The notes under the pieces were generated by a model, which worked only from the letters and a program-made list of their open reading frames with translations, did no database searches and was not told where the DNA came from. From positions 883,736 to 947,735 of the forward strand of contig OZ243041.1 of NCBI GenBank assembly GCA_965212055.1: a stretch of DNA of 64,000 bases, read 5' to 3'. Within the stretch, counting starts at the first letter, position 1, and the number at the start of each line of letters is the position of its first letter. The position numbers were made by a program, and so were the translations under genes. Source of the stretch: Fidelibacterota bacterium (GTDB lineage Bacteria; Fidelibacterota; Marinisomatia; Marinisomatales; Marinisomataceae). Positions 1 to 64,000 of the stretch are shown here, piece by piece.

Positions 1-130
1 ACTGATAAGAATATCTAATGGAAAATCCTGTTGGAAATATTATAGAAATCAATATTGACAGAACAAAAAACATCAAAATTGGAAATTGATTTTCTTGAAA
101 GAATTTTTTTAATTGATCAAATTGTGTCAT
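1..130 (-). CDS. hypothetical membrane protein, N-terminal fragment running off the left edge
   Basis: ATG at 130-128, a few nt downstream of the fabH stop. My translation MTQFDQLKKFFQENQFPILMFFVLSILISIIFPTGFSIRYSYQ stays open to position 1 and includes one hydrophobic helix. It is absent from the ORF track because it is truncated. Confidence 0.3.
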   Translation of the reverse strand, partial: MTQFDQLKKFFQENQFPILMFFVLSILISIIFPTGFSIRYSYQ

Positions 131-134
131 GTAA

Positions 135-1133
135 TTACCAACGAATTGCAGCTGATGCCCATGTATAGCCAGCGCCAAATGCAGTTAAAATAATAATATC
201 CCCTTTGGTAAATTTCCCTTCCTCCAATGCTTCACACATTGCTATTGGGATAGTAGCTGCGGTCGTATTGCCATATTTGTGAATATTAACATACATCTTA
301 TCCATAGAGATACCCATACGTTTTGCAGATGTTTGTAAGATACGATAGTTTGCTTGGTGTGCAATTACTAACTTGACATCCTCTAAAGATAAATTATTAT
401 GGTCTAGGGCACAATCAATTGCTTCTGGCATGCGTACTACAGCATTTTTAAATACTTCTCTTCCATTCTGAACAGGAAGATGATGTCCTTGTGCTATGAC
501 TTCTGCATCAATACGATTTGGATAAAATATAGAGCCTGGCGCCTTTGCATGTAACATCTCTACTCCTTGACCATTTGCATAAGTATGTGTAGATAAAATA
601 CAACTTTCATCATCTGTGGGTTGCAAGACAGCTGCACCTGCACCATCACCAAATAAAACCCCAGTAGCTCTCCCTGCGGGAGTCTTATCAAGCAGACATG
701 ACATAACATCAGATCCAACTAATAGAATATTTTTATATTTTCCAGTTTGGATAAATTGATTACCAATTTCTAATAGATATACAAACGCAGAACATGCTGC
801 ACTAATATCAAAAGCACTAATATTGGTTGTAATACCTAGTTTTTGTTGAATAATTGGTGCCATGCCTGGGAAATTATAATCAGAACTTACTGTACCGACA
901 ATAATAGCATCCAAATCATCTGGGGTTATTCCTGCATTTTTGATTGCTTTTTGACACGCTGGGAGTGCCATATCAGAATTAGGCATTCCTTCTTCAACCC
1001 ATCGTCTTTCTTTAATACCGCTTCTAGCTTGAATCCACTCATCAGTAGTATCCATCATGTCTTCAAGATCATGATTTGTCACTACCCTATCTGGAACATT
1101 ATATGCTATTCCTGCTATTTTTGCTTTATTCAT
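135..1133 (-). CDS. fabH: 3-oxoacyl-ACP synthase III (KAS III)
   Basis: 332 aa. KAS III hallmarks seen by eye: active-site Cys in DISAACSAFVY, His in AHQANYRI, Asn in GNTTAATIP, and C-terminal GAGYTW. Confidence 0.93.
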   Translation of the reverse strand: MNKAKIAGIAYNVPDRVVTNHDLEDMMDTTDEWIQARSGIKERRWVEEGMPNSDMALPACQKAIKNAGITPDDLDAIIVGTVSSDYNFPGMAPIIQQKLGITTNISAFDISAACSAFVYLLEIGNQFIQTGKYKNILLVGSDVMSCLLDKTPAGRATGVLFGDGAGAAVLQPTDDESCILSTHTYANGQGVEMLHAKAPGSIFYPNRIDAEVIAQGHHLPVQNGREVFKNAVVRMPEAIDCALDHNNLSLEDVKLVIAHQANYRILQTSAKRMGISMDKMYVNIHKYGNTTAATIPIAMCEALEEGKFTKGDIIILTAFGAGYTWASAAIRW

Positions 1134-1146
1134 ATATAATAATACT

Positions 1147-1490
1147 TGTGAGCTGATCTATAAGCCGGGTTTTGTACATCGTGATGATGCGATGATTATT
1201 CCTCTCGATCCTATATTGCTATAGGACTCTAGCAATCTACCCGTTCTTCAAATGATGCGAGTCACATCTCAGAACTACTTGATCTTGCACCTAGTGGGGT
1301 TTACAAGCTAACAATGTTACCATTGTTACTGGGGGTCTCTTACACCTCCGTTTCACCCTTACCAAAATGGCGGTCTATTCTCTGCTGCACTCTCCATATC
1401 CTCACGGATCCCACCTGTTAGGTGGCACTATACTCTTTGGTGCCCGGACTTTCCTCTCAAATAACTTTGAGCAATCACCCAATCAGCTCA
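1147..1490 (-). ncRNA. rnpB: RNase P RNA, bacterial type A
   Basis: The reverse complement carries the universal blocks GAGAGGAAAGUCCGGGCA (1441-1458), GGUAAGGGUGAAACGGAGGUGUAAGAG (about 1340-1366) and ACAAAACCCGGCUUAU (1160-1177). A 9-bp P1 helix pairs 1481-1489 with 1150-1158. The region is ORF-free. Confidence 0.93.
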
Positions 1491-1534
1491 TTTTGTGATA
1501 ATAAGAGATACAACACTAATTAAAAAGCAAAAAA

Positions 1535-2248
1535 TTAATTTTCAGATTCAGACTTATAAAGGAAACGCCCACAATTACTACAAAAAACCACCTGTTTTGC
1601 TAATGCTTCATTGACAAGTTGTGCGGGAACAAATGCGCCACACGCTTCACAATTATTATCAAGCACTGCAGAAAGTGCGATTCCATTTTTTGCCTCATAA
1701 ATAGTGTCATATTGAGATAATACATTCGAATCAATTCCTTTAACAATATTGGCACGTTCTATATCTAATGCATTCTTTTCTTCTGACACTTCTGCTAGCT
1801 TTGCCTCTAATGCTTTCTTCTTGGTATTTAAATCTTCAATCAATGTATCTAGATTAGTTTTATCTTCTTCGATTTCTTTAGATAATGTATCTTTGGTTTC
1901 CATTAATGTAAGAAGTTCAGTTTCTTTCTCACTAACAAGATTTTTTTCATAATCAATGGAATCCATCATGGCATCATATTCTTTATTCGTACTAATAGAA
2001 CCATCGGTAAGTCTATCTTTTAGTGTATTGACTTTTTCTTGAGCAGTAGCAATGAAAGTTTCTGAAGTTTGCATATCCACGATAGTTGTTTTGAGTGAAT
2101 TTTCTTTTTCTAAGAGGGAATTTTTAAGAGCCTCTTGTTGTTGAGTTAACTCTTCGACTTGTGTTGGAAGACCCCCTAGTAGTTTGTTGATTTCAAATAA
2201 TTTACTGTCAATATCATGCAATAAGATTATTTGATCAACAATAGACAT
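1535..2248 (-). CDS. coiled-coil protein with C-terminal C4 zinc ribbon (COG1579/DUF164-like)
   Basis: 237 aa, heptad-rich with E/K/L, ending in CEACGAFV...CSNCGRFL (four Cys). The architecture matches the COG1579 zinc-ribbon family. Confidence 0.7.
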   Translation of the reverse strand: MSIVDQIILLHDIDSKLFEINKLLGGLPTQVEELTQQQEALKNSLLEKENSLKTTIVDMQTSETFIATAQEKVNTLKDRLTDGSISTNKEYDAMMDSIDYEKNLVSEKETELLTLMETKDTLSKEIEEDKTNLDTLIEDLNTKKKALEAKLAEVSEEKNALDIERANIVKGIDSNVLSQYDTIYEAKNGIALSAVLDNNCEACGAFVPAQLVNEALAKQVVFCSNCGRFLYKSESEN

Positions 2249-2354
2249 TTATGTCCTAAGAAGCGGGTGGTAATTTCCAATCATATGCGAAAAGAATATA
2301 TTTCAATTCAATATTAAAAAAAACTGTTTTATTTTGGATGAAACTTTTAAATAA

Positions 2355-3470
2355 ATGAAAAATTATACATTTACTTCAGAATCGGTAACGGAAGGTCATC
2401 CTGATAAGGTAGCTGACTTGATATCTGATGCCATTGCAGATTATATTATTGATCACAATCAATCGCATAGAGCTGCTATTGAAACATTGGTAACAACCAA
2501 TATGGTTATGGTTGCAGGTGAATATAAAAGTAGTCAAAACATAGATGATCAAGTAGTAGAAGATATCGTGAGAAATACTGTCCGTGAAATTGGATATGAT
2601 CAAGAAGGATTTCATTGGAAAAAGTTGACATTGCATAGCAATTTACGTGAACAAAGTGCTGACATTGCATTAGGAACTGATAACTTTGGTGCAGGAGATC
2701 AAGGAATGATGTTTGGATATGCATGCAATGAAACCGATAGCTTGATGCCTAGCCCAATTGATTATAGTCACAGAATTACAAAAGCACTAGCAGATGCAAG
2801 ACACAATGGAATATCTTGGTTGGGACCAGACGGTAAAAGTCAAATTACATTTTTATATTCTGATATCAATACCCCAGTTGGTATTTCTAATATTGTCTGT
2901 AGTACCCAACATGACCCATCACTTACAACAGAAGAGGTTGAAACAGGTGTAAGAGAGATTATCAATCCAATTGTCTCTGATTATGTTGATGATGATACAA
3001 CATTCTTCATTAATCCAACAGGCCAATTTGTGATTGGGGGACCAGATGGCGATACTGGTCTTACGGGAAGAAAAATTATTGTCGACACGTATGGAGGCTA
3101 TGCACCACATGGTGGTGGTGCATTTAGTGGAAAAGATTGTGTGAAAGTTGATAGAAGTGGTGCATATATAGCTCGATATCTTGCCAAAAATATTGTTGCA
3201 AGTGGTATGGCAAATAATGCTACGATACAATTAAGCTATGCAATTGGGATTAAACAACCAACTTCGCTTTATGTATACGCTGATGGACAAGTAAGAGTTA
3301 ATTTGGCAGATTGGTTTAAAAATAATATTGATTTAACTCCATTAGGTATTATCAATAAATTTGATTTGTTTAATATCAAATTAACTGATACAACAAATTA
3401 TGGACATTTTGGAAAAGATAATCTTCCTTGGGAAAAAACAGATTTAACCGATGAACTAAAAACTTTATGA
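2355..3470 (+). CDS. metK: S-adenosylmethionine synthetase
   Basis: 371 aa. N-terminal [34 protein letters not shown] and DTYGG...[10 protein letters not shown] are canonical MetK blocks. Confidence 0.95.
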
Positions 3471-4876
3471 GTAAAAAATACAAAATAAAAGATATTGCTT
3501 TAGCTGGATTAGGAAGAAAAAAAATTACTATCTCTGAAAAAGAAATGCCTGGATTAATGGAATTACGTCAAAAATATGCTAAAACAAAACCATTAAAAAA
3601 TTTAAGATTAACTGGATCGCTACATATGACTGTAGAAACAGCCATATTGATTGAAACCTTAAAGGAATTAGGAGCAAATGTCAGATGGGCGAGTTGTAAT
3701 ATTTTTTCCACGCAGGATGATGCAGCGGCAGCCATTGCAAAGACTAATACACCTGTATTCGCCTGGAAAGGTGAAACTTTAGAAGAATACTGGCAATGTA
3801 CACTGGATGCATTGCATTTTGGAAAAAACTTGGGGCCAAACCTAATTGTAGATGATGGTGGAGATGCTACATTGCTTATTCATAAAGGATATCAATTAGA
3901 AGAATACCATAATAAATACAAAAAACTACCTGAAATAACAGCATCAGTTGAAGAAGAAATAATTATAGAAACATTATTACAAAAATTTCACAAAAAAAAT
4001 CCGAACTATTGGCATACTATTATCCCTGATATTATTGGTGTTTCTGAAGAAACAACCACTGGTGTTCTACGATTAGAACAAATGCATACAGAAAAAACAT
4101 TATTATTTGCTGCATTTAACGTAAATGATTCAGCTACCAAATCAAAATTTGATAATTTATATGGTTGTCGAGAATCTTTAGCAGATGGTATTAAACGCTC
4201 AACCGAAATTATGTTAGCTGGTAAAACGGTGGTAGTTTGTGGATACGGAGATGTTGGAAAAGGATGTGCGCAATCAATGAAGTCATATGGATGTAAAGTG
4301 ATTGTAACTGAAATTGATCCAATTTGTGCATTACAAGCATCAATGGAAGGATTTCCAGTTAAAAAAATTGAAGACACTTTAAAAAAAGGTAATATTTTTG
4401 TAACAGCAACTGGTAATAGAGATGTAATCACTTTAAAACATATGAGACAAATGAAAGATCAAGCTATTGTTTGTAATATTGGACATTTTGATAATGAAAT
4501 TCAAATGGATGCATTAAATAAATCAAATGCAGTCAAAAAACAAATTAAACCTCAATATGATTGTTATACTTTTCCAAATAAAAAACAGATTTTTATTCTT
4601 TCAGAAGGTAGGCTGGTAAATTTAGGTTCTGCTACTGGTCATGCAAGTTTTGTAATGTCGACATCATTTTCAAATCAAGTACTAGCACAAATATTCTTAG
4701 CAAAAAATAAACCAAAAACAGGATTATATCATCTACCAAAACAATTAGATGAGCAAGTAGCACGATTACACTTAAAACATTTAGGTGTTAATCTAACGCT
4801 ACTTACAAAAAAACAAGCAAAATATATTGGTGTTGATATCAAGGGACCATATAAGAAAGACAAGTACAGATACTAG
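3467..4876 (+). CDS. ahcY: adenosylhomocysteinase
   Basis: 469 aa. [10 protein letters not shown], the NAD site [12 protein letters not shown], and [12 protein letters not shown] overlap with metK (activated methyl cycle pair). Confidence 0.95.
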
Positions 4877-4882
4877 AAAATA

Positions 4883-6697
4883 TTAATCTAATATTTTTCT
4901 CATTGATTCTTGATCATTGTCATTGATTGCTTTTATAATAGATTCTATCCGTTGTTCAACATCATCTGCATTTCTATTCTCTGTTGATAATAGTATTTGA
5001 GGATGCTCTGTTTTTGAAACAGGATTTTCACTTAATATTTCATGTAATTTTTCACCTTGCTTTAATCCTGTTATAGTTATACCGATATCGCCATCTGGAT
5101 TAGATTCTGATTTAATTGTATTACCACTTAAATGAATCATTCTTTTTGCAATATCTAAAATTTTTATTGGAGTTCCCATATCTAAGACAAATACTTCTCC
5201 CCCTTTTCCTATAACTGATGCTTTAATTACTAATTTAACAGCTTCTTCAATCGACATAAAAAATCTAGTCACATTTGCATCTGTAAGTGTTAAATCTTGA
5301 CCTTTTTTAATTTGATGTTTAAATATTTGAATCACAGATCCCGAAGAATTGAATACATTACCAAATCTAACAGATGAATAAATACCATTATTATTTTTTC
5401 TATTAAAATTTTCAACAATTAATTCACAAAACTTTTTTGTTTGACCCATCACAGTAGAAGGGTTTGCAGCTTTATCTGTACTAATCATTACAAAATTTTT
5501 CACATTATTTTTGGAACACTCATTGACCAAATAATATGTACCAATAACATTATTTTTTATTGCAGATTTAATTTCACTTTCTAGAATATTTACATGTTTA
5601 TAAGCAGCTGCATGATAAACAGTATCAATCTTAAAATCTGTAAAAATTGTTTTTAATAAATCCTTATCTGCAATATTGACAAGTTTAGAAACTACCTTAG
5701 AATTATTATTCATTGTTTTTAATTCTGATTCAATTTTAAATAATCCAAATTCTGAATTATCCAGAATAATTAATAATTTTGGTTTATTAGCAACAATTTG
5801 CTTTGAAAGTATGCTACCAATAGAACCTCCAGCGCCAGTTACTAGAACAATTTTGTTCTTAATAATTTTATTTTCTTCATCACTAAGTTTTATTCCATCA
5901 TTCACTTTACGGCTAATAAAATCTTCAAGAGATAAATGTTTTAAATCATCAAATGAACCTTTTTTAGATATAATATCTTGCAAATCAGGTATTTTAAAAA
6001 CTTTAATAGGAAAAGAGGTAATTGAATCAAATAAATTGCTATCAAGCTCTTTAAGATTATGATGGCTAGCAATAAATAATTTAGAGATATTGTGTTTCTC
6101 TACTATCTTCTTGAAACTATTAATGTTAAATATTTCAACACCATCTATAAACCGACCTTTATTTCTTTCTTCAGAACTAATTATAGCAACTAGTTCAAAA
6201 TTAACAGCACTAGAAGCTAGATTAACAGCTTCATCGATATCTTCATAATCAGTATATAAAATAATTTTTTCTTTTGGAGAAAAATTTTCATAAAGCAAAA
6301 ATCTTGCTATCATTCTTGATAGAAGAATTAAGAAAAATGCTATAAATCCACTATTAAAAATTATCTCAGATGCAATAATATCTTTGATTATAAATTTTAT
6401 AAATAAGTAATAGGAAAAAAATGATAATACTATACCAATTATTAAATTAGAAATGTATCTAAGTCCAATATTTTTAATAACATTGTCATGAATTTTTCTA
6501 TAAAAAAAGAAAATCCCTGAAATACCCAGAAATAGAATATAATATCTATCAAATACGAAAAGCTTATCGGCTACGAATCCACTAATTATGAATGAAAATG
6601 TAACTAAAAAAATATCGTTAAGAATAACGATAAGGCGTTTTATTTTTCTATCTCGTAAGGTGAATAATGTTGTTAATTTTTCTTTGTTCTTAATCAT
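4883..6697 (-). CDS. membrane-anchored UDP-GlcNAc 4,6-dehydratase (CapD/PglF/WbpM family)
   Basis: 604 aa. Four or more N-terminal TM helices, then an SDR domain with VLVTGAGGSIGS, HAAAYKHV and MGQTKKFCE. Confidence 0.85.
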   Translation of the reverse strand: MIKNKEKLTTLFTLRDRKIKRLIVILNDIFLVTFSFIISGFVADKLFVFDRYYILFLGISGIFFFYRKIHDNVIKNIGLRYISNLIIGIVLSFFSYYLFIKFIIKDIIASEIIFNSGFIAFFLILLSRMIARFLLYENFSPKEKIILYTDYEDIDEAVNLASSAVNFELVAIISSEERNKGRFIDGVEIFNINSFKKIVEKHNISKLFIASHHNLKELDSNLFDSITSFPIKVFKIPDLQDIISKKGSFDDLKHLSLEDFISRKVNDGIKLSDEENKIIKNKIVLVTGAGGSIGSILSKQIVANKPKLLIILDNSEFGLFKIESELKTMNNNSKVVSKLVNIADKDLLKTIFTDFKIDTVYHAAAYKHVNILESEIKSAIKNNVIGTYYLVNECSKNNVKNFVMISTDKAANPSTVMGQTKKFCELIVENFNRKNNNGIYSSVRFGNVFNSSGSVIQIFKHQIKKGQDLTLTDANVTRFFMSIEEAVKLVIKASVIGKGGEVFVLDMGTPIKILDIAKRMIHLSGNTIKSESNPDGDIGITITGLKQGEKLHEILSENPVSKTEHPQILLSTENRNADDVEQRIESIIKAINDNDQESMRKILD

Positions 6698-6702
6698 TTT
6701 TT

Positions 6703-7263
6703 TTAATCTAAAATATCTTTTGCTAAAAGAACCTTAATAAAAGTTTTATACAAAATTATTATATTAAATCTAAAATTTCTGTTTTTAAGATAATAATAAT
6801 CATATTCAGTCTTTTCCTTTATAGATAACGAATCTCTACCATTTACTTGTGCCCAACCAGTAATACCAGGTTTTAAATGATTAATGTTATATTTGTCTCT
6901 TAATTTAATAAGATCATCTTGATTAAATAATGCAGGCCTTGGACCAATAAAATTAATATCCCCTAAAAAGATATTAATAAGTTGAGGTAATTCATCTATA
7001 CTATATTTTCTTAGAAAATTGCCAGAACGTAAAATTTGGTTATTTTTATTTTTCATTAAATGTGTGGCTAAATCTTTTGTATTTTTTTTCATAGTTCTAA
7101 ATTTAATAATATTAAAGATGGTCTTATCTTTACCTACTCTTTTCTGTTTAAAAAAAATAGGAAATCCATCATCAATAATAATAAGAATACTTACCAAAAT
7201 CAAAATAGGGAATAATACTACAATAAGTATTAATGAAGTAATTTTATTCAAAATATTTCCCAT
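6703..7263 (-). CDS. small monotopic phosphoglycosyl transferase (PglC/WbaP C-terminal family, initiating sugar transferase)
   Basis: 186 aa. One N-terminal hydrophobic helix, KQKRVGK, KFRTM, DELPQLINIFLGDINFIGPRP and PGITGWAQVNGR are bacterial sugar-transferase signatures. Confidence 0.88.
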   Translation of the reverse strand: MGNILNKITSLILIVVLFPILILVSILIIIDDGFPIFFKQKRVGKDKTIFNIIKFRTMKKNTKDLATHLMKNKNNQILRSGNFLRKYSIDELPQLINIFLGDINFIGPRPALFNQDDLIKLRDKYNINHLKPGITGWAQVNGRDSLSIKEKTEYDYYYLKNRNFRFNIIILYKTFIKVLLAKDILD

Positions 7264-7330
7264 AGTTCTCTAAGTTTTAGATATTAATTTGTTAATTTAT
7301 TTTAAGTTTAAGGATATATTCTAATAGATT

Positions 7331-8570
7331 GTGGAAAAATTACCTAAAAATATTTTAATTATATCTCCTCTTTATCATCCAGAAATAAATAGAGTAAATG
7401 ATTTAGTGGGTTATTTATTAAAAAAAAATCATAGAATAACCATTGTATGTCCAATACCTAATTATCCTGAAGGAAAATATTATAAAAATTATGGTATCTT
7501 TAAAAAAAGATACGAGAAATTTGATAATTTGACTATTGTAAGGATATTAGTACATCCAAGAAAAAATGGATCAAAAATAAATTTATTTCTCAATTATTTA
7601 TCATTTATAATCTTTAGCGTTATTCCTGCTATTATTTTATCCTTTAGAAAATTTGATTTAGTATTTGTTAATCAAGTATCTCCAATTACAATTGCAATGC
7701 CTGGTATTATTATAAAAAAAATTAGGCGGATACCTATGGTTATGTGGGTAACAGATTTATGGCCAGAAAGTGTTAAAGATGCAGGAAATCTGAAATCTAA
7801 TTTTATACCAAATTTACTTTTACCAATAGTAAAATATATTTATAGAAACTGTAATCAAATATTGGTGTCTTCAAGATCTTTTATTAACTCTATAAGTGAA
7901 AAAACAAAAAATAAAGATATAGTTTATATGCCTCAATGGGGTGAGACAACATTCACAGACAATAAATCCACAAGCTTTTACTAATGAATCAGTAGAAAAA
8001 ATAACAGATTTTAAAATAATGTTTGCTGGTAATATTGGTATGGCTCAAGATTTTAATTCTATTATTAATGCAATCAATAAAGTAAAAAATTATCCAATTC
8101 ATTTAGTTGTTTTGGGAGGAGGTAGAGGGAAAAAAGATGCAGTAAACAAAGTTAAAGAAATGGGTTTGGAATCTAAAATTTCCTTTTTGGGATCTTTTCC
8201 ATTAGAAACCATGCCTTATTTTTTTAACAAAGCAGATGCTTTACTAATTAGTCTTAAAAAAAGTGAGATATTCGCAAAAACAATTCCTGCTAAAACACAA
8301 TCATATATGGCTTTTGGTAAACCTATACTAATAAATGCTGATGGTGAAGTATCAAGGATTATAGAAGAATCTAAAAGTGGATTGGTTGCAAATTCAGGCA
8401 ATTATACTCTTTTGGCAAAAAACATGTTAAAATTGAGTCAATTACCTAAAAAAGATCTTGAAACGATGACTAATAATTGTAAAAAGTATTATGAAAAAAA
8501 TTTTAATAGAAAAAAAATTCTTAATAATTTCGAAGAAATAATACATAACATTATAGACAACAAGAAATAA
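7331..8570 (+). pseudogene. family 4 glycosyltransferase (WbuB/WcaI-like) split by a +1 frame change
   Basis: ORF 7331-7984 (GTG start) is a GT4 N-terminal domain ending ...VYMPQWGETTF. ORF 7941-8570 in the +1 frame continues with FKIMFAGNIGMAQDF and the GT-B C-terminal domain. The two overlap at 7941-7984, so one intact gene requires a 1-nt correction there. Confidence 0.75.
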
Positions 8571-8586
8571 ATCTACTAGGAATAAT

Positions 8587-9324
8587 ATGAGATTAATTTT
8601 ATTAAGACATGGTGAAAGTGAATGGAATCTTCTTAATCAATTTACAGGATGGACTGATGTTGGTTTGACTGATAATGGTATCAAAGAAGCACAATTTTCA
8701 GCCGAACAAATTCTTAAAAAAAATATTGTTATAAATACTATTTATACATCTTTGCTTAAAAGGTCCACTCATACTGCTGAAATTATTGCAGATATAATTA
8801 ATTTTGATAAAAAAAATATCCAATATAATTGGCGATTAAATGAAAGACATTATGGAGCTCTCCAAGGATTCAATAAGTCAGAAACAGCTAAAAAATATGG
8901 TGAAGATCAAGTACATGTATGGCGGAGAAGTTATGATATTGCTCCACCTTTATTATCAGATGACGATAAAAGACATCCAAAATTTAATGAAAAGTTTAAA
9001 AATATTGGTGGAGATTTACCTGCTGGAGAAAGTTTAAAAAATGTGATTGATAGATTAAATCCATTTTGGAATCAGTATTTAAAGAATATCAAAGAAAATC
9101 CAGGTAATCATTTAATTGTAGCTCATAGCAACTCTTTAAGAGCAATTGTAAAAATATTAGATCAATTATCTGATGGAGAAATTGTATCGATGAATATTCC
9201 TACAGGTGTTCCTTTGGTATATAAATTGGATAATAATTGCGATGTTATTAATAAGGAATATTTAATTGATCAAGCTAAGTTAGAAAAAAAGCAAGAAATG
9301 ATAGTAAATCAAGGCAAAGCATAA
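8587..9324 (+). CDS. gpmA: 2,3-bisphosphoglycerate-dependent phosphoglycerate mutase (histidine phosphatase family)
   Basis: 245 aa. LLRHGESEWN, FTGWTDVGLTDNG, ERHYGALQG and VAHSNSLRA are dPGM signatures. Confidence 0.88.
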   Translation: MRLILLRHGESEWNLLNQFTGWTDVGLTDNGIKEAQFSAEQILKKNIVINTIYTSLLKRSTHTAEIIADIINFDKKNIQYNWRLNERHYGALQGFNKSETAKKYGEDQVHVWRRSYDIAPPLLSDDDKRHPKFNEKFKNIGGDLPAGESLKNVIDRLNPFWNQYLKNIKENPGNHLIVAHSNSLRAIVKILDQLSDGEIVSMNIPTGVPLVYKLDNNCDVINKEYLIDQAKLEKKQEMIVNQGKA

Positions 9325-10247
9325 TGAATTTAGATTTTTCAAAGATTAAAGTTTTATTAATTGGAGACTTTATGATAGATCACTATATCATTGGTACCTC
9401 CAATAGAATGTCTCCAGAAGCACCGGTTCCTGTAGTAATTCCAGAACAAGAATATTCAATACCAGGAGGAGCAGGAAATGTAGCTATGAATTTAAGTCTA
9501 ATGGGAGCAAATGTAACATGCGTAGGGTGTATTGGTGATGATGATTGGGGTAAAAAATTAATTTCAATATTAAAAAATGAAGGTATAAATATAGAAGCCA
9601 TAAATATAATTAATAATCACCCGACTACATTAAAACAAAGGATTTATTCAGATGGTAAACAAGTTGCGAGACTTGATACAGAAAAAATAATTAATTGGCA
9701 ACCTGATTCTGAAATGAAACACGATTATAATGATTATGATATTATAATATTATCAGATTATAATAAAGGAGTGCTAAATGAACCATGGTTTAGTATAAAT
9801 AATTTAGATAATGTAATAGTAGATCCTAAAAAAGATGTCTTTAGTCATTATAGCCAAGCAAATATTATTACACCAAATTTAAATGAACTTCAAAGAGCTT
9901 CTAAAATTGAGATTAATGATGACAAATCGCTTGTAAATGCTTGTAATGAATTAATTCAAGAATGCAGTTTTAACTATATAATTGCAAAGAAAGGTAATAA
10001 AGGAATGACAATTGTCGGTAAAAACAATTTTGTTAAGCACATAAAAGCTCATTCTGTTGAAAATCCAGATGTCACAGGAGCAGGAGATACTGTTATTGCT
10101 GCCTTATCTCTCGCATTTGCTAAAACAAAAGATATAAAAATTTCTACAACAATTGCTAATGCTGCAGCTGCTGTAGTAGTAGGAAAGCCTGGCACTGCTA
10201 CTGTTACTATTGATGAGATTAATAATTATATTTCTATAGATGAGTGA
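9324..10247 (+). CDS. PfkB-family sugar kinase, D-glycero-beta-D-manno-heptose-7-phosphate kinase-like (RfaE domain I only)
   Basis: 307 aa. KVLLIGDFMIDHY, PGGAGNVA and the C-terminal DVTGAGDTVIAA ribokinase-family motif. It sits directly upstream of gmhA. No fused adenylyltransferase domain. Confidence 0.7.
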   Translation: MNLDFSKIKVLLIGDFMIDHYIIGTSNRMSPEAPVPVVIPEQEYSIPGGAGNVAMNLSLMGANVTCVGCIGDDDWGKKLISILKNEGINIEAINIINNHPTTLKQRIYSDGKQVARLDTEKIINWQPDSEMKHDYNDYDIIILSDYNKGVLNEPWFSINNLDNVIVDPKKDVFSHYSQANIITPNLNELQRASKIEINDDKSLVNACNELIQECSFNYIIAKKGNKGMTIVGKNNFVKHIKAHSVENPDVTGAGDTVIAALSLAFAKTKDIKISTTIANAAAAVVVGKPGTATVTIDEINNYISIDE

Positions 10248-10800
10248 AAAATTAATAACTGAATCAATCGTACAGCATAGTACAGTGCTTGAGTCTTTAG
10301 ATCAAGATACTATCGGTAAAGCTGCACAACTTATTGTGGAATCAATACACAATAATAGCAAAATTTTTTGGTGTGGAAACGGGGGAAGCGCTTCTCAAGC
10401 AAATCATCTTTCTGCTGAGCTTGTAGGAGGTATGTATCAAGAAAAAACTAAACCATGTCAATCCATTTGTTTGAATGTTGATACAGCATTTATTACAGCT
10501 TGGTCTAATGATGATTCTTTTAATAATATTTTTGTTCGTCAACTAGAAGCACTAAGCAACAATGGAGATGTTTTAATTGTTTTGTCAACAAGTGGAAATT
10601 CTTTAAATATTGTCAATGCAACTAAATTTGCACAATCAAATGGTCTAACAGTTGTATCATTAACGGGTAATGGTGGTGGAGATGTAAAAAATTCTTCAGA
10701 TATCAACATCAATATTAATAGTGATAATACCCAACGTATTCAAGAAATGCATATCTTAGTAGGTCATATTATTTGCGAGATGGCTGAACAGTCACTATAA
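10240..10800 (+). CDS. gmhA: phosphoheptose isomerase (SIS domain)
   Basis: 186 aa. CGNGGSASQANHLSAEL, LSTSGNS and QEMHILVGHIICE match GmhA. Confidence 0.85.
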   Translation: MSEKLITESIVQHSTVLESLDQDTIGKAAQLIVESIHNNSKIFWCGNGGSASQANHLSAELVGGMYQEKTKPCQSICLNVDTAFITAWSNDDSFNNIFVRQLEALSNNGDVLIVLSTSGNSLNIVNATKFAQSNGLTVVSLTGNGGGDVKNSSDINININSDNTQRIQEMHILVGHIICEMAEQSL

Positions 10801-12063
10801 CTCCCAGTTTATTCCAATTCCTACTCTACTTTCTCCACTTTCGTTATTTGCAATAAAAATATTAAAAGCAGGAATTTCTTTTTTATTCCTACTGTCCATT
10901 GTTTTACCAAAAATAAGTTTGTATTTAACTATATCATTAATATTAATTCTTCTTGATGCTTTTATTTTATATTGATAACCAGAAAGAATTTTTCCACTAA
11001 TACCCATATGAAAAACTTCCGTAGGCTCAACTTCGAGATGATTAATAAATGAATTACCAAGAGTGTAATCTTTATAACCCCAACCCATGCTATAAATCCC
11101 ATGATTATAATATGCATCATTTACATATGGGGGATTCATATCTTGATGAGTTGTATCTAAATATTCAAATAAAATAGTAGTTTCTGGAATATAATTTTGC
11201 AATTCTATTCCCCATAATCCATCAATTTCGTTTCTAAATCTTAATCCACTAGTATCCTCAAAAAAATGTTGATAATATAGTTTTAGTATTTGATTATTAT
11301 TATTTTTTTGGAAAAACAATTCAGTCATACCTAAGTGATTTCCTAATGCATTTGGGTGAGCTCCTCCTTCATCAGGACCATCTTCAGATATAAAAACCTT
11401 TAAAAAATCTTTAAATGTATCTGGTTGATCTCCATCTATAACTGTACTCCCTCCCCACATTGCTTCGTGAACAAACCCAATACTAACTTGATAATTGTTT
11501 TTTCTGATATTCATATAAAGAAATTTTTCATGCAATAAAGGAGCTTTATTATAGGTATCATTTTTATCAAAAAATCCATGCGCGATTCCAAAATCAAAAT
11601 CAATTTTTTCAAGTTTTTTTATTTTTTGAGATGTTACTAAACCAATTTTTGGCATTGGTTTTGCATTATTGCTTATTAACATATGTCCAGAACTAAGTTC
11701 ATCGTTTAGATAATTACTGAAATCTCTGTAGTATCTTCCTACACGCAAAAATATCTTATCTGAAAAATTGTGTTTTATAAATGATTCGTTAAAATAAATG
11801 TTTTCTTCCTGTGCAAGAATATTAATTACATAAGTAGTTTTTAATGTTTCTAATTCCCAGTGACTTTGAAAATCAAAACTAGTAGGTGTTATTCCAAAAT
11901 TGTTTTTTTCTAGCCACCAAGAATCCAAAATGTCAGGATTTGATTGGATTTTAAGTTTAATTTCCTGTTCTTGTGTAAATAACAATGTGTTTGCTATAAA
12001 GGGAAGAATTACAAAAAGTTTTAAGAATTTATTGATTTTGATAATTTTTAACTTTTTTAACAT
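10795..12063 (-). CDS. putative secreted/outer-membrane beta-rich protein (possibly Wzi-like; function unknown)
   Basis: 422 aa. N-terminal signal-like hydrophobic stretch, aromatic/Gly/Asn-rich alternating pattern, ending GIGINWEL. The family was not recognised with confidence. Confidence 0.35.
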   Translation of the reverse strand: MLKKLKIIKINKFLKLFVILPFIANTLLFTQEQEIKLKIQSNPDILDSWWLEKNNFGITPTSFDFQSHWELETLKTTYVINILAQEENIYFNESFIKHNFSDKIFLRVGRYYRDFSNYLNDELSSGHMLISNNAKPMPKIGLVTSQKIKKLEKIDFDFGIAHGFFDKNDTYNKAPLLHEKFLYMNIRKNNYQVSIGFVHEAMWGGSTVIDGDQPDTFKDFLKVFISEDGPDEGGAHPNALGNHLGMTELFFQKNNNNQILKLYYQHFFEDTSGLRFRNEIDGLWGIELQNYIPETTILFEYLDTTHQDMNPPYVNDAYYNHGIYSMGWGYKDYTLGNSFINHLEVEPTEVFHMGISGKILSGYQYKIKASRRININDIVKYKLIFGKTMDSRNKKEIPAFNIFIANNESGESRVGIGINWEL

Positions 12064-13693
12064 AAAATTTCCAGTCCATTACTTCAATAGTTGCATGTTT
12101 TGAAATCTCAAATGACTGAAATTCTTGATTAGGAAATACTCTTTGTTCTAATCCATTAACAAGTAAATCAATTGGCATAACAAAATTTTCATTTACATTT
12201 TCCCATCTATAATAAAATTCAGAATCTGTTTGGTAATATTCTAAATGTGGTTGGTTTGGAGTATAAAAATACTGTTCAGAGAAATAAGAATAATCATTAC
12301 CTGTTTTTTCTTTTACTTTTGCAAAGAAATCTTCTGTATTGACATGGCTTCTTGCATTTTCAGTCATAAATTCTTTAAGAATTTCAAACCAAATAGTATC
12401 ATTATTGATTGCACTTCTTAAAGTATGCATTATCCAAGCGCCTTTCATGTATGTATCTCCGCTTAATGCCCAATGATTTTGATCTTCATTGCCAACAATT
12501 GGAATCTTATTGGTAATTCTTCCTTTTATACTTTTTAAGTAATCAACACTTATTGGGTAGCTATCAAATTTATCTTCAAAATAAATTGCTTCAGAATAGA
12601 CTTGTAATCCTTCATGAATCCAGATATGTGTAGGATCTGAAGCAGTTACGCTATTTCCAAACCATTCATGCCCTGTTTCATGAATAATTAATGGATCTAT
12701 AACACCATACATAGCCCAACTACTACTTCTAACACCATTATAAATACTAAAACCATTTCCATAGGTTACAGCTGATTGATGTTCCATCCCTAAATATGGA
12801 GCTTCTACTAATTTATATCCATCTTCCCACCATTGATAGTCGCCAAAATATTTCTCATAGAAACGAATAACTTCTTTTGCTTGTTGGAAATAGTTTTTTG
12901 CAACATCTTGATTGTAGTCTAGGACATAATGGTTAATATTATAAATAGTGGAATCTTTAATAAAAGTATCTTGAACAGCAACATAATGTCCAATTTGAAC
13001 TGATATGTTATAATTATTAATTGGATTATTTACGAACCATTCATATGTCGTTTTATCTCCATTTTGTATAGTATTTCTCAATTGGCCATTTGCTACACAC
13101 ATTAAGTCTGATGGAACTGTAAAAGCCATTTTAACACTATCTGGTTCTTCGGTGATATGATCTTTATTTGGCCACCAAATTCGTGCTCCTTCGCCTTCAC
13201 AAGAAACAGCAACCCAATCTCTTCCATCTTTATCCTTTGACCATGTAAACCCTCCTGCCCAAGGGGGATTGATAGCTCCTTCAGGAACGCCTTCATAGTA
13301 CACAGTGAAATCAAATAAAGTATTATTAAGAATTGTATTTGGAAAAACAACTAATACTGCATCTTCTTCACGACTATATTCTAATTCATTATTTTCATAA
13401 GTAATTTTTTTAATATCTAAATCTTTTGTTAAATCAACCTGTAAAACATCTATATCACTTAAGCTTTTTGCTTTTATTGTTACAAATCCATCCAAAGATT
13501 GGTTCTCAATATCAAAATCAATATTGATATCATAGTATGTAACATCGTATGAAGCACGATGCTCATTTAAAAACCCCATAAGGTGGTTATTTCTACTTAA
13601 TGGAGGTATTTCATCTCCACCATGTGGTCTAGGATTGCCACAACTAACAATTAAAAAACATAAAAATAAAATATTAATCAATTTTTTTTTCAT
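12029..13693 (-). CDS. M1-family zinc metallopeptidase (aminopeptidase N-like) lipoprotein
   Basis: Gluzincin motif HETGHEWFGN plus downstream WIHEGLQVYSE. The start is taken at MKKKLINILFLCFLIVSC (lipobox) rather than the upstream ATG at 13777. Confidence 0.8.
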   Translation of the reverse strand: MKKKLINILFLCFLIVSCGNPRPHGGDEIPPLSRNNHLMGFLNEHRASYDVTYYDINIDFDIENQSLDGFVTIKAKSLSDIDVLQVDLTKDLDIKKITYENNELEYSREEDAVLVVFPNTILNNTLFDFTVYYEGVPEGAINPPWAGGFTWSKDKDGRDWVAVSCEGEGARIWWPNKDHITEEPDSVKMAFTVPSDLMCVANGQLRNTIQNGDKTTYEWFVNNPINNYNISVQIGHYVAVQDTFIKDSTIYNINHYVLDYNQDVAKNYFQQAKEVIRFYEKYFGDYQWWEDGYKLVEAPYLGMEHQSAVTYGNGFSIYNGVRSSSWAMYGVIDPLIIHETGHEWFGNSVTASDPTHIWIHEGLQVYSEAIYFEDKFDSYPISVDYLKSIKGRITNKIPIVGNEDQNHWALSGDTYMKGAWIMHTLRSAINNDTIWFEILKEFMTENARSHVNTEDFFAKVKEKTGNDYSYFSEQYFYTPNQPHLEYYQTDSEFYYRWENVNENFVMPIDLLVNGLEQRVFPNQEFQSFEISKHATIEVMDWKFYVKKVKNYQNQ

Positions 13694-13892
13694 AATAGGT
13701 TGTTGATTGAAACATGTTTTTTGCAAAAATAATGAAATACAATAGAAAACAGAACAAAATCCATAATACAATGGCAAAAGCTTCCTTAATTAATGGAGAA
13801 GTCAATAAGAGAAATAGGATATAGATAATTGCTATATAAATAATCCATTTTATCCAATTAGGCTGACTCCATAGTTTAAATAATAAATTCAT
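13674..13892 (-). CDS. possible small two-helix membrane protein
   Basis: 72-aa ORF with two hydrophobic stretches, between the flippase fusion and the peptidase. No recognisable family. It could be spurious in AT-rich DNA. Confidence 0.2.
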   Translation of the reverse strand: MNLLFKLWSQPNWIKWIIYIAIIYILFLLLTSPLIKEAFAIVLWILFCFLLYFIIFAKNMFQSTTYYEKKID

Positions 13893-13894
13893 TA

Positions 13895-16546
13895 TTATAA
13901 GTTACTCTTATCTATATTAACAACTAAATCACTTGCAATACAAGACCAATCGTAATCTTTTGCTATCTTACTTGATTGTTTTCCCATTTGTTTAATTAGA
14001 TCTTTATTATCAATCAAATTTTGTATAACACTTGTAAGTTCTCTATCGTTATTTCTTTCAAAGATAACACCATTAACCTGATCTTGTATACAATCTTTAG
14101 AACCAACATTATTAGAAACAATAACAGGTAATCCAGATGCCATAGCTTCTAAAACTACTAACCCAAATGATTCATGTATAGAAGGAAGAACAAAAAGTGA
14201 TGCTTGAGAATAATTTTGTAGTGGAGAACCAGATTCAACTAATACAGAAATACCTTTCTCCATTAATTTATCTTTATATTCATTAAATATATCTTCAAAA
14301 TATTGTGTTATATGACCATTAAATATAAGATTGATTTTATCAGAGGAGTTTATATTAAGCATTGCTTTGAGTAAAAGATGTACGCCTTTTTCCGGATTGA
14401 CATTCCCTACAAATAAAATATTAAACTCTTTATTATTTTTTCTCTTATCTAAACTATCATATTTTTGGAAATCTACACCTAGTGCGCAATTAATAAGTTT
14501 TTCTTTTTTTATATTATTAACTAAATAAGATTTTTCAACTAACGATGAAATACACCAAATTTTGTCTACTATTTTAATCTCTGCTAATTGTCTTTGTATT
14601 CTTTCAGCAAGTATGGGTTCATTTTTCAAACCTATTCTTTTATATTCTTTTTCTAAATAGTCTTTTTGTACATTTGGATGCATCCATTGAGAATGTAGAA
14701 TTGCTTTTCCACCACGTTTTTTCACTTCTTCAAATGAGTATAAAGACATTCCATTGCGTCCAATAATAATTGTATCACTATTAACTTCTATTATATTTTG
14801 TTGAATAAGATTTGTTAATTTTTTATCATAATAGATAAATTCGTCTAATAGTTGTTGATTAACACTGGTAGAAAATACTATTCTTTTAAATTTATTATAA
14901 CCTCTTATAGCAAATTCAAAAATCTTATTGGTACCAATATTATGATATTTACAAATTGATATATCAACTTCTCCCCTGCCAACCCATACAATATTATAAC
15001 CTAATTTTTTAAGATTTTTAACAAGCATAATGTCAGTACTTTTAGTTGCACCCAACAGATTAACATTATGTGAACCTGAATAAATGATAAAATTCATTTT
15101 CCTCTGATTTGAAGAATTGTTGGATAAAATATTAAGATTTGAAGAAGACTCAGAATTTTGATATTCATTTAAAATAATTTGAATATCTTTCAAATAAGTT
15201 ATATACAACATTATGAATAATACGATGAGCAATAATAGCTTATGAATCAAAGATAGTGTAAATAAATTGTTGGCTCCCCATAATAACAGACCCGTGAAGA
15301 AGAGTAGAAATAATATCTTTGTAAAATATGATAGATAACCTTTATGAATCAACTTCTTAACATAAACCTGGTAAGTGTAGAAAACTGATATATTCCCTAC
15401 TATAAAAACTGCAGCTGCAGCACCTGTAGTACCATATAAATCTGTTAAGAAATATAGCAAAGGTATTAATGCTAATAAATTTATTATTGCTACTTCCATA
15501 TCAACTTTTGTGTAACCATATGTATGTAATAATGGAGCAACATTGCTTGATACAGCTTTAATGAGTACAACCACAATAAATATTTGTAGTAAAAGTGATG
15601 ATGGGAGCCATTTTTCACCATATACAAAGAGTATAATTTCTTGAGAAAATAATAAAATTATAAATACTGGAATAAAATAAATAATTGCTGTTATTACCGT
15701 AATCATATCAAATAATTTAATTTGATCTTTAAGATTATCAAGCTTAGCAAGAGTTGGAAAAAGAACTTTATTAATGGCAGCTCGAATAAAAAATAAATAA
15801 TGACTGATTTGGAATGCCATCCAGTAAAATCCTAACGATTTTTCATCTATCAACAAATCCACAAGGTAATAATCAATATTGGTAGATATAAAAACAAGAA
15901 TTGTACTAATCAATAATGGATATCCAAAAACCATGGATTCTCTAAATATTTTATAATCTATACGGAGCTTGGGTCTATATGGCAAAATAAACCAGATTAA
16001 TACTGATTCTACAAGTGAAATAGTTACTTTCCACCACACTAAACTCCATATACCATAATTGTTATATGCCAATGTAATTCCAACAATGCCACCAACGACA
16101 TGAGATACCAACATTGGCATATTTGCTTTAACAAATGATAATTCTTTTTCAAAAAGTGCTTTTGGTTTCACAAGCGGGTTATACAACAATACTATGCAAA
16201 AGATTTGGATATATTCTGTAAGGTGAGATTTATCAATCCATGCTAAAATTGTTGGTAACAAGAAAAGAGAAAATAATATTAACAACAACCCCCATATTAA
16301 TTCAACGGTAAAAATTGTATCTAATATTTTATAAGGATTCTTTTTTTCTTTAATAAGAAATTTATCTCCATGAAGACTCCCAAAACTATTAAGAAACATC
16401 GCAACTAGGCTAATAAAAGCAAAAACACCAAATTCCGATGGCTCCAAAATTCTAGCAAGAGTAACTTGGACAGTAAAAAGTGTAATAACCTGCAATATGG
16501 TTATTACACTTACTGTGATTCCTCCAGAAATCAGTCTTTTTAACAC
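13895..16546 (-). CDS. fusion protein: Wzx-type polysaccharide flippase (MOP superfamily) + family 4 glycosyltransferase
   Basis: 883 aa in a single uninterrupted frame. Residues 1 to about 470 are polytopic (12 or more hydrophobic helices, typical Wzx). A Ser/Asn linker follows. Residues 484-883 (from the Met at 15097) are a GT-B domain with EKGVHLLLKAM and PSIHESFGLVVLEAMASGLPVIVSN. Confidence 0.75.
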   Translation of the reverse strand: MLKRLISGGITVSVITILQVITLFTVQVTLARILEPSEFGVFAFISLVAMFLNSFGSLHGDKFLIKEKKNPYKILDTIFTVELIWGLLLILFSLFLLPTILAWIDKSHLTEYIQIFCIVLLYNPLVKPKALFEKELSFVKANMPMLVSHVVGGIVGITLAYNNYGIWSLVWWKVTISLVESVLIWFILPYRPKLRIDYKIFRESMVFGYPLLISTILVFISTNIDYYLVDLLIDEKSLGFYWMAFQISHYLFFIRAAINKVLFPTLAKLDNLKDQIKLFDMITVITAIIYFIPVFIILLFSQEIILFVYGEKWLPSSLLLQIFIVVVLIKAVSSNVAPLLHTYGYTKVDMEVAIINLLALIPLLYFLTDLYGTTGAAAAVFIVGNISVFYTYQVYVKKLIHKGYLSYFTKILFLLFFTGLLLWGANNLFTLSLIHKLLLLIVLFIMLYITYLKDIQIILNEYQNSESSSNLNILSNNSSNQRKMNFIIYSGSHNVNLLGATKSTDIMLVKNLKKLGYNIVWVGRGEVDISICKYHNIGTNKIFEFAIRGYNKFKRIVFSTSVNQQLLDEFIYYDKKLTNLIQQNIIEVNSDTIIIGRNGMSLYSFEEVKKRGGKAILHSQWMHPNVQKDYLEKEYKRIGLKNEPILAERIQRQLAEIKIVDKIWCISSLVEKSYLVNNIKKEKLINCALGVDFQKYDSLDKRKNNKEFNILFVGNVNPEKGVHLLLKAMLNINSSDKINLIFNGHITQYFEDIFNEYKDKLMEKGISVLVESGSPLQNYSQASLFVLPSIHESFGLVVLEAMASGLPVIVSNNVGSKDCIQDQVNGVIFERNNDRELTSVIQNLIDNKDLIKQMGKQSSKIAKDYDWSCIASDLVVNIDKSNL

Positions 16547-16606
16547 CTATCTTCCTGCTTTCTGTGAATTATAAATTGTATAAATGAAGTTTATCATTTC
16601 GCAGTA

Positions 16607-17320
16607 TTATAACACAAAATAATATAATTTTTTATAATAATCTAAAGCTTCATCATAAATAGAATGGTACTCTTTTGGTACATTATTAGATCTATTTTCA
16701 AATTTTTCAAATTTGGTAGTATTAATAATATTGTTATACCAATGTTTCCACCAAATACCATCAGTAGAATATGGACCTTTCTTCCAATTAAGCATTTTTT
16801 TATCAAACTTAATATTCAAATGATTGCACCAATGATTTAAGATACTTTCAGGATTGTTTAATAAAGTAGAAACATCAATAACTAAAATATTTTTTTTGAA
16901 TTTTTGCAAATATTTAATTAATTCATATTGCTGAGGATAACCAAGTTCACTGATATGATTTAATTTGTTTTTTTTAATATAAGAGCTAATCACATCTTTT
17001 GGGTGTCTTATCAAAAATGAATTATGGAAATCTTTTATCCATTCAATATTTTCTAAGTTGATTAAATGGTGGGCCATATGTTTTTGATACCATATATTTT
17101 TTGATTGAGGAATTTCTTTAGTAATAGCATTGACTACTGAATCATATGAATTTGGATAATAATTAATAATTTCTTCATGCATTGGATGTTTTAGTTTTTT
17201 TTCTTTTAAATAATATGCATAAAAAGGCTCATCAGTCACAAAGGTATCGTCTCTTGATGACCAAGAACGCATTAATGCAGTAGAAATATTCCTAGGACCT
17301 GACCAACAAGCAATTTTCAT
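16607..17320 (-). CDS. sulfotransferase-like P-loop protein
   Basis: 237 aa. N-terminal WSGPRNISTALMR resembles the 5'-phosphosulfate-binding loop, and LIRHPKDVISSY resembles the R-x-P-x-D-x3-S 3'-phosphate-binding motif of PAPS sulfotransferases. An APS kinase lies in the same gene run. Confidence 0.5.
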   Translation of the reverse strand: MKIACWSGPRNISTALMRSWSSRDDTFVTDEPFYAYYLKEKKLKHPMHEEIINYYPNSYDSVVNAITKEIPQSKNIWYQKHMAHHLINLENIEWIKDFHNSFLIRHPKDVISSYIKKNKLNHISELGYPQQYELIKYLQKFKKNILVIDVSTLLNNPESILNHWCNHLNIKFDKKMLNWKKGPYSTDGIWWKHWYNNIINTTKFEKFENRSNNVPKEYHSIYDEALDYYKKLYYFVL

Positions 17321-18231
17321 AATTTAGATTTTATATAATTTTCAATATCTTGAAGATATAATGTTCTTATCTTATTTGTGATGGAGTCCTTATTTGTTGA
17401 TTCTAAAGATTTATCTTCTAAGATTGAAACTGGTACAATGCCTCCAAACGTTCCAGTAACAAATGCTTCTTGACAATCTTCTATATCTTTAAAAATAAAA
17501 TTTTTTTTAGAAATCGGAATATTATTTATTTTGCATAATTCTATTGTTTTTGATCGAGTAATTCCATTGAGACAATATTTCCCTTTCGAAGTAATAATTT
17601 CATTATTCTTAATGAAAAAAAGGTTAGTTGAATTACATGTGCTAATAAAACCATGCATATCATTCATAATTCCTTCATCATAGCCAAGCTTATTTGCTTC
17701 TATACTCGCTAAAATACAATTTAATTTACTTAATGTATTATACTGTGGATTCAGTATTTCATTATTTGGTCTAATATTTTTGACTCTTCCAATTTTAATA
17801 CCATTCTTATAGGTACTAGAATCTGCTTTCTTATATTCAGGAATAATAACAAAGTTTATTGGACCCACATTTGCATTAGGATTTTGATAAGGAGTAATTT
17901 TATTCCCACGAGAAACTACTAAACGAATATGTACATCATCTTTCATATTATTTTTTGTTAACGTTTTATTGATTTCATTTATGATATACTCTTTTTCAAA
18001 ACCAATATGGAGTGAAATCCCTTTTGCGCTTTCATAGAGACGATCTAGGTGCTCTTCAATATGTATCAAAACAGATTGATGAAATCTAATTCCTTCCCAG
18101 ATTCCATCTCCAAGTAAAAAACCACTATCAAAAACTGATATTTTTGCTTCGTTTCTTTTGAAAAATTCTCCATTAATGTTTATTAAGACAGCTTCATTTT
18201 TTGGATTTACTATGAAAGAATGTGTACTCAT
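17317..18231 (-). CDS. class IV (fold type IV) PLP aminotransferase (BCAT / D-amino-acid aminotransferase / ADC lyase family)
   Basis: The start is taken at MSTHSF (18231) because the upstream ATG lies inside the tRNA. EAKISVFDSGFLLGDGIWEGIRF and a C-terminal EAFVTGTFGGIVPV-type block are typical. Confidence 0.8.
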   Translation of the reverse strand: MSTHSFIVNPKNEAVLININGEFFKRNEAKISVFDSGFLLGDGIWEGIRFHQSVLIHIEEHLDRLYESAKGISLHIGFEKEYIINEINKTLTKNNMKDDVHIRLVVSRGNKITPYQNPNANVGPINFVIIPEYKKADSSTYKNGIKIGRVKNIRPNNEILNPQYNTLSKLNCILASIEANKLGYDEGIMNDMHGFISTCNSTNLFFIKNNEIITSKGKYCLNGITRSKTIELCKINNIPISKKNFIFKDIEDCQEAFVTGTFGGIVPVSILEDKSLESTNKDSITNKIRTLYLQDIENYIKSKL

Positions 18232-18234
18232 GAG

Positions 18235-18306
18235 TGGGCCCACAGGGATTTGAACCCCGAACCTGCGGATTATGAGTCCGTTGCTCTACCATTGAGCTAT
18301 GGGCCC
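18235..18306 (-). tRNA. tRNA with CAU anticodon (elongator Met or lysidine-modified Ile2; not initiator)
   Basis: The reverse complement GGGCCCAUAGCUCAAUGGUAGAGCAACGGACUCAUAAUCCGCAGGUUCGGGGUUCAAAUCCCUGUGGGCCCA folds by hand. Elements are a 7-bp acceptor stem, D stem GCUC/GAGC, anticodon loop CUCAUAA, and T arm CGGGG-UUCAAAU-CCCUG. A G1-C72 pair argues against initiator. CCA is not encoded. Confidence 0.92.
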
Positions 18307-18317
18307 TTATCTAAAAA

Positions 18318-18659
18318 TTATTTTCTAAACAATTTTTTTCTTATTTTTGTAGCAGAAATTTTTCCTATACTATCTGGTGGAATATGTTCAATGATATCAT
18401 AACCTACCCCACGCCCATAATTTACAGATTCAATATCAGGTATAATAATAACTTTGATTCTATTACTTTTAACCAAATCTTGAAGTTTATTTTCAATATT
18501 GTTTTTTACATCTTCAGGATCATAAGGATTTTTATCATTTGTACTTACTTCTCTTATACAAATAAGAACATTTTTCCCTTCATTTAGTCGTTGATCAATT
18601 AACCAACGATGTCCATCATGCCACGGTTGCCATCTTCCTATAAACATTGAGTATTTCAT
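18318..18659 (-). CDS. minimal HxGH-type nucleotidylyltransferase (cytidylyl/adenylyltransferase superfamily)
   Basis: 113 aa carrying both superfamily motifs, GRWQPWHDGH and ISATKIRKK. The start overlaps the 3' end of the APS kinase gene. Substrate unknown. Confidence 0.6.
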   Translation of the reverse strand: MKYSMFIGRWQPWHDGHRWLIDQRLNEGKNVLICIREVSTNDKNPYDPEDVKNNIENKLQDLVKSNRIKVIIIPDIESVNYGRGVGYDIIEHIPPDSIGKISATKIRKKLFRK

Positions 18660-19077
18660 TTGTACATTCCTCTATATCTAATTTGCCTGTATCAATTGAT
18701 AAATGTTTTTCTAAAGGGATTTCATAGTCTTTAGCAAAAAAATTTTCTCTTCCTCTTATTTCTGTAGTATGCAAATAAACTTCCAGAAAAGGAAATTCAC
18801 TCTTTAATTCATTTCTAAGAAATCTATATGGGGCAACAATAGATACTACACAAAGATATCCCTTACTGCTTAAAAAACGAATAATTGATATCGCAGTAGA
18901 AATATTTTTAATTCTCCCTTCTTTAGAATAATCTTTATTTCTATTAATATTTCTTAAATCATCACCATCTAAATTAATTATTTTAAGATATTCATCATCT
19001 TGTTTTAAAGATTTAATAATCGAATTAGCTAGGGTTGTTTTCCCGCTACCCGGCTGACCTGTAAGCCAAATAATCAT
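18616..19077 (-). CDS. cysC: adenylylsulfate (APS) kinase, short form
   Basis: 153 aa. IIWLTGQPGSGKTTLA P-loop, LDGDDLRN and SKEGRIKNI...VVSIVAPYRFLR match CysC blocks. Confidence 0.82.
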   Translation of the reverse strand: MIIWLTGQPGSGKTTLANSIIKSLKQDDEYLKIINLDGDDLRNINRNKDYSKEGRIKNISTAISIIRFLSSKGYLCVVSIVAPYRFLRNELKSEFPFLEVYLHTTEIRGRENFFAKDYEIPLEKHLSIDTGKLDIEECTNEILNVYRKMATVA

Positions 19078-19089
19078 AATTTTATCTTT

Positions 19090-20115
19090 TCAGATAAAAA
19101 GTTGATCCCGTTTATTATAAGCTTCAAAGACAAGGATGAGTGCAAATAAAATTATAAATAAAGCAATAATGCTTTCTAAAAATCCTCTGCCAGCTTTATA
19201 TGAAATAATATGAGGCGAATCCAAAATAAATACTGTAGAAGTACTATTTTTTTCATCAATCTTTGCAATTTCTAGTTGATCTGAAAGAGTTATATATAAT
19301 TGATTATAGAGCGATACTTCTTGTTCTATTCTCTTCTTTTGAACAATCAAATTTGGAGAATTGGTTAAGTTTTTATTGCTTTCAAGAAAGAAGATTAGTT
19401 CATCTTGAGCATTCTCTAAATTTTCTTTTATCTGCGATAGACGACCAACAACAAAATCTTTCTTTTCTTTTGCTTTAATATTAGTAATCTCACTAGAATA
19501 TTTCACAATGGAATCAAAGATATTTTCTAAAATATCTTGAGATAATTCAGGATTTTCTCTTACTGTCACACTAATAGCATTTAAAGAAGATTGTTTATCT
19601 TCTAAATGACCTATACTGTCTTTAAGAATTTCTTTAGCAAAAAGCAACTTTTTCTCTTCAATAGATAAATTTTCACTCATATTAATCTTTCTATTGATTT
19701 TCTTAATAGTAGCAATTGGATTAATTGAAAAAACATTATCATAATTACTCCCCCAATAGTCAACTAAGGTTTTTTTATCTCCTTTGATATTGTATTCTTG
19801 CTCTACAACATGTTGTAATAATTTTTCAGAAGCAAGATATTCAGATACAGTAAAACCTAAATAAAGATTCTTTTCGAATCTGTCTCCTGCAAAACTTCTT
19901 ATAAAACTTAAAGCAGAAGATTGGTTTGATTCATTATAATTGGTATAGAATGATACTTCTGAAGAGTAAGATGGAGTCTTAAGAAAAAAGTAATACAACA
20001 TAAAAATAACGATTACAGATAAAAGAATTTTTAAATATTGTCTAAAAATATTAAATATAAAATAGAACACATTTTTTAAATTAATATACTCATTTTCTAG
20101 GATTGGTCTATTCAA
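19090..20115 (-). CDS. polysaccharide chain-length determinant (Wzz/PCP family, no kinase domain)
   Basis: 341 aa. One TM helix near each terminus around a coiled-coil periplasmic region. It sits directly downstream of the Wza-like gene. Confidence 0.7.
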   Translation of the reverse strand: MNRPILENEYINLKNVFYFIFNIFRQYLKILLSVIVIFMLYYFFLKTPSYSSEVSFYTNYNESNQSSALSFIRSFAGDRFEKNLYLGFTVSEYLASEKLLQHVVEQEYNIKGDKKTLVDYWGSNYDNVFSINPIATIKKINRKINMSENLSIEEKKLLFAKEILKDSIGHLEDKQSSLNAISVTVRENPELSQDILENIFDSIVKYSSEITNIKAKEKKDFVVGRLSQIKENLENAQDELIFFLESNKNLTNSPNLIVQKKRIEQEVSLYNQLYITLSDQLEIAKIDEKNSTSTVFILDSPHIISYKAGRGFLESIIALFIILFALILVFEAYNKRDQLFI

Positions 20116-20125
20116 TGTTTAGTCC

Positions 20126-22027
20126 TTAATTTGAATTATTATCAATAATAAAAATAATAGTTGCCAAGTTAGTAAGAATAGAAACTAAGTCCGATGTAAA
20201 GGCTGTAGGATTAAATTCCTGCGGATCAGGATCTGCTGGAACAAAAATTGTATCCCCTCCATTAACGCGTTTCCAACGTCCTCTTGCAATTTGATCAATT
20301 TCACCGTTTGATTTTTTAATATAAACTTTATTCTTTAATGAATTTTCTTGATATCCACCAGCAAGCATAATATAGTCTAATACTGTTAAATTTGATTTAT
20401 GTGCTACCAAACCAGGGTTATAAACATTGCCTTGAACATTCACCATATCTTCATATGGAAGAATAGTGATAATTGAATTTGCAGTAAGAACAAAATCTGT
20501 ATTTACATTACCAACATTTTCTCGTACTGTAGTAACCATGCCACTTGCGTTAGTTTCAGTAAATTCTTCATAAATTACTATAGCATCTTGATTGGCAAGT
20601 GGAGTAAATCCTTCTGCAAGATTAATTGCATCTCCTACAGTCATTCTAGATGTTAAAGGAAAACTGCCTCTTTTCTGTACTTCTCCATCAATTGTTACTT
20701 TAAAACTATTATTATATCTATAGTCTTCATATACAAAAATTTTGTCTTCAGCTTTTAATTCAAATTTATCTGATTCTTCGTAAGAAACTTTAAACTCTTT
20801 TCCATAAAACTGATTCTTATCTTTTCGTAAAATTAAAATTTCATTCTCACGAATGGATTTTCTATATACAGGATCATTGAATCCTCCTGCTACATTTAAA
20901 ACAGTTTTAAGATTCGATGCAGAAGGATATAATCCAGGAAACTTAACTCTACCAAAAATCTCTACTGTTGTTAATACATCTCCAATAGATGTAATAATAA
21001 CAGAATCTCCATTATGTAAATTAGTGTTTGAAAATTCTTTAAAGTTAATGGTCTTGCTTGTTTGTGCATTGTCGTCTGAAGTACGTTCTTCCATTGGAAT
21101 CACAACATACAATAAAGCTGAAGAACTAGCATTTGCCGTAAAACCACCAGTATATTTGATAAGATCTGCTAATGATTCATCATTCACTAATTCAAAAAAA
21201 CCAATATTATAAACTTCTCCTAGTATTTCGACACGATTAATAATTGTGGGAATATGAATAACATCTCCATCTAAAATTTTTATAGATGAAAAATCATTTT
21301 TCCCATCTGCAAAAAAAGAATAAAAGTCAACAGTAGCAATTATTTCATTATTTCGAATTAATTGTACCATTCTTAATGAACCTTCTTTTTTTACTCCTCC
21401 AGCTTGAACAATCGCTGAAAATATATCAGAAAACGGATGAATAAGATTAATACCTGGTATTTCAATTTGTCCAGAAAAATAAACATTGATAGATTTTAAT
21501 TTTCCTAATTCTAACATTAATTCTGTTGGATTATCTTTATCTTGTAAGGTTGAATAAATGCGTGACAATTCCTGAACTAAAATTAATTCAGCTTCTTTCA
21601 TATTTTTGTTAGAAAGATTGATAAAACCAACATTTTCATAATAAATTAATCCTTCTTTATTAATAACAAATTTTTCTCTTGAATTTGTTTCTCCCCATAG
21701 AGACAATATTACCTCATCACCTGGGCCTAATTTGAAATCAGGTGGTGTAGGAACATTATCAAAAAAATTAATATCTCTCTTAAAATAATTATAGCCAAAA
21801 TAACTATCAGCAGGTGCAGATGTAGAAGGCCCAATTGTAACGGAACTTGGGATTTCACTCTCTGAACTAATATCTGTTGTCCCAACTTCAGAAGGGATTG
21901 CTCCAGCTTTTAATTGTGATTTAATCAAATCTAATTCATCATTACTCAATTTATTCAAATCACCTAATGAAACCTGTCCAAAGACGATATTAATAAAACA
22001 TAAAAATATGGTATATTCTCTCTTCAT
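20126..22027 (-). CDS. polysaccharide export outer-membrane protein (Wza/OPX family with multiple SLBB repeats)
   Basis: 633 aa. Signal peptide, Poly_export motif FKLGPGDEVILSLWGE, repeated beta-grasp-like V..G.V..PG segments, and a C-terminal hydrophobic helix. Confidence 0.8.
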   Translation of the reverse strand: MKREYTIFLCFINIVFGQVSLGDLNKLSNDELDLIKSQLKAGAIPSEVGTTDISSESEIPSSVTIGPSTSAPADSYFGYNYFKRDINFFDNVPTPPDFKLGPGDEVILSLWGETNSREKFVINKEGLIYYENVGFINLSNKNMKEAELILVQELSRIYSTLQDKDNPTELMLELGKLKSINVYFSGQIEIPGINLIHPFSDIFSAIVQAGGVKKEGSLRMVQLIRNNEIIATVDFYSFFADGKNDFSSIKILDGDVIHIPTIINRVEILGEVYNIGFFELVNDESLADLIKYTGGFTANASSSALLYVVIPMEERTSDDNAQTSKTINFKEFSNTNLHNGDSVIITSIGDVLTTVEIFGRVKFPGLYPSASNLKTVLNVAGGFNDPVYRKSIRENEILILRKDKNQFYGKEFKVSYEESDKFELKAEDKIFVYEDYRYNNSFKVTIDGEVQKRGSFPLTSRMTVGDAINLAEGFTPLANQDAIVIYEEFTETNASGMVTTVRENVGNVNTDFVLTANSIITILPYEDMVNVQGNVYNPGLVAHKSNLTVLDYIMLAGGYQENSLKNKVYIKKSNGEIDQIARGRWKRVNGGDTIFVPADPDPQEFNPTAFTSDLVSILTNLATIIFIIDNNSN

Positions 22028-22215
22028 CTGCAGAATTTAGTTTCAAATATGTTATTTGCAAATCTTTTAAAAAGGTTACAATATTTACACTTTTTAAGTA
22101 TTGCTTATAATATTTTCAATATATATCGCTAATCATAGGATTATAGTCTAGTTTGGTATAGTATTTGGTATAATATATTGTAGTTTATTTTTTGCACTGA
22201 AAAGTAAAGAAAGGT

Positions 22216-23331
22216 TTAATTTTTAAACCAAACTTTTTTATCAATATATTCTCTATAACTCAGTATTGTTTTCAATACTTTCCAAGAAACTTGTTTTACA
22301 TTATAATCTGATGGAATACGTGGTTGATTTAACTTATTTTGAGAGACAGAAACTTTGATTGATGTCAATAAATCTTTCTCTTCAAGAGGTGCCATAATCA
22401 CTGTTCCTTCATCCATTGCTTCTGGTCGTTCATGCGCATCACGAATAGTTATACCGGGAAATCCTAATATGGATGATTCTTCAAAGATTGTTCCACTGTC
22501 TGAAATAACACAATATGCATTTTGTTGCAACCAAACATAATCAAAAAATCCCATTGCTTTTATATCAACGATATTTTTTCCAAATTTAATTTTCTGCTCT
22601 TTGATTCTTATTTTAGTTCTTGGATGGAGAGAAAGTATTATTTTGTGTTTAAAGTGATTAGTAATTGAATTAAATGATGCAACAATTTTTTCTAATTTTT
22701 CTGGACTATCTACATTTTCTTCTCGATGGATACTTGCAAGAAAATATTTGTTCTTAGATAATTTTAATTCTGATAATATTTTTGATCTTTTAATAGATTT
22801 TTCATAATAATCTAAAATTTCTTTTTGTGGCGATCCCGTTTTTACAATCTGTGCTGGATGTATACCTTCATTTATTAAGTTTTGTTTTGCATGTTCACTA
22901 TAAGGCATATGTATATCACTTATGTGGTCCACTATTTTTCTATTTATTTCTTCTGGTACTCTTAAATCAAAACATCTATTACCGGCTTCCATATGAAAGA
23001 TTGGGATTTTTCTTCTTTTAGCCATAATCGTTGATAATGCGCTATTAGTATCACCTAATACTAGTAATGCATCAGGTTTTTCTTTTTCAAAAATCTCATC
23101 AGTCTTTTCAATAATATTTGCTATTGTTTTTGATAGTGTGGAATCAGCACTATCTAAAAAATAATCAGGTTTTCGAACATTTAAATCATTAAAAAATACT
23201 TCATTAAGTTCATAGTCATAATTTTGACCTGTATGTATAATTTTATGATTTACATGCTCGTCTAATCTTTTCATAACCATAGACAATTTTATAATTTCTG
23301 GTCTTGTTCCTATTACAGTTATTACTTTCAT
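22216..23331 (-). CDS. UDP-2-acetamido-sugar 2-epimerase (non-hydrolysing WecB/FnlC/WbvD family)
   Basis: 371 aa. MKVITVIGTRPEIIKLS, HMEAGNR and VISDSGTIFEES are UDP-GlcNAc 2-epimerase blocks. Adjacent to a CapE/FnlA-type gene. Confidence 0.85.
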   Translation of the reverse strand: MKVITVIGTRPEIIKLSMVMKRLDEHVNHKIIHTGQNYDYELNEVFFNDLNVRKPDYFLDSADSTLSKTIANIIEKTDEIFEKEKPDALLVLGDTNSALSTIMAKRRKIPIFHMEAGNRCFDLRVPEEINRKIVDHISDIHMPYSEHAKQNLINEGIHPAQIVKTGSPQKEILDYYEKSIKRSKILSELKLSKNKYFLASIHREENVDSPEKLEKIVASFNSITNHFKHKIILSLHPRTKIRIKEQKIKFGKNIVDIKAMGFFDYVWLQQNAYCVISDSGTIFEESSILGFPGITIRDAHERPEAMDEGTVIMAPLEEKDLLTSIKVSVSQNKLNQPRIPSDYNVKQVSWKVLKTILSYREYIDKKVWFKN

Positions 23332-23332
23332 A

Positions 23333-24337
23333 TTATTTAAATTCCTCTAATTTTTTCAATAATTTTTTCATTTCTTCTTTATTAAGCCTTTTTGTGTTGT
23401 CGGAACTATATTCGTTTACTTCGCGAATTTTCTTATTACCTTTCTCAAAATATTTTTCATAATTTAAATCTCTTTTATCACTAGGTATTCGAAAATAATC
23501 TTTTAAATCTTCAGCTTTATACATTTCTTCTTTGCTGCATAAAACCTCAAATACTTTTTCTCCATGTCGAATCCCAATATCATGTACTGGATGATTATTA
23601 CATTCTTTCAACTCTAAAATAGCTTTAAGAAGAATACCCATTGTTGCTGCAGGTGCTTGTTGTACAAATATATCACCATTTTTACCATTCGTAAAAGCAT
23701 ACTCAACCAAATCTACTGCATCGTCAACCGTCATCATAAATCTTGTCATTTCTTTATCAGTTAAAGTAATTGGAGTATTTTGTTTAATTTGAGAACACCA
23801 AAGAGGTATTACTGAACCTCTAGAAGACATAACATTCCCATATCTAGTAAGGCACAAATTCGTGCCATCAGGCGCATTCCTTGATTTTGCTACTACAACT
23901 TTTTCCATCATAGCTTTTGATGTTCCCATTGCATTGATTGGATATACTGCTTTATCTGTACTTAGACAAACAATTTTCGACACTTTCTTTTCAAATGCAG
24001 AGTCAATTACATTGGCTGTACCAAGCACATTGGTTCTAACTGCTTCTAAAGGATGGAATTCACAAGAAGGTACTTGCTTCAATGCAGCCGCATGAAAAAC
24101 AAAATCAACCCCTACCATAGCATCATTTATCGATCCTTTATGCCTTACATCCCCTAAATAAAACTTAATTCTTTTATCTTTATAAAATTTTCTTTGATCG
24201 TCTTGTTTTTTTTCATCTCTTGAAAAAACACGAATTTCTTTTACTTGAAAATCTAAATATCTCTTTAGAACCGCATTGCCAAAAGAACCTGTCCCACCTG
24301 TTATTAATACTGTTTTATTCTTTAATGTTTTCTTCAT
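23333..24337 (-). CDS. UDP-GlcNAc 4,6-dehydratase/5-epimerase (CapE/FnlA/WbjB/WbvB type)
   Basis: 334 aa. VLITGGTGSFGNA and NAMGTSKAMMEK, with Met in place of the SDR catalytic Tyr as in CapE/FnlA. Confidence 0.85.
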   Translation of the reverse strand: MKKTLKNKTVLITGGTGSFGNAVLKRYLDFQVKEIRVFSRDEKKQDDQRKFYKDKRIKFYLGDVRHKGSINDAMVGVDFVFHAAALKQVPSCEFHPLEAVRTNVLGTANVIDSAFEKKVSKIVCLSTDKAVYPINAMGTSKAMMEKVVVAKSRNAPDGTNLCLTRYGNVMSSRGSVIPLWCSQIKQNTPITLTDKEMTRFMMTVDDAVDLVEYAFTNGKNGDIFVQQAPAATMGILLKAILELKECNNHPVHDIGIRHGEKVFEVLCSKEEMYKAEDLKDYFRIPSDKRDLNYEKYFEKGNKKIREVNEYSSDNTKRLNKEEMKKLLKKLEEFK

Positions 24338-24345
24338 GGCATATT

Positions 24346-25215
24346 TTACATATTATAATGATACAATTCATCAATCATTTTCTCCCAAGAAGGGATAGAA
24401 ATATTCGTTTTTTTTCTGAATGCTGTAGAGTCAAGACTTCTATCACAAGTAAAGGTACTATCAGGGTTAATATTTATATTTAGTTGAAATTTTTTATTTA
24501 ATAGATGTATCAAATCAAATTTGCTAATGGGCTCTGATGAAATATGAAATAATCCCTCTAATTGAGGAAAATCTTCAATAATTTGATTTAATATTTTAGA
24601 AAATGCAATTGTAGTTAGTCCAGAATAGATTGCATTTTTATACCCATTAATTGTTTTATTTTTTTGCTGTTTTGTCCATTCAAATAATCCAGTTTTATGA
24701 AATAGTGATGGACCAATGAACGACGTTCTTAATGTTAATGCATTCGGTATATTTACTTCACCTAACATCTTAGATTCTCCATAATAATCTGTTGGATTGG
24801 GAATGTCACTTTCGTTATAGTTTCCTTTCCCCCCAGAAAAAACACAGTCAGTACTCAAATGAATGAATTTTATATTACTATCAATACATGTTTCAGCCAA
24901 TAAGTGAGGAAAATCTGAATTTATATATGCTGTTTCAGGTATGTCTTTTTTGCATTCCTTTCTATGTTTTACTATGCCTATGCAATTAATTAAAATATCA
25001 GGATTAATTTTTTTTATTTTAGATTTAACAAGATCAAAATCATTAAAATGTTCAATAAAGTTACAATATGGTTCCGCCAAAATTTTTTCAAAAAATTTTA
25101 CATCATTTAGTTTATCGTTATTTCTCATTAAGGTAGAAACATCATGATTTTTTGAAAGAACTTTACATGCCATATGTCCTATTTCTCCAGTTGATCCTAA
25201 TATTAATATTTTCAT
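24346..25215 (-). CDS. RmlD-like SDR 4-reductase (WbvR/QnlA-like)
   Basis: 289 aa. MKILILGSTGEIG Rossmann start, YGESKMLGE (YxxxK), of RmlD size and layout. It sits upstream of the CapE-type gene. Confidence 0.7.
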   Translation of the reverse strand: MKILILGSTGEIGHMACKVLSKNHDVSTLMRNNDKLNDVKFFEKILAEPYCNFIEHFNDFDLVKSKIKKINPDILINCIGIVKHRKECKKDIPETAYINSDFPHLLAETCIDSNIKFIHLSTDCVFSGGKGNYNESDIPNPTDYYGESKMLGEVNIPNALTLRTSFIGPSLFHKTGLFEWTKQQKNKTINGYKNAIYSGLTTIAFSKILNQIIEDFPQLEGLFHISSEPISKFDLIHLLNKKFQLNININPDSTFTCDRSLDSTAFRKKTNISIPSWEKMIDELYHYNM

Positions 25216-25217
25216 TG

Positions 25218-26444
25218 TTAAAATATATCCATAAAAGACGGAGTAGAACCACCATTTCGTACCCAGTCATAAAAAGCTAGATAATCTTTGCCTAATACAT
25301 CCCAAGAAAAATAATCTTTAATATATGTTCTTCCAAGTTGACCCATATTTTTTAGATCATTTTTATTCAAACTATTTGCTGCTAATATTGCTGAGTATAT
25401 ATCATCTTGATTTAAACTAACAACCCATCCATAATTATTCTTTTTTACAACATGCCAAGGTGTTTCTTCAGATACAATGACTGGTAAACCATAAGACATA
25501 GCTTCTGCAATCACCAATCCAAAATTTTCTGATTGAGAAGGGATAATAAATACATCATTACTAAGATATTTTTCTTGTTTTTTTAATCCTGATACTTTAT
25601 CAGTAAAAGATATATTTTTTAAACCAAATTTTTTGATTAAATCTTGTAAAAATTTATAGTAACTAATGTCTTCATAATAACCACATATTTCTAATGTACA
25701 ATTTTTGTTTTCTAATTCAATTCTAGACCATGTTTTAATAAGAAGATCAAGGCCTTTGATTGGATGTATTCTTCCTAAATATAAAAATTTAGTTTTTTCT
25801 CTAGTAAAATTTGTCTTTTTCTCTTTGGGAATATCAATACCTTCTGGTATAACAGCAATTGGTTGTTTATAACCTAAAGACCTAATTTCATCTTTTTCTT
25901 TGAGAGACGTAGCATGAAATGCATCACAATTTGATAACATTTTATTTTGATTAGAAAATATATTAAAAAGAATTTTTTTATACCTTGATACACTTAAAGC
26001 CTCTTTTGCAAAACTTCCTTTTGGAGAATTAACTATTTTTATATTCTTTCTTTTCTTTACTGATAAAGAATAGATATGTGGCATTCTCCATAACCCATGA
26101 CTATGAATTATATCACCATCAGTTGTTAATTTTTTTAAACCTGATTTAAATTTTTGTGAAGATAAAATAGATTTTAGCATAAAATCAATTCTATATTCAT
26201 GAACTTTAAATGAGGGCTTAAATACCAAATTACTTTTTCCTGCTGTATGGAGATGAGTATCAATATTGTTTGATACAGCTTCACATAAAGCTGGCACAGC
26301 ATAAGAGTGACCACTCAGTTGTCTTTTAACAATAAATGGAGCAATGTGATGTACAGAAAATGAATCTATCATGTTCAATTTATGGTTGGGGTGGAAATCC
26401 GTTTCCATATAAAATAATTTTCGATATAAAATCAATGTTTGCAT
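25218..26444 (-). CDS. family 4 glycosyltransferase (GT-B)
   Basis: PSQSENFGLVIAEAMSYGLPVIVSE (E-x7-E region). The start is uncertain. Internal Met codons at 26408 or 26372 would reduce or remove the 65-nt overlap with the upstream gene. Confidence 0.8.
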   Translation of the reverse strand: MQTLILYRKLFYMETDFHPNHKLNMIDSFSVHHIAPFIVKRQLSGHSYAVPALCEAVSNNIDTHLHTAGKSNLVFKPSFKVHEYRIDFMLKSILSSQKFKSGLKKLTTDGDIIHSHGLWRMPHIYSLSVKKRKNIKIVNSPKGSFAKEALSVSRYKKILFNIFSNQNKMLSNCDAFHATSLKEKDEIRSLGYKQPIAVIPEGIDIPKEKKTNFTREKTKFLYLGRIHPIKGLDLLIKTWSRIELENKNCTLEICGYYEDISYYKFLQDLIKKFGLKNISFTDKVSGLKKQEKYLSNDVFIIPSQSENFGLVIAEAMSYGLPVIVSEETPWHVVKKNNYGWVVSLNQDDIYSAILAANSLNKNDLKNMGQLGRTYIKDYFSWDVLGKDYLAFYDWVRNGGSTPSFMDIF

Positions 26445-27387
26445 ATAAAAAATAAAGACTAGTGATAAGAACGCCCAAGTTTAAACCTGCACGATAAGGC
26501 AAACAATAATACAAGCAAAATATATAACCAATCATATTCATTCTATCTTCTCCAACAAAATATAGAGCTATAAATAGCGGTAAAAAATAAATTAGAGTCT
26601 CTAATCTGTCTTTTGTATAATATAAAGCTATAAGAAGAAATATTGTCATCCTTAAAAAATCAAATATACTTCGATCGCCACCATATGCTGTTATTTTAAA
26701 AAAAAGGTAAGGTAGTCCAGAAATTTGAGTGGAGTTTATAGCAAAGAATACAAACACTATCATTGGTAACACAAATAATAATGACCGTTTAAATTGTAAT
26801 TTAAATAATAAAGGCTTGACTTCATTAATGAATAACTGAAGTGCTCTACCTAAACATAAGATTAGTATCTGCAAATGAGAAAAAATAGCTAAACCAAAGA
26901 AAAAGAAAGAAAGAACATATTTTTTTCTAAAAAGAAAAAATAACAAGAAAAAGATAAAACCAATTTTTAACCTCTCTCCTGTAAAAAATAATACATATAA
27001 ATAAAAATTTGTAAGAATAAAAAAAGATGTTACTAGAAAATTAACTTTAAGATTATCAAAAACTTTTATTAAAAGCCCAGCAAGAAATGTATTACACATA
27101 GACAGAAAAAAGATTCTATCTATTCCTAGATTGCTTGCTACCCAAACAAAAATAAAATGAACAAATTCTACTGTGGTAATAATATAATTATAGAGTTGAT
27201 ATGCCCTAGCAATATCAAGGTCAGCTACTCCGTTATATATTGTTCTATATCCATTGTTATCTCCCCCTACATATAAATTCCCTAGAATCAATGAAATAAT
27301 AAACACAAAAAAAAGCAGTGTTATTCTCAAAAAAGTATTTTTATTAAAAGATGGTAGATTTAAAAAAATTTTAGTGTTTATCATCAT
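26380..27387 (-). CDS. polytopic membrane protein, EpsG/Wzy-like repeat-unit polymerase candidate
   Basis: 335 aa with about 10 hydrophobic helices and no soluble domain. It is the only polymerase-like membrane protein in a locus that has a Wzx flippase. The family was not rigorously recognised. Confidence 0.45.
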   Translation of the reverse strand: MMINTKIFLNLPSFNKNTFLRITLLFFVFIISLILGNLYVGGDNNGYRTIYNGVADLDIARAYQLYNYIITTVEFVHFIFVWVASNLGIDRIFFLSMCNTFLAGLLIKVFDNLKVNFLVTSFFILTNFYLYVLFFTGERLKIGFIFFLLFFLFRKKYVLSFFFFGLAIFSHLQILILCLGRALQLFINEVKPLLFKLQFKRSLLFVLPMIVFVFFAINSTQISGLPYLFFKITAYGGDRSIFDFLRMTIFLLIALYYTKDRLETLIYFLPLFIALYFVGEDRMNMIGYIFCLYYCLPYRAGLNLGVLITSLYFLYANIDFISKIILYGNGFPPQP

Positions 27388-28604
27388 AAAGAAAATGCCT
27401 TCAAAAGATTTGATATGTGTAAATTTCTATAAGATTGGGGACGATGAGAATCTGCAAGAAGGAAAAACCCTGAACTAATTTTATCTTTTTTAAGATATCC
27501 ATGCATACCAGCTTTTAATTTACTGTCATTGTGAAAAAAATCTGGACTTACTTGAACACCTTTTTTAGCCCACCAAACAATATCAGCAATATCTTTCACA
27601 GGCGGTAATCCTTCGTTTTCACAATCCTGATTATTAAGAAAATATCCTTTATCTTTTAATTCTTTATTAGAAAATAGTTTCTGATGAAAATTCTTCAATT
27701 TTTCTTTATTATCTAATTTCCACCATATTCTTAACATTGTTGAATCTAAAAAATAATAAAAATCTCTCCCTAATTTAAGATTCAAATTCTTTGTAATAGA
27801 TTCAATGATATTTTTGATATTGATACCATGATTAACATGTTCCATACCATGATCTCCCAAAAAAGAAATATCACACTTTTCATGATGGTATTCCATACAT
27901 GTATGATAGAAATTTTTTAGTTTTATATCTATATCTTCAAGCCCTTTAATTAATTCTTGTGAATGTGGCCCAAATTTATGGCCAAGTACATCTGCTGTAC
28001 TTATATATACTGGAATCAATGTCTGCTTATAATCAGAAAGCTTATTTATAAGGGTTTTAAGTCGTGAAGAATCAGTACCAAAAGAAGCACTAGATAATGA
28101 TGTAAAATATTCCCAGTTAATTGTATATCCTGCATGAATATGTTCATATAATAAACCTGATTTAATCTGTTTCGAATATTCTTCAAAATCAATTGAATCT
28201 TCTGTAAGAATAACTTTGTCTAAAATATTTAAAGGAATTCTCTGTGGATACATACTAGGGGACGATTTATTGAGAGACACTTGCCACAAAAAACGTCTGA
28301 TAATTTTTTGAAAAAATTGATTTTTTTCAAAAAAACTAAGTACAGGTATTATCCAATTTGGAAGCCATGAATATGGTCGAATATTATTCTTAGATTCAGT
28401 ATCAATCGTAATAGCATTAACAAAACCAGTTTCAGAAGGTTTTAAGCTAAAAAAAATCTCCGAACGTTCACAAAAACCACTCGATATCTCTAAATTTTTT
28501 ATATAAATACCATCATGAATTTTAGATGATAACCAAGGCATATATTTAACATGATCTGATCTAAGAGCATCAAGAACTATAAGGTAATGATTTTGTAAGT
28601 TCAT
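27384..28604 (-). CDS. alkaline-phosphatase-fold metalloenzyme (type I phosphodiesterase/nucleotide pyrophosphatase/phosphotransferase family)
   Basis: 406 aa. LIVLDALRSDH, ADVLGHKFGPHSQE and LGDHGMEH correspond to the metal-ligand blocks of the PF01663-type family. No signal peptide. Confidence 0.6.
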   Translation of the reverse strand: MNLQNHYLIVLDALRSDHVKYMPWLSSKIHDGIYIKNLEISSGFCERSEIFFSLKPSETGFVNAITIDTESKNNIRPYSWLPNWIIPVLSFFEKNQFFQKIIRRFLWQVSLNKSSPSMYPQRIPLNILDKVILTEDSIDFEEYSKQIKSGLLYEHIHAGYTINWEYFTSLSSASFGTDSSRLKTLINKLSDYKQTLIPVYISTADVLGHKFGPHSQELIKGLEDIDIKLKNFYHTCMEYHHEKCDISFLGDHGMEHVNHGINIKNIIESITKNLNLKLGRDFYYFLDSTMLRIWWKLDNKEKLKNFHQKLFSNKELKDKGYFLNNQDCENEGLPPVKDIADIVWWAKKGVQVSPDFFHNDSKLKAGMHGYLKKDKISSGFFLLADSHRPQSYRNLHISNLLKAFSL

Positions 28605-28605
28605 A

Positions 28606-29385
28606 TTAAAAATAATATTGATTTAAAAATTTATTTTTATATTCTTTCTGTGAGAAATCTTTTAAATAATCCTCAATAATATCAACTTTTTTTTGATTAT
28701 TAATACCGCTTACACATTTATATTCACAGAAAGGAAATCCAATAACATTCTTGCTTTTTGTATTGCAAAATGGAATAAATTTTACAAAATCAATTTCTTT
28801 TTTATTCTGCAATTTTTTATTAGCTATAAAATCAGATAATAATGGATATACCTCGCTATCTAAGATAAAACAAAGACAATCTTGTTCAGCCCAACCAGAA
28901 TATGGTTTACCTTCATTCGAATGAAACACCTCAGAATATTTTCCTTCACTATCTCTCAAAAATCCAACATAAGGATTTTTTTTATAACGTGTTGGCATTG
29001 CAATGAGTGGATTAAATTTTTCATATAATATGGTAGAAAAAAATATATAACTAGAAGGAATAAGTGCTAAATCACCCCACAATAAAATGGTATCATACTC
29101 TAAAGCTAAATCATTTTTGATTGCATCCAAACATACCGCTGTACCTTGTATTTGTTCAGGATGGAGTTCAATTAGATTGATTTTTTTATTTAAACCTTCT
29201 ATTTGTTCAAAATAATGCTTATCGAGAGAATTAATTACTATATTGATGGAAACAATATTTGATATTGCTTTTTCAATCACATTTAACAAGTTAATAATAA
29301 TAGATTTTTGACCATTTGGATAGTCAATTTTAAGGAGAGGTTTTGGATAATTGAGATTCATTCTTTCTCCCTTTCCTGCAGCCAT
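28606..29385 (-). CDS. sugar/phospho-compound nucleotidyltransferase (GlmU-N/MobA/CofC-like fold)
   Basis: 259 aa from the only ATG. MAAGKGERM is the signature xAAGxGxR loop, with GTAVCL and WGDLALI. The conserved beta-strand QIVI lies upstream of the ATG, so the true start may be non-canonical. Confidence 0.65.
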   Translation of the reverse strand: MAAGKGERMNLNYPKPLLKIDYPNGQKSIIINLLNVIEKAISNIVSINIVINSLDKHYFEQIEGLNKKINLIELHPEQIQGTAVCLDAIKNDLALEYDTILLWGDLALIPSSYIFFSTILYEKFNPLIAMPTRYKKNPYVGFLRDSEGKYSEVFHSNEGKPYSGWAEQDCLCFILDSEVYPLLSDFIANKKLQNKKEIDFVKFIPFCNTKSKNVIGFPFCEYKCVSGINNQKKVDIIEDYLKDFSQKEYKNKFLNQYYF

Positions 29386-29525
29386 AATTACTATTTGATA
29401 TTGTTTTTTATTGATTGAAGTATTTTCTAAATAGTAATTAAATAATTCTTTTCTATACTGTGAAAGTTCAAACTTTTTAGAAGAAAAAGGATTAAAGATT
29501 AAAGTACTATCTCCTGATTTTTTAA

Positions 29526-30284
29526 TTACAATATCTCCTTTAATGATTCCACAGAAAATGTAGGAGAAGGAGAATTTTTAACTAAATCAGATTTTGAAGA
29601 AATAAGTACAGATTGGCATTTAAGATTCTTACTGAGTTCTATGTCAGTCCAAGGATTGTCTCCTATCACTATCAATTTTTCATCTTTTTTTACTTTTATC
29701 ATTTCTCTGCTGAGATTAGGTTTTCCAAATTCTTTTGATAGCTTTTTTTTCTGTAAAACACCTGATAAATTCAATAAACCGTCCAAAATTAAGGTAACAG
29801 TAAAATTAAATGGTGGTTCGGGTGAAATTCTATCAGGATTTCCTAATAAAATATCTGCATCTGTTTTTATAATTAAGTTTAATGCTGATTCTGTTCTTTT
29901 AATCCATTCACTATCAACCAAAGAAGTAAAAATAATTGCATCAATATCTTCTTCTGAGATATCATTCACTATATTGCCTACAAAAGGTTTGATTTTATTG
30001 GCAACATTTTCTTGTCCGTAATGAAAAATAGTTTTGTAAGATTTTTTTTCTAAAAATTTTAATAATAAATCTAATGATGTAATAACATCGGGTATTGGTA
30101 CATTAAAAATGTTAAATAATTCCTCTTTTAATTCTAAGCCTGTTTTAGATCCAATATTTGAAAAAATAATTATTTTTTGATAATAATTTTTTAAGAATTC
30201 TTTTGAACCATTGAGAGGTTCTTTTTTATTAGAATATAATGTTCCACTAACATCTAATAAAATTTTATCAAATTTGGATAACAT
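29526..30284 (-). CDS. HAD-superfamily hydrolase, subfamily IIA-like
   Basis: 252 aa. Motif I variant ILLDVSGTL, FSNIGSK, and motif IV VIGDNPWTDIELSKN (the GDxxxTDI of NagD-type HAD-IIA). Confidence 0.6.
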   Translation of the reverse strand: MLSKFDKILLDVSGTLYSNKKEPLNGSKEFLKNYYQKIIIFSNIGSKTGLELKEELFNIFNVPIPDVITSLDLLLKFLEKKSYKTIFHYGQENVANKIKPFVGNIVNDISEEDIDAIIFTSLVDSEWIKRTESALNLIIKTDADILLGNPDRISPEPPFNFTVTLILDGLLNLSGVLQKKKLSKEFGKPNLSREMIKVKKDEKLIVIGDNPWTDIELSKNLKCQSVLISSKSDLVKNSPSPTFSVESLKEIL

Positions 30285-30290
30285 CTTACA

Positions 30291-31556
30291 TTATTTATCA
30301 TTTACTATTCTTAAAATAGTTTTTAAGACATTTTTTCCATTATGAGCAGAAGGATTTAATGGATCAGAAAAATTACCTTTCACTATTTTTAACCAAGGAT
30401 ATTTATTCATAATTACATTTTCATCAAAATTAATCGATTTTGATTCTTTAGATTCTGAGGTTGCATCATCTATAATTAGGTGAGTAAGTAAATCTTTTTT
30501 ATTAATACTCTTATTACTTGATCTATTTAAATATTTATATAAATCTTTTACTAGATCTGAAACATATAAAAAATTATTGGTTTCTTTCTTCAAGTTTGCA
30601 ATCATCACTTTTGGATTCTCATTTTGTTTAATAAGATTTGCTACCCCTTTTGTTTCAAGGCTTGGAAGGATACTAGAATATGGAGTTCCAGAACCATAAA
30701 CAATGATATCGCTGTTAAGTATTTTTTCTTTAATATCTTCATTATAAATAGGAATACTCCTCAATGACTCAAGAAAACTAATTTTATCATCTATTTCTAT
30801 TGAAGATAATTTTCTAATTTGATTCATTGTGATAGGATTTGTCATCTGATAGATATCTTTTATGCTATCTGTAGTGCGAGTTAATACCACAGATGCTTCA
30901 TTAGGTAAAAGGGTACCATTTTTCAGTAACCCACTTAGAAATCTAACAGAATTTGTATTAGAATATATTGCAATTTTACTATTCAGATTACAAAATTTAG
31001 AAAAAGCATTAGTAGCTTTATTAAAGTCAAGATTATTTTCTACCAATAGAGCTCCAAATAAAATATTACCAATTTTGAAATCTTCTATATCAATAATTTC
31101 ATCTCTGTTTTGATAAAAATAATTGAAAAAAATAATAAATTTTTTCAAAATTTGTTTTCTTGTTTTATCTGGAATTTGTGAAAGTGCAGATAAATATTTA
31201 GGTAAAGAATTTTTATATAGCATTTTGTGCAGATTACGATATAATAATAACCTTTCTTCAAAATTATCAACCATCGGAAATCTGGCTTCTAATGCGTTTA
31301 TTAGTTTTTCATTTGGAGAAAGAGAAAGGATTGCTTTTAAAAAATCACTTATTCCATGAGCTTTATAATGAAATAATCTTCTAATCTCTCCTGTAGATGC
31401 ACCATCATCTAAACCATTAATTATTACTGAAAGTTCATTGATGTCGTTCATTTGTTTTTTCATTGCAAAAAACAAATTTTTATTCCCTCTTCCTCCTGAA
31501 AATATTATAACTTTTGGTTTATATTTATTTTTCATTCTTTTTTCCCCATTTAGCAA
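30291..31556 (-). CDS. CofD/YvcK-family (UPF0052) protein, extended form
   Basis: 421 aa. PKVIIFSGGRGNKNL, INGLDDGASTGEIRR and SDIIVYGSGTPYSSILPSL align by eye to B. subtilis YvcK blocks PKVVIIGGGTGLSVL, VTVADDGGSSGRLRN and ADVIVIGPGSLYTSVLPNL. The likely start is the Met at 31535. Confidence 0.7.
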   Translation of the reverse strand: MLNGEKRMKNKYKPKVIIFSGGRGNKNLFFAMKKQMNDINELSVIINGLDDGASTGEIRRLFHYKAHGISDFLKAILSLSPNEKLINALEARFPMVDNFEERLLLYRNLHKMLYKNSLPKYLSALSQIPDKTRKQILKKFIIFFNYFYQNRDEIIDIEDFKIGNILFGALLVENNLDFNKATNAFSKFCNLNSKIAIYSNTNSVRFLSGLLKNGTLLPNEASVVLTRTTDSIKDIYQMTNPITMNQIRKLSSIEIDDKISFLESLRSIPIYNEDIKEKILNSDIIVYGSGTPYSSILPSLETKGVANLIKQNENPKVMIANLKKETNNFLYVSDLVKDLYKYLNRSSNKSINKKDLLTHLIIDDATSESKESKSINFDENVIMNKYPWLKIVKGNFSDPLNPSAHNGKNVLKTILRIVNDK

Positions 31557-32427
31557 TAATTATTTTAATAATTTGCGCTCCAGACGGATAAATCCTTCCT
31601 AAATACCATTTTTTTAGAGGTTTTCTCTCATTTTTAATAATTAATGGTAATTTAAATATTCCTTCAATCATTCCTAAAAAATAATAGTGTAATGATAATG
31701 TTTTCAAAGAAAAAATAAAATTAATTGTAAAATGAAAAATTACTTCTCTTATTGCTGGTAATAATGGATAATGTTTACATATTAACCATAAAACATTCCT
31801 AGTATTATAGTAATAAAACTTAGAAGACAATCTTGTTGTTGGCGATTCTTTGTGATATGCAACAATATCGCTAAAATGTTGAATTTTATATCCATAGTCC
31901 AATGCTCTTATACAAACATCTTCTTCGCTAGCATAGATAAAATAATTTTTCGGTCTTAAACCAACATTGTCAAATAATTCTTTTTTTAAACCAACAGCAC
32001 ATCCAGTAAACCTATTATGTTTGGGCCAGTTTTTGGGTTCATTTTGAATTTTTTTTGAGAAAAAATTGAAAATACGAGGATCCACAATCCCAAGAGATGG
32101 GTCATTATTAAATTTATGAACAATTTTATTAATTCCATTATCTTCAAAAAATGCATCACTATCAAGAAAAACTAAAATAGGGCCAGTAGAATTAACAATA
32201 CCTACATTAAATCCTTCTTCACATCCCACATTTGACGGTAAACATATTAATTTATAATTTGGATATAGTTGTCTTATTTCTTCAACAGTACCATCAGATG
32301 ATCCATTATCAACTATAATAACTTCTAAATTAGAGTAAGTTTGTCTTTGAAGAGATTCCAAAGTTTCCAGGATATCATCTTTTCGATTCCAAGTTACAAT
32401 TACTACAGATACTAATGGGTTATTCAT
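31525..32427 (-). CDS. family 2 glycosyltransferase
   Basis: 300 aa. VSVVIVTWNRKD, EVIIVDNGSSDGT and FLDSDAF (DxD) are GT-A/GT2 hallmarks. Confidence 0.88.
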   Translation of the reverse strand: MNNPLVSVVIVTWNRKDDILETLESLQRQTYSNLEVIIVDNGSSDGTVEEIRQLYPNYKLICLPSNVGCEEGFNVGIVNSTGPILVFLDSDAFFEDNGINKIVHKFNNDPSLGIVDPRIFNFFSKKIQNEPKNWPKHNRFTGCAVGLKKELFDNVGLRPKNYFIYASEEDVCIRALDYGYKIQHFSDIVAYHKESPTTRLSSKFYYYNTRNVLWLICKHYPLLPAIREVIFHFTINFIFSLKTLSLHYYFLGMIEGIFKLPLIIKNERKPLKKWYLGRIYPSGAQIIKIIIAKWGKKNEK

Positions 32428-32453
32428 TATAAAATTTTCAAATATATTAACAT

Positions 32454-33599
32454 TTATAAATCATAAAAAATAGAATTTCCTCTTTCTTTCCAAATTTTAC
32501 AATTAGGATCATTGTCAATGCAAAATTGTCTTGCTAACTCCCATGAATAATTATTGTTTCCATTGTTATTAAACTGATTTAGTTCATTATTAATCGTTTT
32601 TAATAATTTTTCATCAATATTATTCTCAGATTTTGCTAATAAAACTAATAATTCAATAACTGTTAAATTTATTCTATCTTTATATATTTTTTTGTTCATC
32701 AACCATCCAAAAATTTTTCGAACAATATTTTCATAATCATTTCTATAATCTTTTATAATAGTATCCCAATCATTGTATTGTTTATTATAATATTGAGATA
32801 AAAATAACATTAAGACCTTCATATGCTCTTGCTTGTTTAAATACCATAAAGAATATAAATCTTCCTTAATATCTAGGAATGGAGAAACTTTAAATTGAGT
32901 AGCTTTCTGCACTAATTCACACCATACTTTATTATTGAAAGTTTGTTTAAAAAAAATTTCTCTTTCAATATAACTGCTATGATACTTGCCATGTAATATT
33001 AGCAATGCTGATGACCATCCTAAAATTGATTTAGATATTTGCTGATAAATCCAAAATTTTTCATTATCTGTTATTTGAGAATCTTTCTCACCAGGATATG
33101 CTTGAAGAATAGATATAAGATAAAGCAAAAGAGGAGTTCTGCCTTCACGCAAACTTAATTTACTTGAATCAATAAATGGAATAGATTCTAATATCTTTTT
33201 ATTGCCATAGAATACATATGATGCATATTTCAAATCATAGTTGGCCATAGTAGGTTTTAAATATTTTAGTTTTTTTGCTTGAATTAATTCTATATCAACT
33301 TGTCTTATCTGTATTCTTTTTAAAATTGAATTTCTTAAATCTTCTAGATCAGCGATTTCAGAATTGTCTTTTGTGATAATATATATATCATAATCATTAA
33401 TGGGTTGAATATCATTATCTACAATTAAAACACTTCCTTCTCCACGCCCAAATCCTCCAGCTAAAACAATAGATTCAATATTGGTAAATTCATTTAAGAT
33501 AATCTGAGTAATTAAATCCAAATCAGAAGAAATTCTATGATATATATCTTGACTATCATGAATTGTAAATTTTGTACTATTATTGATTCTTTTATTCAT
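32454..33599 (-). CDS. Pol-beta-fold nucleotidyltransferase-like protein with helical C-terminal domain (function unknown)
   Basis: 381 aa. LAGGFGRGEGSVLIVDNDIQPINDYDIYII fits the hG[GS]...DxD minimal NTase pattern. The remainder is helical with no recognised family. Confidence 0.4.
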   Translation of the reverse strand: MNKRINNSTKFTIHDSQDIYHRISSDLDLITQIILNEFTNIESIVLAGGFGRGEGSVLIVDNDIQPINDYDIYIITKDNSEIADLEDLRNSILKRIQIRQVDIELIQAKKLKYLKPTMANYDLKYASYVFYGNKKILESIPFIDSSKLSLREGRTPLLLYLISILQAYPGEKDSQITDNEKFWIYQQISKSILGWSSALLILHGKYHSSYIEREIFFKQTFNNKVWCELVQKATQFKVSPFLDIKEDLYSLWYLNKQEHMKVLMLFLSQYYNKQYNDWDTIIKDYRNDYENIVRKIFGWLMNKKIYKDRINLTVIELLVLLAKSENNIDEKLLKTINNELNQFNNNGNNNYSWELARQFCIDNDPNCKIWKERGNSIFYDL

Positions 33600-33607
33600 A
33601 TAAGTAT

Positions 33608-34477
33608 TTAATTGTTTGATTGAAAAATACTTTTTATCCCATACTCTGTTGAATATTTATTTTTCTTTAAATTAAGTTTTTTCATCGTATAAGTATTATC
33701 AATGATCAGACTACCAAATAAACGTTGGTGAAATGATGGTTTTATAATCTTAAGTAATTTTTCAAAAAATATGATATTCACTAGTAAAACTTTTTTATTT
33801 AAACATTTTGCAATCAATTGAATAAGTTGTGTTGTAGAAAGAGCTTCATCATCAACAGCTAAAAATATTCCTTTTTGTTTTAAAGAAATTATTTGATCTA
33901 AAATAAAACAAACATTCCCTACAAAAACCATACTTCGTTTATTTTTAACATTTTTAAACGGTAAAATTGGAATTTTTTTAATCAGACTAACTAAGTTCAT
34001 AAAATTAGCTTTAACTCCAAAACCATATATTAAAGGATTTCTGAGTATTGCAACTTGGAAATCTTTAGTCTCAATATTCCTTAAAAAATCTTCAGCCTTC
34101 AATTTACTAATTGAGTAATAATCAATGGGATTAGTACTGCTATTTTCGTAGTAACATATATCAGATTCTTCACCATAAACTTTTATGGTACTTAAAAAGA
34201 TAAAATGCTTAACCCCGCTTTTCTTTGCTTTTTTAGCTAATTGAAGAGTTTGGTTTACATTAATTTCTTGATATTGCTCCCATGATGCACCTTTCATCTG
34301 ATGTACTAATGCGGAACAGTGAATAACTACATCAACATTACTTAAATCGAGATTTATAAAATTGTTATTGAGAAATGAAAATGTATCTATAGTATACGAT
34401 GAATTATATTTTTTAAGAAAATAACTACCAACAAACCCATTAGATCCTGTTAATAAAATTCGTTTCATTGACATCAT
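33608..34477 (-). CDS. NAD-dependent sugar epimerase/dehydratase (extended SDR)
   Basis: 289 aa. ILLTGSNGFVGS Rossmann motif and YSISKLKAE (YxxxK). Confidence 0.75.
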   Translation of the reverse strand: MMSMKRILLTGSNGFVGSYFLKKYNSSYTIDTFSFLNNNFINLDLSNVDVVIHCSALVHQMKGASWEQYQEINVNQTLQLAKKAKKSGVKHFIFLSTIKVYGEESDICYYENSSTNPIDYYSISKLKAEDFLRNIETKDFQVAILRNPLIYGFGVKANFMNLVSLIKKIPILPFKNVKNKRSMVFVGNVCFILDQIISLKQKGIFLAVDDEALSTTQLIQLIAKCLNKKVLLVNIIFFEKLLKIIKPSFHQRLFGSLIIDNTYTMKKLNLKKNKYSTEYGIKSIFQSNN

Positions 34478-34547
34478 AAGTTTACTATTTTATTTGTGTA
34501 AGTTATAGAATAATAAAAACTACAATTAGAAATAATAAGGAAAAAAA

Positions 34548-35393
34548 TTGAAAATAGGCATTCTTGGACAAGGGTATGTTGGAAGTGCAATTAAAATCGG
34601 ATTTGAAAAGCACTATAAAGATATTAATACATTTGATAAGTATAGTAAGTCTAAGAGCACTGTTTCTAATCTAGAAGAACTAACAAAGTCTTCAGAAATT
34701 ATATTTGTTTGTCTTCCTACACCAATGAAAGAAAATGGTGAATGTGATATTGGAATTGTTAAAAAAGAAATTGAAAAAATAAATAAATATTCTACCCACA
34801 AAAAAATTGTTGTTATTAAATCAACTGTACCTCCTGACACCACAAAAAAAATCAACAACAGCAACAAGAATATAGATGTTATTTTTAATCCAGAATTTTT
34901 AACTGAACGAAATTTTATTGAGGATTTCAAAAAACAAAATCGAATTGTATTAGGTGGTAATCAAAAACCAGTTGATATTTTACAACAGGTCTATGGCAAA
35001 GTTTTTCCTAATATAACAATTGTTAAAACTGATTCAACGACAGCTGAAATGATTAAATATTTTACAAACACATTTCTAGCTACTAAAGTATCTTTTTCGA
35101 ATGAAATGAAAATAATTTGTGATGAGATTGATGTTGACTATGATAAAGTAGTTGAATATTCCTTGTATGATCAAAGAATAGGAAAATCACACTTAGGGGT
35201 TCCTGGCCCTGATGGGAAGCTTGGGTTTGGAGGAAGCTGTTTTCCAAAAGATATTAATGCATTAATATATTTTGCTAAACAAAAAGGAATAGATTTAGAT
35301 GTATTAAAAAGTGTTTGGGAAACAAATTTAAAAGTTAGGCCTGAAAAAGACTGGGAAAAATTAAAAGGCAGAGCAGTTATTAAAAAAGACTAA
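34548..35393 (+). CDS. UDP-glucose/GDP-mannose dehydrogenase family protein, short form lacking the C-terminal domain
   Basis: 281 aa with a TTG start. KIGILGQGYVGS, FNPEFLTERN and the catalytic-Cys block GFGGSCFPKDI. The protein ends 47 aa after that block, whereas typical members continue for about 100 more aa. Confidence 0.7.
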   Translation: MKIGILGQGYVGSAIKIGFEKHYKDINTFDKYSKSKSTVSNLEELTKSSEIIFVCLPTPMKENGECDIGIVKKEIEKINKYSTHKKIVVIKSTVPPDTTKKINNSNKNIDVIFNPEFLTERNFIEDFKKQNRIVLGGNQKPVDILQQVYGKVFPNITIVKTDSTTAEMIKYFTNTFLATKVSFSNEMKIICDEIDVDYDKVVEYSLYDQRIGKSHLGVPGPDGKLGFGGSCFPKDINALIYFAKQKGIDLDVLKSVWETNLKVRPEKDWEKLKGRAVIKKD

Positions 35394-36415
35394 AGAGAAA
35401 GCCATCTGTCGTTTTTTAATGTCCAATCAATGGTAGATTCTAATCTATCAAATGCAGATTGAGGCTCCCAACCCATCTTTTTCATTTTAGAACCATCCAA
35501 TGCATATCTTAAATCATGTCCTGGTCTTTGAGAATGGAAGTCTACCATTTCGTAGATAAGTTTTTTTGATTGAGTATCTGCTATAAATTGTGCTAACTGG
35601 AGATTATCAATCTCATTTTTACCAACAATATTAAATTTTTGACATTTAGCGCCTGTATCATCAGGCTCTATAGTCGTAATATCGTAATTATATAAAAATA
35701 ATAATGCTTCGGCTACATCTTCTGCGTGAATATAATGTCTAGATCCTGCAACAGTCTTGTCTTTGTTTGCATGTACAGTAACTTTTCCACCGTCTCTTAC
35801 TTTTTTAATTACCATCGGAATATATTTCTCAGGATTTTGTCTTTCTCCAAATACATTCATTGTATGTGTTATGATACATGGGAGTTGATAAGTATTCTCA
35901 AAAGCAACTACCAGTTCTTCTGCCCCAGCTTTGGTAGCTGAATATGGATTAGTAGAATTATATCTATCATTTTCTTTGTAATTAATACCTTTAGGCGCTG
36001 GTCCAAAGACCTCATCAGTGCTAAAATATGCAAATCTTTCTAAACCATCTAATTTTCTCGCATAATCCAAAATATGCGCTGTCCCAACTATATTATCCAT
36101 TACAAACTCTAATGGATAAGAAATTGATCTATCGACGTGTGAACCTGCAGCAAGATGGCTAATATAATCTACTTTTCCAATGGTAGCAGTAATTTCAGGG
36201 TTCAGTTCAGCTTTTAAATCATGATGAATCACTCTAACTCTTTTTCTTTCAGGTTTAGGATAGGAAGACACTACTTCATTTAATCTGTTAAGATTCCCAC
36301 TAAAATCTAATCTATCCAGTGTAACAACTTCCCAATCTGTAGTAGATAAAATTTTATCAATGACATGATGTGCGATAAATCCTGCACCGCCTGTAATTAG
36401 TATTTTTTTACTCAT
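35390..36415 (-). CDS. NDP-sugar 4,6-dehydratase (RfbB/dTDP-glucose 4,6-dehydratase-like)
   Basis: 341 aa. ILITGGAGFIAHH, VVTLDRLDFSGNLNRL, FSTDEVFG and YSATKAGAEELV follow the RfbB pattern. Confidence 0.75.
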   Translation of the reverse strand: MSKKILITGGAGFIAHHVIDKILSTTDWEVVTLDRLDFSGNLNRLNEVVSSYPKPERKRVRVIHHDLKAELNPEITATIGKVDYISHLAAGSHVDRSISYPLEFVMDNIVGTAHILDYARKLDGLERFAYFSTDEVFGPAPKGINYKENDRYNSTNPYSATKAGAEELVVAFENTYQLPCIITHTMNVFGERQNPEKYIPMVIKKVRDGGKVTVHANKDKTVAGSRHYIHAEDVAEALLFLYNYDITTIEPDDTGAKCQKFNIVGKNEIDNLQLAQFIADTQSKKLIYEMVDFHSQRPGHDLRYALDGSKMKKMGWEPQSAFDRLESTIDWTLKNDRWLSL

Positions 36416-36418
36416 CTG

Positions 36419-37330
36419 TTAATTTAATCCTATTTTAGATTTATAGTTTATTATCCAATCTTCTAATTTTACTAAAGGTTCCCAATCTAATAATTTTTTT
36501 GCTTTATAAACATCAGCTAAATTTGCAAATGGTTCATTAACAGGCTTCTCATAAATTGTATTGTCCCCTATTAACTGTGCAATATCATTAATTGAAATAT
36601 TTTTTCCGCTTCCGATGTTAATAACTTCTCCGTAACCAACCTTATTTGATTGCGCTGCTAAAATATTTGCTCTTACTACATCTCCTACATAAATAAAGTC
36701 TCTTTTTTGGTTGCCATCACCATTTATAGTCATTGGAACATCATCTAAACATTGTTTTATAAATATTCCAATAACAGCGGCATATGCTCCCTCTAAATTT
36801 TGCCTTTCTCCATAGATATTAAAGTACCTCAATGATACAGTTTCTATTTTATAAGCTTGAAAAAACATTTTGCAACATATTTCACCATAATATTTTTGAC
36901 TGGCATATGGAGATATAGGATTGGGTAAATCATTTTCAGAGGATGGTAATTTTTCTGTTGGCCCATAAACAGATGAAGATGCACTATAAATAAATCTTCG
37001 AACTTTTGTAGCGCTTGCGCTTTTAAGCATGTTTATTGTCCCAATCGTATTATTTATTTCGTACTTAATTGGATTATCAATAGATGACTGCACTCCAACT
37101 AATGCTGCACAATGAAATACACAATCTGTGTTTTGCATAATTGTCATAAAAATATCCATATTATCAATATTGGAAATATCATAATGATGATAAAATGCTT
37201 TTGGGTTACAATTTTCTTTTTTCCCGGTAGAAAAATTATCTAATACATGAACTTCATGTCCGTCATCAACTAAACAATCAACAAGATTACTACCAATAAA
37301 TCCTGCCCCTCCTGTCACAACATATTTCAT
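36419..37330 (-). CDS. NAD-dependent nucleotide-sugar epimerase (WbpP/TviC-like extended SDR)
   Basis: 303 aa. VVTGGAGFIGSNL, LDNFSTGKKEN and YASQKYYGE. Confidence 0.75.
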   Translation of the reverse strand: MKYVVTGGAGFIGSNLVDCLVDDGHEVHVLDNFSTGKKENCNPKAFYHHYDISNIDNMDIFMTIMQNTDCVFHCAALVGVQSSIDNPIKYEINNTIGTINMLKSASATKVRRFIYSASSSVYGPTEKLPSSENDLPNPISPYASQKYYGEICCKMFFQAYKIETVSLRYFNIYGERQNLEGAYAAVIGIFIKQCLDDVPMTINGDGNQKRDFIYVGDVVRANILAAQSNKVGYGEVINIGSGKNISINDIAQLIGDNTIYEKPVNEPFANLADVYKAKKLLDWEPLVKLEDWIINYKSKIGLN

Positions 37331-37333
37331 AAT

Positions 37334-38437
37334 TTATTGTATCTGATTAATTATTAATTCAACATCATCTTCAGATAGATAAGGATGCATTGGTAAGCTC
37401 AAAATTCTTTTTGATAAATCTTCTGAAGTTGGGAAATCCCCTTTTTGGTATCTTAAATAAGAAAATGCTTTCATTAAATGAATAGGACATTTGTAATAAA
37501 TTGCCGTTGGAATATCGTTTTGCTCTAATTTTTGTATTGTTTGGTTTCTTTGTTGATCTGATTCTAACAAAATAGAAAATAATGCATGAGATGATACATA
37601 ATCTTTAGGAATAGATTGGCAATTTTTTAGATTTTTTCTGTATTGAATACTTATTTTCTCTCTTAAATCTAATTCTTCATCAAAAATAGTTAATTTCTCT
37701 AGCAATACAGCGGCTTGTAGGCTATCTAAACGTCCATTCAAACCAATCAATTCACTATGATATCTATCAGATGTAGTACCATGAATACGAATTGCTTTAC
37801 ATTTATTCGCTAGATAATCATCATTCGTAAAAATTGCACCTCCATCACCATAACATCCTAATGGTTTTGCTGGATAAAAAGAAGTAGCAGCCGCATCTCC
37901 AAAAGTACCTACTTTTTTATCTCTGATTGCCCCTCCAAAACTTTGTGCCGCATCCTCAAGGACTTTTAAATCATATTTTTTTGCAATTTCTTCAATAAGA
38001 CGGTAGCGAGCAGGCAATCCAAACAAATCAACAGGTATAATTGCTTTTGGAGTTAATTTTCCTTCTGCAATGGTATGTTGAATGGCTAATTCTAATTTTT
38101 CACAATCTATATTAAAGGTTGACTCGTAGACATCAACAAAAATAGGGGTTGCTCCTAATAACGAAATGACTTCAGCGGTTGCAACATAAGTAAATGGAGT
38201 CGTAAATACCGCATCTCCAGGACCTATATTCCATGCCATTAAAGGAATGAGCAATGCATCGGTACCTGATGAACATGAAATGGCATGTTTTACCCCACAA
38301 TACTCTGCTAATTTCTCCTCTAATTCAGTAACTTCTGGCCCCATAATATAGGCACCATGCTCTAAAATACGATCAAAACGTACGTTGAGGCCTTTACGAA
38401 TGCGATTTTGTTGTGTTTTTAGATCAATAAAGTCCAT
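37334..38437 (-). CDS. DegT/DnrJ/EryC1/StrS-family PLP sugar aminotransferase
   Basis: 367 aa. LEEKLAEYCGVKHAISCSSGTDAL, DAAQSFGG and SFYPAKPLGCYGDGGA (PLP lysine region). Confidence 0.9.
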   Translation of the reverse strand: MDFIDLKTQQNRIRKGLNVRFDRILEHGAYIMGPEVTELEEKLAEYCGVKHAISCSSGTDALLIPLMAWNIGPGDAVFTTPFTYVATAEVISLLGATPIFVDVYESTFNIDCEKLELAIQHTIAEGKLTPKAIIPVDLFGLPARYRLIEEIAKKYDLKVLEDAAQSFGGAIRDKKVGTFGDAAATSFYPAKPLGCYGDGGAIFTNDDYLANKCKAIRIHGTTSDRYHSELIGLNGRLDSLQAAVLLEKLTIFDEELDLREKISIQYRKNLKNCQSIPKDYVSSHALFSILLESDQQRNQTIQKLEQNDIPTAIYYKCPIHLMKAFSYLRYQKGDFPTSEDLSKRILSLPMHPYLSEDDVELIINQIQ

Positions 38438-38634
38438 TTTCTCATGTTAAGATATTCATACCAATTTTAAAAAGGATAATTTATTAGAAAATTTATAGGA
38501 TAAGCATAGTTTTTTTATAGAGATACAATTAATGTTTGCAATCCTCAAATAATTGCGTCAAATTATCACAAAGCACTTACTCGTGCTTTTGAATATATTA
38601 ATATATGAAAGTAACCAAGAAAAAGGAGTTAACT

Positions 38635-41328
38635 ATGAATCGTACGATTCTTGGCGCGCTACTTGGAATCATTATGATTTCTGGCGCAGTTCTTGGGCAG
38701 GGTACAGTATCTGGAACCGTTACGGACGCAGATGGAAATGCCTTACCGGGAGCCAATGTTGTTGTCGACGGAACTTCTTCGGGTGCTGCTGCCACATTAA
38801 GTGGAGCATACTCAATAGATCTTCCTAATGGCACCTACACAGTAACTGCTAGCGTAGTAGGACATAACAAATCGTCTGCTACAGTGAAAATACAGAATTC
38901 CAACGAATCTGCTAATTTCACATTGTCATCTTCATCCGTTGCGTTGGGCGGTGTTGATGTACTAGCAAATCGTGTAGACAATACTGATGCTATCTCATAC
39001 GACGACTATACCAAAGCTGATATTGATTTCAGATTAGGTGGTCGTGGATTGCCGAAAGCATTGTCAACCCTCCCTAGTGTTTTTGTCGAAAACGGTGGTG
39101 GTTGGGATGATGAAAATGTATACGTTCGTGGATTTGACGATCGTTATACAGCTTATTTAATTAATGGTGTTCCAATGAACGATATGGAAAATGGAAACCT
39201 ATACTTCTCAAATTGGACTGTACTTGCTGATGTTGCATCAGTAGTACAAATACAAAGAGGAGCTGGGGCTGTTAATTTAGCTGTACCTAGTTTAGGTGGA
39301 ACTGTGAACTTTATTAGTGCAGCTCCTACAACTGAAGCTGGCGTACAAATAAAGCAAGAAGTCGGTGAATACGACTTCAGTAAGACTGCAGTAACAGTAA
39401 ATTCTGGATTAATAATGGACGATAAAATGACGGTTGTCATGGCAGCTTCACGTAGAACTGCAGATCGTTTCTTTGCAACAGGAACTTATTCTGATGCATG
39501 GTCTTACTATTTTAATACATCTTATTCTATTAACGATAATAATCGTATAGAAATGGTTGCACTTGGATCTCCACAATTACATGGTCATAATTTTTGGAAT
39601 AATCGTGTTTCAAATTATAGTCATGAATTAGCTAGAGATATGGGTGTAGCTGATGAAGATTTAAGAACAGAATATGGTGTAGATTGGAATCCTAGAGCTG
39701 ATGAGCTAGACACTCCATACCACGGCAAACGTGCACTCGCTAGTTGGGTACCATTTGACGGTTGGAATTGGAGAGAAGCTGATCCGCATTCTTCAACGAT
39801 GATTAATGAAAGAAATAATTACTTCCACAAACCAATTGTGCAAGTTAACTCTTACAATCAAGTAAGAGATGATATGCTTCTATCTACTGCGGTTTACTAC
39901 TCCGGTGGTGAAGGTGGTGGTTCAGGTTCTGCTGGTTCTATAAAGTGGAAATCTGACGGTTCAGGACGTGATTATGATGCTACAATTTTAAGAAACAGTA
40001 CAGAAAATTGGGTTGATGGCTACGGTTATCAATCAGCTGGTGTCTTAAGAGGAAGTAGAAACAATCAATATACTTATGGTGTAATGTCTAAGTTAGATTG
40101 GGATCTTTCTGAATCAACAAAGCTGACTTTCGGACTTGATGTCAGAACAGCAGAAGTTGAACACTACAGACAAGTCTATGACTTGCTTGGTGGGGATGTA
40201 TACTACAACAGTTCAAATGAAAATTGGACAACAGATCAAGAAAAATACAGAACACTTGGTGATAAAATCCAGTATGACAATACCAATACAATTGATTGGC
40301 AAGGTGGATATACACAAGTAAGCTACAATGATGGTAGTGGAGCTACTGCATTTGGTATGTTTGGTACTACTAGTGCTAGCTATACTGTACAAGATCACTT
40401 CCAGTTAGGAGAACCAACCTTAGAAGCTGATGCTGAAACAGGTTGGCAAATGAAAGTTGGTGGTACTTACCCTGTAAGTGACACATGGCTATTGTATGGT
40501 AACTTCAGTACTGCAAACCTAACCCCTACATTAGATAAATTAGTTGATGATGCAAATTTCATCGTAAACACTGATTTTGAAAATGAAAAGGCTACCTGGT
40601 TTGATGTTGGTGCGAGATTCCAAGCTCCTAATGGTCAATGGGCAGGTAGTTTAAACTACTACTCATCTCAATGGTCTGACAGAGCTCAAAGCGGTGAAGT
40701 AGAAGATCTTAGTGGAAACGAATCATTCTTTAGTATTGTTGGTTTGGAAGAAAATCACTCAGGTTTAGAATATTCTATCGCGTATCAACCAATCCCAGTA
40801 CTTAGAATTGACGCACGTGGTCATGTGAGTGACTGGAGATTTACTGATAATTTGAACTATACATATTATGAAGTAAGCGGTGATCCATCCACTTCCACAA
40901 ACTTTGACTTGTATGTTAAAGATGTGATGGTATCTGGAGCACCACAAGAAGCTCATAACTTGATTTTAACAGGATTCTGGAACACAATGAAAGCTTCAAT
41001 TGAAGTAGAACATTTTGGAAAGCAGTATCCTAGATGGGGTTATGATGGAGCTATTCAAGACTTAGCATTCTTACTTGGCGAAGGTAATACTTTTGCTGAC
41101 GATGCTTATGTTACTGATTTTAGCACTCTATATAATTTGAAATTCCAATACGGAATGAATTTAGGTGGTAAAGATGTAGTACTGAATGCTTCTGTTCATA
41201 ACGCTGGTGACGAATTATATGTCGGTGACTTTGTTGACGCATATGATGGATCAGGTGATGTTGCAAATCTAAGAGTCCGTCTAGGGCAACCTAGATCTTG
41301 GGTAATTGGATTTACAATTAATTATTAA
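38635..41328 (+). CDS. TonB-dependent outer-membrane receptor with N-terminal carboxypeptidase-regulatory-like domain
   Basis: The start is taken at MNRTILGALLGIIMISGAVLGQ, 7 nt after AGGAG (38624-38628). GTVSGTVTDADGNALPGANVVV (CarboxypepD_reg), a plug domain (VYVRGFDDRYTAYLINGVPMND) and a long beta-barrel ending in aromatic ...GFTINY. Confidence 0.88.
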   Translation: MNRTILGALLGIIMISGAVLGQGTVSGTVTDADGNALPGANVVVDGTSSGAAATLSGAYSIDLPNGTYTVTASVVGHNKSSATVKIQNSNESANFTLSSSSVALGGVDVLANRVDNTDAISYDDYTKADIDFRLGGRGLPKALSTLPSVFVENGGGWDDENVYVRGFDDRYTAYLINGVPMNDMENGNLYFSNWTVLADVASVVQIQRGAGAVNLAVPSLGGTVNFISAAPTTEAGVQIKQEVGEYDFSKTAVTVNSGLIMDDKMTVVMAASRRTADRFFATGTYSDAWSYYFNTSYSINDNNRIEMVALGSPQLHGHNFWNNRVSNYSHELARDMGVADEDLRTEYGVDWNPRADELDTPYHGKRALASWVPFDGWNWREADPHSSTMINERNNYFHKPIVQVNSYNQVRDDMLLSTAVYYSGGEGGGSGSAGSIKWKSDGSGRDYDATILRNSTENWVDGYGYQSAGVLRGSRNNQYTYGVMSKLDWDLSESTKLTFGLDVRTAEVEHYRQVYDLLGGDVYYNSSNENWTTDQEKYRTLGDKIQYDNTNTIDWQGGYTQVSYNDGSGATAFGMFGTTSASYTVQDHFQLGEPTLEADAETGWQMKVGGTYPVSDTWLLYGNFSTANLTPTLDKLVDDANFIVNTDFENEKATWFDVGARFQAPNGQWAGSLNYYSSQWSDRAQSGEVEDLSGNESFFSIVGLEENHSGLEYSIAYQPIPVLRIDARGHVSDWRFTDNLNYTYYEVSGDPSTSTNFDLYVKDVMVSGAPQEAHNLILTGFWNTMKASIEVEHFGKQYPRWGYDGAIQDLAFLLGEGNTFADDAYVTDFSTLYNLKFQYGMNLGGKDVVLNASVHNAGDELYVGDFVDAYDGSGDVANLRVRLGQPRSWVIGFTINY

Positions 41329-41361
41329 TCTGTAGTTTTTAGATTAGTAAAATATAAAGAG

Positions 41362-41387
41362 GCCCTTCAGCAATGGAGGGCTTTTTT
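41362..41387. terminator. rho-independent terminator between convergent genes
   Basis: GCCCUUC-AGCAAU-GGAGGGC forms a 7-bp stem (one G-U pair) at 41362-41381, followed by a T6 run at 41382-41387 on the + strand. It lies 34 nt after the receptor stop and abuts the dnaG stop. Confidence 0.7.
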
Positions 41388-43125
41388 ATTGTAGTTGTTT
41401 CTGAAGATCAGTTAATTCTGTTACAAGAGAAATCTCAGGTGAGGAACCATCATCTTCAAGACGTCTTATTTTATCCCGTAATACTTGAATTTTCTGTTTA
41501 ATAGGTTCTTGTTCTAAGATTAAGACACAATCTTTTAAAATTTGATCCTGGCTTCCCTTTTCAGGTGAATGAATAGCAAAACTAGCGATTAAGTTTCGTT
41601 CTTCAGGAGTCCCTCCAGTTATTTCAAGTAATTGACTAATGGTATAATTTTTATCAATATTTTTGATAAGCGTTTTCATCACATTTTGTAATAAAGCATT
41701 GCTAAATAATTCAATTGCAATTTCTTTAATAAAGGTTGGATAATGTAATCCAAGTTTAATGAGTTCTAATTGTGCTTTATCTGATAGAGAAGTATAATGA
41801 GTTTCTTGTACTTTGCTTTTATCTCCAACCTCTGGACGATATATTTTTGTTTTAATTGATTTAAATCGATTCAGAATTTCTGTTTCAGGAATGGAAATCT
41901 CATTAGACAATTTCCTAATTAAATCATCTCTAATAATTGAGTCAGATACCATTTTAATTTCACCAAGACATTCATCAACAAAGAGGGATCGTTGTGTTGC
42001 ACTTTGTTTTAAAATTTCCTTTTGTTTTACAATAAATGCAATTGGGTGAAGAGAGGTTTTGATTAATTGTTTGAATTCTTTTTTACTGTTTTTTTCTTTT
42101 TGGAAAAAATCGTCTGGATCATAGTCATTACCAAAAAATAGTACACGCGTTTCTATGCCTTGTTGTAATAAAGCATAACTCGCACGTATAGCAGCATTAA
42201 CGCCTGCATCATCAGAATCATAAGCAAGAATAGCTCGACTAGTATGTTTTTTAAGTACAGCAGCATGTTTAGCGGAAAATGCAGTTCCTGATGTAGCAAT
42301 TGCATTAGAAAAACCATTCTCTACCAAACGAAGATAATCAGTTTGTCCTTCTACTAAAATTGCAAAATTTTGTTTTCGTATATTTGGCAATGTTTGGTAT
42401 GCCCCATAAAAAATTTTGCTTTTTTGAAATAAAAATGTCTCAGGTGAATTAAGATATTTAATATCATCATCTGGAGATAAAGTTCTACCACTAAAACCAA
42501 TTATTTTTCCTGAAAGATTAAAAAATGGAAACATTAATCTATTTCTGAACCGATCTACTAATCCTTTTTTAGATTCAGAAAATAAACCAGATTTCTTTAA
42601 AATATCTTCATCAAATTTCCCTTTAACTTCTTTAAATAAACTATCCCAACTATCAAGGGAAATTCCTAATCGATATTGTTTAATCGTAGCATCACTAAAC
42701 TGCCGTTTTTTCAGATATTTTTTACCGCTACTAGCTTTAGCAGATTTAATATTATTTTCAAAATAAATACATGCTAGTTCATGGATCTCATATAGCTGGT
42801 CATACAGATTATCTTGTTCTTTATCCCCAATTTCTATTATTTCAATTCCATATTTTTTAGCAAGCGATCGTACTGCCTCTGCAAAACCAATACGTTCATG
42901 TTCTATTAAGAATTGGATGGCATTTCCGCCTTGACCTGATCCGAAATCATACCACATATTTTTATCAGCAGCGACACTAAATGAAGGTTTTGTTTCTGAT
43001 CTAAAAGGACTTAAACCAAAATAGTTTTTCCCTCTTTTTTTGAGATCTACATATTGTGAAATCACCTCAAGAATATCTACTTCATCTAAAACTCTATTAA
43101 TGGTTTCTTGTGCAATTCTTCCCAT
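41386..43125 (-). CDS. dnaG: DNA primase
   Basis: 579 aa. N-terminal ZBD-like region (PFRSETKPSFSV...GGNAIQFL, but without Zn ligands), RNA polymerase core, and TOPRIM motifs VEGQTDYL and AYDSDDAG. Confidence 0.9.
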   Translation of the reverse strand: MGRIAQETINRVLDEVDILEVISQYVDLKKRGKNYFGLSPFRSETKPSFSVAADKNMWYDFGSGQGGNAIQFLIEHERIGFAEAVRSLAKKYGIEIIEIGDKEQDNLYDQLYEIHELACIYFENNIKSAKASSGKKYLKKRQFSDATIKQYRLGISLDSWDSLFKEVKGKFDEDILKKSGLFSESKKGLVDRFRNRLMFPFFNLSGKIIGFSGRTLSPDDDIKYLNSPETFLFQKSKIFYGAYQTLPNIRKQNFAILVEGQTDYLRLVENGFSNAIATSGTAFSAKHAAVLKKHTSRAILAYDSDDAGVNAAIRASYALLQQGIETRVLFFGNDYDPDDFFQKEKNSKKEFKQLIKTSLHPIAFIVKQKEILKQSATQRSLFVDECLGEIKMVSDSIIRDDLIRKLSNEISIPETEILNRFKSIKTKIYRPEVGDKSKVQETHYTSLSDKAQLELIKLGLHYPTFIKEIAIELFSNALLQNVMKTLIKNIDKNYTISQLLEITGGTPEERNLIASFAIHSPEKGSQDQILKDCVLILEQEPIKQKIQVLRDKIRRLEDDGSSPEISLVTELTDLQKQLQ

Positions 43126-43126
43126 A

Positions 43127-43606
43127 TTATGAAGGTATTGTTATTGATTGATTAATACAATCTTTCATAGGATTAAGTAAAGAAATGATTTTTGACTCTT
43201 CTGTAAGCATAGTATATATATTGTTTGATATATAATTATCAAAAAACCATAAAAAAACAACTAATAATAGTATTCCTTTTAATATGCCAAATAGAAACCC
43301 AAATAATTGATTCGCCACTGAAAAAATATTTGAATTTTCATAAAGAAATGATAAAACACTTGTTATAAACCGAACTCCCATAATAGTGATAATAAAAATA
43401 ATAATAGCAGAAAAAAATTGAGTTAGTTCCATATTGATATTAATAAAAGAGTGTAATTTTATAGTTAAATCTACATAAAAAGACATTGCTAGCCATATTG
43501 CAAGACCAATACCAATAAATTCTGAAATTTCATCTAAAAATCCTTTTTTACTTCCTGAAATACCAATAAATAAAATTAGAATTGAAAAAAGAATATCAAC
43601 AACCAT
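43127..43606 (-). CDS. cvpA: CvpA-family membrane protein
   Basis: 159 aa with four hydrophobic helices and an N-terminal VDILFSILILFIGISGSKKGFLDEI typical of colicin V production protein homologs. Confidence 0.65.
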   Translation of the reverse strand: MVVDILFSILILFIGISGSKKGFLDEISEFIGIGLAIWLAMSFYVDLTIKLHSFININMELTQFFSAIIIFIITIMGVRFITSVLSFLYENSNIFSVANQLFGFLFGILKGILLLVVFLWFFDNYISNNIYTMLTEESKIISLLNPMKDCINQSITIPS

Positions 43607-43612
43607 GGCTAT

Positions 43613-44050
43613 TTAAGATAATTTTGATTTTAAGATTGCTTGGGCCATACTACCATCAATCTTGCCTGCACCTTTTTTCATCACTTGAGGCATTACCTTT
43701 CCAAAATCTGCCATTGTAGTTGCACCAGTTTCTTTAATGATGGAGATGACGATTGTTGTGACTTCATTTTCATCCATCATTGATGGTAAATATTTCTCTA
43801 CAATATCAAGTTCGGCTTGTTCTTGTATCACCAAATCTTCTCTATCACCATCTTTATACATTTTAATAGATTCTTTGTGTTGTTTGGCTGTTTTTTGTAT
43901 TACTTGTAGAATTTGTTTATCATCCAATGAAGATCCAACTTCAATTACTTTATTTTTTAACTTCGAAATTAAGAGCCTTAGGGTATTAGCTTTTACTTTC
44001 TCTCCATTTTTGAGAGCAGTTTTCATATCATTTTGAATTTGGTCAAGCAT
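43613..44050 (-). CDS. yqeY: GatB/YqeY domain protein
   Basis: 145 aa. MKTALKNGEKVKANTLRLL... and a C-terminal G.ADFGKVM..VMKK..G..DG pattern. Confidence 0.8.
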   Translation of the reverse strand: MLDQIQNDMKTALKNGEKVKANTLRLLISKLKNKVIEVGSSLDDKQILQVIQKTAKQHKESIKMYKDGDREDLVIQEQAELDIVEKYLPSMMDENEVTTIVISIIKETGATTMADFGKVMPQVMKKGAGKIDGSMAQAILKSKLS

Positions 44051-44053
44051 ATG

Positions 44054-44797
44054 TTATTTCCCTTCATTTATACGTTTCATAGATAGTAATAATTTATCTC
44101 GATTGGATTCAAAACCAATAAATCTTCTTCCAGATTTTTTAGACACTAAACCAACGCTCCCAGAATTCATAAATGGATCAACCACCCAATTTAATTTAAA
44201 ACTACTAGATTTTAGTATTCTGTTAATCACTTCATAATAATCTAAGTGGAACCATAAATTGCTTTTTGAATCTTGGTTTTTTTCATCTTCTACAATCTTA
44301 CCATCTACTACATAATTTTGATTAAAAATATAATCGTTTGTTTTGGTAGCAAACCAGATATCAAATAGTTCATTTTCCCATTTGGATTGACTAGAATCAG
44401 AATTTTCATTGTTGCGTTCTATGGTAATACGCGATTGTACATGAAATTTTTTTGATAATAAGGAATGATACATACCAGAAGATTCCCAAGGACAAAAAAT
44501 ATAGATTGAACCAGTAGATTTTAGTACACGACTTGATTCTGTAAGCCAAACCTCCATCCAATCTAAATAATTTGTATAGGTTGGAGAATTTTTCTTTGTT
44601 TTTTCGTTTTTAGGCCCATTTGAAGGTTCTGTAATGATTAAATCAATTGATTCATTAGGCAGTTCAACAAGACCATCAATTGCATCTGATAGAAAAACTC
44701 CTTCAGACAATTTGTTTTTAAATCGCATATCTTCATTTGTTTTAATAGCAGGTAAATAGCGATCTAAGTCTTTTACTGTTAAAATATCAGAATGCAT
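44054..44797 (-). CDS. beta-class N6/N4 DNA-methyltransferase-like protein with degenerate catalytic motif
   Basis: 247 aa with PF01555-like order. SIDLIITEPSN sits where D-PP-Y is expected. RVLKSTGSIYIF, and C-terminal VVDPFMNSGSVGLVSKKSGRRFIGFE (AdoMet motif I region). Confidence 0.55.
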   Translation of the reverse strand: MHSDILTVKDLDRYLPAIKTNEDMRFKNKLSEGVFLSDAIDGLVELPNESIDLIITEPSNGPKNEKTKKNSPTYTNYLDWMEVWLTESSRVLKSTGSIYIFCPWESSGMYHSLLSKKFHVQSRITIERNNENSDSSQSKWENELFDIWFATKTNDYIFNQNYVVDGKIVEDEKNQDSKSNLWFHLDYYEVINRILKSSSFKLNWVVDPFMNSGSVGLVSKKSGRRFIGFESNRDKLLLSMKRINEGK

Positions 44798-44860
44798 AAC
44801 TGTCGGAATTTAACTTTATAAATCTAATTTAAAAATTGTAAGTTTATTCTCTTAGTCAAT

Positions 44861-45739
44861 ATGGAAAAAATAAAAATTGTAATGAGTAAACTTCCATCAA
44901 TACCTTGGTGGGGAGACGGGATTACAGCATATCCTGATAATGATATGATGAAAGCGGGAGTTATACCAAATCACACCCATGTAATCAAAGAACATAAAGC
45001 ATTGGTAAAAGTTATTAGTGATTTAGAATTTGATATTATATTTGTTCCTTTTTCAGAACAATTAGAAAATGCTAAAAAGTTTGATTTTGTATTTACAAGA
45101 GACCATTTCCTATGCAATCAAAATAAAGAGGTTGTTATTTGCAATATGCGTCTTCCTCAACGCTTAGAAGAAACAGATTTTGTAAAGGACACATTAGGAA
45201 AATTAGGGTATACCATCAAAACACTTCCAAAAAATGAATGTATTGCAGAAGGAGGTGAATTTTTTTATCTATCAAATGAAAATATATTGTTGTCTGGATG
45301 TTCTCGTAATAACAAAGCTGGAGCTGAAACAATGGCAGAATTAATGGGAGTAAATTCGCTCAATATTATATATTCACAAGGATACCATCTCGATACTGCA
45401 ATTTCCCCCATATTTGACTCTAGTAATAATTGTATTGCTTTGATGTGTGCAAAAGAAGTGTTTGATGATAATAATTACAAATTACTACAAACATTATGTA
45501 AACAGCATAATTGGGAACTCTTAAGCCAATATCATTCGAATAAAGAAGAATCTCTTAATGCCAGAACAGCAATGAATTGCTTAACTCTTCCTGGTCTTTT
45601 AGTAGGAACAAGTATGATTGAAGATAAAAGAATTATGGAATTTGTTAGAACAAATCAAATTGAACTTATTGTAACTAGTGTATCACAATTTAACTTAAGC
45701 GGTGGATCAGTGCATTGCTTAACAAACGAATTATTTTAA
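44861..45739 (+). CDS. guanidino-group-modifying enzyme superfamily protein (amidinotransferase/DDAH/arginine deiminase-like)
   Basis: 292 aa. FTRDHF, AEGGEF, GYHLDTAISP and the C-terminal nucleophile block SGGSVHCLTNE. Confidence 0.55.
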   Translation: MEKIKIVMSKLPSIPWWGDGITAYPDNDMMKAGVIPNHTHVIKEHKALVKVISDLEFDIIFVPFSEQLENAKKFDFVFTRDHFLCNQNKEVVICNMRLPQRLEETDFVKDTLGKLGYTIKTLPKNECIAEGGEFFYLSNENILLSGCSRNNKAGAETMAELMGVNSLNIIYSQGYHLDTAISPIFDSSNNCIALMCAKEVFDDNNYKLLQTLCKQHNWELLSQYHSNKEESLNARTAMNCLTLPGLLVGTSMIEDKRIMEFVRTNQIELIVTSVSQFNLSGGSVHCLTNELF

Positions 45740-46729
45740 TTATTTATCTTTAAAAAATTCCCAAATTAATTCAGAGCTATTTAAATCATCTCCCCAATCT
45801 TGGTGAAACCAAGTATGCCCTTCATATTCCATTTTATAGAGAACCACATCAGTATTGTCATCACAATTATAAGAAATAAATTGGGTAGATTGCAGGCCAT
45901 CATTGTTAAAATCTGGGACAGTTATTTGAGATTGATCCTGGCAATTATTGTTATTAGCCCAAAAATTATGTACAGTCTCTACTGGTACAGACCAAGAGGT
46001 ACCATTATAGGGAACAACAGTGTCAGCATTGCCATGAAAATGAATAATATTCTTCTTATTTGGTGGATTACAAGTATAGTATGCAGCATGTGAACCTGTA
46101 ACTGAGCCAATTCCATTAATTTCTTCAAGTTCACAAGCAAGTCTATAGCTCATAAACCCTCCTAATGACATCCCACATGAAAAAATTTTATCGGAATTAA
46201 TATTATAGTCTGTTTTAAAATAATCAATCAATGCTTTAAAAAATCCAACATCATCTACACCATCAAATGTACCAACTACATTAACATCCCAACCAGTGGT
46301 ACCAGTTAGATCTGTAGTCCCCTGCACATAAACTGCAATAAAATTTTCCTGGTCAGCAATTTGATCAAATCCTGAATAATTATGAATAACACTGGCACTA
46401 CTAGTATATCCATGAAGAACAAACAACAAAGGAATAGAATAGTTTGGATCAAAGTTTGGTGGTACATGCACGATAAAGGTACGTTGATGAGATCCCCAAG
46501 TCGTTGAAAATAACTTGGTTTGTTCATCTAATGGGTACATTAGTTGTACATCAAGTTCAGTAGTATCACTACCGCCATTACCACCGCTACCGCCATTACC
46601 ACCATTACCGCTACTATCAGAAGGGTCTACAAAACCAGTAGGTTTTGTGATCATACTGTCCTTACCAGAACAATTAATAAAAATAAAACATAATAGGATG
46701 ATGATTATGGATTTACGATTTAGTATCAT
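45740..46729 (-). CDS. secreted alpha/beta-hydrolase lipoprotein (esterase/PHB-depolymerase LpqC-like)
   Basis: 329 aa. Lipobox-like LLCFIFINCSG, a Gly/Asn/Ser linker (GNGGNGGSGGNGGS), PLLFVLHGYTSSA and the nucleophile elbow GMSLGG. Confidence 0.65.
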   Translation of the reverse strand: MILNRKSIIIILLCFIFINCSGKDSMITKPTGFVDPSDSSGNGGNGGSGGNGGSDTTELDVQLMYPLDEQTKLFSTTWGSHQRTFIVHVPPNFDPNYSIPLLFVLHGYTSSASVIHNYSGFDQIADQENFIAVYVQGTTDLTGTTGWDVNVVGTFDGVDDVGFFKALIDYFKTDYNINSDKIFSCGMSLGGFMSYRLACELEEINGIGSVTGSHAAYYTCNPPNKKNIIHFHGNADTVVPYNGTSWSVPVETVHNFWANNNNCQDQSQITVPDFNNDGLQSTQFISYNCDDNTDVVLYKMEYEGHTWFHQDWGDDLNSSELIWEFFKDK

Positions 46730-47315
46730 TAATAATTTTTTGTATTAGTTTTTCAATCTCAGATTCAAATTTAGCAAGAGAAGAATTATTTTCAATAATA
46801 TAATCTGCATATTCTCTTTTCTTTTCATCTGGCCATTGCAGTTTAATACGGTCTTGAATGGTGTCTAATGATAAATTTCCTCTAGCTAAAGCACGTTCAA
46901 TACGAACAGATTCAGGACTTGTAATTAGAATAAGAGGAACATTGGATTCATTATAATATTGATAAGAGCCACTTTCAATAATCAAAGCAGCATCAACAAC
47001 AAAGATAGGGTGTTGGTTTTCATCACGAATTTTTTCAATTCTTTTTAAGGTTTCTTTATTTACAGCTGGATGAATGATTTGATTCAATTTTTTTTGAGAC
47101 TCTTTATTGGCAAAAACTACTTTTGCTAATGATTCAAGAGTAATACTATCTAACGTAGGAAAAGCGTCTAAAACTATTTGTGATATTTCTTTAGTGAATA
47201 AGAGTTTCTTGGCTTCTTCATCTGCATCAAAAATATATGCATTATATTTCTTACAAACATTGGATGCTACACTTTTTCCAGAAGCAATCCCTCCCGTAAT
47301 ACTTATAACAATCAT
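46713..47315 (-). CDS. coaE: dephospho-CoA kinase
   Basis: 200 aa. ISITGGIASGKS P-loop, FDADEEAKKL and HPAV. Confidence 0.88.
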   Translation of the reverse strand: MIVISITGGIASGKSVASNVCKKYNAYIFDADEEAKKLLFTKEISQIVLDAFPTLDSITLESLAKVVFANKESQKKLNQIIHPAVNKETLKRIEKIRDENQHPIFVVDAALIIESGSYQYYNESNVPLILITSPESVRIERALARGNLSLDTIQDRIKLQWPDEKKREYADYIIENNSSLAKFESEIEKLIQKIINDTKS

Positions 47316-47866
47316 TATTGTATCTTTTCTAAAATACGATGGGTGACTTCTTCAATAGCTCCTTTACCATCAATGGTAAGAAGTTCATCTTGATAAAATT
47401 TAATTAATGGTGCAGTAAGTTTTGAATAAACTTTTTGACGATTGATGATTACCTCTTCCGTATCATCGGTTCTACCAGAGTTTTTTGCTCTATTGATTAA
47501 CCGATTAACTAAAATATCTTTATCAACATGAACATTAATAACATAATCAATTTGCAAATCAAGTTTATTAAAGATTGCTTCTAGTCCTTCGGCTTGAGGA
47601 ATCGTTCTAGGAAATCCATCTAAGACAATTCCTACTCCTTTTAAGGTAGTTAAAGTGTTTTCCATGATTGATAATAATACATCATCTGGTACAAGAAAAC
47701 CCTGATCCATATAACTTTTTGCTTTTAAACCAATATCGCTTTGATTATCAATTTCGTGACGCAACATATCTCCAGTCGATAAATGCATAAGGTTGTACTT
47801 TTCAGCTAAAATCTTAGCCTGGGTACCTTTCCCTGCTCCTGGTGGTCCCATAATAAGGAAGTTCAT
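47315..47866 (-). CDS. adk: adenylate kinase (short LID, no zinc knuckle)
   Basis: The start is taken at MNFLIMGPPGAGKGTQA (47866). LSTGDMLR and LDGFPRT. The upstream 18 codons of the tracked ORF are not AK-like. Confidence 0.92.
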   Translation of the reverse strand: MNFLIMGPPGAGKGTQAKILAEKYNLMHLSTGDMLRHEIDNQSDIGLKAKSYMDQGFLVPDDVLLSIMENTLTTLKGVGIVLDGFPRTIPQAEGLEAIFNKLDLQIDYVINVHVDKDILVNRLINRAKNSGRTDDTEEVIINRQKVYSKLTAPLIKFYQDELLTIDGKGAIEEVTHRILEKIQ

Positions 47867-47867
47867 A

Positions 47868-48341
47868 TTATTGTTGCATTGCCTTTGGTTTATCAAAAAT
47901 TGTGTGCATAATAATACCAAGCTTTAATGGATTATTAGAATATTTTTCTTGTAATATTTTTACTTTAGATTGCGCATGAAAAAAATCATACTTAGTTCGA
48001 GTATGCTTAATTCTTGATTGTAAAGTCCCTAAATGACGATCATCCACCTTGCTCATATCATGCATATCATCAAAATGTTCCTCAAAACTTGGTTCAATAT
48101 GATGCATAGATTGATCTTGAACCGGTTGAGGGATTTTAACTTCTTTTACTTCTGTTTCCATTTTTTCAAATGCATCATTGAGAAAATCTAACACACTTTT
48201 TGTTTGAGGTGGGGGAACATCAGGAATAGTGTCCTCTATTTCTTTTTCAATAGGGGGTGGAATTACTTTTTTCTTTCGACTTCTATATGCAGAAAAAAGA
48301 TAAAACGCTAAGATAACAAGCCAATAAAATAACTCTTCCAA
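47868..48341 (-). CDS. hypothetical single-pass membrane protein
   Basis: 157 aa. One N-terminal TM helix, then a Pro/Glu/Asp-rich region. It is the third gene after nfeD-floA. No family recognised. Confidence 0.4.
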   Translation of the reverse strand: MEELFYWLVILAFYLFSAYRSRKKKVIPPPIEKEIEDTIPDVPPPQTKSVLDFLNDAFEKMETEVKEVKIPQPVQDQSMHHIEPSFEEHFDDMHDMSKVDDRHLGTLQSRIKHTRTKYDFFHAQSKVKILQEKYSNNPLKLGIIMHTIFDKPKAMQQ

Positions 48342-48347
48342 ACTGTA

Positions 48348-49316
48348 TTATTCCTCGGAACTGTCCTGTTCTTCACTGGTACCAGCAATTGATTGTCTCA
48401 TGCTAGTATCGGAAGCAATATTATTAAGCTTATAGTAATCTATAACTCCTAAATTACCTTCCCGGAATGCGTGTGCCATTGCCTTTGGAACTTCAGATTC
48501 AGCTTCAACAACCTTTGCTTTCATTTCTTGTTCAAGTGCAACCGCCATTGCTCTTCTGGTTTCTGCCTTGGCTTGTGCTACACGCAAATCTGCTTCTGCT
48601 TGGTCCGCTTGAAGTTGAGCACCGATATTTTTACCAACATCAATGTCAGCAATATCAATTGACAAAATTTCAAACGCAGTTCCTTGATTTAATCCTTTAT
48701 TGAGTACATTTTTTGAGATTGAATCAGGATTTTCTAAAACTGCTTCATAATTTTCTTTGGAACCAATTGCACTGACAATACCTTCACCAACTCTTGCAAT
48801 AATAGTGTCTTCTGTAGCGCCTCCAACTAAATTTGGAATATCGGTTCTTACTGTTACTCTTGCTCGAGCTCTTACTTCAATTCCATCTTTAGCAACTGCT
48901 GATAATTTTCCATCTACTGGTGCATCAATTACTTTTGGATATACACTAGTTTGTACAGCAGATAATACGTCTCGTCCTGCTAAATCAATAGCAGTAGCAA
49001 TTTCAAAGGTAAGATCAATGCCAGCTTTAGAGGCGGCAATTAATGCATCTACAACCTTATCAACATTCCCTCCAGCCATGTAATGTACTTCTAAATCTGA
49101 ACTTGAAACTTGATCTATCCCAGCTTTATTAGAGGCAATTAAACCATTAACAATGATGCTAGGGGGTACTCTTCTAAACCTCATACCAATTAAACTAAAA
49201 ATTGTTACATGTCCTCCTCCAATACTAAAAATAGCTTGTAACCATAATCCAACTGGTACAATCCATAATAGTACGATAATAAATAATACTAACGGTATGG
49301 CAACATAAAGTCCCAT
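48348..49316 (-). CDS. floA: flotillin-like protein FloA (UPF0365/YqfA)
   Basis: 322 aa. An N-terminal hairpin, then [25 protein letters not shown]... and an Ala/Glu-rich coiled coil, as in FloA. Adjacent to nfeD. Confidence 0.85.
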
Positions 49317-49381
49317 TACTCCTCCTTTATATTCTTCTGTTTACTATACAATTTATTCATAAAAACTAACATAAATAAGCA

Positions 49382-50593
49382 CTATACCTTTGATCTTTTA
49401 TCATAGTTGTCTTTTAAGGTTGCTTTATTTGAATCTTTGGTAATCAATTTTTGAAACATTTTTGATTGTGATATTAGACGAATTAACATAATCAATACAA
49501 TAATACCTCCAACAATTGCCCAAGCAAAACCATCTAGTGCTGCTGAATATATTTCATCACTCACGGGAACATCAGGAATTAACAATAAATATAAACCATA
49601 AAATAAAATTATTAATCCTGCTATACCCAAAACACCAAATCCAGGTACAGCTACAAACTCTAATACTAATAGAGCTAATCCTGCAAAAATAATTAACAAA
49701 TCTGTAGCTGAAGCAAGCTTAGTTAAATAACCAGCCCCTAATGCTAATGTTAAACAAATTATCCCAATAGTTCCTCCAATACCCCATCCTGCACTATATA
49801 ATTCAGAAATAATTCCAATGGTACCAAAAGTAGTTAATAGAGAAGAAACAACAGGATCTGTAAGAATACGTACTAGGTCTTCGGACCAATTTTCATCCAA
49901 AGTAACGATATTATAATTGTCTATGTTCAAATCTGTAAGAATCTCTTCAATGGATTCGCTTGTTCCATCCGCAATGTGATACTTGAGAGCAAGTTCGGTC
50001 GTAAGTGTAATTAATTTTCCTTCTTTACGACCTTCTATATCATCTACTTTAATAGAATCGCCTTCAATTATAAGATATTCGAAACTTAATTCTTCATCAA
50101 CCATTCCACGAGCAATAGTAGTGTTTTTTCCAGATTGTTCTGCAGTAGCAGCCATTTCTTCTCTCATATAGCTTTGAGATTTTTCGGCTTGTTTTTCACC
50201 GCTCATATCTACTACGCTTGTAGCACCAATTGTCGCTCCAGATGTCATATAGATTTTATTACATGAAAGGGAGATAAGAGAACCTGCAGAAATAGCACGT
50301 TTATTAATAAATGCAATAGTTTGAATCTCAGTACTAGAAATTGAATCTTTTATTTGTGTTGCTGCATCAACCCGACCACCAAAAGTTTTAATATCAAAAA
50401 TAATAAGTTCTGCATTATTCTTTTCAGCAGCATTGATGGCACGATTGACAAAAGCAGGAATACCTAAATCAATTGTATCGTGGATTGGAACAACATATAC
50501 TTGTGTTTTACTATTGCTAGCAATGGTAGTGCTAAAAATAACACATAAAATAAATACCACAAGCTTGTTAAATTTTGTTTTCATTGCTAACAC
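49382..50593 (-). CDS. nfeD: NfeD-family membrane-bound ClpP-class serine protease
   Basis: 403 aa. Signal peptide, a ClpP-like domain (IDTFGGRVDAA, AISAGSLISL), then four or more TM helices. Confidence 0.8.
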   Translation of the reverse strand: MLAMKTKFNKLVVFILCVIFSTTIASNSKTQVYVVPIHDTIDLGIPAFVNRAINAAEKNNAELIIFDIKTFGGRVDAATQIKDSISSTEIQTIAFINKRAISAGSLISLSCNKIYMTSGATIGATSVVDMSGEKQAEKSQSYMREEMAATAEQSGKNTTIARGMVDEELSFEYLIIEGDSIKVDDIEGRKEGKLITLTTELALKYHIADGTSESIEEILTDLNIDNYNIVTLDENWSEDLVRILTDPVVSSLLTTFGTIGIISELYSAGWGIGGTIGIICLTLALGAGYLTKLASATDLLIIFAGLALLVLEFVAVPGFGVLGIAGLIILFYGLYLLLIPDVPVSDEIYSAALDGFAWAIVGGIIVLIMLIRLISQSKMFQKLITKDSNKATLKDNYDKRSKV

Positions 50594-50612
50594 AAAGATT
50601 TACATTATAAAA

Positions 50613-51446
50613 ATGTATTGGTTTCTAAAATTTTATTCTTTTTGTTTGGAAAAATTGCCAAAACTCTTCCTCAAAATTAACTATAAAATACATTATTTTC
50701 TACTATTCCATATTCTAAAACTAAGAAAAGAAATGGCCATAGAAAATCTTAGAAGCGCCTTTCCAGAAAAAGACAATAATTGGCATAATACAATGATTAA
50801 AAAATGTTATCAATTTTATGTGGAAGAGGTTGTCGATTTCCTCAGTAAATATGCATATTTTGATTCAGAAAAAGTTCATCTAAACAATGTTCATATTCTT
50901 GATGAAGCACTACAAGAAGAAAAAGGGATTATTTTAGTCAGTGGACATTTTGGATCATTCCATAAATTGTTTGTTGCGATGGCAAAAAATGGTTATAAGA
51001 ATATTGCAGGTATATCATACAAGCAAAATAATCGTGAAGCTTCGAAGTTTTTTTTAGAACTAAGGAAGCCATATATAGCAAATGAAATGCATAAGGGAGG
51101 TCCAAGCAGTGAAGTAAAAAAATCATTACAAAATAACGAGATGCTTATACTTCTAAGTGATCAAGACGCAGGGAAAAAAGGTATTTTTGTGGATTTTTTT
51201 AATAAGCCTTCTTCTACTCCTTCTGGAGCAGCAAGATATCATCAAACAATGGGAAGTCCACTTATTTTCTTTTCAATGGTCAAAACTAATAACCGCCACG
51301 AAGCCAACTTTGAAAGGATAGATACAACGAATATGAGCATTGAAGATACGGTGCAAAAATATACTTCGATGCTTGAACAAAGGATTAGAAAATATCCTGA
51401 ACAATATTTTTGGCCTCATAAACGCTGGAAAACAAAACCACAATGA
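50613..51446 (+). CDS. lipid A biosynthesis (Kdo)2-lipid IVA acyltransferase family protein (LpxL/HtrB-like)
   Basis: The start is taken at MYWFLKF (50613), beyond the divergent nfeD start. NLRSAFPEK, VSGHFGSFH (HX4D/E-type region), PSGAARY and PEQYFWPHKRWK. Confidence 0.75.
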   Translation: MYWFLKFYSFCLEKLPKLFLKINYKIHYFLLFHILKLRKEMAIENLRSAFPEKDNNWHNTMIKKCYQFYVEEVVDFLSKYAYFDSEKVHLNNVHILDEALQEEKGIILVSGHFGSFHKLFVAMAKNGYKNIAGISYKQNNREASKFFLELRKPYIANEMHKGGPSSEVKKSLQNNEMLILLSDQDAGKKGIFVDFFNKPSSTPSGAARYHQTMGSPLIFFSMVKTNNRHEANFERIDTTNMSIEDTVQKYTSMLEQRIRKYPEQYFWPHKRWKTKPQ

Positions 51447-52009
51447 AACGCGTACTCATTAATGATGTCAATGCAGTAGACCAAGTGATTACATCATTAA
51501 AAAACAACGAGATTATAGTTTATCCAACAGACACAATATATGGGATTGGAACAGACGCAAACAATGATAGTGGTATTCAAAAAATAAATAGTTTAAAACA
51601 AAGAACAGGACCAATGACAATTATCATCCATGAATTGGAAAACATATTAAACAAAATTGTAGTCAACCCTATATTAGAAGAACAAATGTTAAAAATTGTA
51701 CATAGTGGAGATACTTGTATTATATCTTATAAAGAAAATTTTATCAGCAACTTGATTGTGGACAAAGGAAAAGTTGGATTTCGTATTCCGCAACATGCAT
51801 TCTTAAATGTACTGCTATCCAATTACGGAAATCCGATTACTAGCACTAGCGTCAATAAAAGCGGCAACCAACCATTAAATGATCCTGATTTCATTGAAGA
51901 AGAATTTGGCAATGAAATTGATTTATTATTGGATGCAGGAATACTACAAAATAATAATCCATCAAAAATTTATGTTTTTGAAGACGATGCAATTTCACAA
52001 ATTAGATAA
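51443..52009 (+). CDS. tsaC: L-threonylcarbamoyladenylate synthase (YrdC/Sua5 family, short form)
   Basis: 188 aa. VYPTDTIYGIG, GFRIPQH and TSTSVNKSG. Confidence 0.82.
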   Translation: MKRVLINDVNAVDQVITSLKNNEIIVYPTDTIYGIGTDANNDSGIQKINSLKQRTGPMTIIIHELENILNKIVVNPILEEQMLKIVHSGDTCIISYKENFISNLIVDKGKVGFRIPQHAFLNVLLSNYGNPITSTSVNKSGNQPLNDPDFIEEEFGNEIDLLLDAGILQNNNPSKIYVFEDDAISQIR

Positions 52010-52705
52010 ATGTTAAAAAAAATTATTTTATTAGTAATGATTTCCGCTCTTAATGCTCAATCAATTAGCATTGGAGAAGAATATAAATATGAAGTACGTT
52101 TTGGACCTTTGAAATTAGGAAAAGCAAGTTTAAAAACTGAAAAAAGCGAAATCATTAATAATGAAGAGGCATATCATTTTCAATTTACTGTAAAAACATC
52201 AAAGCTTGGAGATCGATTATATAAAATTAGAGATGAGATTAATACTTGGATTAGTAAAAATGATCTCTCTTTAATAAAACAAGAAAAAAATATTAGAGAA
52301 AAAAATTTTCGCAGGCAGTCAACTACCATCATTAACAACAATATTGCAATAACCAATAACAAAGAATATACGTTACCAGGAAAAGTAATAGATCCATATG
52401 GGTTAATTATGATAATGCGCGATATTAATATCCCAAAAAATAGTTCAAAAAAATTTTTAACAATTGATGAGGGTAAAGTTAGAGAAATTGAAATAAAAAA
52501 TATTGGCAAAGAAAGAATTCGTACTCCAGCTGGCAAATTTGATGCATACACATATACACCAATACATAACAATAAATCTGCATTAAAAAATAAGGGTGAT
52601 ATGGAAATTTCTTATGCTATTGGAAAAGACAATAAAACCATCCCAGTAAAGATAATAATAAAACTGAAAAGTGGAGTTATTGTTTTAACGCTCAAATCTT
52701 ACTGA
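52010..52705 (+). CDS. secreted DUF3108-like protein
   Basis: 231 aa. Signal peptide, then GEEYKYEVRFGPLKLGKASL and a beta-rich remainder resembling DUF3108. Confidence 0.55.
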   Translation: MLKKIILLVMISALNAQSISIGEEYKYEVRFGPLKLGKASLKTEKSEIINNEEAYHFQFTVKTSKLGDRLYKIRDEINTWISKNDLSLIKQEKNIREKNFRRQSTTIINNNIAITNNKEYTLPGKVIDPYGLIMIMRDINIPKNSSKKFLTIDEGKVREIEIKNIGKERIRTPAGKFDAYTYTPIHNNKSALKNKGDMEISYAIGKDNKTIPVKIIIKLKSGVIVLTLKSY

Positions 52706-52745
52706 AATAATATCTAATTTAAACGCTTCAATACAGTTTTGTTAA

Positions 52746-54134
52746 TTATTCCCAAGCTTCTGGACGACATAAAGGTCGATTAAGAATAGTTTCTTTATAT
52801 TCTGATTTTGGAAGCCCTGAATAATAGTCTAAAAAATCATTACCTTTTATTTCGCTGGCACAGTTGTTCTTCTTATAGTAATACATTGCATACGAGCTGG
52901 TTACTGTACCACCAAAAGTATTGGTTCCACTAAATTGGACATAGTATAGTCCATAGGTGTCATCTTGATATAATTTTTCAAAGTCTACTAAGTCAAAAGA
53001 TTTTGGATTATGCATTGTCACTTTAATGTCTTTGATTACTTGGCGTTTTGATGGAGTATTCCAATTTATTCTTGAAAGATCATTAATTAGAAGAAATGCC
53101 ATCAATGCAAGCAAGAAATACATTCCAATAGATTGAATACGCATTCTTGTTTTCATAGCTAATGGTTTTCCTAATAACATTTCAATTAATATAACCATAA
53201 TGTGACCACCATCGAGCGCAGGAATAGGTAAAATATTAATAAATGCTAAGTTGACACTAATAAGAGCCATCAACATTAAAAATGGAGTAAGTCCAGCTTG
53301 TGCTGCTTCTCCAGCCATTTGTCCAATCATGATAACACTACCAACGTCATCTTTACTGACATTCCCTGTAAAAATCATTTTTAATGAAGTAGTCATTAAT
53401 ACCATTGACCAAATTGTTTGATCAAATCCATATTGGAATGATTCAATAAAACTTAAATCTTTTATTTCTCTTTGTTTATCAACCCCAAGTTTTCCAATTA
53501 ATTTATCGACTCTTCCTGATGCAATATCTGGCGCAGATAATGGGGTAACACTCTTTTGAATTTCACTACCATCTCTAACAATAATCATAGATAATGTTGT
53601 ATTGGGGTTTTGCTTAACAATAGTAGTAAAATCCTCCCAGGTATTAACATTGGTATCATTTACAGAAAGTACCATATCGCCTTCATTGAGCCCTCCTTCA
53701 AACGCAGGACTATTTGGAACAACATAATCAATGGTTGTATCATCGTTAACAACAACAGGCTCTCCATTGATTGTCCCAATAATAACAAAAACTAAAAAAG
53801 CTAAGAGAATATTCATAATTACCCCAGCACTCATAACCCATATTTTCTGTAAAGGAGTTTTTGACTCTAATTCATCGTCAGCACCGGTAAAACCAGAATC
53901 CATGCTTTCATCGAAAATGCCCTTCATTTTCACATACCCACCTAGAGGCAAAGCACCAATAGCAAAAACAGTCTTAGAATTTTTAGGTTGATAATTATAA
54001 ATGGTAGGTGGCATTCCGATTGAAAATTTTTCTACTGTTACTCCAACACTGCGGGCAGCTAAATAATGCCCTAATTCATGTACAAAGACAATAACCCCTA
54101 TTAGAACGATGAATGCTAAAATACTATAAATCAT
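52746..54134 (-). CDS. rseP: RIP site-2 metalloprotease (M50) with PDZ domain and an unusual C-terminal extension
   Basis: 462 aa. HELGHYLAAR in TM1, a single PDZ (GDMVLSVND), and NILPIPALDGGH. About 115 extra residues follow the last TM helix. Confidence 0.88.
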   Translation of the reverse strand: MIYSILAFIVLIGVIVFVHELGHYLAARSVGVTVEKFSIGMPPTIYNYQPKNSKTVFAIGALPLGGYVKMKGIFDESMDSGFTGADDELESKTPLQKIWVMSAGVIMNILLAFLVFVIIGTINGEPVVVNDDTTIDYVVPNSPAFEGGLNEGDMVLSVNDTNVNTWEDFTTIVKQNPNTTLSMIIVRDGSEIQKSVTPLSAPDIASGRVDKLIGKLGVDKQREIKDLSFIESFQYGFDQTIWSMVLMTTSLKMIFTGNVSKDDVGSVIMIGQMAGEAAQAGLTPFLMLMALISVNLAFINILPIPALDGGHIMVILIEMLLGKPLAMKTRMRIQSIGMYFLLALMAFLLINDLSRINWNTPSKRQVIKDIKVTMHNPKSFDLVDFEKLYQDDTYGLYYVQFSGTNTFGGTVTSSYAMYYYKKNNCASEIKGNDFLDYYSGLPKSEYKETILNRPLCRPEAWE

Positions 54135-55278
54135 GATAATTTGAATCCAAATATACTTTGATTTCTTGATTTAATTGAATTAAATCTTTTGCGCTAGGTT
54201 CTTCTTTTGATTGAAATTTTTTTACTGTTTTTTCAATGGTTTTTGAAATATCTAGAAAGCTGATTTTATCATTCAAAAACAGCTCTACAACATGGTCGTT
54301 TGCAATACTCATAATAGGAATACTATTTCCTCCTTCTTGTACTAAATCGATTGCTAGTTGTAAGCATGGATATCGATTCATATCTGGTGTTGAAAAAGTG
54401 AATTGATTGATTTCTGAAAAATTTAATGTCCCAAAATTACCATGTATTCTTTCAGGATACGATAAAGCATATTGAATTGGAACTTTCATATCTGGAACAC
54501 CTAATTGTGCTTTATAAGAATCGTCTATAAACTGAACAAACGAATGAATAATTGATTGAGGATGAATTACAATATCCAGTTGATCAGTATTAATTCCAAA
54601 TAACCATAACGCTTCAACATATTCTAACCCTTTATTCATCATTGTAGCTGAATCAATTGAAATTTTATTCCCCATATTCCATTTCGGATGATTTAATGCT
54701 TCTTCTTTAGTAATTGTATCAAATGAATTAAGTGATCTCTCTAAAAAAGGACCCCCACTACCAGTTAATATAATCTTTTTTAACGCATTCTCAGGCTCAC
54801 CATGTAAACACTGAAAAATAGCCGAATGTTCGCTATCAACAGGAATAATTTGTGAATCATTATTATCAAGTAATGGCATAATAATATGACCACCCAACAC
54901 CAAGGATTCTTTATTACTTAATGCTAAATCAACATTATTAGAGACCGTGTTAATTGTTGGAATTAATCCTGCGCTACCAACAATAGAATTAATTGTTAAA
55001 TCAATTTCACTATATTGCGAAAGAATATGAGAAGAATCTTCGCCAACAATAAGTTCAATATTATGTTTTTTGCAAAAATCATTTAAAGGATGGGTAGCGT
55101 CAATTGTATCAATTGCTACCTTAGTTGGCATAAATTGTTTGACTTGATCTAATAGAAGATCAGCGCTTTTTTTGCAAGAAAGACAAGAAACTTTAAATTT
55201 GTCTTGATGATCATTAATAACAGATAAAACCTGTGTTCCAACCGATCCAGTAGAACCAAATATAGAAATTTTCTTCAT
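54124..55278 (-). CDS. dxr: 1-deoxy-D-xylulose 5-phosphate reductoisomerase
   Basis: 384 aa. ISIFGSTGSVGTQ, LSNKESLV, PVDSEHSAIFQC and NKGLE. Confidence 0.93.
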   Translation of the reverse strand: MKKISIFGSTGSVGTQVLSVINDHQDKFKVSCLSCKKSADLLLDQVKQFMPTKVAIDTIDATHPLNDFCKKHNIELIVGEDSSHILSQYSEIDLTINSIVGSAGLIPTINTVSNNVDLALSNKESLVLGGHIIMPLLDNNDSQIIPVDSEHSAIFQCLHGEPENALKKIILTGSGGPFLERSLNSFDTITKEEALNHPKWNMGNKISIDSATMMNKGLEYVEALWLFGINTDQLDIVIHPQSIIHSFVQFIDDSYKAQLGVPDMKVPIQYALSYPERIHGNFGTLNFSEINQFTFSTPDMNRYPCLQLAIDLVQEGGNSIPIMSIANDHVVELFLNDKISFLDISKTIEKTVKKFQSKEEPSAKDLIQLNQEIKVYLDSNYHDL

Positions 55279-55285
55279 TTAGTAA

Positions 55286-56062
55286 TTAAATGATACCGCG
55301 TTGACTATTTTCTATAAAAGAAACAATTTCTTTAATATTTTTATCTTTTTTGAATTCATCTTTGATTTTTTTTAGAGAAACTGAAGCATTTAAATCAGAT
55401 CGAAAATAATATTGGTAAGCTTTTTTTATGATTGTGCGTTGTTTGCTTGAAAAATCTCTTCTTTTTAAACCAAGAGAATTAATGCCTGTATATTTAACAG
55501 GATATTTACCAGCTAAAATAAATGGAGGGACATCTTGAACAATTTTAGAATTTGCAGCTAGCATAACATGTTGTCCAATCTTACAAAATTGATGTACAGT
55601 ACTCGCTCCTCCTAAAATAGCCCAATCACCTATTTCAACATGTCCCCCAAGCGCAACTAAGTTCACAAGAATGGCGTTATTCCCTATTTTACAATCATGG
55701 GCAACATGAACGCCTGTCATAATTAAAACATCATCTCCAATAACAGTTTCTCCGCTTGCTTTAGTCCCTCTATTGAGAGTAACAAACTCTCTAATAACTG
55801 TACGTTTTCCAATAATAAGTTTGCTTTTTTCTCCACCAAATTTTTTATCTTGAGGAATAGCACCAATGCTACTATTGTGAAAAATACGAGCATGCGCTTT
55901 GATTTCAGTATATTCACCGATGGTATTAAAATTGCCAATGGTCACATTAGTGCCAATAGTCACATTGTCTTCAATTACGTTATAAGCACCAATTGTTACA
56001 TTTGAACCAATTTTTGCTTTTTTTGAAACAATGCTTGTTGGATGTATAGTTGTACTAATAAT
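55286..56062 (-). CDS. lpxA: UDP-N-acetylglucosamine O-acyltransferase
   Basis: Hexapeptide-repeat protein with the C-terminal helical domain of LpxA. The tracked ORF begins at GTG 55963. The conserved N-terminus IISTTIHPTSIVSKKAKIGSNVTIGAYNVIEDN is encoded in-frame upstream, reachable only from ATT codons at 56062/56059 just after GAGG. Confidence 0.85.
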   Translation of the reverse strand: MISTTIHPTSIVSKKAKIGSNVTIGAYNVIEDNVTIGTNVTIGNFNTIGEYTEIKAHARIFHNSSIGAIPQDKKFGGEKSKLIIGKRTVIREFVTLNRGTKASGETVIGDDVLIMTGVHVAHDCKIGNNAILVNLVALGGHVEIGDWAILGGASTVHQFCKIGQHVMLAANSKIVQDVPPFILAGKYPVKYTGINSLGLKRRDFSSKQRTIIKKAYQYYFRSDLNASVSLKKIKDEFKKDKNIKEIVSFIENSQRGII

Positions 56063-56069
56063 TAACCTC

Positions 56070-56501
56070 TTATTTATCTACTGCCGTTGCAAAAAATTCT
56101 GCTGTTGCTACTTGTTTTTTATCAACAAAACATTCAACACTCAATTTAAAGGAATTCATTTTATGTTGTAACAATTTTGCTTCAATATAAAGTTGGTCCC
56201 CCGGAATGACATTTTTATGAATCTTAAAATTTAATACTTTAGATAAATAGACTAATTTTTTGGAGGGATTATCCACAAAATCTGATATAATTAACGAACC
56301 AGCTTGTGCCATTGATTCTAAAATTAATACTCCTGGAAAAATCGGTTTTTCTGGAAAATGTCCTTGAAAATATGGTTCATTAATGGAAACATTTTTTATA
56401 GCTTGGAGTGATTTTTTCTTATCCCATTTAATTACTTTATCTATCATTAGAAAAGGATAACGATGAGGTAAAATTTTTAATAATTCATCAATATTTTTCA
56501 T
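56070..56501 (-). CDS. fabZ: 3-hydroxyacyl-ACP dehydratase
   Basis: 143 aa. LPHRYPFLMIDKV, FQGHFPEKPIFPGVLILE and AQAG. Confidence 0.94.
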   Translation of the reverse strand: MKNIDELLKILPHRYPFLMIDKVIKWDKKKSLQAIKNVSINEPYFQGHFPEKPIFPGVLILESMAQAGSLIISDFVDNPSKKLVYLSKVLNFKIHKNVIPGDQLYIEAKLLQHKMNSFKLSVECFVDKKQVATAEFFATAVDK

Positions 56502-57424
56502 TTTTTAAACTGATTTTTAAATTCTTTTCTTAACAATTTTGCAAATTCAACATTTCCTTTATGTCCACTTTTGATAGCAGTAATATGTCCTAATATCGGC
56601 TTACCTAATAATGCTAAATCTCCAATAAGGTCTAATGTTTTATGTCTAACAGGCTCATTTCTAAAACGTAATACCTGAGTTTTATGTAAACCTCTATCTC
56701 CTTTGAAAAATTTAATTCCAAATCTTTCTTTAAAAATCTTTACTTCTTCATCTTCAATATCTTTATCCACAATAATAACAGCGTTACCTAAATTACCTCC
56801 TTTAATAAGTCCTTGTTTTGCCAATCCTTTAATTTCACTTAATAAACAAAATGTTCTTGCTGGAGCAATCTGAGTTTGATAATTCTGAGACATATTGTGT
56901 ACCGATGAATACTGTACATCTAAATCTTCAAGATCATACTGAATGGTAAATGTTGTTTTAAAACCATCATATGGCACCCCTACAACTTCAACATCTTTTT
57001 CTTCATCAGTATATACAACAGGTTTTGTTATTTTTAAAAAATCTACATCTGCCTCTTGTTCGACTATACCAGATTCTACTAATGCTGAAACAAAATCTTT
57101 AGCACTTCCATCCATCACAGGCGGTTCTTTACTATTTAATTCAATAAGTAAGTTATCAATTCCCATTCCAGCACATGCAGATAATACATGTTCTGTAGTA
57201 TGAACTTTTATTCCATTTTCTTGAATAGTGGTCCCTCTAGTTAAATCAATAACATTATCTAAATCTGGTGTAACATATTGGTCTGCTTTATCGGTGCGAA
57301 GAAATTTAATTCCGAAATTTTCAGGGGCTGGATTGAAGGTGATAGTACTTTCTACCCCGGTATGTAATCCAACGCCAGTACAAGACACTGGGGCTTGAAT
57401 TGTCTTTTGCTTTTTTCTTGTCAT
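56498..57424 (-). CDS. lpxC: UDP-3-O-acyl-GlcNAc deacetylase
   Basis: 308 aa. GVGLHTG, TTEHVLSA and VRHKTLDLIGDLALLG. Confidence 0.94.
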   Translation of the reverse strand: MTRKKQKTIQAPVSCTGVGLHTGVESTITFNPAPENFGIKFLRTDKADQYVTPDLDNVIDLTRGTTIQENGIKVHTTEHVLSACAGMGIDNLLIELNSKEPPVMDGSAKDFVSALVESGIVEQEADVDFLKITKPVVYTDEEKDVEVVGVPYDGFKTTFTIQYDLEDLDVQYSSVHNMSQNYQTQIAPARTFCLLSEIKGLAKQGLIKGGNLGNAVIIVDKDIEDEEVKIFKERFGIKFFKGDRGLHKTQVLRFRNEPVRHKTLDLIGDLALLGKPILGHITAIKSGHKGNVEFAKLLRKEFKNQFKK

Positions 57425-58365
57425 TCTTTAATTAATTTTTTTAAGCGCTTTTCTAAAATTTCTACTTTAGTAAATACAGCATCACGTTTCTGTTTTTCTT
57501 TAATTTCTCTTGCCGGATTTCCTGCATACATCTGATTGCCTTTTACAGATTTTAATACAACTGATCTTGCAGCAAAAATTGATTTTTCTCCCACAATAAC
57601 ATGCGGTCCAACATCCACTTTTCCACCAAGCATTGAATAAGCGCCAATAGTAACACTTCCCCCAAGAAATGTACCGCCTGAGATCAAACAACCTTCCTCT
57701 ACTGTAACATTATGAGCAATATGAACTTGATCATCCATTTTACAAGAATCTTTAATAACAGTATTTTTTACTGACCCCTTATCGATTGTACAATTTGCAC
57801 CAATTTCTACCATATCACCAATAATTACACTTTTAATATGAGGAATTTTATGGTGTTTATTATTAATAGTCGCAAAGCCAAATCCATCTGCCCCAATAAT
57901 GGCACCAGAATGGATTAAACAATCTTGACCAATTTGAACATCATTATATATCACAACTTGAGCACCAATTATGGTACCGCTTTTTATTGTAACATTATCT
58001 CCAATGACAGAAAAAGGCCCAATAGTAACATCTGAATCAATTGTAGCAGATTCTGCAATAACAGCATTAGGATGAATAGCATGTTTAAGATCTTGATTTT
58101 TGGAAAATAAAGTAAGGATTGTTATCATCGCCAGATAGGGCTGTTCAACAACAATGCCATTATAGCCTGCTAAATCTTTTTCAGAATCAGAAACAAAAGC
58201 AGATGCTTTAGAGGATGACATCTTTTTTTGGTATTTAGGTAAAAAAGAAAATGTTATTGAACCTTCAGATGCTTCATTAATATCATCAACAGAAGCAATT
58301 TGAACTGAAGAATTACCAACAACTTTCCCCTTTACTTTTAAAGCAATTTGTTCAAGAGTAAGCAA
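57421..58365 (-). CDS. lpxD: UDP-3-O-acylglucosamine N-acyltransferase
   Basis: 314 aa with a TTG start. An N-terminal LpxD domain, then many hexapeptide repeats and a C-terminal helix. Confidence 0.9.
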   Translation of the reverse strand: MLTLEQIALKVKGKVVGNSSVQIASVDDINEASEGSITFSFLPKYQKKMSSSKASAFVSDSEKDLAGYNGIVVEQPYLAMITILTLFSKNQDLKHAIHPNAVIAESATIDSDVTIGPFSVIGDNVTIKSGTIIGAQVVIYNDVQIGQDCLIHSGAIIGADGFGFATINNKHHKIPHIKSVIIGDMVEIGANCTIDKGSVKNTVIKDSCKMDDQVHIAHNVTVEEGCLISGGTFLGGSVTIGAYSMLGGKVDVGPHVIVGEKSIFAARSVVLKSVKGNQMYAGNPAREIKEKQKRDAVFTKVEILEKRLKKLIKE

Positions 58366-58377
58366 GGAAATCTCGGG

Positions 58378-58893
58378 TTATTCTGTAGAGCTATTTTCTT
58401 CGTTTAATTTTCTTAATTCAGTAAGAACATCATCAGTAATATTAAGCTTAGGATTCACATATAGCGTTGCAGCGCTTCCATCAATCACAATAGTATATCC
58501 GTGTTTTATTGCGACGCTTTCTACAGCTTTCTTGTATTTCTGAATTAACTCATACTCAAGCGCTTGTTCTTTTTTAGAAAGCTCATTATTAAAGACTAAA
58601 GAATAATTTTGCATAGCCTGCTGCATCTCAATGATATCTGTTTCTTTTGCCTTTTTCAGTTCTGCAGACATTTTAAGGCTATCTTCGTTATATTCTTTTC
58701 CCATGCTGTCTAATTCGGCTTGCATGGCCTCAAATTCTTTGATCTTATCTCCGAACTCTAATCTTAACTGCTCCTCAACATCTTTAAACTCTTCATATTC
58801 TAGTACAATTCTTTCACTATAGACTACACCAATTTTTTCTTGTGTAAATGATATAGATATCAATAATACCAAAATAGCTATTTTTTTATACAC
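58378..58893 (-). CDS. skp: periplasmic chaperone Skp/OmpH
   Basis: The start is taken at GTG 58893 (VYKKIAILVLLISISFTQE signal peptide), 6 nt after AAGGAG (58901-58906), which overlaps the bamA stop. Coiled-coil E/K-rich body, between bamA and lpxD. Confidence 0.8.
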   Translation of the reverse strand: MYKKIAILVLLISISFTQEKIGVVYSERIVLEYEEFKDVEEQLRLEFGDKIKEFEAMQAELDSMGKEYNEDSLKMSAELKKAKETDIIEMQQAMQNYSLVFNNELSKKEQALEYELIQKYKKAVESVAIKHGYTIVIDGSAATLYVNPKLNITDDVLTELRKLNEENSSTE

Positions 58894-58904
58894 TTTATTC
58901 TCCT

Positions 58905-61289
58905 TTAGTACGTTTGTCCAAATGTTATTGTATATTCCCATCCGTTAGGGTTACCATCACCTGTAATATCGTCAAATCCATATCCCATATCAAATCCTAA
59001 TAAACCAATCCCTGGCATAAAAAATCGAACACCTACTCCAGCAGATTTTTGCATTGATAGAGGCCCATGTCTATCTAAGTAAAAAGGTTCAGACATAGAA
59101 CTGGTATTCCAAACATTCCCCATTTCGGCAAATGTCATAAAATAAATGACTGGGTTCTCAGATAATGGATATCTTAATTCAGTAGTAATTTTACTCATTG
59201 CATTTCCACCAACAGCCTGTCCTGACGTTGTTTGTGGACCAACAGAATTATCTGGATACCCTCTTAGGGCATTCCCATATGGTATTCCGTTTCCTCCCAT
59301 AATGAATCTTTCATCAAATGGAATAAAGCTTTGGGTATCGTCGCCTACATTTAATGTTTTTATAACCCCAACTTTCAAAGAACTATATAATACAAATTTA
59401 GAAAATGTAGGTGTAAACCAGTCTAAATCCAACACATGCTTTTGGAAATTTTCATTTCCTCCTAATACTCCACCAGAATATGTTGTTTCGACCTGAAATT
59501 TTGACCCTCTGGTTGTAAATTCTGCACGATCTCGGCTATCCCTAGCAATTACTTGAGATAAGCTCAATCCTCTGGTTTTTTGTAAACCTCCTAGATAAGA
59601 TTCAATATCGGTTTCAGATCCATCATATTCTTTTTGCATAACTCTTGCAGACCACATTATACGGAAAAAATCATCTGGCCATTCTAGGCGTCTACCAAAA
59701 CTAAAAGAACCTCCTGCAACAGTAAAATCTAGCGGGAAATAATAGTTGGTTGAAGATCCTCTATAAGAATAAAATAATGAACCTCCAATTAGATACGGAC
59801 TATCATTAACCATAGGATCTTGGAAAGTTAAATTGAAAGAACGATATTTTGATGGATCTTGATTGGAATAAAATGAGAAATTAGTACCTGTACTCATTCC
59901 AATATTAAATCTTTGTCCACGACCCATAAAATTATCAAATTCAACTCCTGCACCACCCGTCATACCATATTCACCGGTAAATCCAAGATTCGCATTAATT
60001 CTTTGGGTAGATTTCTTTTCTTCAACAATAAAATCTAAGTCTACTTTATCTTCTGCAACCGGATTAACATCTGGAATAACATTATCAAAATAATTTAAAA
60101 TCCAAATATCGCGCTGACTGCGCATTAGTTTTGCTCTACTAAATACATCTCCAGGAAATAATTTTAATTCTCTGCGAATAATATTTTCTCTTGTTCTTTC
60201 ATTCCCAGAAACAAAAATGTTGTTTATATAGACCTTACTACCTTCATTAAAAATAAAATGAACATCAATTGAATCTTCACCGACAGGAACAACTTCTGGA
60301 ATTACATTACTAAAAATATATCCCTCATTGTTATAAAGACTCATCATGTCTTCAAAAACATTTTTTTCAAAATTTTCTCTTGAAAACAAATCTCCTTCTT
60401 GTAGACCTAGAAGTATCTCTAATTTTTCAGAATCAACAATTTCATTTCCTTCAAATGTAAAATTGCGATATTTATATTTGTTACCCTCATTGATTGTTAC
60501 AAATAATGTTAAAGAAAGATCTTCTTCGTTTACAACTAAAGTATCTTTTAACACATTAAAATCACGATATCCTTCATTTTGATAAAATGTTTTTAAGAGT
60601 TCTTTATCTTCTTTAAACGATTTTTCATTGAAACTTTTCACCCAAAAACTATACCATTTTCGCTCTTTTGTATCTTTAAGTTCTTTTTTTAACTTGCGAT
60701 CTGAAAAATTATCATTCCCGACAAAATTGATATTTCTAAGACGAAATTTATCATTTTCTTTGATACTAAAAATAACATCTCTAGCGTACTCATTGCGCAC
60801 TAAGGTGTCTTGTGGAACTTCAATAGATGCTTCAACTTCCACAGAAAAATACCCATCTTCATGATAAACTTCTTTAATCTTTTCTTCTGCTGAAGACAGG
60901 GAATTTGGTCTAATCCTTTGTCCAATACGTAAATCAATTTTATCAGTAAATCGCCCTTCTCTTACTGAATTTCCACGAAAAATAATATTATTGAGCGTTG
61001 GGCTTTCTTTAACCTTAATAGTAATCTCCACTCCATACTCAGACTCATTGTTAAGAACAATATCAATATCATCAAATAGATTAAGATCCCATAACCGTGT
61101 TAAGGCTGTTGAAATATCTGCTCTCTGTATTTTGGTACCATCTCTTAGACCGGCAGAATATTTAATCATTTTATCAGAAGTGGTCACATTCCCTTCGATA
61201 TTAACACGATACAGATTTACTTCCTGAGTAAATACAGCAGTAGTTAATAAGAAAAAAAGAGCAAACGTGTATTTGTTAATCATTTTCAA
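58905..61289 (-). CDS. bamA: outer-membrane protein assembly factor BamA
   Basis: 794 aa. Signal peptide, five POTRA-like repeats (e.g. I.FVGN..F....L), and a C-terminal 16-strand barrel region ending ...TITFGQTY. Confidence 0.92.
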   Translation of the reverse strand: MKMINKYTFALFFLLTTAVFTQEVNLYRVNIEGNVTTSDKMIKYSAGLRDGTKIQRADISTALTRLWDLNLFDDIDIVLNNESEYGVEITIKVKESPTLNNIIFRGNSVREGRFTDKIDLRIGQRIRPNSLSSAEEKIKEVYHEDGYFSVEVEASIEVPQDTLVRNEYARDVIFSIKENDKFRLRNINFVGNDNFSDRKLKKELKDTKERKWYSFWVKSFNEKSFKEDKELLKTFYQNEGYRDFNVLKDTLVVNEEDLSLTLFVTINEGNKYKYRNFTFEGNEIVDSEKLEILLGLQEGDLFSRENFEKNVFEDMMSLYNNEGYIFSNVIPEVVPVGEDSIDVHFIFNEGSKVYINNIFVSGNERTRENIIRRELKLFPGDVFSRAKLMRSQRDIWILNYFDNVIPDVNPVAEDKVDLDFIVEEKKSTQRINANLGFTGEYGMTGGAGVEFDNFMGRGQRFNIGMSTGTNFSFYSNQDPSKYRSFNLTFQDPMVNDSPYLIGGSLFYSYRGSSTNYYFPLDFTVAGGSFSFGRRLEWPDDFFRIMWSARVMQKEYDGSETDIESYLGGLQKTRGLSLSQVIARDSRDRAEFTTRGSKFQVETTYSGGVLGGNENFQKHVLDLDWFTPTFSKFVLYSSLKVGVIKTLNVGDDTQSFIPFDERFIMGGNGIPYGNALRGYPDNSVGPQTTSGQAVGGNAMSKITTELRYPLSENPVIYFMTFAEMGNVWNTSSMSEPFYLDRHGPLSMQKSAGVGVRFFMPGIGLLGFDMGYGFDDITGDGNPNGWEYTITFGQTY

Positions 61290-61993
61290 CTTAATACCTT
61301 ACCATATTTTCTTTTTCGTTGTCCAAAATCATTTAAGGCAGAAATTAAATCATCTTCCGCAAATTCAGGCCAATTTTTTTTACTAACATAAATTTCGGAA
61401 TAAGCAGATTGCCATAATAAAAAATTGCTTAATCTGTTTTCTCCTCCAGTTCTAATAATTAAATCTGGGTCTGGCATCGTAGGAGCATATAGATAATTTT
61501 TAAAAATTTCTTCATCTATACGCTTATTGTCAGACGTAATAATCTTGTTGATAGCATCCACAATTTCTTGACGACCACCATAACTAAGAGCCAATGTTAA
61601 CACTAACCCAGTATTATTTTTTGTACTTTCAATAACATCCATAATTAATTCCTGTAATTCGGCCGGTAAATCCTCTAATTTTCCAACGATTTTTAGGGCA
61701 ATATTGTTCCTATTTAACTTCTCTAATTCATTTTTTAAACTAGACGACAATAGGGACATTAAACTACTAATTTCATCTTTAGGTCTTTGCCAGTTTTCTT
61801 TAGAAAAAGTATAAAGTGTTAAATGAGGAATTTCTAGACGAACACACGCTTCTACAATATTTCTGACTGTTTCTACTCCTTGGATATGACCTGATAATCG
61901 TTTCATATTTTGGTTTGTAGCCCATCTACCATTTCCATCCATTATAATACCAATATGGATAGGCAAATTATTATGTTCTAATTTTACACTCAT
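61286..61993 (-). CDS. uppS: undecaprenyl-diphosphate synthase (cis-prenyltransferase)
   Basis: 235 aa. HIGIIMDGNGRWA, LTLYTFSKENW and IRTGGENRLSNFLLWQ. Confidence 0.94.
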   Translation of the reverse strand: MSVKLEHNNLPIHIGIIMDGNGRWATNQNMKRLSGHIQGVETVRNIVEACVRLEIPHLTLYTFSKENWQRPKDEISSLMSLLSSSLKNELEKLNRNNIALKIVGKLEDLPAELQELIMDVIESTKNNTGLVLTLALSYGGRQEIVDAINKIITSDNKRIDEEIFKNYLYAPTMPDPDLIIRTGGENRLSNFLLWQSAYSEIYVSKKNWPEFAEDDLISALNDFGQRKRKYGKVLS

Positions 61994-63087
61994 AATGACA
62001 TTACTTTTTTTGCTAAATCAATAAAAATATTTTTGATTTCAGAATCTTCTTCTTGGAAAACAATAGGATTGCCACTATCAATAGATTGCATTAAATCATT
62101 CGAATATGGAATCTCAGCTAAAAATGGAATATTTAATCTTTTACTTTCGTCTAAACCGCCACCTTTTTTAAAGAGATGGAATTTTAATTGAAATGAACCA
62201 TCTTTTTCCACTGGAATTTTTTCATCATTAACAACAATATGGGAATCTGAATTATTAACAACTGTACCATCAATATTCATATAAGACATGTTTTCAACCA
62301 CTCCTAACAAATCTGTCTCTACTTTTCTAAACATATCAGCGCCTTTTCTTACATCTGCTAGCGCAATATCATTTGGTGTGGTTACAATAATTGCACCATC
62401 AAGTGGTATTTTTTGCGAAAGCGTTAACTGAACATCACCAGTTCCTGGTGGAAGATCAAGAATTAAATAATCTAAATCTCCCCATACAACATCTCTAAAA
62501 AATTGTTCAGTCATTTTTGCTACCAATGGACCTCTCCATACTACAGGAGCCTGATTTCCACTAATAAATCCAAAACTCATTAATTTTAAATTATTTTTCT
62601 TAAGTGGGATAATTTTTTTGTTCTCATCAACTTCTGGATTTTCATTAATGCCCATAGTAAGAGGAAGAGATGGACCATAAATATCTAAATCAAGTAAACC
62701 AGTTTTGCAACCAGCATTTGATAGTGCAGCAGCTAAGTTTAATGCAATTGTTGATTTACCAACACCACCTTTGCCACTTGCAATTGCAATAATTTTTTTA
62801 ATATTACCTTCAACATTTCTATCTTTATTTGATGTATCAACAGTTTTACGAGGTGGGCTGTCTAATATTTTGATTTTTATATCATAGTCGGTATCATTTA
62901 AGGTGTTTTGAATTTCAGCAATTAACTGATCTTTTTTCTTATCATTAGAAGAAGAAACAGATAAAAACAAGGTTATCGTCTTGTGATCAATAACAATATC
63001 TTTTATCATCCCAAAAGAAACAATATCACGATTAAATCCAGGGTAATTAACCGTTTTTAATTTTTCTAATATTTGATTTTTATCCAT
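61990..63087 (-). CDS. Mrp/ApbC/NBP35-family P-loop ATPase with N-terminal DUF59-like domain; CxxC motif absent
   Basis: 365 aa. IAIASGKGGVGKST (deviant Walker A) and DLPPGTGD. After VENMSY the usual CxxC is replaced by a Cys-free insertion. Confidence 0.82.
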   Translation of the reverse strand: MDKNQILEKLKTVNYPGFNRDIVSFGMIKDIVIDHKTITLFLSVSSSNDKKKDQLIAEIQNTLNDTDYDIKIKILDSPPRKTVDTSNKDRNVEGNIKKIIAIASGKGGVGKSTIALNLAAALSNAGCKTGLLDLDIYGPSLPLTMGINENPEVDENKKIIPLKKNNLKLMSFGFISGNQAPVVWRGPLVAKMTEQFFRDVVWGDLDYLILDLPPGTGDVQLTLSQKIPLDGAIIVTTPNDIALADVRKGADMFRKVETDLLGVVENMSYMNIDGTVVNNSDSHIVVNDEKIPVEKDGSFQLKFHLFKKGGGLDESKRLNIPFLAEIPYSNDLMQSIDSGNPIVFQEEDSEIKNIFIDLAKKVMSL

Positions 63088-63100
63088 TATAATTCAATTA

Positions 63101-64000
63101 TTAGTTTGGCCAATAAATATATTCATCACCTTTTTTGTATTCTTCTCCAATATGCTTATCAATTAATTGTGGTGCATTGAGTGCAGAAGGCCACAAAGAA
63201 GCAACTTGTTCTGATTCATGTTTATTGAGAAGCTCTTCAAGAACAATTAATTGCTCTGGGTGAGAAGAAGCAAGGTTGGTTGTTTCTGTTGGATCTTCAT
63301 TTAAATTAAATAGCCATTTTTTATCAGGTTTATCTGTTCTAATTAACTTCCAACCTTTATGTAAAATAGTTTGGTTATGTCCTTGTTTCCAAAATAATGT
63401 CTCATGCGGTATTCCTTGATTGGTGCCATTTACAAATGGCAAGAAGTCTACCCCGTCTAATTTCCTATCAGTAGGAATATTGGCAGTTGCTGCAGCTGCA
63501 ATCGTATGAAAAATATCAGTATGATGAACTGGGGGTGTAAATGTAGTTCCTGGTTTAATTTTGTCTGGCCACTTTGCCATAAAAGGAATGTGAAGTCCTC
63601 CTTCAAAATGTGTTAATTTCCAACCCCTATAAGGCTTGTTAATATCAGAAAGCTCTATATAGCTAGCTCCACCATTGTCGCTTGTAAGAATAATCAAAGT
63701 ATTGTTCGATAAACCATTTTTTTCTAATGCATCAACAATGCGTCCAACGCTTCTATCAAGTGCTTCAATCATGCCAGAGTAGACTTGCATATTATGGTTC
63801 ATATTTTGATGAGCAAATAAATCAAAATCACTTTTTAATGATTGTAATGGATTATGGACTGCCCAATGACCTAAATAAAGAAAAAATGGTCTATTTTTGT
63901 TGTTTTCTATCACTTGTATCGCTTCATCTGTATAATAATCAGTAAGATATCCTCCGGGAGCAAAACGGGGACCTTTGTTAAATATTGCACTAAATTGACT
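63101..64000 (-). CDS. sulfatase (arylsulfatase family), C-terminal part; N-terminus beyond the right edge
   Basis: The frame stays open to position 64000 (my translation ...GPRFAPGGYLTDYYTDEAIQVIENNKNRPFFLYLGHWAVHNPLQ). TSDNGG and GGLHIPFMAKWP are sulfatase blocks. Confidence 0.8.
   Translation of the reverse strand, partial: SQFSAIFNKGPRFAPGGYLTDYYTDEAIQVIENNKNRPFFLYLGHWAVHNPLQSLKSDFDLFAHQNMNHNMQVYSGMIEALDRSVGRIVDALEKNGLSNNTLIILTSDNGGASYIELSDINKPYRGWKLTHFEGGLHIPFMAKWPDKIKPGTTFTPPVHHTDIFHTIAAAATANIPTDRKLDGVDFLPFVNGTNQGIPHETLFWKQGHNQTILHKGWKLIRTDKPDKKWLFNLNEDPTETTNLASSHPEQLIVLEELLNKHESEQVASLWPSALNAPQLIDKHIGEEYKKGDEYIYWPN

Follow-up and report, generated by a model that had tools for sequence, protein, structure and literature searches.

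Among the closest described systems are the stand-alone Wzx/PST flippases, such as PRK10459, WzxE (9g9n), and MurJ (6nc6). The protein reported here belongs to the same family (PF13440/PF01943), is predicted to adopt the same fold, and is likewise encoded by the only flippase gene in its polysaccharide locus, but it carries an additional 400-residue catalytic glycosyltransferase (GT) domain after its 14th transmembrane (TM) helix. Fourteen helices are common to this flippase and MurJ, and WzxE chains are shorter (~410 residues), aligning over ~400 columns. Glycosyl transfer joined to membrane translocation is also known from the processive GT2 synthases that move polymer (BcsA, hyaluronan synthase, and PgaC) and from the Pel pair, which consists of the GT4 enzyme PelF and the PST/MOP-like membrane protein PelG. 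In contrast to these systems, with which it shares the general concept, the present protein combines a non-processive-type GT4 with a repeat-unit flippase in a Wzy-dependent locus. The nearest solved relative of its GT domain is Campylobacter PglA (8dqd/8dvz), a GT4 enzyme acting on an Und-PP-linked acceptor. The two have in common the GT-B fold, the EX7E motif, and the Glycos_transf_1 C-terminal domain, whereas identity is ~15%, the N-terminal Rossmann domain of our GT is too divergent for Pfam Glyco_transf_4, and only our GT is covalently attached to a flippase. Mycobacterial MurJ/MviN is similarly built from a MOP flippase, a linker, and a cytoplasmic domain after the 14th TM helix; unlike the GT described here, which belongs to the glycan pathway of its own flippase, the appended domain is a C-terminal intracellular pseudokinase that binds FhaA and is regulatory (PMC6180346). 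In the literature searched, contacts between GTs and Wzx flippases go no further than a remark that they "cannot be excluded" (PMC7589315). No described Wzx-GT fusion was found in the literature searched, where "fused" referred to cloning or to unrelated contexts.

The window (the whole stretch of DNA that was analysed, 64 kb) contains, judging from its gene content, a Wzx/Wzy-dependent capsule or exopolysaccharide (EPS) locus of an uncultured marine Flavobacteriaceae bacterium. The features of the locus that bear on this assignment, together with the immediate neighbours of the fusion, are as follows.

6703..7263, minus strand: polyprenyl-phosphate glycosylphosphotransferase (PGT), the initiating enzyme (NCBIfam TIGR03025, E 4.5e-61)
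10795-12063: Wzi
13674..13892, minus strand: conserved small hydrophobic ORF of 72 aa, downstream of the fusion at a distance of two bases
16607..17320, minus strand: sulfotransferase (PF19798), a conserved upstream neighbour in the fused clade
19090-20115: 341-aa protein with PCP-like topology, adjoining Wza
20126..22027, minus strand: Wza-type outer-membrane polysaccharide exporter (Poly_export and SLBB)
26380..27387, minus strand: candidate Wzy polymerase, polytopic, with at least seven hydrophobic segments (weak, sub-threshold EpsG match)

Thus, PGT, Wzy, PCP, and OPX components of a Wzx/Wzy-dependent pathway are all represented, the Wzy and PCP assignments being derived from topology or weak matches. 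At least three other GTs are present in the locus, and no second Wzx was found in the 64-kb window. Another GT4 gene in the window (7331-8570) is frameshifted compared with its intact orthologue, and indels therefore do occur in the window sequence, either as real changes or as errors.

The gene of interest and its parts can be delimited as follows.

13895..16546, minus strand: fusion ORF of 883 aa plus stop codon, with a GTG start at 16544-16546 (Pfam, NCBIfam, and eight fused ortholog clusters)
15191..16546, minus strand: MOP/Wzx flippase domain, residues 1-452, with 14 TM helices and predicted N-in/C-in topology (Pfam PF13440 E 2.7e-51, AF2, Foldseek, and K+R counts)
15098..15190, minus strand: cytoplasmic helix after TM14 and Ser/Asn-rich linker, residues 453-483 (ortholog variation and low pLDDT)
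15134..15139, minus strand: codons of N470-L471 (AAT CTT), the indel site (junction alignment and translations)
15095..15097, minus strand: codon of Met484, aligned with the position at which the stand-alone GT4 genes of distant relatives start
13898..15097, minus strand: GT4 (GT-B, retaining-type) domain, residues 484-883 (Pfam PF00534 E 4.8e-31, AF2, and Foldseek)
14147..14173, minus strand: EX7E motif of GT4 enzymes, E792-SFGLVVL-E800 (HESFGLVVLEAM), read directly from the sequence

An initial annotation of this DNA had described one unbroken 883-aa frame in which a Wzx/MOP flippase and a complete GT4 with the motifs EKGVHLLL and ESFGLVVLEAMASGLPVIVSN are joined by a Ser/Asn-rich linker, the GT part opening with an in-frame Met at 15097. 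Our analyses agree on each of these points: the frame has no internal stops, Pfam detects Polysacc_synt_3 at residues 30-316 and Glycos_transf_1 at residues 701-859, the NCBIfam model "MOP flippase family protein" spans residues 4-450, both motifs are found in the protein, 13 of the 21 residues at 463-483 are Ser or Asn, and the Met is residue 484. The strand, left unstated in that annotation, is the minus strand. The same annotation had assumed 12 or more helices in an even number, followed by a cytoplasmic C-terminus and GT. Hydropathy and both AF2 models give 14 helices, so that the even count was right and 12 as the number was not. In the loops of the flippase half, 27 Lys and Arg residues lie on the cytoplasmic and 4 on the periplasmic side, and the corresponding numbers across all eight fused orthologues are 24-29 and 3-4. 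Because the 14-TM flippase is predicted to end in the cytoplasm, the GT domain would lie on the cytoplasmic face, as had been proposed, which is consistent with the positive-inside rule and the MurJ-like fold.

The flippase half scores well above the Pfam cut-offs (PF13440, 175 bits vs 23; PF01943, 63 bits vs 28.2). When modelled alone by AF2, it reaches a pLDDT of 92.4 and a pTM of 0.91, and Foldseek aligns it with MurJ (6nc6) at a TM-score of 0.81 (full-length superposition on the 14-TM MurJ) and with WzxE (9g9n) at a TMt of 0.79. The model thus conforms to the MOP fold (two 6-TM bundles, with or without TM13-14), with both termini predicted to be cytoplasmic. The families matched were WzxC-like PRK10459, O-glycosylation Wzx, and TuaB; however, equivalog-level identity with characterised flippases (WzxC, TuaB, and O-glycosylation Wzx) was not found in NCBIfam, the best scores being 129.5, 92, and 80 against curated cut-offs of 273, 720, and 580, respectively. 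These matches indicate that the flippase half is a member of the MOP/Wzx family and no orthologue of any named flippase. Flipping of an Und-PP-linked oligosaccharide is its putative activity.

The GT half is matched by PF00534 (108 bits, cut-off 26.4) and PF13692 (86.4 bits), and alignment A3 shows that E800 is invariant and that position 792 is either E or D. Although neither PF13439 nor PF13579 (the Glyco_transf_4 N-terminal domain) was matched at E <=0.01 in Pfam, the N-terminal Rossmann domain is seen structurally: AF2 predicts alternating beta/alpha elements over residues 485-880 with pLDDT mostly >90, and Foldseek gives a TMt of 0.72-0.79 to full-length GT4 structures (PglA, BshA, GlgM, and MshA), consistent with a complete GT-B fold of two Rossmann-like domains. 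The best PDB match of the GT family profile was PglA (8dvz, E 1e-13). Between the two halves, residues 466-481 (15104-15151) have pLDDT <50, and orthologues differ in both the sequence and the length of the linker, with 26-33 residues in the aligned part. The full-length AF2 model has a pTM of 0.52, with a low-confidence tether and domains that are not confidently docked.

Full-length fused orthologues fall into eight protein clusters with 59-100% identity, which rules out a chance fusion. These clusters hold ~130 member sequences, compared with two clusters of the split form in the clade. An intact fused gene in conserved synteny was found in independent assemblies (L001, L015-L018, and L027-L029), and the continuous frame is kept among the diverged orthologues, confirming from the genomic record a genuine, lineage-specific gene fusion whose product is predicted to be a single ~100-kDa polypeptide. 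Separate genes encode the same Wzx and the same GT4 in more distant relatives, among them a Bacteriovoracaceae MAG, an Epsilonproteobacteria MAG, and other Flavobacteriales, which bears out the view that the two are separate proteins in standard loci. These genes are usually adjacent, in the order wzx then GT, with a 5-nt gap (L108-L111, marine metagenomes), an 8-nt overlap (L113, marine metagenome), or a 4-nt GTGA overlap accompanied by an AGGAG Shine-Dalgarno sequence (L002, the Bacteriovoracaceae MAG), and a methyltransferase gene lies between them in L025/L107, implying that tight coupling is not universal. The unfused pairs (L002, L108-L111, L113, and L019-L024 of the sister lineage) represent the same subfamilies (43-86% identity), gene order, and kind of locus as the fusion, but they encode two polypeptides without the extra 12-14 linker residues.

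The trees of the Wzx and GT halves are congruent and place the split lineage L019/L020 as sister to the window with 100% bootstrap, inside the fused clade. In this lineage, one extra nucleotide at N470-L471 (AAATGTCTAAT) ends Wzx at a TAA stop and supplies the GT with an ATG that overlaps it. The 1-nt indel was seen in six assemblies from two sets of run accessions and in two diverged alleles, and a comparison of the split lineages gives dN/dS values of 0.16 (Wzx) and 0.25 (GT), indicating purifying selection on both. Judging from the junction alignment and these ratios, the closest sister lineage of the window has been re-split by a 1-nt indel in the linker while its halves are still under purifying selection, and covalent coupling of flippase and GT therefore appears clearly dispensable. 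L025/L107 are also placed inside the fused clade on the GT tree; the weak support for this position (49-56%) leaves some latitude in how many times fusion and fission took place.

A census covered 1.84 billion representatives; among the best 150 of its 260,826 matches, only the fused clade matched end to end, and the next-best of these were stand-alone GT4s of ~400 aa and Wzx proteins of ~465 aa; beyond these best 150, other weakly related Wzx-GT fusions are possible. Several multi-stretch matches of 740-1170 aa were considered as further fusions, and scanning of nine (740-832 aa) showed a GT4-GT4 tandem in each case. A metagenome scan with the GT alignment, which used generic GT4 motifs, returned 80 loci, four of which are close relatives, and no flippase fusion was found in the unrelated GT4 loci. 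We also detected a GT4-Wzx fusion of reverse order in another EPS locus (P0011/P0338, 863 aa). Like the fusion in the window, it joins a GT4 and a Polysacc_synt_3 flippase in one polypeptide; in contrast, its GT occupies the N-terminal half, neither half is of the same subfamily as its counterpart in the window, and identity to the flippase half of the window is 26%, from which we infer an independent fusion event.

Several explanations can be set against a functional single-chain protein. Considering the frameshifted GT4 at 7331-8570, one might suspect an artefact of assembly or sequencing, or else a pseudogene in decay; however, the recurrence of the same continuous ORF in many independent assemblies and diverged orthologues excludes the loss of a stop codon by sequencing error, against which the initial annotation had advised a check, and dN/dS values of 0.15-0.39 in both the Wzx and GT halves, together with intact catalytic and fold features, leave this explanation effectively refuted. 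It is improbable that two products are made, with the GT also or mainly translated separately from Met484. This idea, raised in the initial annotation, draws on the exact alignment of Met484 with the start of the stand-alone homologue in L002 (MNFIIYSGS in the window, MRFVIYSGS in L002) and on the GAGGAAA preceding it. But none of the seven other fused ortholog clusters has Met there (I, Y, R, or H instead), the split allele L020 has I, the naturally split sister lineage begins its GT at a different ATG, 14 codons upstream, and initiation in Bacteroidota does not, as a rule, depend on Shine-Dalgarno sequences. An internal start at Met484 was hence rejected as a conserved feature. Even less probable is a Pel-like synthase-type machine, in which a GT4 polymerase would act with a MOP-like exporter that moves the growing polymer, as the families of PelF and PelG and the conceptual resemblance of a GT plus a translocating membrane domain in one polypeptide to synthases might suggest. 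Both locus content and family matches led us to reject it: the PGT, Wzy candidate, PCP-like protein, Wza, and Wzi make up a full Wzx/Wzy pathway whose only Wzx within the window is the fusion, the flippase half matches Wzx-type families, the PelG family was absent from the Pfam scan of the fusion protein at E <=0.01, and neither PelF nor PelG families were among the best 25 of its 43 NCBIfam matches.

We consider it likely that the gene represents a lineage-specific and reversible fusion that joined a Wzx-type lipid-linked-oligosaccharide flippase and its cognate GT4, a co-inherited pair for which joining would bring a modest advantage. In the relatives, wzx and GT mostly lie side by side, and the stop codon of wzx often overlaps the start codon of the GT gene; one Flavobacteriaceae clade lost this stop, the C-terminal tail of Wzx and ~12-14 new residues becoming the variable, low-confidence tether. 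The GT-B domain would then face the cytoplasm, with access to nucleotide sugars and to the Und-PP-linked repeat unit, and would add an alpha-linked sugar to the lipid-linked repeat unit, which the same polypeptide or a neighbouring copy would then flip. The tether may secure 1:1 stoichiometry and membrane co-localisation of a pair already working together, and the return of the sister lineage to two overlapping genes suggests that the fused state is reversible and its advantage modest. It is possible, if doubtful, that the fusion is instead a neutral accident, in which a stop was lost harmlessly between adjacent, translationally coupled genes of compatible topology whose products interact only through their shared pathway. 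The ease of reversal, the rarity of the architecture among the best census matches, and the unconstrained linker (Ser/Asn-rich, a composition that a 30% GC genome is expected to give to sequence free of constraint) would fit such an accident; on the other hand, the fused state persists down to 59% identity with dS >1 between subclades, fused clusters outnumber split ones in the clade, and the specific Wzx/GT4 pairing is kept while the rest of the locus changes. The persistent pairing, with trees that agree across several bacterial groups, stop and start codons that overlap, and fusions that arose twice independently in opposite orientations, could also be read as a sign of direct and specific docking of a last-acting cytoplasmic GT onto the flippase, with units handed straight to export, a reading that we regard as unlikely. 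Obligate coupling, with the GT docked at the cytoplasmic mouth of the flippase and adding the last sugar so that only completed units are exported, the fusion enforcing this checkpoint, is unlikely. In its favour are the co-inheritance of the pair in several bacterial groups, the recurrent gene adjacency or overlap, the fusions in both orders, and the literature, which leaves room for a terminal GT to touch the flippase (PMC7589315), but it is hard to reconcile with secondary fission, a variable linker in a model without confident docking, and the methyltransferase gene separating the pair in L025/L107, and no sign marks the GT of the fusion as the last-acting one among the several GTs of the locus.

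No new kind of machinery emerges from this gene. A natural fusion that has been conserved is Rosetta-stone evidence of the classic kind that a specific GT and its flippase are partners in function, and possibly physically as well, here extended by the unfused ancestral pair, the secondary fission, and the independent reverse-order fusion; together, they provide natural evidence that a flippase and a GT work together but need not be joined. This bears on how Wzx flippases obtain and select completed lipid-linked repeat units and on whether cytoplasmic GTs associate with them physically. If the docking reading were true, the fusion protein would be a hand-off complex in which nature has put GT and flippase on a single chain, ideally suited to solving the structure of a Wzx/Wzy step that has never been visualised. 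A ready-made experimental system is also at hand, with one and the same pair of proteins encoded as a fusion, by overlapping genes, or by separated genes. The ease with which single-base indels in low-complexity linkers of AT-rich genomes switch the architecture is a warning for annotation. The small 72-aa hydrophobic ORF downstream also follows the fused gene in L015 and, as an uncalled ORF, the split genes in L019/L020, and it may belong to the same unit as the fusion.

We document here a genuine gene fusion that joins a flippase to its cognate glycosyltransferase (GT) and that, although conserved, is restricted to one lineage: its architecture, its folds, the predicted cytoplasmic position of its GT domain, its conservation, its derivation from neighbouring genes inherited as a pair, and its reversibility.

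16546 (GTG start) to 13895 (stop), minus strand: fused Wzx-GT4 ORF, 883 aa, one uninterrupted reading frame

Translation, Pfam, and NCBIfam bear out the initial annotation, which had described a single ORF joining a Wzx half, a Ser/Asn-rich linker, an in-frame Met, and a GT4 half; the strand is added here. In Pfam, Polysacc_synt_3 covers residues 30-316 (E 2.7e-51), Polysacc_synt covers 12-269, and Glycos_transf_1 covers 701-859 (E 4.8e-31); residues 4-450 align to the NCBIfam model 'MOP flippase family protein'. The linker (residues 463-483, QNSESSSNLNILSNNSSNQRK) has Ser or Asn at 13 of 21 positions and is followed by the in-frame Met484 (codon 15095-15097). Among the best 25 of 43 NCBIfam matches, residues ~550-880 align to many GT4 families, all well under equivalog cut-offs, and both halves fall short of the equivalog cut-offs for all characterised proteins; each is an unremarkable representative of a large family, MOP/Wzx and GT4 respectively.

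Searched against 5.8 billion protein clusters, the fused protein matched eight at 59-100% identity, all of which (878-886 aa; alignment A1 of fused orthologues) have a two-part Pfam architecture identical to the window's. Intact copies of the orthologue with 66% identity were assembled from at least four different samples, and the surrounding gene order is conserved (Wza, 341-aa protein, APS kinase, small nucleotidyltransferase-like protein, class IV aminotransferase, sulfotransferase, fusion, small ORF, M1 peptidase, and Wzi), and fused copies were also found in a Flavobacteriaceae MAG (L001, 99% identity) and on three metagenome contigs (L027-L029). A lost stop or frameshift at the junction, the artefact considered in the initial annotation, is rejected because the fused ORF recurs in diverged orthologues and independent assemblies. 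The dN/dS values (0.15-0.39) indicate purifying selection on both halves, and dS above 1 between subclades shows that the fused state is long-lived. Separately, a 357-aa protein call on a 1.5-kb contig (P0240), 100% identical to half of the window GT domain and also containing CoaE (PF01121), is probably a chimeric assembly.

Hydropathy analysis gives 14 hydrophobic helices (residues 10-452), an even number in line with the 12 or more proposed initially. Given this assignment, 27 Lys and Arg residues fall in cytoplasmic versus 4 in periplasmic loops, and the bias is present in all eight fused orthologues (24-29 versus 3-4). Modelled alone with AlphaFold2, the flippase half is confident (pLDDT 92.4, pTM 0.91), superposes over its full length on the 14-TM lipid II flippase MurJ (6nc6, TM 0.81), and also matches the lipid III flippase WzxE (9g9n, TMt 0.79), with MATE transporters ranking lower. 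Both termini of MurJ are cytoplasmic and the positive-inside bias points the same way, which predicts a cytoplasmic GT domain, as the initial annotation had proposed. Structurally, the GT half resembles complete GT-B/GT4 proteins (PglA, BshA, GlgM, and MshA; TMt 0.72-0.79) and retains an intact EX7E motif (E792...E800). The best solved relative of the family profile is PglA (E 1e-13), which glycosylates an undecaprenyl-PP-linked acceptor. In the full-length AlphaFold2 model, most of the GT half has pLDDT >90, helix 452-476 runs on from TM14, and linker residues 466-481 have pLDDT <50. With an overall pTM of just 0.52, this model shows two domains joined by a flexible tether, with no confident docking of the GT domain on the flippase domain. 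The PDB search found no chain with both halves.

When 1.84 billion representatives were searched exhaustively with HMMER, end-to-end profile matches among the best 150 of 260,826 came from this clade only, and the next-best of these, with similar scores, were GT4s (~400 aa, aligned to profile positions 485-882) and Wzx proteins (~465 aa, aligned to positions 1-463), both of them stand-alone. That the two are separate proteins in standard loci, as initially stated, is seen in several homologous loci. A Bacteriovoracaceae MAG (L002) has separate wzx and GT4 ORFs, 44% and 48% identical to the respective window halves, whose stop and start overlap (GTGA) with AGGAG seven bases upstream, a junction that reads as classic translational coupling. 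On marine contigs L108-L111, wzx is followed after 5 nt by a GT4 gene (product 52-53% identical to the window's; its close homologue P0237 is annotated as Flavobacteriales), and in locus L113 the two genes overlap by 8 nt (GT 43% identical). A methyltransferase gene lies between them in an Epsilonproteobacteria MAG (L025/L026, GT 67% identical) and in L107. The stand-alone GT start corresponds exactly to Met484 of the window (MRFVIYSGS versus MNFIIYSGS). In L002, homologous wzx coding sequence (9986-10051) extends 5' of the first ATG without a canonical start there; the probable start is ATT at 9992, with GGAGG just before it.

For the window GT half, the nearest relatives (85-86% identity) carry annotations as separate proteins of 414 aa. 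Their contigs (six assemblies, two sets of run accessions, two diverged alleles) carry a 466-470-aa wzx overlapping GT4 by 8 nt, with synteny as in the fused clade. The split junction has one base more than the window (window AAAT-CTTAAT, split AAATGTCTAAT), through which Wzx acquires a TAA stop and the GT an overlapping ATG, and the split GT N-terminus (MSNISSNNYSNQKKMNF) is homologous to the window linker (LNILSNNSSNQRKMNF). Bootstrapped NJ trees of the Wzx and GT halves are congruent. Because both trees group the split forms with the window as its sister lineage (100% bootstrap in each) and nest them among fused subclades, the most parsimonious history is adjacent separate genes, one fusion in a marine Flavobacteriaceae lineage, and one fission by a 1-nt indel; L025/L107 is weakly placed in the GT tree, so an extra fusion or fission event is possible. 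Since dN/dS between the two split alleles is 0.16 (Wzx) and 0.25 (GT), both split products appear to remain functional. Given this secondary fission and the loci with an intervening methyltransferase gene, covalent flippase-GT coupling is dispensable.

Two further proteins (P0011 and P0338, 862-863 aa, 88% identical), encoded in another EPS locus beside a pyruvyl transferase, begin with a GT4 and end with a Polysacc_synt_3 flippase, and because of this independent, reverse-order fusion, GT4-Wzx fusion has evidently happened at least twice; either order is topologically allowed as both Wzx termini are cytoplasmic. The suggestion that the GT is also made separately from Met484 does not hold up as a conserved feature, since this position is I, Y, R, or H in all seven other fused clusters and I in one split allele, and the split-lineage GT starts 14 codons 5' of it. 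In the window, Met484 most plausibly descends from the ancestral GT start or coincides with it by chance.

The fusion is the sole Wzx homologue in the 64-kb window, and the locus encodes a Wzx/Wzy-dependent pathway:

6703-7263: initiating polyprenyl-phosphate glycosylphosphotransferase
19090-20115, minus strand: 341-aa protein with PCP-like topology, adjoining Wza
26380-27387: polytopic Wzy candidate
Also in the locus: PglF-like dehydratase, GT2, and Wzi
Also in the locus: FnlA/B/C-like genes and an adjacent GT4

In such a pathway, an Und-PP-linked repeat unit would be expected to receive an alpha-linked sugar from the GT half at the membrane surface and then to be flipped by the flippase half, and the tether would hold the GT at 1:1 stoichiometry beside its flippase. 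In the stronger version put forward in the initial annotation, which is speculative, the GT might add the last sugar, dock at the mouth of the flippase and gate export. Persistence of the fused state (dS >1), congruent trees, and repeated fusion or overlap of the genes favour a genuine functional partnership of Wzx and GT4 over mere operon membership, and the fusion is valuable mainly as Rosetta-stone evidence and an experimental handle. A Pel-like (PelF/PelG) reading was unsupported by locus content or by family matches (Pfam and the best 25 of 43 from NCBIfam). Synthases such as BcsA join a GT to a translocation channel but, unlike the fusion, are processive GT2 enzymes that move polymers. 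The nearest precedent is mycobacterial MurJ/MviN, a MOP flippase with a cytoplasmic domain appended after TM14, in that case a pseudokinase (PMC6180346). Our full-text literature search found no description of a Wzx-GT fusion; for a terminal galactosyltransferase, one paper describes contact with the flippase as something that could not be ruled out (PMC7589315).

Several other features of the locus were observed:

13674-13892, minus strand: small hydrophobic ORF (L015 12664-12858; L019 ~2856-3045 and L020 ~2867-3056, uncalled as a gene in these two)
16607-17320, minus strand: Sulfotransfer_5
17317-18243, minus strand: class IV aminotransferase
18318-18659, minus strand: 113-aa nucleotidyltransferase-like protein
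18616-19077, minus strand: APS kinase
32454-33599, minus strand: soluble ~361-381-aa protein (L025 9206-10291; L113 6537-7625; L114 13-1098)

The 341-aa protein has one hydrophobic segment per end (19-41 and 308-335), a polysaccharide co-polymerase topology, lacks a kinase domain, and has no match in Pfam or NCBIfam. Because a sulfation cassette (16607-19077, minus strand) lies within the capsule locus and is conserved in related loci L015-L018, the polysaccharide may be sulfated. The small ORF (64-72 aa, MNLLFKLWxQPNWIKW...), without a family match, begins two bases 3' of the fused gene and is kept after fused and split versions. A ~565-aa GINT1_N-domain gene separates it from the M1 peptidase in L015 (12845-14545) and L019 (3041-4735); the window lacks this gene, and the peptidase (12029-13777) directly follows.

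Another conserved cassette (27384-31556, minus strand; L108 460-4565) encodes CofD-like, HAD hydrolase, IspD/NTP-transferase-like, and Phosphodiest-family proteins. As its logic resembles that of CofC/CofD, in which a phospho-acid is activated and transferred, decoration of the glycan with a phospho-substituent is a possible role. The soluble protein, also without a family match, co-occurs with GT4 and a Phosphodiest-family gene in several loci, most of which have a Wzx gene and often a methyltransferase nearby (L114 has no adjacent Wzx), suggesting a wider conserved module around the Wzx/GT4 pair; the window copy is 31% identical to that of L025, and the L113/L114 counterparts are matched by size and position only. 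Another GT4 gene (7331-8570, plus strand) has a frameshift near 7974-7978 that breaks it into two overlapping ORFs (7331-7984 and 7941-8570). Its L015 orthologue (19683-20921) is an intact 412-aa protein, to which the window is 96% and 91% identical in the two frames, and the break may be genuine (a pseudogene or split gene) or may stem from an indel error in the window. Finally, a 281-aa UDP-glucose/GDP-mannose dehydrogenase fragment (34548-35393, plus strand), with a partial N-terminal domain, the central domain and no C-terminal domain, lies on the opposite strand inside a minus-strand operon; it may be what is left of a gene.

Follow-up and report, generated by a model that had tools for sequence, protein, structure and literature searches.

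Whether two overlapping genes, one for a class IV aminotransferase-like protein and one for a sulfotransferase-like protein, serve the polysaccharide genes among which they lie, or form a system of their own, is the question raised by this locus. The initial annotation, made from the sequence of the window, i.e. the whole 64,000-nucleotide stretch of DNA considered here, favoured the former and proposed a PAPS-dependent sulfation step linked to a transamination, with a sulfated amino sugar or sulfated amino acid as a substituent of the glycan. As detailed below, the two products, hereafter AT4 (the class IV protein) and ST5 (the Sulfotransfer_5 protein), are better regarded as a conserved module associating ST5 with a lysine-less class IV partner, which would be PAPS-dependent, would not act as a canonical transaminase and would not be glycan-specific, a reading for which the probability is put at roughly 0.7.

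Layout of the gene pair and its upstream neighbours

The pair and the genes preceding it are all encoded on the minus strand and are given here in the direction of transcription:

18616..19077, minus strand, short APS-kinase-like (cysC-like) protein of 153 aa (PF01583, 5e-19)
18318..18659, minus strand, HxGH nucleotidyltransferase-like protein of 113 aa (PF01467, 5.7e-6)
18234..18306, minus strand, tRNA-Met(CAT), ending 2 nt upstream of the AT4 start (ARAGORN)
17317..18231, minus strand, AT4, class IV (fold type IV) aminotransferase-like protein of 304 aa (PF01063)
17317..17320, minus strand, ATGA stop/start overlap from AT4 to ST5 (direct sequence reading)
16607..17320, minus strand, ST5, Sulfotransfer_5 protein of 237 aa (PF19798)

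The ORFs of the pair were called at 17317..18243 and 16607..17320. Since the GTG at 18243 falls within the tRNA-Met gene, the start of AT4 is placed at the ATG in 18231, 2 nt past the 3' end of the tRNA, which agrees with the start initially assumed and gives a protein of 304 aa. The overlap annotated between the two genes is confirmed by reading the letters of both strands, namely t-c-a-t at 17317-17320 of the plus strand, which on the minus strand corresponds to an ATG (17320-17318) overlapping a TGA (17319-17317). Four-nucleotide overlaps of the ATGA kind are common in bacteria and unremarkable when considered alone. In most Marinimicrobia and Alphaproteobacteria loci, the junction between AT4 and ST5 lies between -4 and +2 nt, the extremes of -20 and +8 having been measured with first-start ORF calls. 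Regarding the other end of the pair, a promoter/terminator scan detected no terminator separating ST5 from the gene that follows; as none of its signals in this AT-rich DNA exceeded what shuffling would give, the scan is uninformative.

A cysC gene had been noted about 1.3 kb upstream in the same gene run, and a cysC-like ORF of the same orientation is indeed found there, at about 1.3 kb from the start of ST5 and about 0.4 kb upstream of AT4, with the 113-aa ORF and the tRNA-Met gene in between. Its match to PF01583 exceeds the cut-off but is restricted to positions 4-110 of the 152 in the profile, while the score against TIGR00455 is 81.5 bits for a cut-off of 138.7. All PDB matches of the 153-aa protein are APS kinases (best 1.5e-17), most of them limited to the part of the query from residue 1 to about 105-115; in the best one, the C-terminus (residues 106-149) is aligned only very weakly, with about 15 residues of the kinase skipped. 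The 113-aa ORF, which overlaps the APS-kinase-like gene by 44 nt, has NMNATs as significant PDB neighbours, besides low-complexity lectin matches. This association of a nucleotidyltransferase-like with an APS-kinase-type gene is kept in 17-18 loci, the former always being found beside the latter, and in L015 and L022 the orthologue of the 113-aa protein follows a canonical full-length APS kinase. Considering the 26 Marinimicrobia-type loci, i.e. those with M1-peptidase synteny, an APS-kinase-type gene is present at no more than about 6 kb from the pair in approximately 18 of them. The tRNA-Met gene, found directly upstream of AT4 in eight of the nine Marinimicrobia loci checked, is a conserved syntenic anchor and stands between the pair and the cysC-like gene. 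Judging from its sequence, the 153-aa protein is a possible candidate supplier of PAPS, peripheral to the pair.

AT4, a class IV fold without the catalytic lysine

AT4 matches Pfam PF01063 (Aminotran_4) at 1.3e-40, and its AF2 model (pLDDT 95.9) superposes on class IV structures with TM scores of 0.83-0.94 in Foldseek. With the canonical members of the class (the BCAT IlvE, DAAT and ADCL), AT4 shares the fold (TM 0.83-0.88) as well as the cofactor phosphate and pyridine-N residues, namely R64, E186 (D in the His-type partners described below), I224-T225-R226 and T259-G260-T261. It differs from them by the absence of the Schiff-base lysine, by the replacement of the O3'-contacting Tyr, by the changes F36 to W and Y95 to H, and by a new invariant residue, K111. 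In gap-free HMMER alignments, Asn165 of AT4 stands opposite the catalytic Lys of the archaeal BCATs 5MQZ, 5CM0 and 5E25, and the same position is occupied by Asn in 43 and by His in 27 of 70 partners, with Lys in none; the lysine is likewise absent from the eukaryotic fusions and from single-domain representatives. The signature W45/H101/K111/N200 goes with this loss almost without exception. Besides, AT4 scores below every NCBIfam equivalog or subfamily cut-off for BCAT, DAAT and ADCL, the best scores against the respective cut-offs being 222.5/363 for PRK08320, 176.5/245.6 for ilvE_I, 142.2/277.5 for D_amino_aminoT and 97.2/176.9 for pabC. With the lysine missing and the scores below threshold, AT4 was rejected as the IlvE, DAAT or PabC of the cell.

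Because the Schiff-base lysine is absent, AT4 is unlikely from its sequence to work as an ordinary transaminase. The proposal of a PAPS-dependent sulfation linked to a transamination is thus only half retained: the sulfation part fits the fold and motifs of ST5, whereas the transamination part is not supported, given Asn165, the Asn or His found in all 70 partners and the sub-cut-off scores. In the literature library searched, no paper on lysine-less class IV proteins was found.

The closest solved structure to AT4 is 7Z79, an aminotransferase-like protein of Variovorax paradoxus (5e-66, 36-37% identity, TM 0.94, rmsd 1.3 Å), which also has Asn at the position of the catalytic lysine together with the W/H/K signature, but Arg instead of Lys four residues further on; 9J32 is its N174K mutant. 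No description of the function of the Variovorax protein was found in the literature library searched for either entry. In a related lysine-less branch, the coupling is not with ST5 but with an enzyme of the enolase superfamily: beside a close relative of 7Z79 (P0134, in locus L083) are found a dehydratase-like gene of this superfamily and an AsnC regulator. As for the partners linked to ST5, they form two branches, an Asn-type one, which includes AT4 of the window (N165/K169/E186), and a His-type one, which includes the plant proteins.

Such a loss of the lysine in every partner, combined with the replacement of the O3'-contacting Tyr at position 169 and with the choice of words of the depositors of the closest structure, who call it aminotransferase-like and made the N174K mutant, would fit a pseudoenzyme, that is a ligand-binding, regulatory or scaffold subunit, e.g. 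for sensing amino acids or B6 vitamers, which would control ST5 or bring it its substrate, ST5 alone doing the chemistry. Against this view, the cofactor pocket is strictly conserved and the polar residues H101, K111, T113, N200 and C220 are invariant across phyla and eukaryotic fusions, a pattern more active-site-like than decayed, and the coupling of a lysine-less branch to an enolase-superfamily enzyme suggests that the lysine-less protein is itself catalytic, with 2-oxo or amino acids as substrates; a pseudoenzyme is on balance rather unlikely.

The residue at position 169 leads to another reading, in which the Asn-type AT4 would be a real PLP aminotransferase using a relocated Schiff-base lysine, and ST5 would sulfate its amino-acid product or substrate as a free metabolite. 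Lys169 replaces the O3'-contacting Tyr of BCATs four residues after Asn165, that is at a cofactor-adjacent position one helical turn past the canonical site; it is present in 43 of 43 Asn-type partners, and the other PLP-binding residues are all intact. This residue is nevertheless Leu in the His-type branch and Arg in the 7Z79-like branch, so that it is not family-wide whereas the coupling to ST5 is, and the scores under all BCAT, DAAT and ADCL cut-offs also weigh against a relocated lysine, which is considered improbable.

Co-inheritance of the pair, eukaryotic fusions and the glycan link

Conservation of the adjacency had been named beforehand as a point on which the proposed link between both proteins could fail, and it proves to be conserved: out of 80 bacterial loci, which represent at least five phyla, 76 have ST5 and AT4 side by side, in either order, the remaining four consisting of three contig ends and one 3.5-kb insertion. 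The clades with the pair comprise Marinimicrobia, Alphaproteobacteria, Verrucomicrobia, Planctomycetes and Chloroflexi, and the carriers of the operon include SAR406/Marinimicrobia, HIMB59-type Alphaproteobacteria as well as MAGs labelled Udaeobacter and Limnocylindria; Alphaproteobacteria of the HIMB59 and SAR11 types reportedly have no assimilatory sulfate reduction. The pairwise identities of ST5 and of AT4 are correlated (r = 0.93). No third partner is conserved across phyla, only ST5 and AT4 being common to the clades while all neighbour families are lineage-specific. Outside Marinimicrobia, the neighbours, among them MetY, a hydratase of the MhpD-like kind, ABC transporters, an amino-acid permease and a SpoU methylase, may be coincidental.

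In eukaryotes, both domains are found in a single chain. The plant proteins called "branched-chain-amino-acid aminotransferase-like protein 1/2", of about 555-560 aa, carry PF19798 together with PF01063, and the fusion of a P-loop domain to a class IV domain, which the initial annotation had mentioned for plants, is thus real. The search for fused homologues returned 41 two-domain proteins, and Pfam scans of 10 of them, among which choanoflagellate and MMETSP sequences, place PF19798 N-terminal to PF01063 in every case; besides plants, the fusions occur in choanoflagellates and marine protists. With a concatenated ST5 and AT4 query, the matches are collinear and in a single stretch (e.g. residues 11-524 of the plant protein P0124), and such single polypeptides homologous to both proteins uphold the Rosetta-stone relationship suggested for the pair. 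Across angiosperms, the BCAT-like 1/2 proteins share at least 79% identity with P0124, the plant query. Like the pair, the plant proteins (of the Arabidopsis BCAL1/2 type) and the other eukaryotic fusions have both domains, the ST5 motifs and no catalytic lysine; in these fusions, the lysine is replaced by His and the pyridine-N residue is Asp, a combination shared with the Verrucomicrobia-type bacterial partners. Unlike the fusions, the pair of the window consists of separate but translationally coupled genes, AT4 preceding ST5, with an Asn-type partner. In the literature library searched, the plant protein names retrieved omics lists only, with no function reported, and a search on At5g27410/At3g05190 retrieved nothing.

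Regarding the glycan, the pair of the window does lie within a polysaccharide gene run encoding Wzz-like and Wza-like proteins, a Polysacc_synt_3-GT4 fusion, GT2 and GT4 proteins, and nucleotide-sugar epimerases/reductases, and in Marinimicrobia glycan genes are always found beside the pair. The stable synteny of this clade is restricted to tRNA-Met, the pair, an M1 peptidase and Wzi, around which the glycan block varies in place and orientation; in L001, the block with the glycan and APS-kinase genes is divergent from the pair. In the Alphaproteobacteria, Verrucomicrobia, Planctomycetes and Chloroflexi loci, no glycan genes flank the pair, and co-inheritance of the pair with glycan genes was not found. 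The pair itself forms a conserved core, whereas the glycan island next to it varies, and the link of the pair to the glycan is weak; in Marinimicrobia, a glycan-related role may exist.

For the product to be a sulfated glycan substituent, a class IV transaminase would have to make an amino sugar or an amino-acid substituent that ST5 would sulfate with PAPS derived from cysC, thereby decorating a capsule or an O-antigen. The position of the pair inside a polysaccharide gene run, the APS-kinase-like gene on the same strand at about 0.4 kb upstream of AT4 and the APS-kinase-type genes near the pair in many Marinimicrobia loci speak for it. The missing Schiff-base lysine, the retention of the pair without glycan genes in other phyla together with its fusion in plants and protists, and, within Marinimicrobia, its fixed place relative to tRNA-Met and the M1 peptidase amid glycan genes that move and flip speak against it; moreover, the sugar aminotransferases described so far are fold type I enzymes (DegT family) and not class IV proteins. 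Glycan decoration is considered very unlikely. Because the two genes are adjacent across at least five phyla and fused in eukaryotes, the module is probably an enzyme system for a small metabolite rather than for glycan decoration.

ST5 and the chemistry proposed for the module

ST5 matches Pfam PF19798 at 7.8e-48 with 163.3 bits for a cut-off of 23.2, its residues 1-230 covering profile positions 1-220 of 226, so that the HMM search against sulfotransferase families places it in one of them and not in a kinase family. The two PAPS-binding motifs quoted initially for the 237-aa protein are present, WSGPRNISTALMR at residues 6-18 and LIRHPKDVISSY at residues 103-114, with WSGPRNISTA as 5'-PSB loop and LIRHPKDVISS as 3'-PB motif. 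When a single sequence was used to search the PDB, ST5 gave marginal matches only (0.011), and a profile was needed to retrieve the sulfotransferase (ST) domains of CurM (4GBM, 4e-10) and OLS (4GOX, 1.5e-7), both motifs being aligned. For the PSB loop, the family-profile consensus 'sgPRniSTAl' (WSGPRNISTAL in the window) is aligned to 'SSPRSGSTLL' of CurM and, for the 3'-PB motif, the consensus 'fliRdPkeviaS' (FLIRHPKDVISS in the window) is aligned to YLVRHPYSVIES of CurM. Residues R23, D30, E31, K80, R105 and S113 are invariant, P9, R10, S13 and T14 nearly so, and the motifs are kept in the plant and choanoflagellate fusions. With the AF2 model of ST5 (pLDDT 94.8), the best 17 Foldseek matches are all sulfotransferases (CurM, TPST, OLS, 3-OST and SULT), with CurM first and a best value of 1.5e-6, although the TM scores to known sulfotransferases are low (0.43-0.61). 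As judged from sequence profiles and this model, ST5 is a sulfotransferase-family protein with a predicted sulfotransferase fold and intact 5'-phosphosulfate and 3'-phosphate motifs, in line with its first description as sulfotransferase-like, and the motifs suggest that it uses PAPS. A kinase assignment was rejected for ST5, which has no Walker A motif but sulfotransferase motifs, and for which kinase structures score worse.

That ST5 would instead be a TPST-like protein sulfotransferase acting on its partner or another protein, or a P-loop kinase or nucleotide-binder with a 3'-phosphorylated nucleotide other than PAPS, is highly improbable, for although TPST structures occupy the second to ninth places among the Foldseek matches, adenylate kinases are among the matches and no PF19798 member is characterised, the sequence-profile matches are to the CurM and OLS ST domains only, the RxP....S and PR..ST motifs are sulfotransferase signatures and not Walker A, and the kinase matches are weaker (E >= 1.9e-4 vs. 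1.5e-6 for the best sulfotransferase).

More distant PF19798 members are sometimes found without a class IV neighbour (L087), and the database label for the sulfotransferase part can even be "HAD family hydrolase". In the literature library searched, PF19798/Sulfotransfer_5 was found only in Pfam family lists, and no characterised member was found. In a survey of plant sulfotransferases, PF19798 is among the search models, while proteins of the ST5-AT4 type are not discussed (PMC12506393).

By profile, CurM and OLS ST are the nearest characterised sulfotransferases to ST5, with PRxxST and RxPxxVIxS as the aligned motifs, even if only about 16% of the residues are identical and the TM score to them is only 0.53-0.61. 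These so-called activating sulfotransferases convert a hydroxyl into a leaving group by sulfating it. They belong, as domains, to polyketide synthases, where their substrates are ACP-bound beta-hydroxyacyl chains and their partner is a thioesterase, whereas ST5 is free-standing with a partner of class IV fold. Another parallel is offered by ColD/E1, i.e. PMP-dependent 3-dehydratases of fold type I in which Lys is replaced by His and a keto-adjacent hydroxyl is eliminated via a PMP ketimine. Here the analogy is mechanistic only, with no homology claimed: the His-type partners have the same Lys to His change, whereas AT4 of the window has Asn, and ColD/E1 differ from the window pair by another fold type, by nucleotide-sugar substrates and by the absence of sulfation.

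Taking these elements together, the pair would constitute a self-contained, co-inherited two-protein system acting on a small soluble metabolite and not on the neighbouring polysaccharide. With PAPS, which in Marinimicrobia the nearby APS-kinase-type gene could furnish, ST5 would O-sulfonate a hydroxyl group on a metabolite resembling an amino acid or a 2-oxo acid, and AT4 would hold PLP or PMP non-covalently and process the substrate or its sulfated product by a chemistry other than ping-pong transamination. As for this chemistry, the favoured version, though of low probability, is a sulfate-assisted elimination or replacement, which parallels both the sulfation-then-elimination of CurM and the PMP-dependent ColD/E1. 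With a similarly low probability, the pair and its eukaryotic fusion (the plant BCAT-like 1/2 proteins) could represent an unrecognised enzyme class, in which a PAPS-dependent activating sulfotransferase turns a hydroxyl of an amino-acid or 2-oxo-acid metabolite into a sulfate leaving group that a lysine-less partner with non-covalent PMP or PLP eliminates or replaces.

The ST5-AT4 unit is widespread, as an operon in abundant and mostly uncultured oligotrophs and, in angiosperms, as one protein that is highly conserved, and no reported function was found for it. Database names such as "branched-chain aminotransferase(-like)" or "HAD family hydrolase" are misleading, since the class IV partner is devoid of the catalytic lysine and goes with a sulfotransferase from the activating lineage, which makes a transamination improbable. 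In metagenome-based reconstructions, the pair should accordingly count neither as evidence of sulfated polysaccharides nor of branched-chain amino acid metabolism. With its two small soluble proteins that can be expressed separately, the bacterial operon could reveal what the plant protein does and, possibly, that primary metabolism employs sulfation in a new way. If true, the proposed chemistry would amount to a pathway of sulfation-driven C-O bond cleavage conserved in organisms as distant as streamlined marine bacteria and land plants.

The gene pair and its sulfotransferase-like member

All genes treated here lie on the minus strand, and the pair and its adjoining tRNA gene are placed as follows.

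16607..17320, minus strand, ST5, Sulfotransfer_5 ORF of 237 aa (ORF listing)
17317..18243, minus strand, AT4, class IV aminotransferase-like ORF in its longest call, with a GTG start at 18243 (ORF listing)
18234..18306, minus strand, tRNA-Met(CAT) gene (ARAGORN)

Since the GTG at 18243 falls within the tRNA-Met gene, AT4 in fact begins with the ATG at 18231, the start already assumed in the initial annotation; this gives 304 aa and a start 2 nt past the tRNA-Met 3' end. A separate ribosome-binding site would not fit into this 2-nt spacing (18231..18306, minus strand). The ATGA overlap between the AT4 stop and the ST5 start, described at the outset together with two peptide motifs that do occur in the ST5 translation, is real, as plus-strand positions 17317-17320 read t-c-a-t, i.e. 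ATG overlapping TGA on the minus strand. A 4-nt gene overlap is by itself commonplace; a tight AT4/ST5 junction (-4 to +2 nt) is found in most homologous loci of Marinimicrobia and Alphaproteobacteria.

Over its entire length, ST5 matches Pfam PF19798 (Sulfotransfer_5; 7.8e-48), in line with the sulfotransferase family membership first proposed, and no NCBIfam model matched it. Run against the PDB, a profile built from 59 diverse homologues retrieved sulfotransferases only, namely the "activating" sulfotransferase domains of CurM (4GBM, 4e-10) and of an olefin synthase (4GOX, 1.5e-7), whereby the PSB loop (family consensus PRniST, PRNIST in the window) aligns with PRSGST and the 3'-phosphate motif (consensus RdPkeviaS, RHPKDVISS in the window) with RHPYSVIES. 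Residues R23, D30, E31, K80, R105, and S113 are invariant among the 59 homologues, and the motifs are identical in plant and choanoflagellate homologues. For the confident AlphaFold model (pLDDT 94.8), the best Foldseek matches were the CurM ST, tyrosylprotein sulfotransferases, the OLS ST, 3-OSTs and cytosolic SULTs, with modest TM-scores (0.45-0.61). Taken together, profile matches, motifs and predicted fold place ST5 within the sulfotransferase fold as a true if divergent member that carries PAPS-type motifs. A kinase is ruled out by the PDB profile, the motif alignment and the Foldseek matches. NCBI names the ST5 orthologues "HAD family hydrolase".

Conservation and eukaryotic fusion of the pair

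The closest ST5 homologues come from marine metagenomes and Candidatus Marinimicrobia (SAR406). When one genome per species was scanned, 80 loci were obtained, spanning Marinimicrobia, Alphaproteobacteria (HIMB59-type included), Verrucomicrobia (many Udaeobacter), Planctomycetes and Chloroflexi. Adjacency of the two genes is conserved, an AT4 homologue (the partner) adjoining ST5 on the same strand in 76 of the loci; of the four exceptions, three are truncated at a contig end and the fourth carries a 3.5-kb insertion. The order is AT4 then ST5, usually overlapping, in Marinimicrobia and Alphaproteobacteria, and ST5 then AT4 in Verrucomicrobia, Planctomycetes and Chloroflexi. Upon clustering of all neighbouring ORFs, ST5 and AT4 were the sole families common to the clades, and their pairwise identities correlate (r = 0.93). 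Contigs with this Marinimicrobia-type locus, L003 (99% identity), L005 and L010 (same synteny), carry the MAG labels Flavobacteriaceae, Legionellales and Gammaproteobacteria, which are probably binning or labelling errors.

When ST5 and AT4 were concatenated and searched against 1.84 billion cluster representatives, the top matches were proteins of 518-646 aa with both halves collinear, and Pfam placed PF19798 N-terminally and PF01063 C-terminally in 10/10 proteins scanned. Both domains were borne by 41 retrieved sequences, from sources including the choanoflagellates Diaphanoeca and Hartaetosiga and an MMETSP transcriptome. With a 559-aa fusion as query, 120 plant proteins bearing the two domains were retrieved, mostly of 545-580 aa and all at least 79% identical to it, those with a name being called "branched-chain-amino-acid aminotransferase-like protein 1/2"; the plant fusion mentioned in the initial annotation is thereby confirmed. 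A few longer plant gene models (P0288, P0321 and others) have a FAM86/EEF2KMT methyltransferase domain (PF10294) appended, and a 1449-aa protein of Hartaetosiga balthica (P0132) joins guanylate-kinase and PDZ repeats (MAGUK-like) to the fusion; these could be real fusions or merged neighbouring genes. The two domain families were already known, and databases contain the fusion architecture implicitly. A literature search found the plant proteins mentioned in omics lists only, and neither a characterised member of the ST5/AT4 system nor a description of the operon/fusion relation or of the lysine loss described below. ST5 and its partner are obligately co-inherited, and fused in eukaryotes.

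The partner and its missing Schiff-base lysine

AT4 matches PF01063 (1.3e-40) and falls well under all curated NCBIfam cut-offs for BCAT, D-amino-acid transaminase and aminodeoxychorismate lyase. In gap-free HMMER alignments, Asn165 stands opposite the Schiff-base lysine of three archaeal BCAT structures (AT4 NPQYNTLSKLNCIL vs. BCAT PPNIKSLNYLNNIL) and Lys169 replaces the cofactor-contacting tyrosine, the remaining cofactor ligands (R64, E186, T225-R226, T259-G-T261) being intact on sequence comparison. The best PDB match, 7Z79 (5e-66), likewise has Asn at the lysine position, whereas 9J32 has Lys. With the confident predicted structure of AT4 (pLDDT 95.9), Foldseek returned both (TM 0.94), entitled "aminotransferase-like protein from Variovorax paradoxus" and "mutant N174K", respectively; the nearest solved relative was thus already regarded as lysine-less and merely "aminotransferase-like". 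No paper on the Variovorax protein was found by literature search.

None of the 70 full-length partners has Lys at this position; 43 have Asn, accompanied by K169 and E186, and 27 have His, accompanied by L/M169 and D186. A family signature, W45/H101/K111/N200 and usually C220, goes along with the loss, whereas canonical Lys-bearing representatives have F/Y/G-S/S-T at the signature positions. The plant fusions are of the His type. As judged from these alignments, lysine loss is family-wide, and the partner keeps the fold-type-IV fold and the cofactor pocket without the Schiff-base lysine, so that the transamination initially envisaged is not supported.

In the proposed mechanism, ST5 would O-sulfonate a hydroxylated small metabolite using PAPS, and the partner would hold PLP or PMP non-covalently and act on the substrate, or on the product of sulfation, by a chemistry other than ping-pong transamination. 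The nearest characterised sulfotransferases, CurM and OLS, turn a hydroxyl into a leaving group by sulfating it, and ColD and E1 are PMP-dependent dehydratases with the same Lys-to-His replacement as the His-type partners. By analogy with both, sulfation-assisted elimination or replacement may be favoured, at a probability of roughly 20%. Somewhat less probable is that the partner, its pocket kept but its lysine lost, serves as a non-catalytic ligand-binding subunit. That Lys169 is a relocated Schiff-base lysine is unlikely and would concern Asn-type partners, His-type ones having L/M there.

Genomic context and significance

The pair sits within a polysaccharide gene run, and the following genes lie close to it.

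13895..16546, minus strand, Polysacc_synt_3-GT4 fusion, a single ORF of 883 aa
18318..18659, minus strand, HxGH nucleotidyltransferase-like ORF of 113 aa, overlapping the next by 44 nt
18616..19077, minus strand, short APS-kinase-like ORF of 153 aa

The initial annotation had suggested a possible product on the glycan and pointed to a nearby cysC; a 153-aa APS-kinase-like gene does lie upstream, but tRNA-Met and the 113-aa gene intervene. In Marinimicrobia, the stable core order is tRNA-Met/AT4/ST5/M1-peptidase/Wzi, with tRNA-Met immediately upstream of AT4 in 8/9 loci checked (at 7017-7091 in L001). The glycan genes and the APS-kinase gene pair shift position around this core, being divergent in L001 and downstream of M1 or Wzi in L016, L020 and L024, and in the window ST5 and M1 are separated by the inserted Polysacc_synt_3-GT4 fusion. 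The arrangement resembles a conserved core pair that flanks a variable island next to a tRNA gene. Seen from AT4, the variable glycan genes are beyond tRNA-Met, as expected for such an insertion. The 883-aa ORF combines a flippase-type Polysacc_synt_3 domain (residues 30-316) with a GT4 glycosyltransferase domain (residues 701-859), and comparable fusions occur in L001 (798 aa) and L003. Elsewhere in the glycan cluster (27384..31556, minus strand) are three unusual components, a type I phosphodiesterase/nucleotide pyrophosphatase-like gene, a HAD-like hydrolase and a CofD-like gene (2-phospho-L-lactate transferase family), which suggest that the polysaccharide bears a phospho-linked substituent.

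In the other phyla, the pair is not flanked by glycan genes. In 13 alphaproteobacterial loci (L027:3705-7508 and 12 others), a 266-aa MhpD/HpaH/DmpH-like 2-oxo-enoate hydratase/decarboxylase homologue, under curated cut-offs, overlaps the ST5 stop, and in six the O-acetylhomoserine sulfhydrylase MetY is immediately upstream of AT4; ABC transporters, an amino-acid permease and a SpoU methylase also occur. The MetY and hydratase context may bear on the substrate class, and amino-acid or 2-oxo-acid chemistry is hinted at by these contexts, which, however, differ from lineage to lineage and are no proof. With glycan genes mobile around the core and absent beside the pair in other phyla, the glycan interpretation is not supported, and decoration of the glycan by the pair is improbable. 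A lysine-less protein of the 7Z79-like branch (P0134, L083:3-2427) has a 4-nt overlap with an enolase-superfamily, acid-sugar-dehydratase-like gene, followed by an AsnC-type regulator, without ST5, which points to at least two alternative partner enzymes for lysine-less class IV proteins.

Regarding PAPS supply, the 153-aa protein matched APS kinases only in the PDB, most matches ending near residue 105-115, and an APS-kinase-type gene is no further than about 6 kb from the pair in ~18/26 Marinimicrobia-type loci; PAPS availability is plausible there. The 113-aa and short APS-kinase-like genes occur together in 17-18 Marinimicrobia loci, and the 113-aa orthologue follows a full-length canonical APS kinase (PF01583, 1e-67 and 2e-70) in L015:9349-10320 and L022:8565-9568, so its function seems, from gene context, tied to APS kinase. 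Its significant PDB neighbours are NMNATs, besides low-complexity lectin matches, and the protein may represent a minimal sulfate adenylyltransferase. Given the PAPS-type motifs of ST5, a protein sulfotransferase or non-PAPS enzyme is very improbable.

These findings correct misleading annotations of the pair, which provides a concrete means of testing what a protein shared by SAR406 and angiosperms does.

Follow-up and report, generated by a model that had tools for sequence, protein, structure and literature searches.

A Minimal Nucleotidyltransferase Paired with APS Kinase across Bacterial Phyla: a Candidate Sulfate-Activating Enzyme on a Reduced NMN Adenylyltransferase Scaffold

In a polysaccharide island of the Marinimicrobia (SAR406; Fidelibacterota), a short homologue of APS kinase is encoded in overlap with a nucleotidyltransferase of only 113 aa. 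Relatives of this small transferase are fused to APS kinases or encoded directly beside them in diverse lineages. Judged from its neighbours in at least nine phyla, the transferase is probably an ATP sulfurylase of a kind not recognised before, providing activated sulfate for cell-surface sulfation. Within the window (the whole 64 kb stretch of DNA that was analysed), gene context favours, with moderate confidence, a more specific reading: a minimal ATP-sulfurylase-like enzyme that, together with the kinase, would make PAPS for the Sulfotransfer_5 enzyme encoded 1 kb downstream.

The Gene Pair and Its Locus

The locus is summarised in Table 1. An earlier note, made from the sequence of the window, had described a 153-aa cysC with the motifs GQPGSGKTT and LDGDD ending at 18616, followed, with an overlap of 32–44 nt, by a 113-aa reading frame that starts at 18659 or 18647 and carries GRWQPWHDGH and ISATKIRKK. 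All of this was reproduced. The overlap (18616–18659) is 44 nt when counted from the ATG at 18659, and shrinks to 32 nt if translation begins at the in-frame ATG at 18647. The first is the better start, given an SD-like AGAGGA at 18668–18673 (minus strand), which lies inside the kinase coding sequence and 8 nt before the ATG; an MKYS N-terminus that is conserved among homologues (Y3 and F6 are invariant); and a predicted first strand that requires residues 3–8 in AF2 models. The start at 18647 is disfavoured, being without an SD sequence while the residues it would lose (1–4) are conserved. The two frames differ by +1 and natural fusions exist; no slippery site for a programmed frameshift joining them was seen.

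Tight coupling of the two genes is conserved among relatives. The closest relatives have overlaps of 26–44 nt, and more distant ones range from a 16 nt gap to a 4 nt overlap, or are fused. The transferase is under purifying selection (dN/dS 0.10–0.18 against four relatives), and homologue searches with both proteins returned at least 8000 candidates each. Such values, together with thousands of conserved homologues, rule out a chance reading frame in the overlap.

The Wzz-like and Wza-type genes upstream place the pair inside a capsule- or O-antigen-type export operon. On the other side, the tRNA-Met gene occupies what is a ~80-nt intergenic gap in relatives L001–L005. Because a start at the GTG at 18243 would run into this tRNA, translation of the aminotransferase probably begins at the ATG at 18230. 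The class IV aminotransferase and Sulfotransfer_5 genes themselves form a conserved pair that travels with the kinase and transferase genes in Marinimicrobia; a Sulfotransfer_5 gene is found within ~3 kb in 10 of 12 Marinimicrobia loci, and also in a Flavobacteriales MAG (L010). The Sulfotransfer_5 protein of the window, which weakly matches the CurM sulfotransferase (4gbm), is the presumed consumer of PAPS from the pair. The six-frame translation of the window contains no homologue of Sat, CysD, CysN or CysQ, in agreement with the earlier remark that sat and cysDN are missing here.

Table 1. Features of the window discussed in the text (positions are those of the window; strand and basis are left empty where not given)
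Feature	Position	Strand	Description and basis
APS-kinase-family gene	18616..19077	(-)	153 aa, begins MIIWLTGQPGSGKTT; ORF and Pfam APS_kinase
Minimal HIGH-motif nucleotidyltransferase, predicted ATP-sulfurylase-like sulfate adenylyltransferase	18318..18659	(-)	113 aa; ORF, CTP_transf_like
Translational-coupling region, kinase 3' end/transferase 5' end	18616..18673	(-)	Read from sequence
tRNA-Met (CAU), between transferase and aminotransferase genes, same strand	18234..18306	(-)	ARAGORN
Class IV aminotransferase	17317..18243	(-)	Aminotran_4, E = 1.4e-40
Sulfotransfer_5-family sulfotransferase	16607..17320	(-)	237 aa, N-terminal WSGPRNIST; PF19798, E = 7.8e-48
Wzz-like chain-length protein, upstream of kinase, same strand	19090-20115	(-)	Weak Wzz match
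Wza-type polysaccharide exporter	20126-22027	(-)	Poly_export and SLBB domains on orthologues in L001–L006
PfkB kinase	9324-10247		
SIS/GmhA-like gene	10240-10800		

The Small Transferase

Motifs and profile matches assign the transferase to the HIGH-motif (cytidylyltransferase-like) nucleotidyltransferase superfamily. Its motifs are GRWQPWHDGH, IRE (with R36), IPDIESVNYGRGVGY and ISATKIR, and it scores 27 bits against Pfam CTP_transf_like (PF01467, cut-off 21), with residues 5–43 only aligned. The HxGH motif is WHDGH at residues 13–17, and ISATKIR occupies residues 101–107. H14, G16 and H17 of the former and S102, T104 and R107 of the latter are invariant in 44 diverse members; G8, R9, P45, G82 and G86 complete the set of family invariants. 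Invariance of HxGH and ISxT argues for catalysis by the transferase.

The AF2 models (pLDDT 78 and 81) have a confident, Rossmann-like beta-alpha-beta-alpha-beta core up to residue 74, while the last third is poorly modelled and the family-specific loop at residues 82–85 falls below pLDDT 50. The top Foldseek matches of the model are PPAT, NMNAT, ATP sulfurylase and pantothenate synthetase, all at E >= 0.008. PPAT gives the best structural matches (TMq 0.52–0.55), and the ATP sulfurylases 1v47 and 2gks are weaker (0.49 and 0.46).

All detectable sequence homology of the transferase is to NMNAT and PPAT, and none is to Sat. There was no Pfam match to PF01747 (Sat) at E <= 0.1, and a search of the PDB with a family profile retrieved no Sat chain, even at E <= 10. 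Consequently, the transferase is not filed as a Sat-type member, and what is proposed is that it works like one. Full-text searches of the open-access literature returned no description of the family or of a cysC–cytidylyltransferase pairing.

The Partner Kinase

The kinase of the window carries the P-loop GQPGSGKTT, LDGDDLR, DYSKEGRIKNIS and VAP. It scores 69.3 bits against Pfam APS_kinase (PF01583, cut-off 21.1), and its best PDB match is the APS kinase of M. thermolithotrophicus (8a8h, E = 1.5e-17). Against the equivalog model TIGR00455 (apsK), it reaches 81.5 with a cut-off of 138.7, as the N-terminal ~105 residues alone align. In an alignment with canonical CysC (from E. coli and from fetched loci), ~20 aa of the lid segment (RDxKGLYxKAR...FTG) are deleted and EIRGRENFF is left. 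The P-loop and the LDGDxxR, (F/Y)S..(D/G)R..NI and (I/V)(S/A)P substrate motifs are all kept. Having lost its lid and scoring below the apsK cut-off, this kinase has a less certain substrate than the canonical partner kinases.

Other Marinimicrobia have a canonical CysC at the same position (L014, 258 bits against TIGR00455). Further partners score 257 (P0175), 205 (P0224), 256 (Bacteroidetes, L029), 200 (Nomurabacteria, L021), 203 (Omnitrophota, L031) and 190 (Methanosarcinales, L023). With 7/7 tested partner kinases above the curated threshold, the partner of the transferase is, by profile score, a genuine APS kinase in many lineages.

Association with APS Kinase and Sulfur Genes

The earlier note had staked its reading on co-occurrence of the small transferase with cysC, and this is clearly present. 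Across 80 genome loci from at least nine phyla and one archaeal MAG, 54 have the two fused (22, with fusions in both domain orders) or directly adjacent (32), and three more have them within 4.2 kb. Similarly, 29 of the best 150 representatives of 50%-identity clusters join kinase and transferase in one protein, the kinase coming first in 20 and the transferase in nine. Two other apparent fusions were set aside: a DHHA1 partner that might have given a link to PAP phosphatases (P0270) scores 23.6 bits where Pfam requires 25.9 and matches no PDB sequence, and a chorismate synthase partner (P0249) appears to be an artefact of gene calling or assembly.

Genes for the use of activated sulfate recur near family members. 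Sulfotransfer_5 lies near the pair in Marinimicrobia, Sulfotransfer_3 genes are near family loci in Omnitrophota and Planctomycetia, a Planctomycetota locus (L034) has Sulfotransfer_1, and CysQ is above the TIGR01331 threshold in the Methanosarcinales locus. In marine Bacteroidota, the cluster order is cysC, transferase, x, CysQ-like, Wzx, two Sulfotransfer_1 and Wzy. Nitrospirota-like loci have the order Rrf2, sulfite reductase with TusA, APS reductase (273 against TIGR02055, cut-off 235) and transferase; the kinase is absent from these loci, where the downstream enzyme uses APS directly. Beside CysQ and sulfotransferases, or after sulfite reductase and APS reductase, the transferase occupies the place expected of an ATP sulfurylase. 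A NUDIX domain is found on a sulfotransferase-like protein in the Nomurabacteria locus.

The association is not universal. Seventeen Dadabacteria/Thermodesulfobacteriota-type loci are without the kinase and without sulfur context, and 30 SAR11 loci lie among core metabolic genes, again without sulfur context; no PAPS consumer or CysQ was seen in either group. Among 94 fetched loci, no Sat homologue was found, and CysDN was found in one. In that Acidobacteriota locus (L026), a transferase–CysC fusion lies next to divergently oriented, canonical cysD and cysN (each above its cut-off), so the transferase is not needed there as the sole ATP sulfurylase.

Since APS supply is already covered in this locus, the transferase might work in APS/PAPS metabolism without activating sulfate. 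It could use another small acceptor or another NTP, recycle a by-product, or accompany APS kinase as a regulatory or nucleotide-binding protein. The subthreshold fusion to a DHHA1-like domain and the lack of detected sequence similarity to Sat would also fit such a role. A genome is known to be able to carry more than one ATP sulfurylase, however, as with NodPQ alongside CysDN, and the invariant HxGH and ISxT motifs argue for catalysis. Furthermore, the kinase-free arrangement of the Nitrospirota-like loci is easier to reconcile with an APS producer than with an accessory of the kinase. A non-activating role is considered unlikely. Of the three identities offered in the earlier note, the first, an adenylyltransferase that performs or assists sulfate activation, is favoured by comparative evidence, that is, by fusion or adjacency to APS kinase across phyla and by the two kinds of sulfur context.

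Origin from an NMN Adenylyltransferase Scaffold

By sequence comparison, NadM-type NMNAT is clearly the evolutionary parent scaffold, and the small transferase represents a large, unnamed family derived from it. The N-terminal ~75 residues of the family profile match NadM/archaeal NMNAT in the PDB at E = 2e-11. Common to the family and to these enzymes (TIGR01527, NF002243; 1f9a, 1ej2, 2qjt) are GR(F/W)QPxHxGH, a PDIE turn and IS(A/G)TxIR. Longer family members of 156–166 aa also keep a C-terminal 'DDWRxLVDxSI' segment, which we take to resemble the NMNAT C-terminus with its W..LV..S helix.

The differences are mostly deletions. NadM-type NMNATs have 168–181 aa. In the transferase, a ~28-aa segment between the third and last strand, ahead of ISxT, is replaced by an invariant YGRGVGY loop, and the C-terminal helical subdomain is absent in the window clade; the protein ends 6 residues past ISATKIR, and PDB alignments stop at about residue 76. 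The missing middle beta-alpha unit and C-terminal subdomain are presumably the parts that complete the NMN site. The earlier note had put the protein some 50 aa below PPAT or NMNAT, which is true, with the qualification that glycerol-3-phosphate cytidylyltransferases of 129–132 aa are known; its size is extreme rather than unprecedented.

Could the transferase nevertheless be a reduced but functional NMN/NaMN adenylyltransferase, with the adjacent P-loop kinase acting like the ribosylnicotinamide kinase of NadR? Its closest homologues and the C-terminal segment of its longer relatives are compatible with this, JGI names some members NMNAT, and fused versions occur in phages, which are known to carry NAD-salvage genes. 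Nevertheless, the scores are far under the curated cut-offs (30.6 against 181.2 for TIGR01527, 33.4 against 127 for NF002243), and the alignment is limited to residues 4–78. The partner kinases pass the APS-kinase equivalog threshold and are not NadR-kinase-like. The neighbouring genes encode sulfotransferases, CysQ, APS reductase and sulfite reductase, and among those annotated none for NAD salvage (pnuC or nadV, for example) was recognised, bar the NUDIX domain in L021. Membership of NMNAT, as of PPAT (TIGR01510, 15 against a cut-off of 103.3), was rejected on curated cut-offs and coverage. NMN/NaMN adenylylation is thus an improbable function, and the NMNAT-like identity suggested in the earlier note holds for ancestry but not for activity.

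The same note had also proposed an HldC-type heptose-1-phosphate adenylyltransferase for an hldA-like/gmhA pair at 9.3–10.8 kb. That pair is present (Table 1), the GmhA-like SIS gene, PfkB kinase and histidine phosphatase (8.6–10.8 kb) lie 8 kb away with no nucleotidyltransferase found beside them, and the trio is conserved in L001–L003; but this identity was rejected and is very improbable, as no rfaE-domain-II/HldC NCBIfam model matched at E <= 0.1, PfkB occurs in 0/6 non-kinase fusions checked, the GmhA/PfkB link is seen only in the Marinimicrobia clade, the Flavobacteriales MAG and one SAR11 locus while the kinase link spans all phyla sampled, and the transferase is translationally coupled to an APS-kinase homologue rather than to the PfkB kinase. 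Classification by HMM, which had been suggested as part of a check, gives a match to the HIGH superfamily, with NMNAT and PPAT below cut-off and HldC unmatched.

A Model for Miniature Sulfate Activation

With sulfate activation as the preferred reading, the two overlapping genes would encode a miniature two-step pathway, a split 'mini PAPS synthase'. The transferase would carry out ATP-sulfurylase chemistry on a scaffold descended from NadM-type NMN adenylyltransferase, without the middle beta-alpha unit and, in the window clade, without the C-terminal helix. The family-specific YGRGVGY loop and the invariant Arg36 may replace the lost parts. We infer an acceptor as small as sulfate, which would explain why so little protein is sufficient.

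In the second step, the lid-less 153-aa kinase homologue would, from its family membership, phosphorylate the 3'-OH of APS to yield PAPS, and in doing so draw the unfavourable first reaction towards its product. The 44-nt overlap, by coupling translation, would hold the two proteins stoichiometric. PAPS would then be used by the Sulfotransfer_5 enzyme, which, with the class IV aminotransferase, may sulfate some component of the polysaccharide that the surrounding Wza/Wzz/Wzx island makes and exports.

Comparison with Known Enzymes

The closest functional parallel is Sat-type ATP sulfurylase, which has an HxxH-type motif in common with the transferase and the superfamily fold that is predicted for it. 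Its fusions to APS kinase involve the same partner in both domain orders (PAPSS, 1x6v; Aquifex Sat/CysC, 2gks; Thiobacillus, 3cr8), an arrangement that is established for known enzymes, and Sat shows the same neighbourhood logic of CysQ, sulfotransferases and APS reductase. In contrast, the transferase has no detectable sequence similarity to Sat and neither the QxRN nor the GRDHAG motif as such, its activity is predicted, and family members of ~110–160 aa compare with ~350–400 aa for the catalytic and N-terminal domains of Sat. The GTP-coupled CysD/CysN enzyme takes the same place beside cysC in sulfation and assimilation clusters but has an unrelated fold (PP-loop ATP pyrophosphatase plus GTPase); the Acidobacteriota locus holds both systems.

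Other HIGH-motif enzymes resemble the transferase in layout or logic. The smallest well-known members, the glycerol-3-phosphate cytidylyltransferases TagD/TarD (1coz, 2b7l), have a similar order of HxGH, short loop, last strand and (I)STTxI, but scores are marginal (E 0.08–0.25), and these enzymes use another acceptor and are not linked to APS kinase. Bifunctional CoA synthase follows the same logic, in that a HIGH-motif adenylyltransferase (PPAT) is followed by a P-loop kinase acting on the adenylate 3'-OH (dephospho-CoA kinase); the partners of the small transferase are, however, APS kinases by curated thresholds. Lastly, phrog_10255 (annotated 'kinase'; from Xylella, Stenotrophomonas and Xanthomonas phages) combines both domains. 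Of its 230 positions, 134–227 match the window transferase (E = 6.8e-16) and 2–78 match the kinase of the window (E = 2.8e-6). Unlike the window pair, the phage protein is a single polypeptide, and its kinase half is lid-less and SAR11-like.

Implications

Sat and CysDN are at present the two enzyme types recognised as activating sulfate, and an organism in whose genome neither is found is described as unable to activate or assimilate it. A broader proposal can be made, tentatively and with rather less confidence than the reading of the window itself: the family may constitute a third class of ATP sulfurylase with an evolutionary origin of its own, of 113–166 aa and carved from the NMNAT scaffold, which would serve PAPS-dependent sulfation or APS-dependent assimilation. 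Its users would then include SAR406, marine Bacteroidota and Nitrospirota-like lineages, among them some of the most abundant bacteria of the ocean, as well as Omnitrophota, Planctomycetota, CPR bacteria, a Methanosarcinales archaeon and some phages. As part of the same tentative proposal, the SAR11 pair, with its lid-less kinase, would supply a missing enzyme, as most SAR11 genomes are reported to be without ATP sulfurylase despite having AprAB (PMC10356861).

If this is correct, metabolic reconstructions would need revision for SAR406, for which the literature searched contained no statement on sulfate assimilation, for marine Bacteroidota and Nitrospirota-like bacteria, and possibly for SAR11, in which the gap between AprAB and the missing ATP sulfurylase would become directly testable. 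Even if the prediction is wrong, the family is a very widespread and strongly conserved partner of APS kinase. If it is right, the PAPS source for the sulfated cell-surface polysaccharides of these bacteria would be identified, and the transferase would be the smallest known ATP sulfurylase, in which a new acceptor specificity evolved by deletion from an NMNAT scaffold.

The kinase–transferase gene pair

The earlier note described an APS kinase gene overlapped by that of a 113-aa nucleotidyltransferase with an HxGH motif, and this pair is real: both ORFs, their motifs and an overlap of 44 nt (18616–18659, in different frames) were reproduced. The kinase has the N-terminus MIIWLTGQPGSGKTT and contains LDGDD, and the transferase carries both GRWQPWHDGH and ISATKIRKK. 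For the transferase start, the ATG at 18659 is preferred because AGAGGA (18668–18673, minus strand) lies 8 nt upstream, because the N-terminal MKYS is kept in homologues (Y3 and F6 invariant), and because the first beta-strand predicted in the AlphaFold models requires residues 3–8. Purifying selection acts on the transferase gene (dN/dS 0.10–0.18 against four relatives). Two protein searches each returned at least 8000 candidate homologues, and the best 120 matches to the window transferase are all 80–96% identical.

Sequence comparison places the kinase in the APS-kinase family. It scores 69.3 bits against Pfam APS_kinase (cut-off 21.1), and its best PDB match is 8a8h, an APS kinase from M. 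thermolithotrophicus (E = 1.5e-17). In the alignment, all core substrate motifs are kept and about 20 lid residues are deleted, which is why the protein falls below the threshold of the curated apsK equivalog (81.5, cut-off 138.7). The same position, directly upstream of the small transferase, is taken in another Marinimicrobia clade by a CysC that is fully canonical (258 bits).

Features of the window and of related loci
Feature	Locus	Position	Strand	Remarks
Kinase ORF	Window	18616–19077	-	153 aa, ORF listing
Transferase ORF	Window	18318–18659	-	113 aa, ORF listing
tRNA-Met(CAU)	Window	18234–18306 (flanks 18228–18320)	-	Inside same-strand gene string
GT4 glycosyltransferase, seemingly split	Window	7331–7984 and 7941–8570	+	Overlapping ORFs; Glyco_transf_4 N-domain on one, Glycos_transf_1 C-domain on the other
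Histidine-phosphatase, PfkB kinase, SIS (GmhA-like)	Window	8587–10800	+	Trio
Wzx-type flippase (Polysacc_synt_3) with C-terminal GT4	Window	13895–16546	-	One 883-aa ORF
CofD-like (2-phospho-L-lactate transferase family), HAD hydrolase, type I phosphodiesterase family, 259-aa ORF	Window	27384–31556	-	259-aa ORF without Pfam match
UDP-glucose/GDP-mannose dehydrogenase	Window	34548–35393	+	281 aa only
cysN and cysD, divergent, adjoining transferase–CysC fusion	L026, Acidobacteriota MAG	5117–8259
Phage fusion	L087, Xylella phage Sano	4584–5321		gp35
Phage fusion	L088, Stenotrophomonas phage DLP_6	3590–4321

Genomic setting

Among genomes, the best match came from a single-cell genome of Candidatus Neomarinimicrobiota (SAR406), at 81% identity. 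The pair lies within a polysaccharide biosynthesis and export island spanning about 4.9 to 38.4 kb, which encodes Wza, a Wzz-like protein, Wzi, a Wzx–GT4 fusion, several glycosyltransferases, sugar epimerases/dehydratases and DegT. The minus-strand order is Wza, Wzz-like protein, kinase, transferase, tRNA-Met(CAU), class IV aminotransferase and Sulfotransfer_5, and this block was found again in six independent contigs. Gene order around the pair differs in other clades of Marinimicrobia, but the kinase and transferase still form one unit, and the aminotransferase–sulfotransferase pair stays within about 3 kb of it.

The tRNA gene begins 11 nt past the transferase stop and ends about 3 nt ahead of the likely aminotransferase ATG (18230). 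With the listed GTG (18243) as its start, the aminotransferase ORF would run into the tRNA, and it is therefore probably 303 aa rather than 308.

The G+C content of the window is about 29%, with 24–30% across 4000–34000 versus 31–38% in the flanks (metK/ahcY at 2.4–4.9 kb and genes past 38 kb). The low-G+C stretch is in keeping with a surface-glycan island that is hypervariable and possibly exchanged, between conserved edges. The split GT4 may reflect a frameshift or pseudogenisation, and the flippase–GT4 ORF is an unusual fusion, the flippase being a separate 439-aa protein in relatives L001–L003. The CofD-like ORF and the three genes tabulated with it could form a phospho-substituent pathway. 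The short dehydrogenase, with its N-terminal domain matched from profile position 67, a central domain and no C-terminal domain match, may be truncated, or its listed TTG start may be wrong. The histidine-phosphatase/PfkB/SIS trio, also kept in L001–L003, resembles a heptose pathway, and no nucleotidyltransferase was found beside it.

Classification of the transferase

The transferase is a HIGH-motif nucleotidyltransferase and, of the families tested, a member of that superfamily only. Among proteins of known function, homology was detected only to NadM/archaeal NMNATs, and there only in the first ~75 residues (family profile E = 2e-11). The NMNAT unit that separates the third strand from the last is missing, with a nearly invariant IPDIESVNYGRGVGY instead, and the C-terminal helix, present in family members of 156–166 aa, is absent from the window's clade. 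Two AlphaFold models (pLDDT 78 and 81) are confident in the core to residue 74 and poor in the last third. Foldseek gave weak matches to PPAT, NMNAT, ATP sulfurylases and pantothenate synthetase, which agree with the HIGH superfamily and leave function undiscriminated. In the HMM classification suggested earlier, the curated NMNAT (30.6, cut-off 181.2) and PPAT (15, cut-off 103.3) thresholds were missed by far, and no HldC model matched at E <= 0.1. Family members are labelled 'adenylyltransferase/cytidyltransferase family protein', 'cytidyltransferase-like' or 'NMNAT' at NCBI and JGI, and a full-text search of open-access papers found no description of the family.

Distribution and gene neighbourhoods

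Comparative genomics carries the most weight in the analysis. The family comprises 1139 clusters at 50% identity (E <= 1e-3), and an APS-kinase-like domain is fused to the transferase in 29 of the best 150 cluster representatives (kinase–transferase in 20, transferase–kinase in 9). When one genome for each species was scanned, at least 508 loci were found, of which 80 were kept for analysis. These come from Marinimicrobia, Bacteroidota, SAR11, Omnitrophota, Planctomycetota, Acidobacteriota, Nitrospirota-like and Dadabacteria/Thermodesulfobacteriota-type MAGs, CPR bacteria, a Spirochaetia MAG and a Methanosarcinales MAG. The co-occurrence with APS kinase that the earlier note proposed to check was found: the kinase is fused in 22 loci and directly adjacent in 32 (54/80), within 4.2 kb in three and absent in 23. 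Seven partner kinases from six lineages score 190–258 bits on TIGR00455 (cut-off 138.7) and, by this profile, are real APS kinases.

Sulfotransfer_3 genes occur near the transferase in Omnitrophota and Planctomycetia, and Sulfotransfer_1 in one Planctomycetota locus. CysQ, above cut-off, adjoins the Methanosarcinales fusion. A marine Bacteroidota cluster reads APS kinase, transferase, one further gene, CysQ-like, Wzx, two Sulfotransfer_1 genes and Wzy. These sulfotransferases and CysQ belong to the PAPS cycle. At three kinase-less Nitrospirota-like loci, the transferase follows sulfite reductase (with TusA) and a thioredoxin-dependent APS reductase (TIGR02055, 273 versus a cut-off of 235), the string being headed by an Rrf2 regulator in one. 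A kinase is unnecessary there because APS reductase needs APS, not PAPS. Homology probes with Sat, CysD and CysN sequences detected Sat in none of the 94 loci and CysDN in one. Overall, wherever an ATP sulfurylase would be expected the transferase gene is present, and the presence of the kinase tracks downstream use of PAPS or APS.

Loci that fit less well

In L026, alone among the 94 loci, the small transferase lies beside a known ATP sulfurylase, the canonical CysDN; its transferase is redundant at best, which counts against an ATP-sulfurylase reading. So do seventeen kinase-less Dadabacteria-type loci with housekeeping neighbours (by eye, Leu/Phe-tRNA protein transferase, a GATase-like protein, a methyltransferase and MsrA). 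The Dadabacteria/Thermodesulfobacteriota-type loci (L036, L038–L040, L044, L046, L058–L086) carry a kinase-less 152-aa subgroup with an N-terminal extension of ~20 aa, around which no sulfur-activation context was seen. Also against this reading are thirty SAR11 loci amid core metabolic genes, where the kinase is strongly diverged (32 bits on apsK).

In SAR11 (Pelagibacteraceae loci L027, L028, L033 and L037–L085) the pair is either split, with a 1–34-nt overlap, or fused as a 258-aa protein, and a few loci (L075, L080, L084) have the transferase without a kinase. Neighbours, by eye, include a Rieske-type oxygenase, enoyl-CoA hydratase, a CoA-binding protein and a dimethylglycine-dehydrogenase-like protein. 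A ~245-aa fusion that joins a lid-less APS-kinase-like domain to the small transferase (phrog_10255) is encoded by phages, of Xanthomonadaceae and others, and was found in the two tabulated phages and 21 further phage records. It is annotated only as 'kinase' or 'adenylylsulfate kinase' ('kinase' in PHROGs), and in its kinase half it is very similar to the SAR11 protein. In the Sano phage, an annotated cysteine dioxygenase lies 3 kb upstream.

Proposed function

We consider it reasonably probable that the transferase has an ATP-sulfurylase-like function. The transferase would form APS from ATP and sulfate, the lid-less kinase would convert APS to PAPS, and Sulfotransfer_5, together with the class IV aminotransferase, would draw on PAPS in modifying some part of the polysaccharide that is exported. 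The ATP sulfurylase reaction is thermodynamically unfavourable and is pulled forward by APS kinase. Translational coupling, which would hold the two proteins equimolar, would matter for this reason. A very small anionic acceptor may also rationalise the lost NMN-binding elaborations and the new invariant Arg36 and Arg83. Our confidence goes no higher because of L026, the Dadabacteria-type and SAR11 loci, the atypical kinase of the window itself, and sequence homology that points entirely toward NMNAT and not toward Sat.

A different role within APS/PAPS metabolism is unlikely. Somewhat less likely again is a reduced NMNAT: the NMNAT-like option of the earlier note holds as homology over the N-terminal part, but not at the NMNAT cut-off. 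An HldC serving the GmhA/PfkB genes at 8.6–10.8 kb is very improbable, since no HldC model matched at E <= 0.1.

In ancestry, NadM-type NMNAT is the nearest family. In proposed function, Sat-type ATP sulfurylases and their APS-kinase fusions (PAPSS, Aquifex Sat/CysC) come nearest, and CysDN is next. By the tests run, the transferase is a member of none of these. If the ATP-sulfurylase-like function is true, an enzyme family that has gone unrecognised, is much smaller and lacks family-level homology would perform a known reaction within a known pathway logic. This family is very abundant in ocean metagenomes, and it bears on the claim that ATP sulfurylase is missing in most SAR11 despite their carrying AprAB (PMC10356861).
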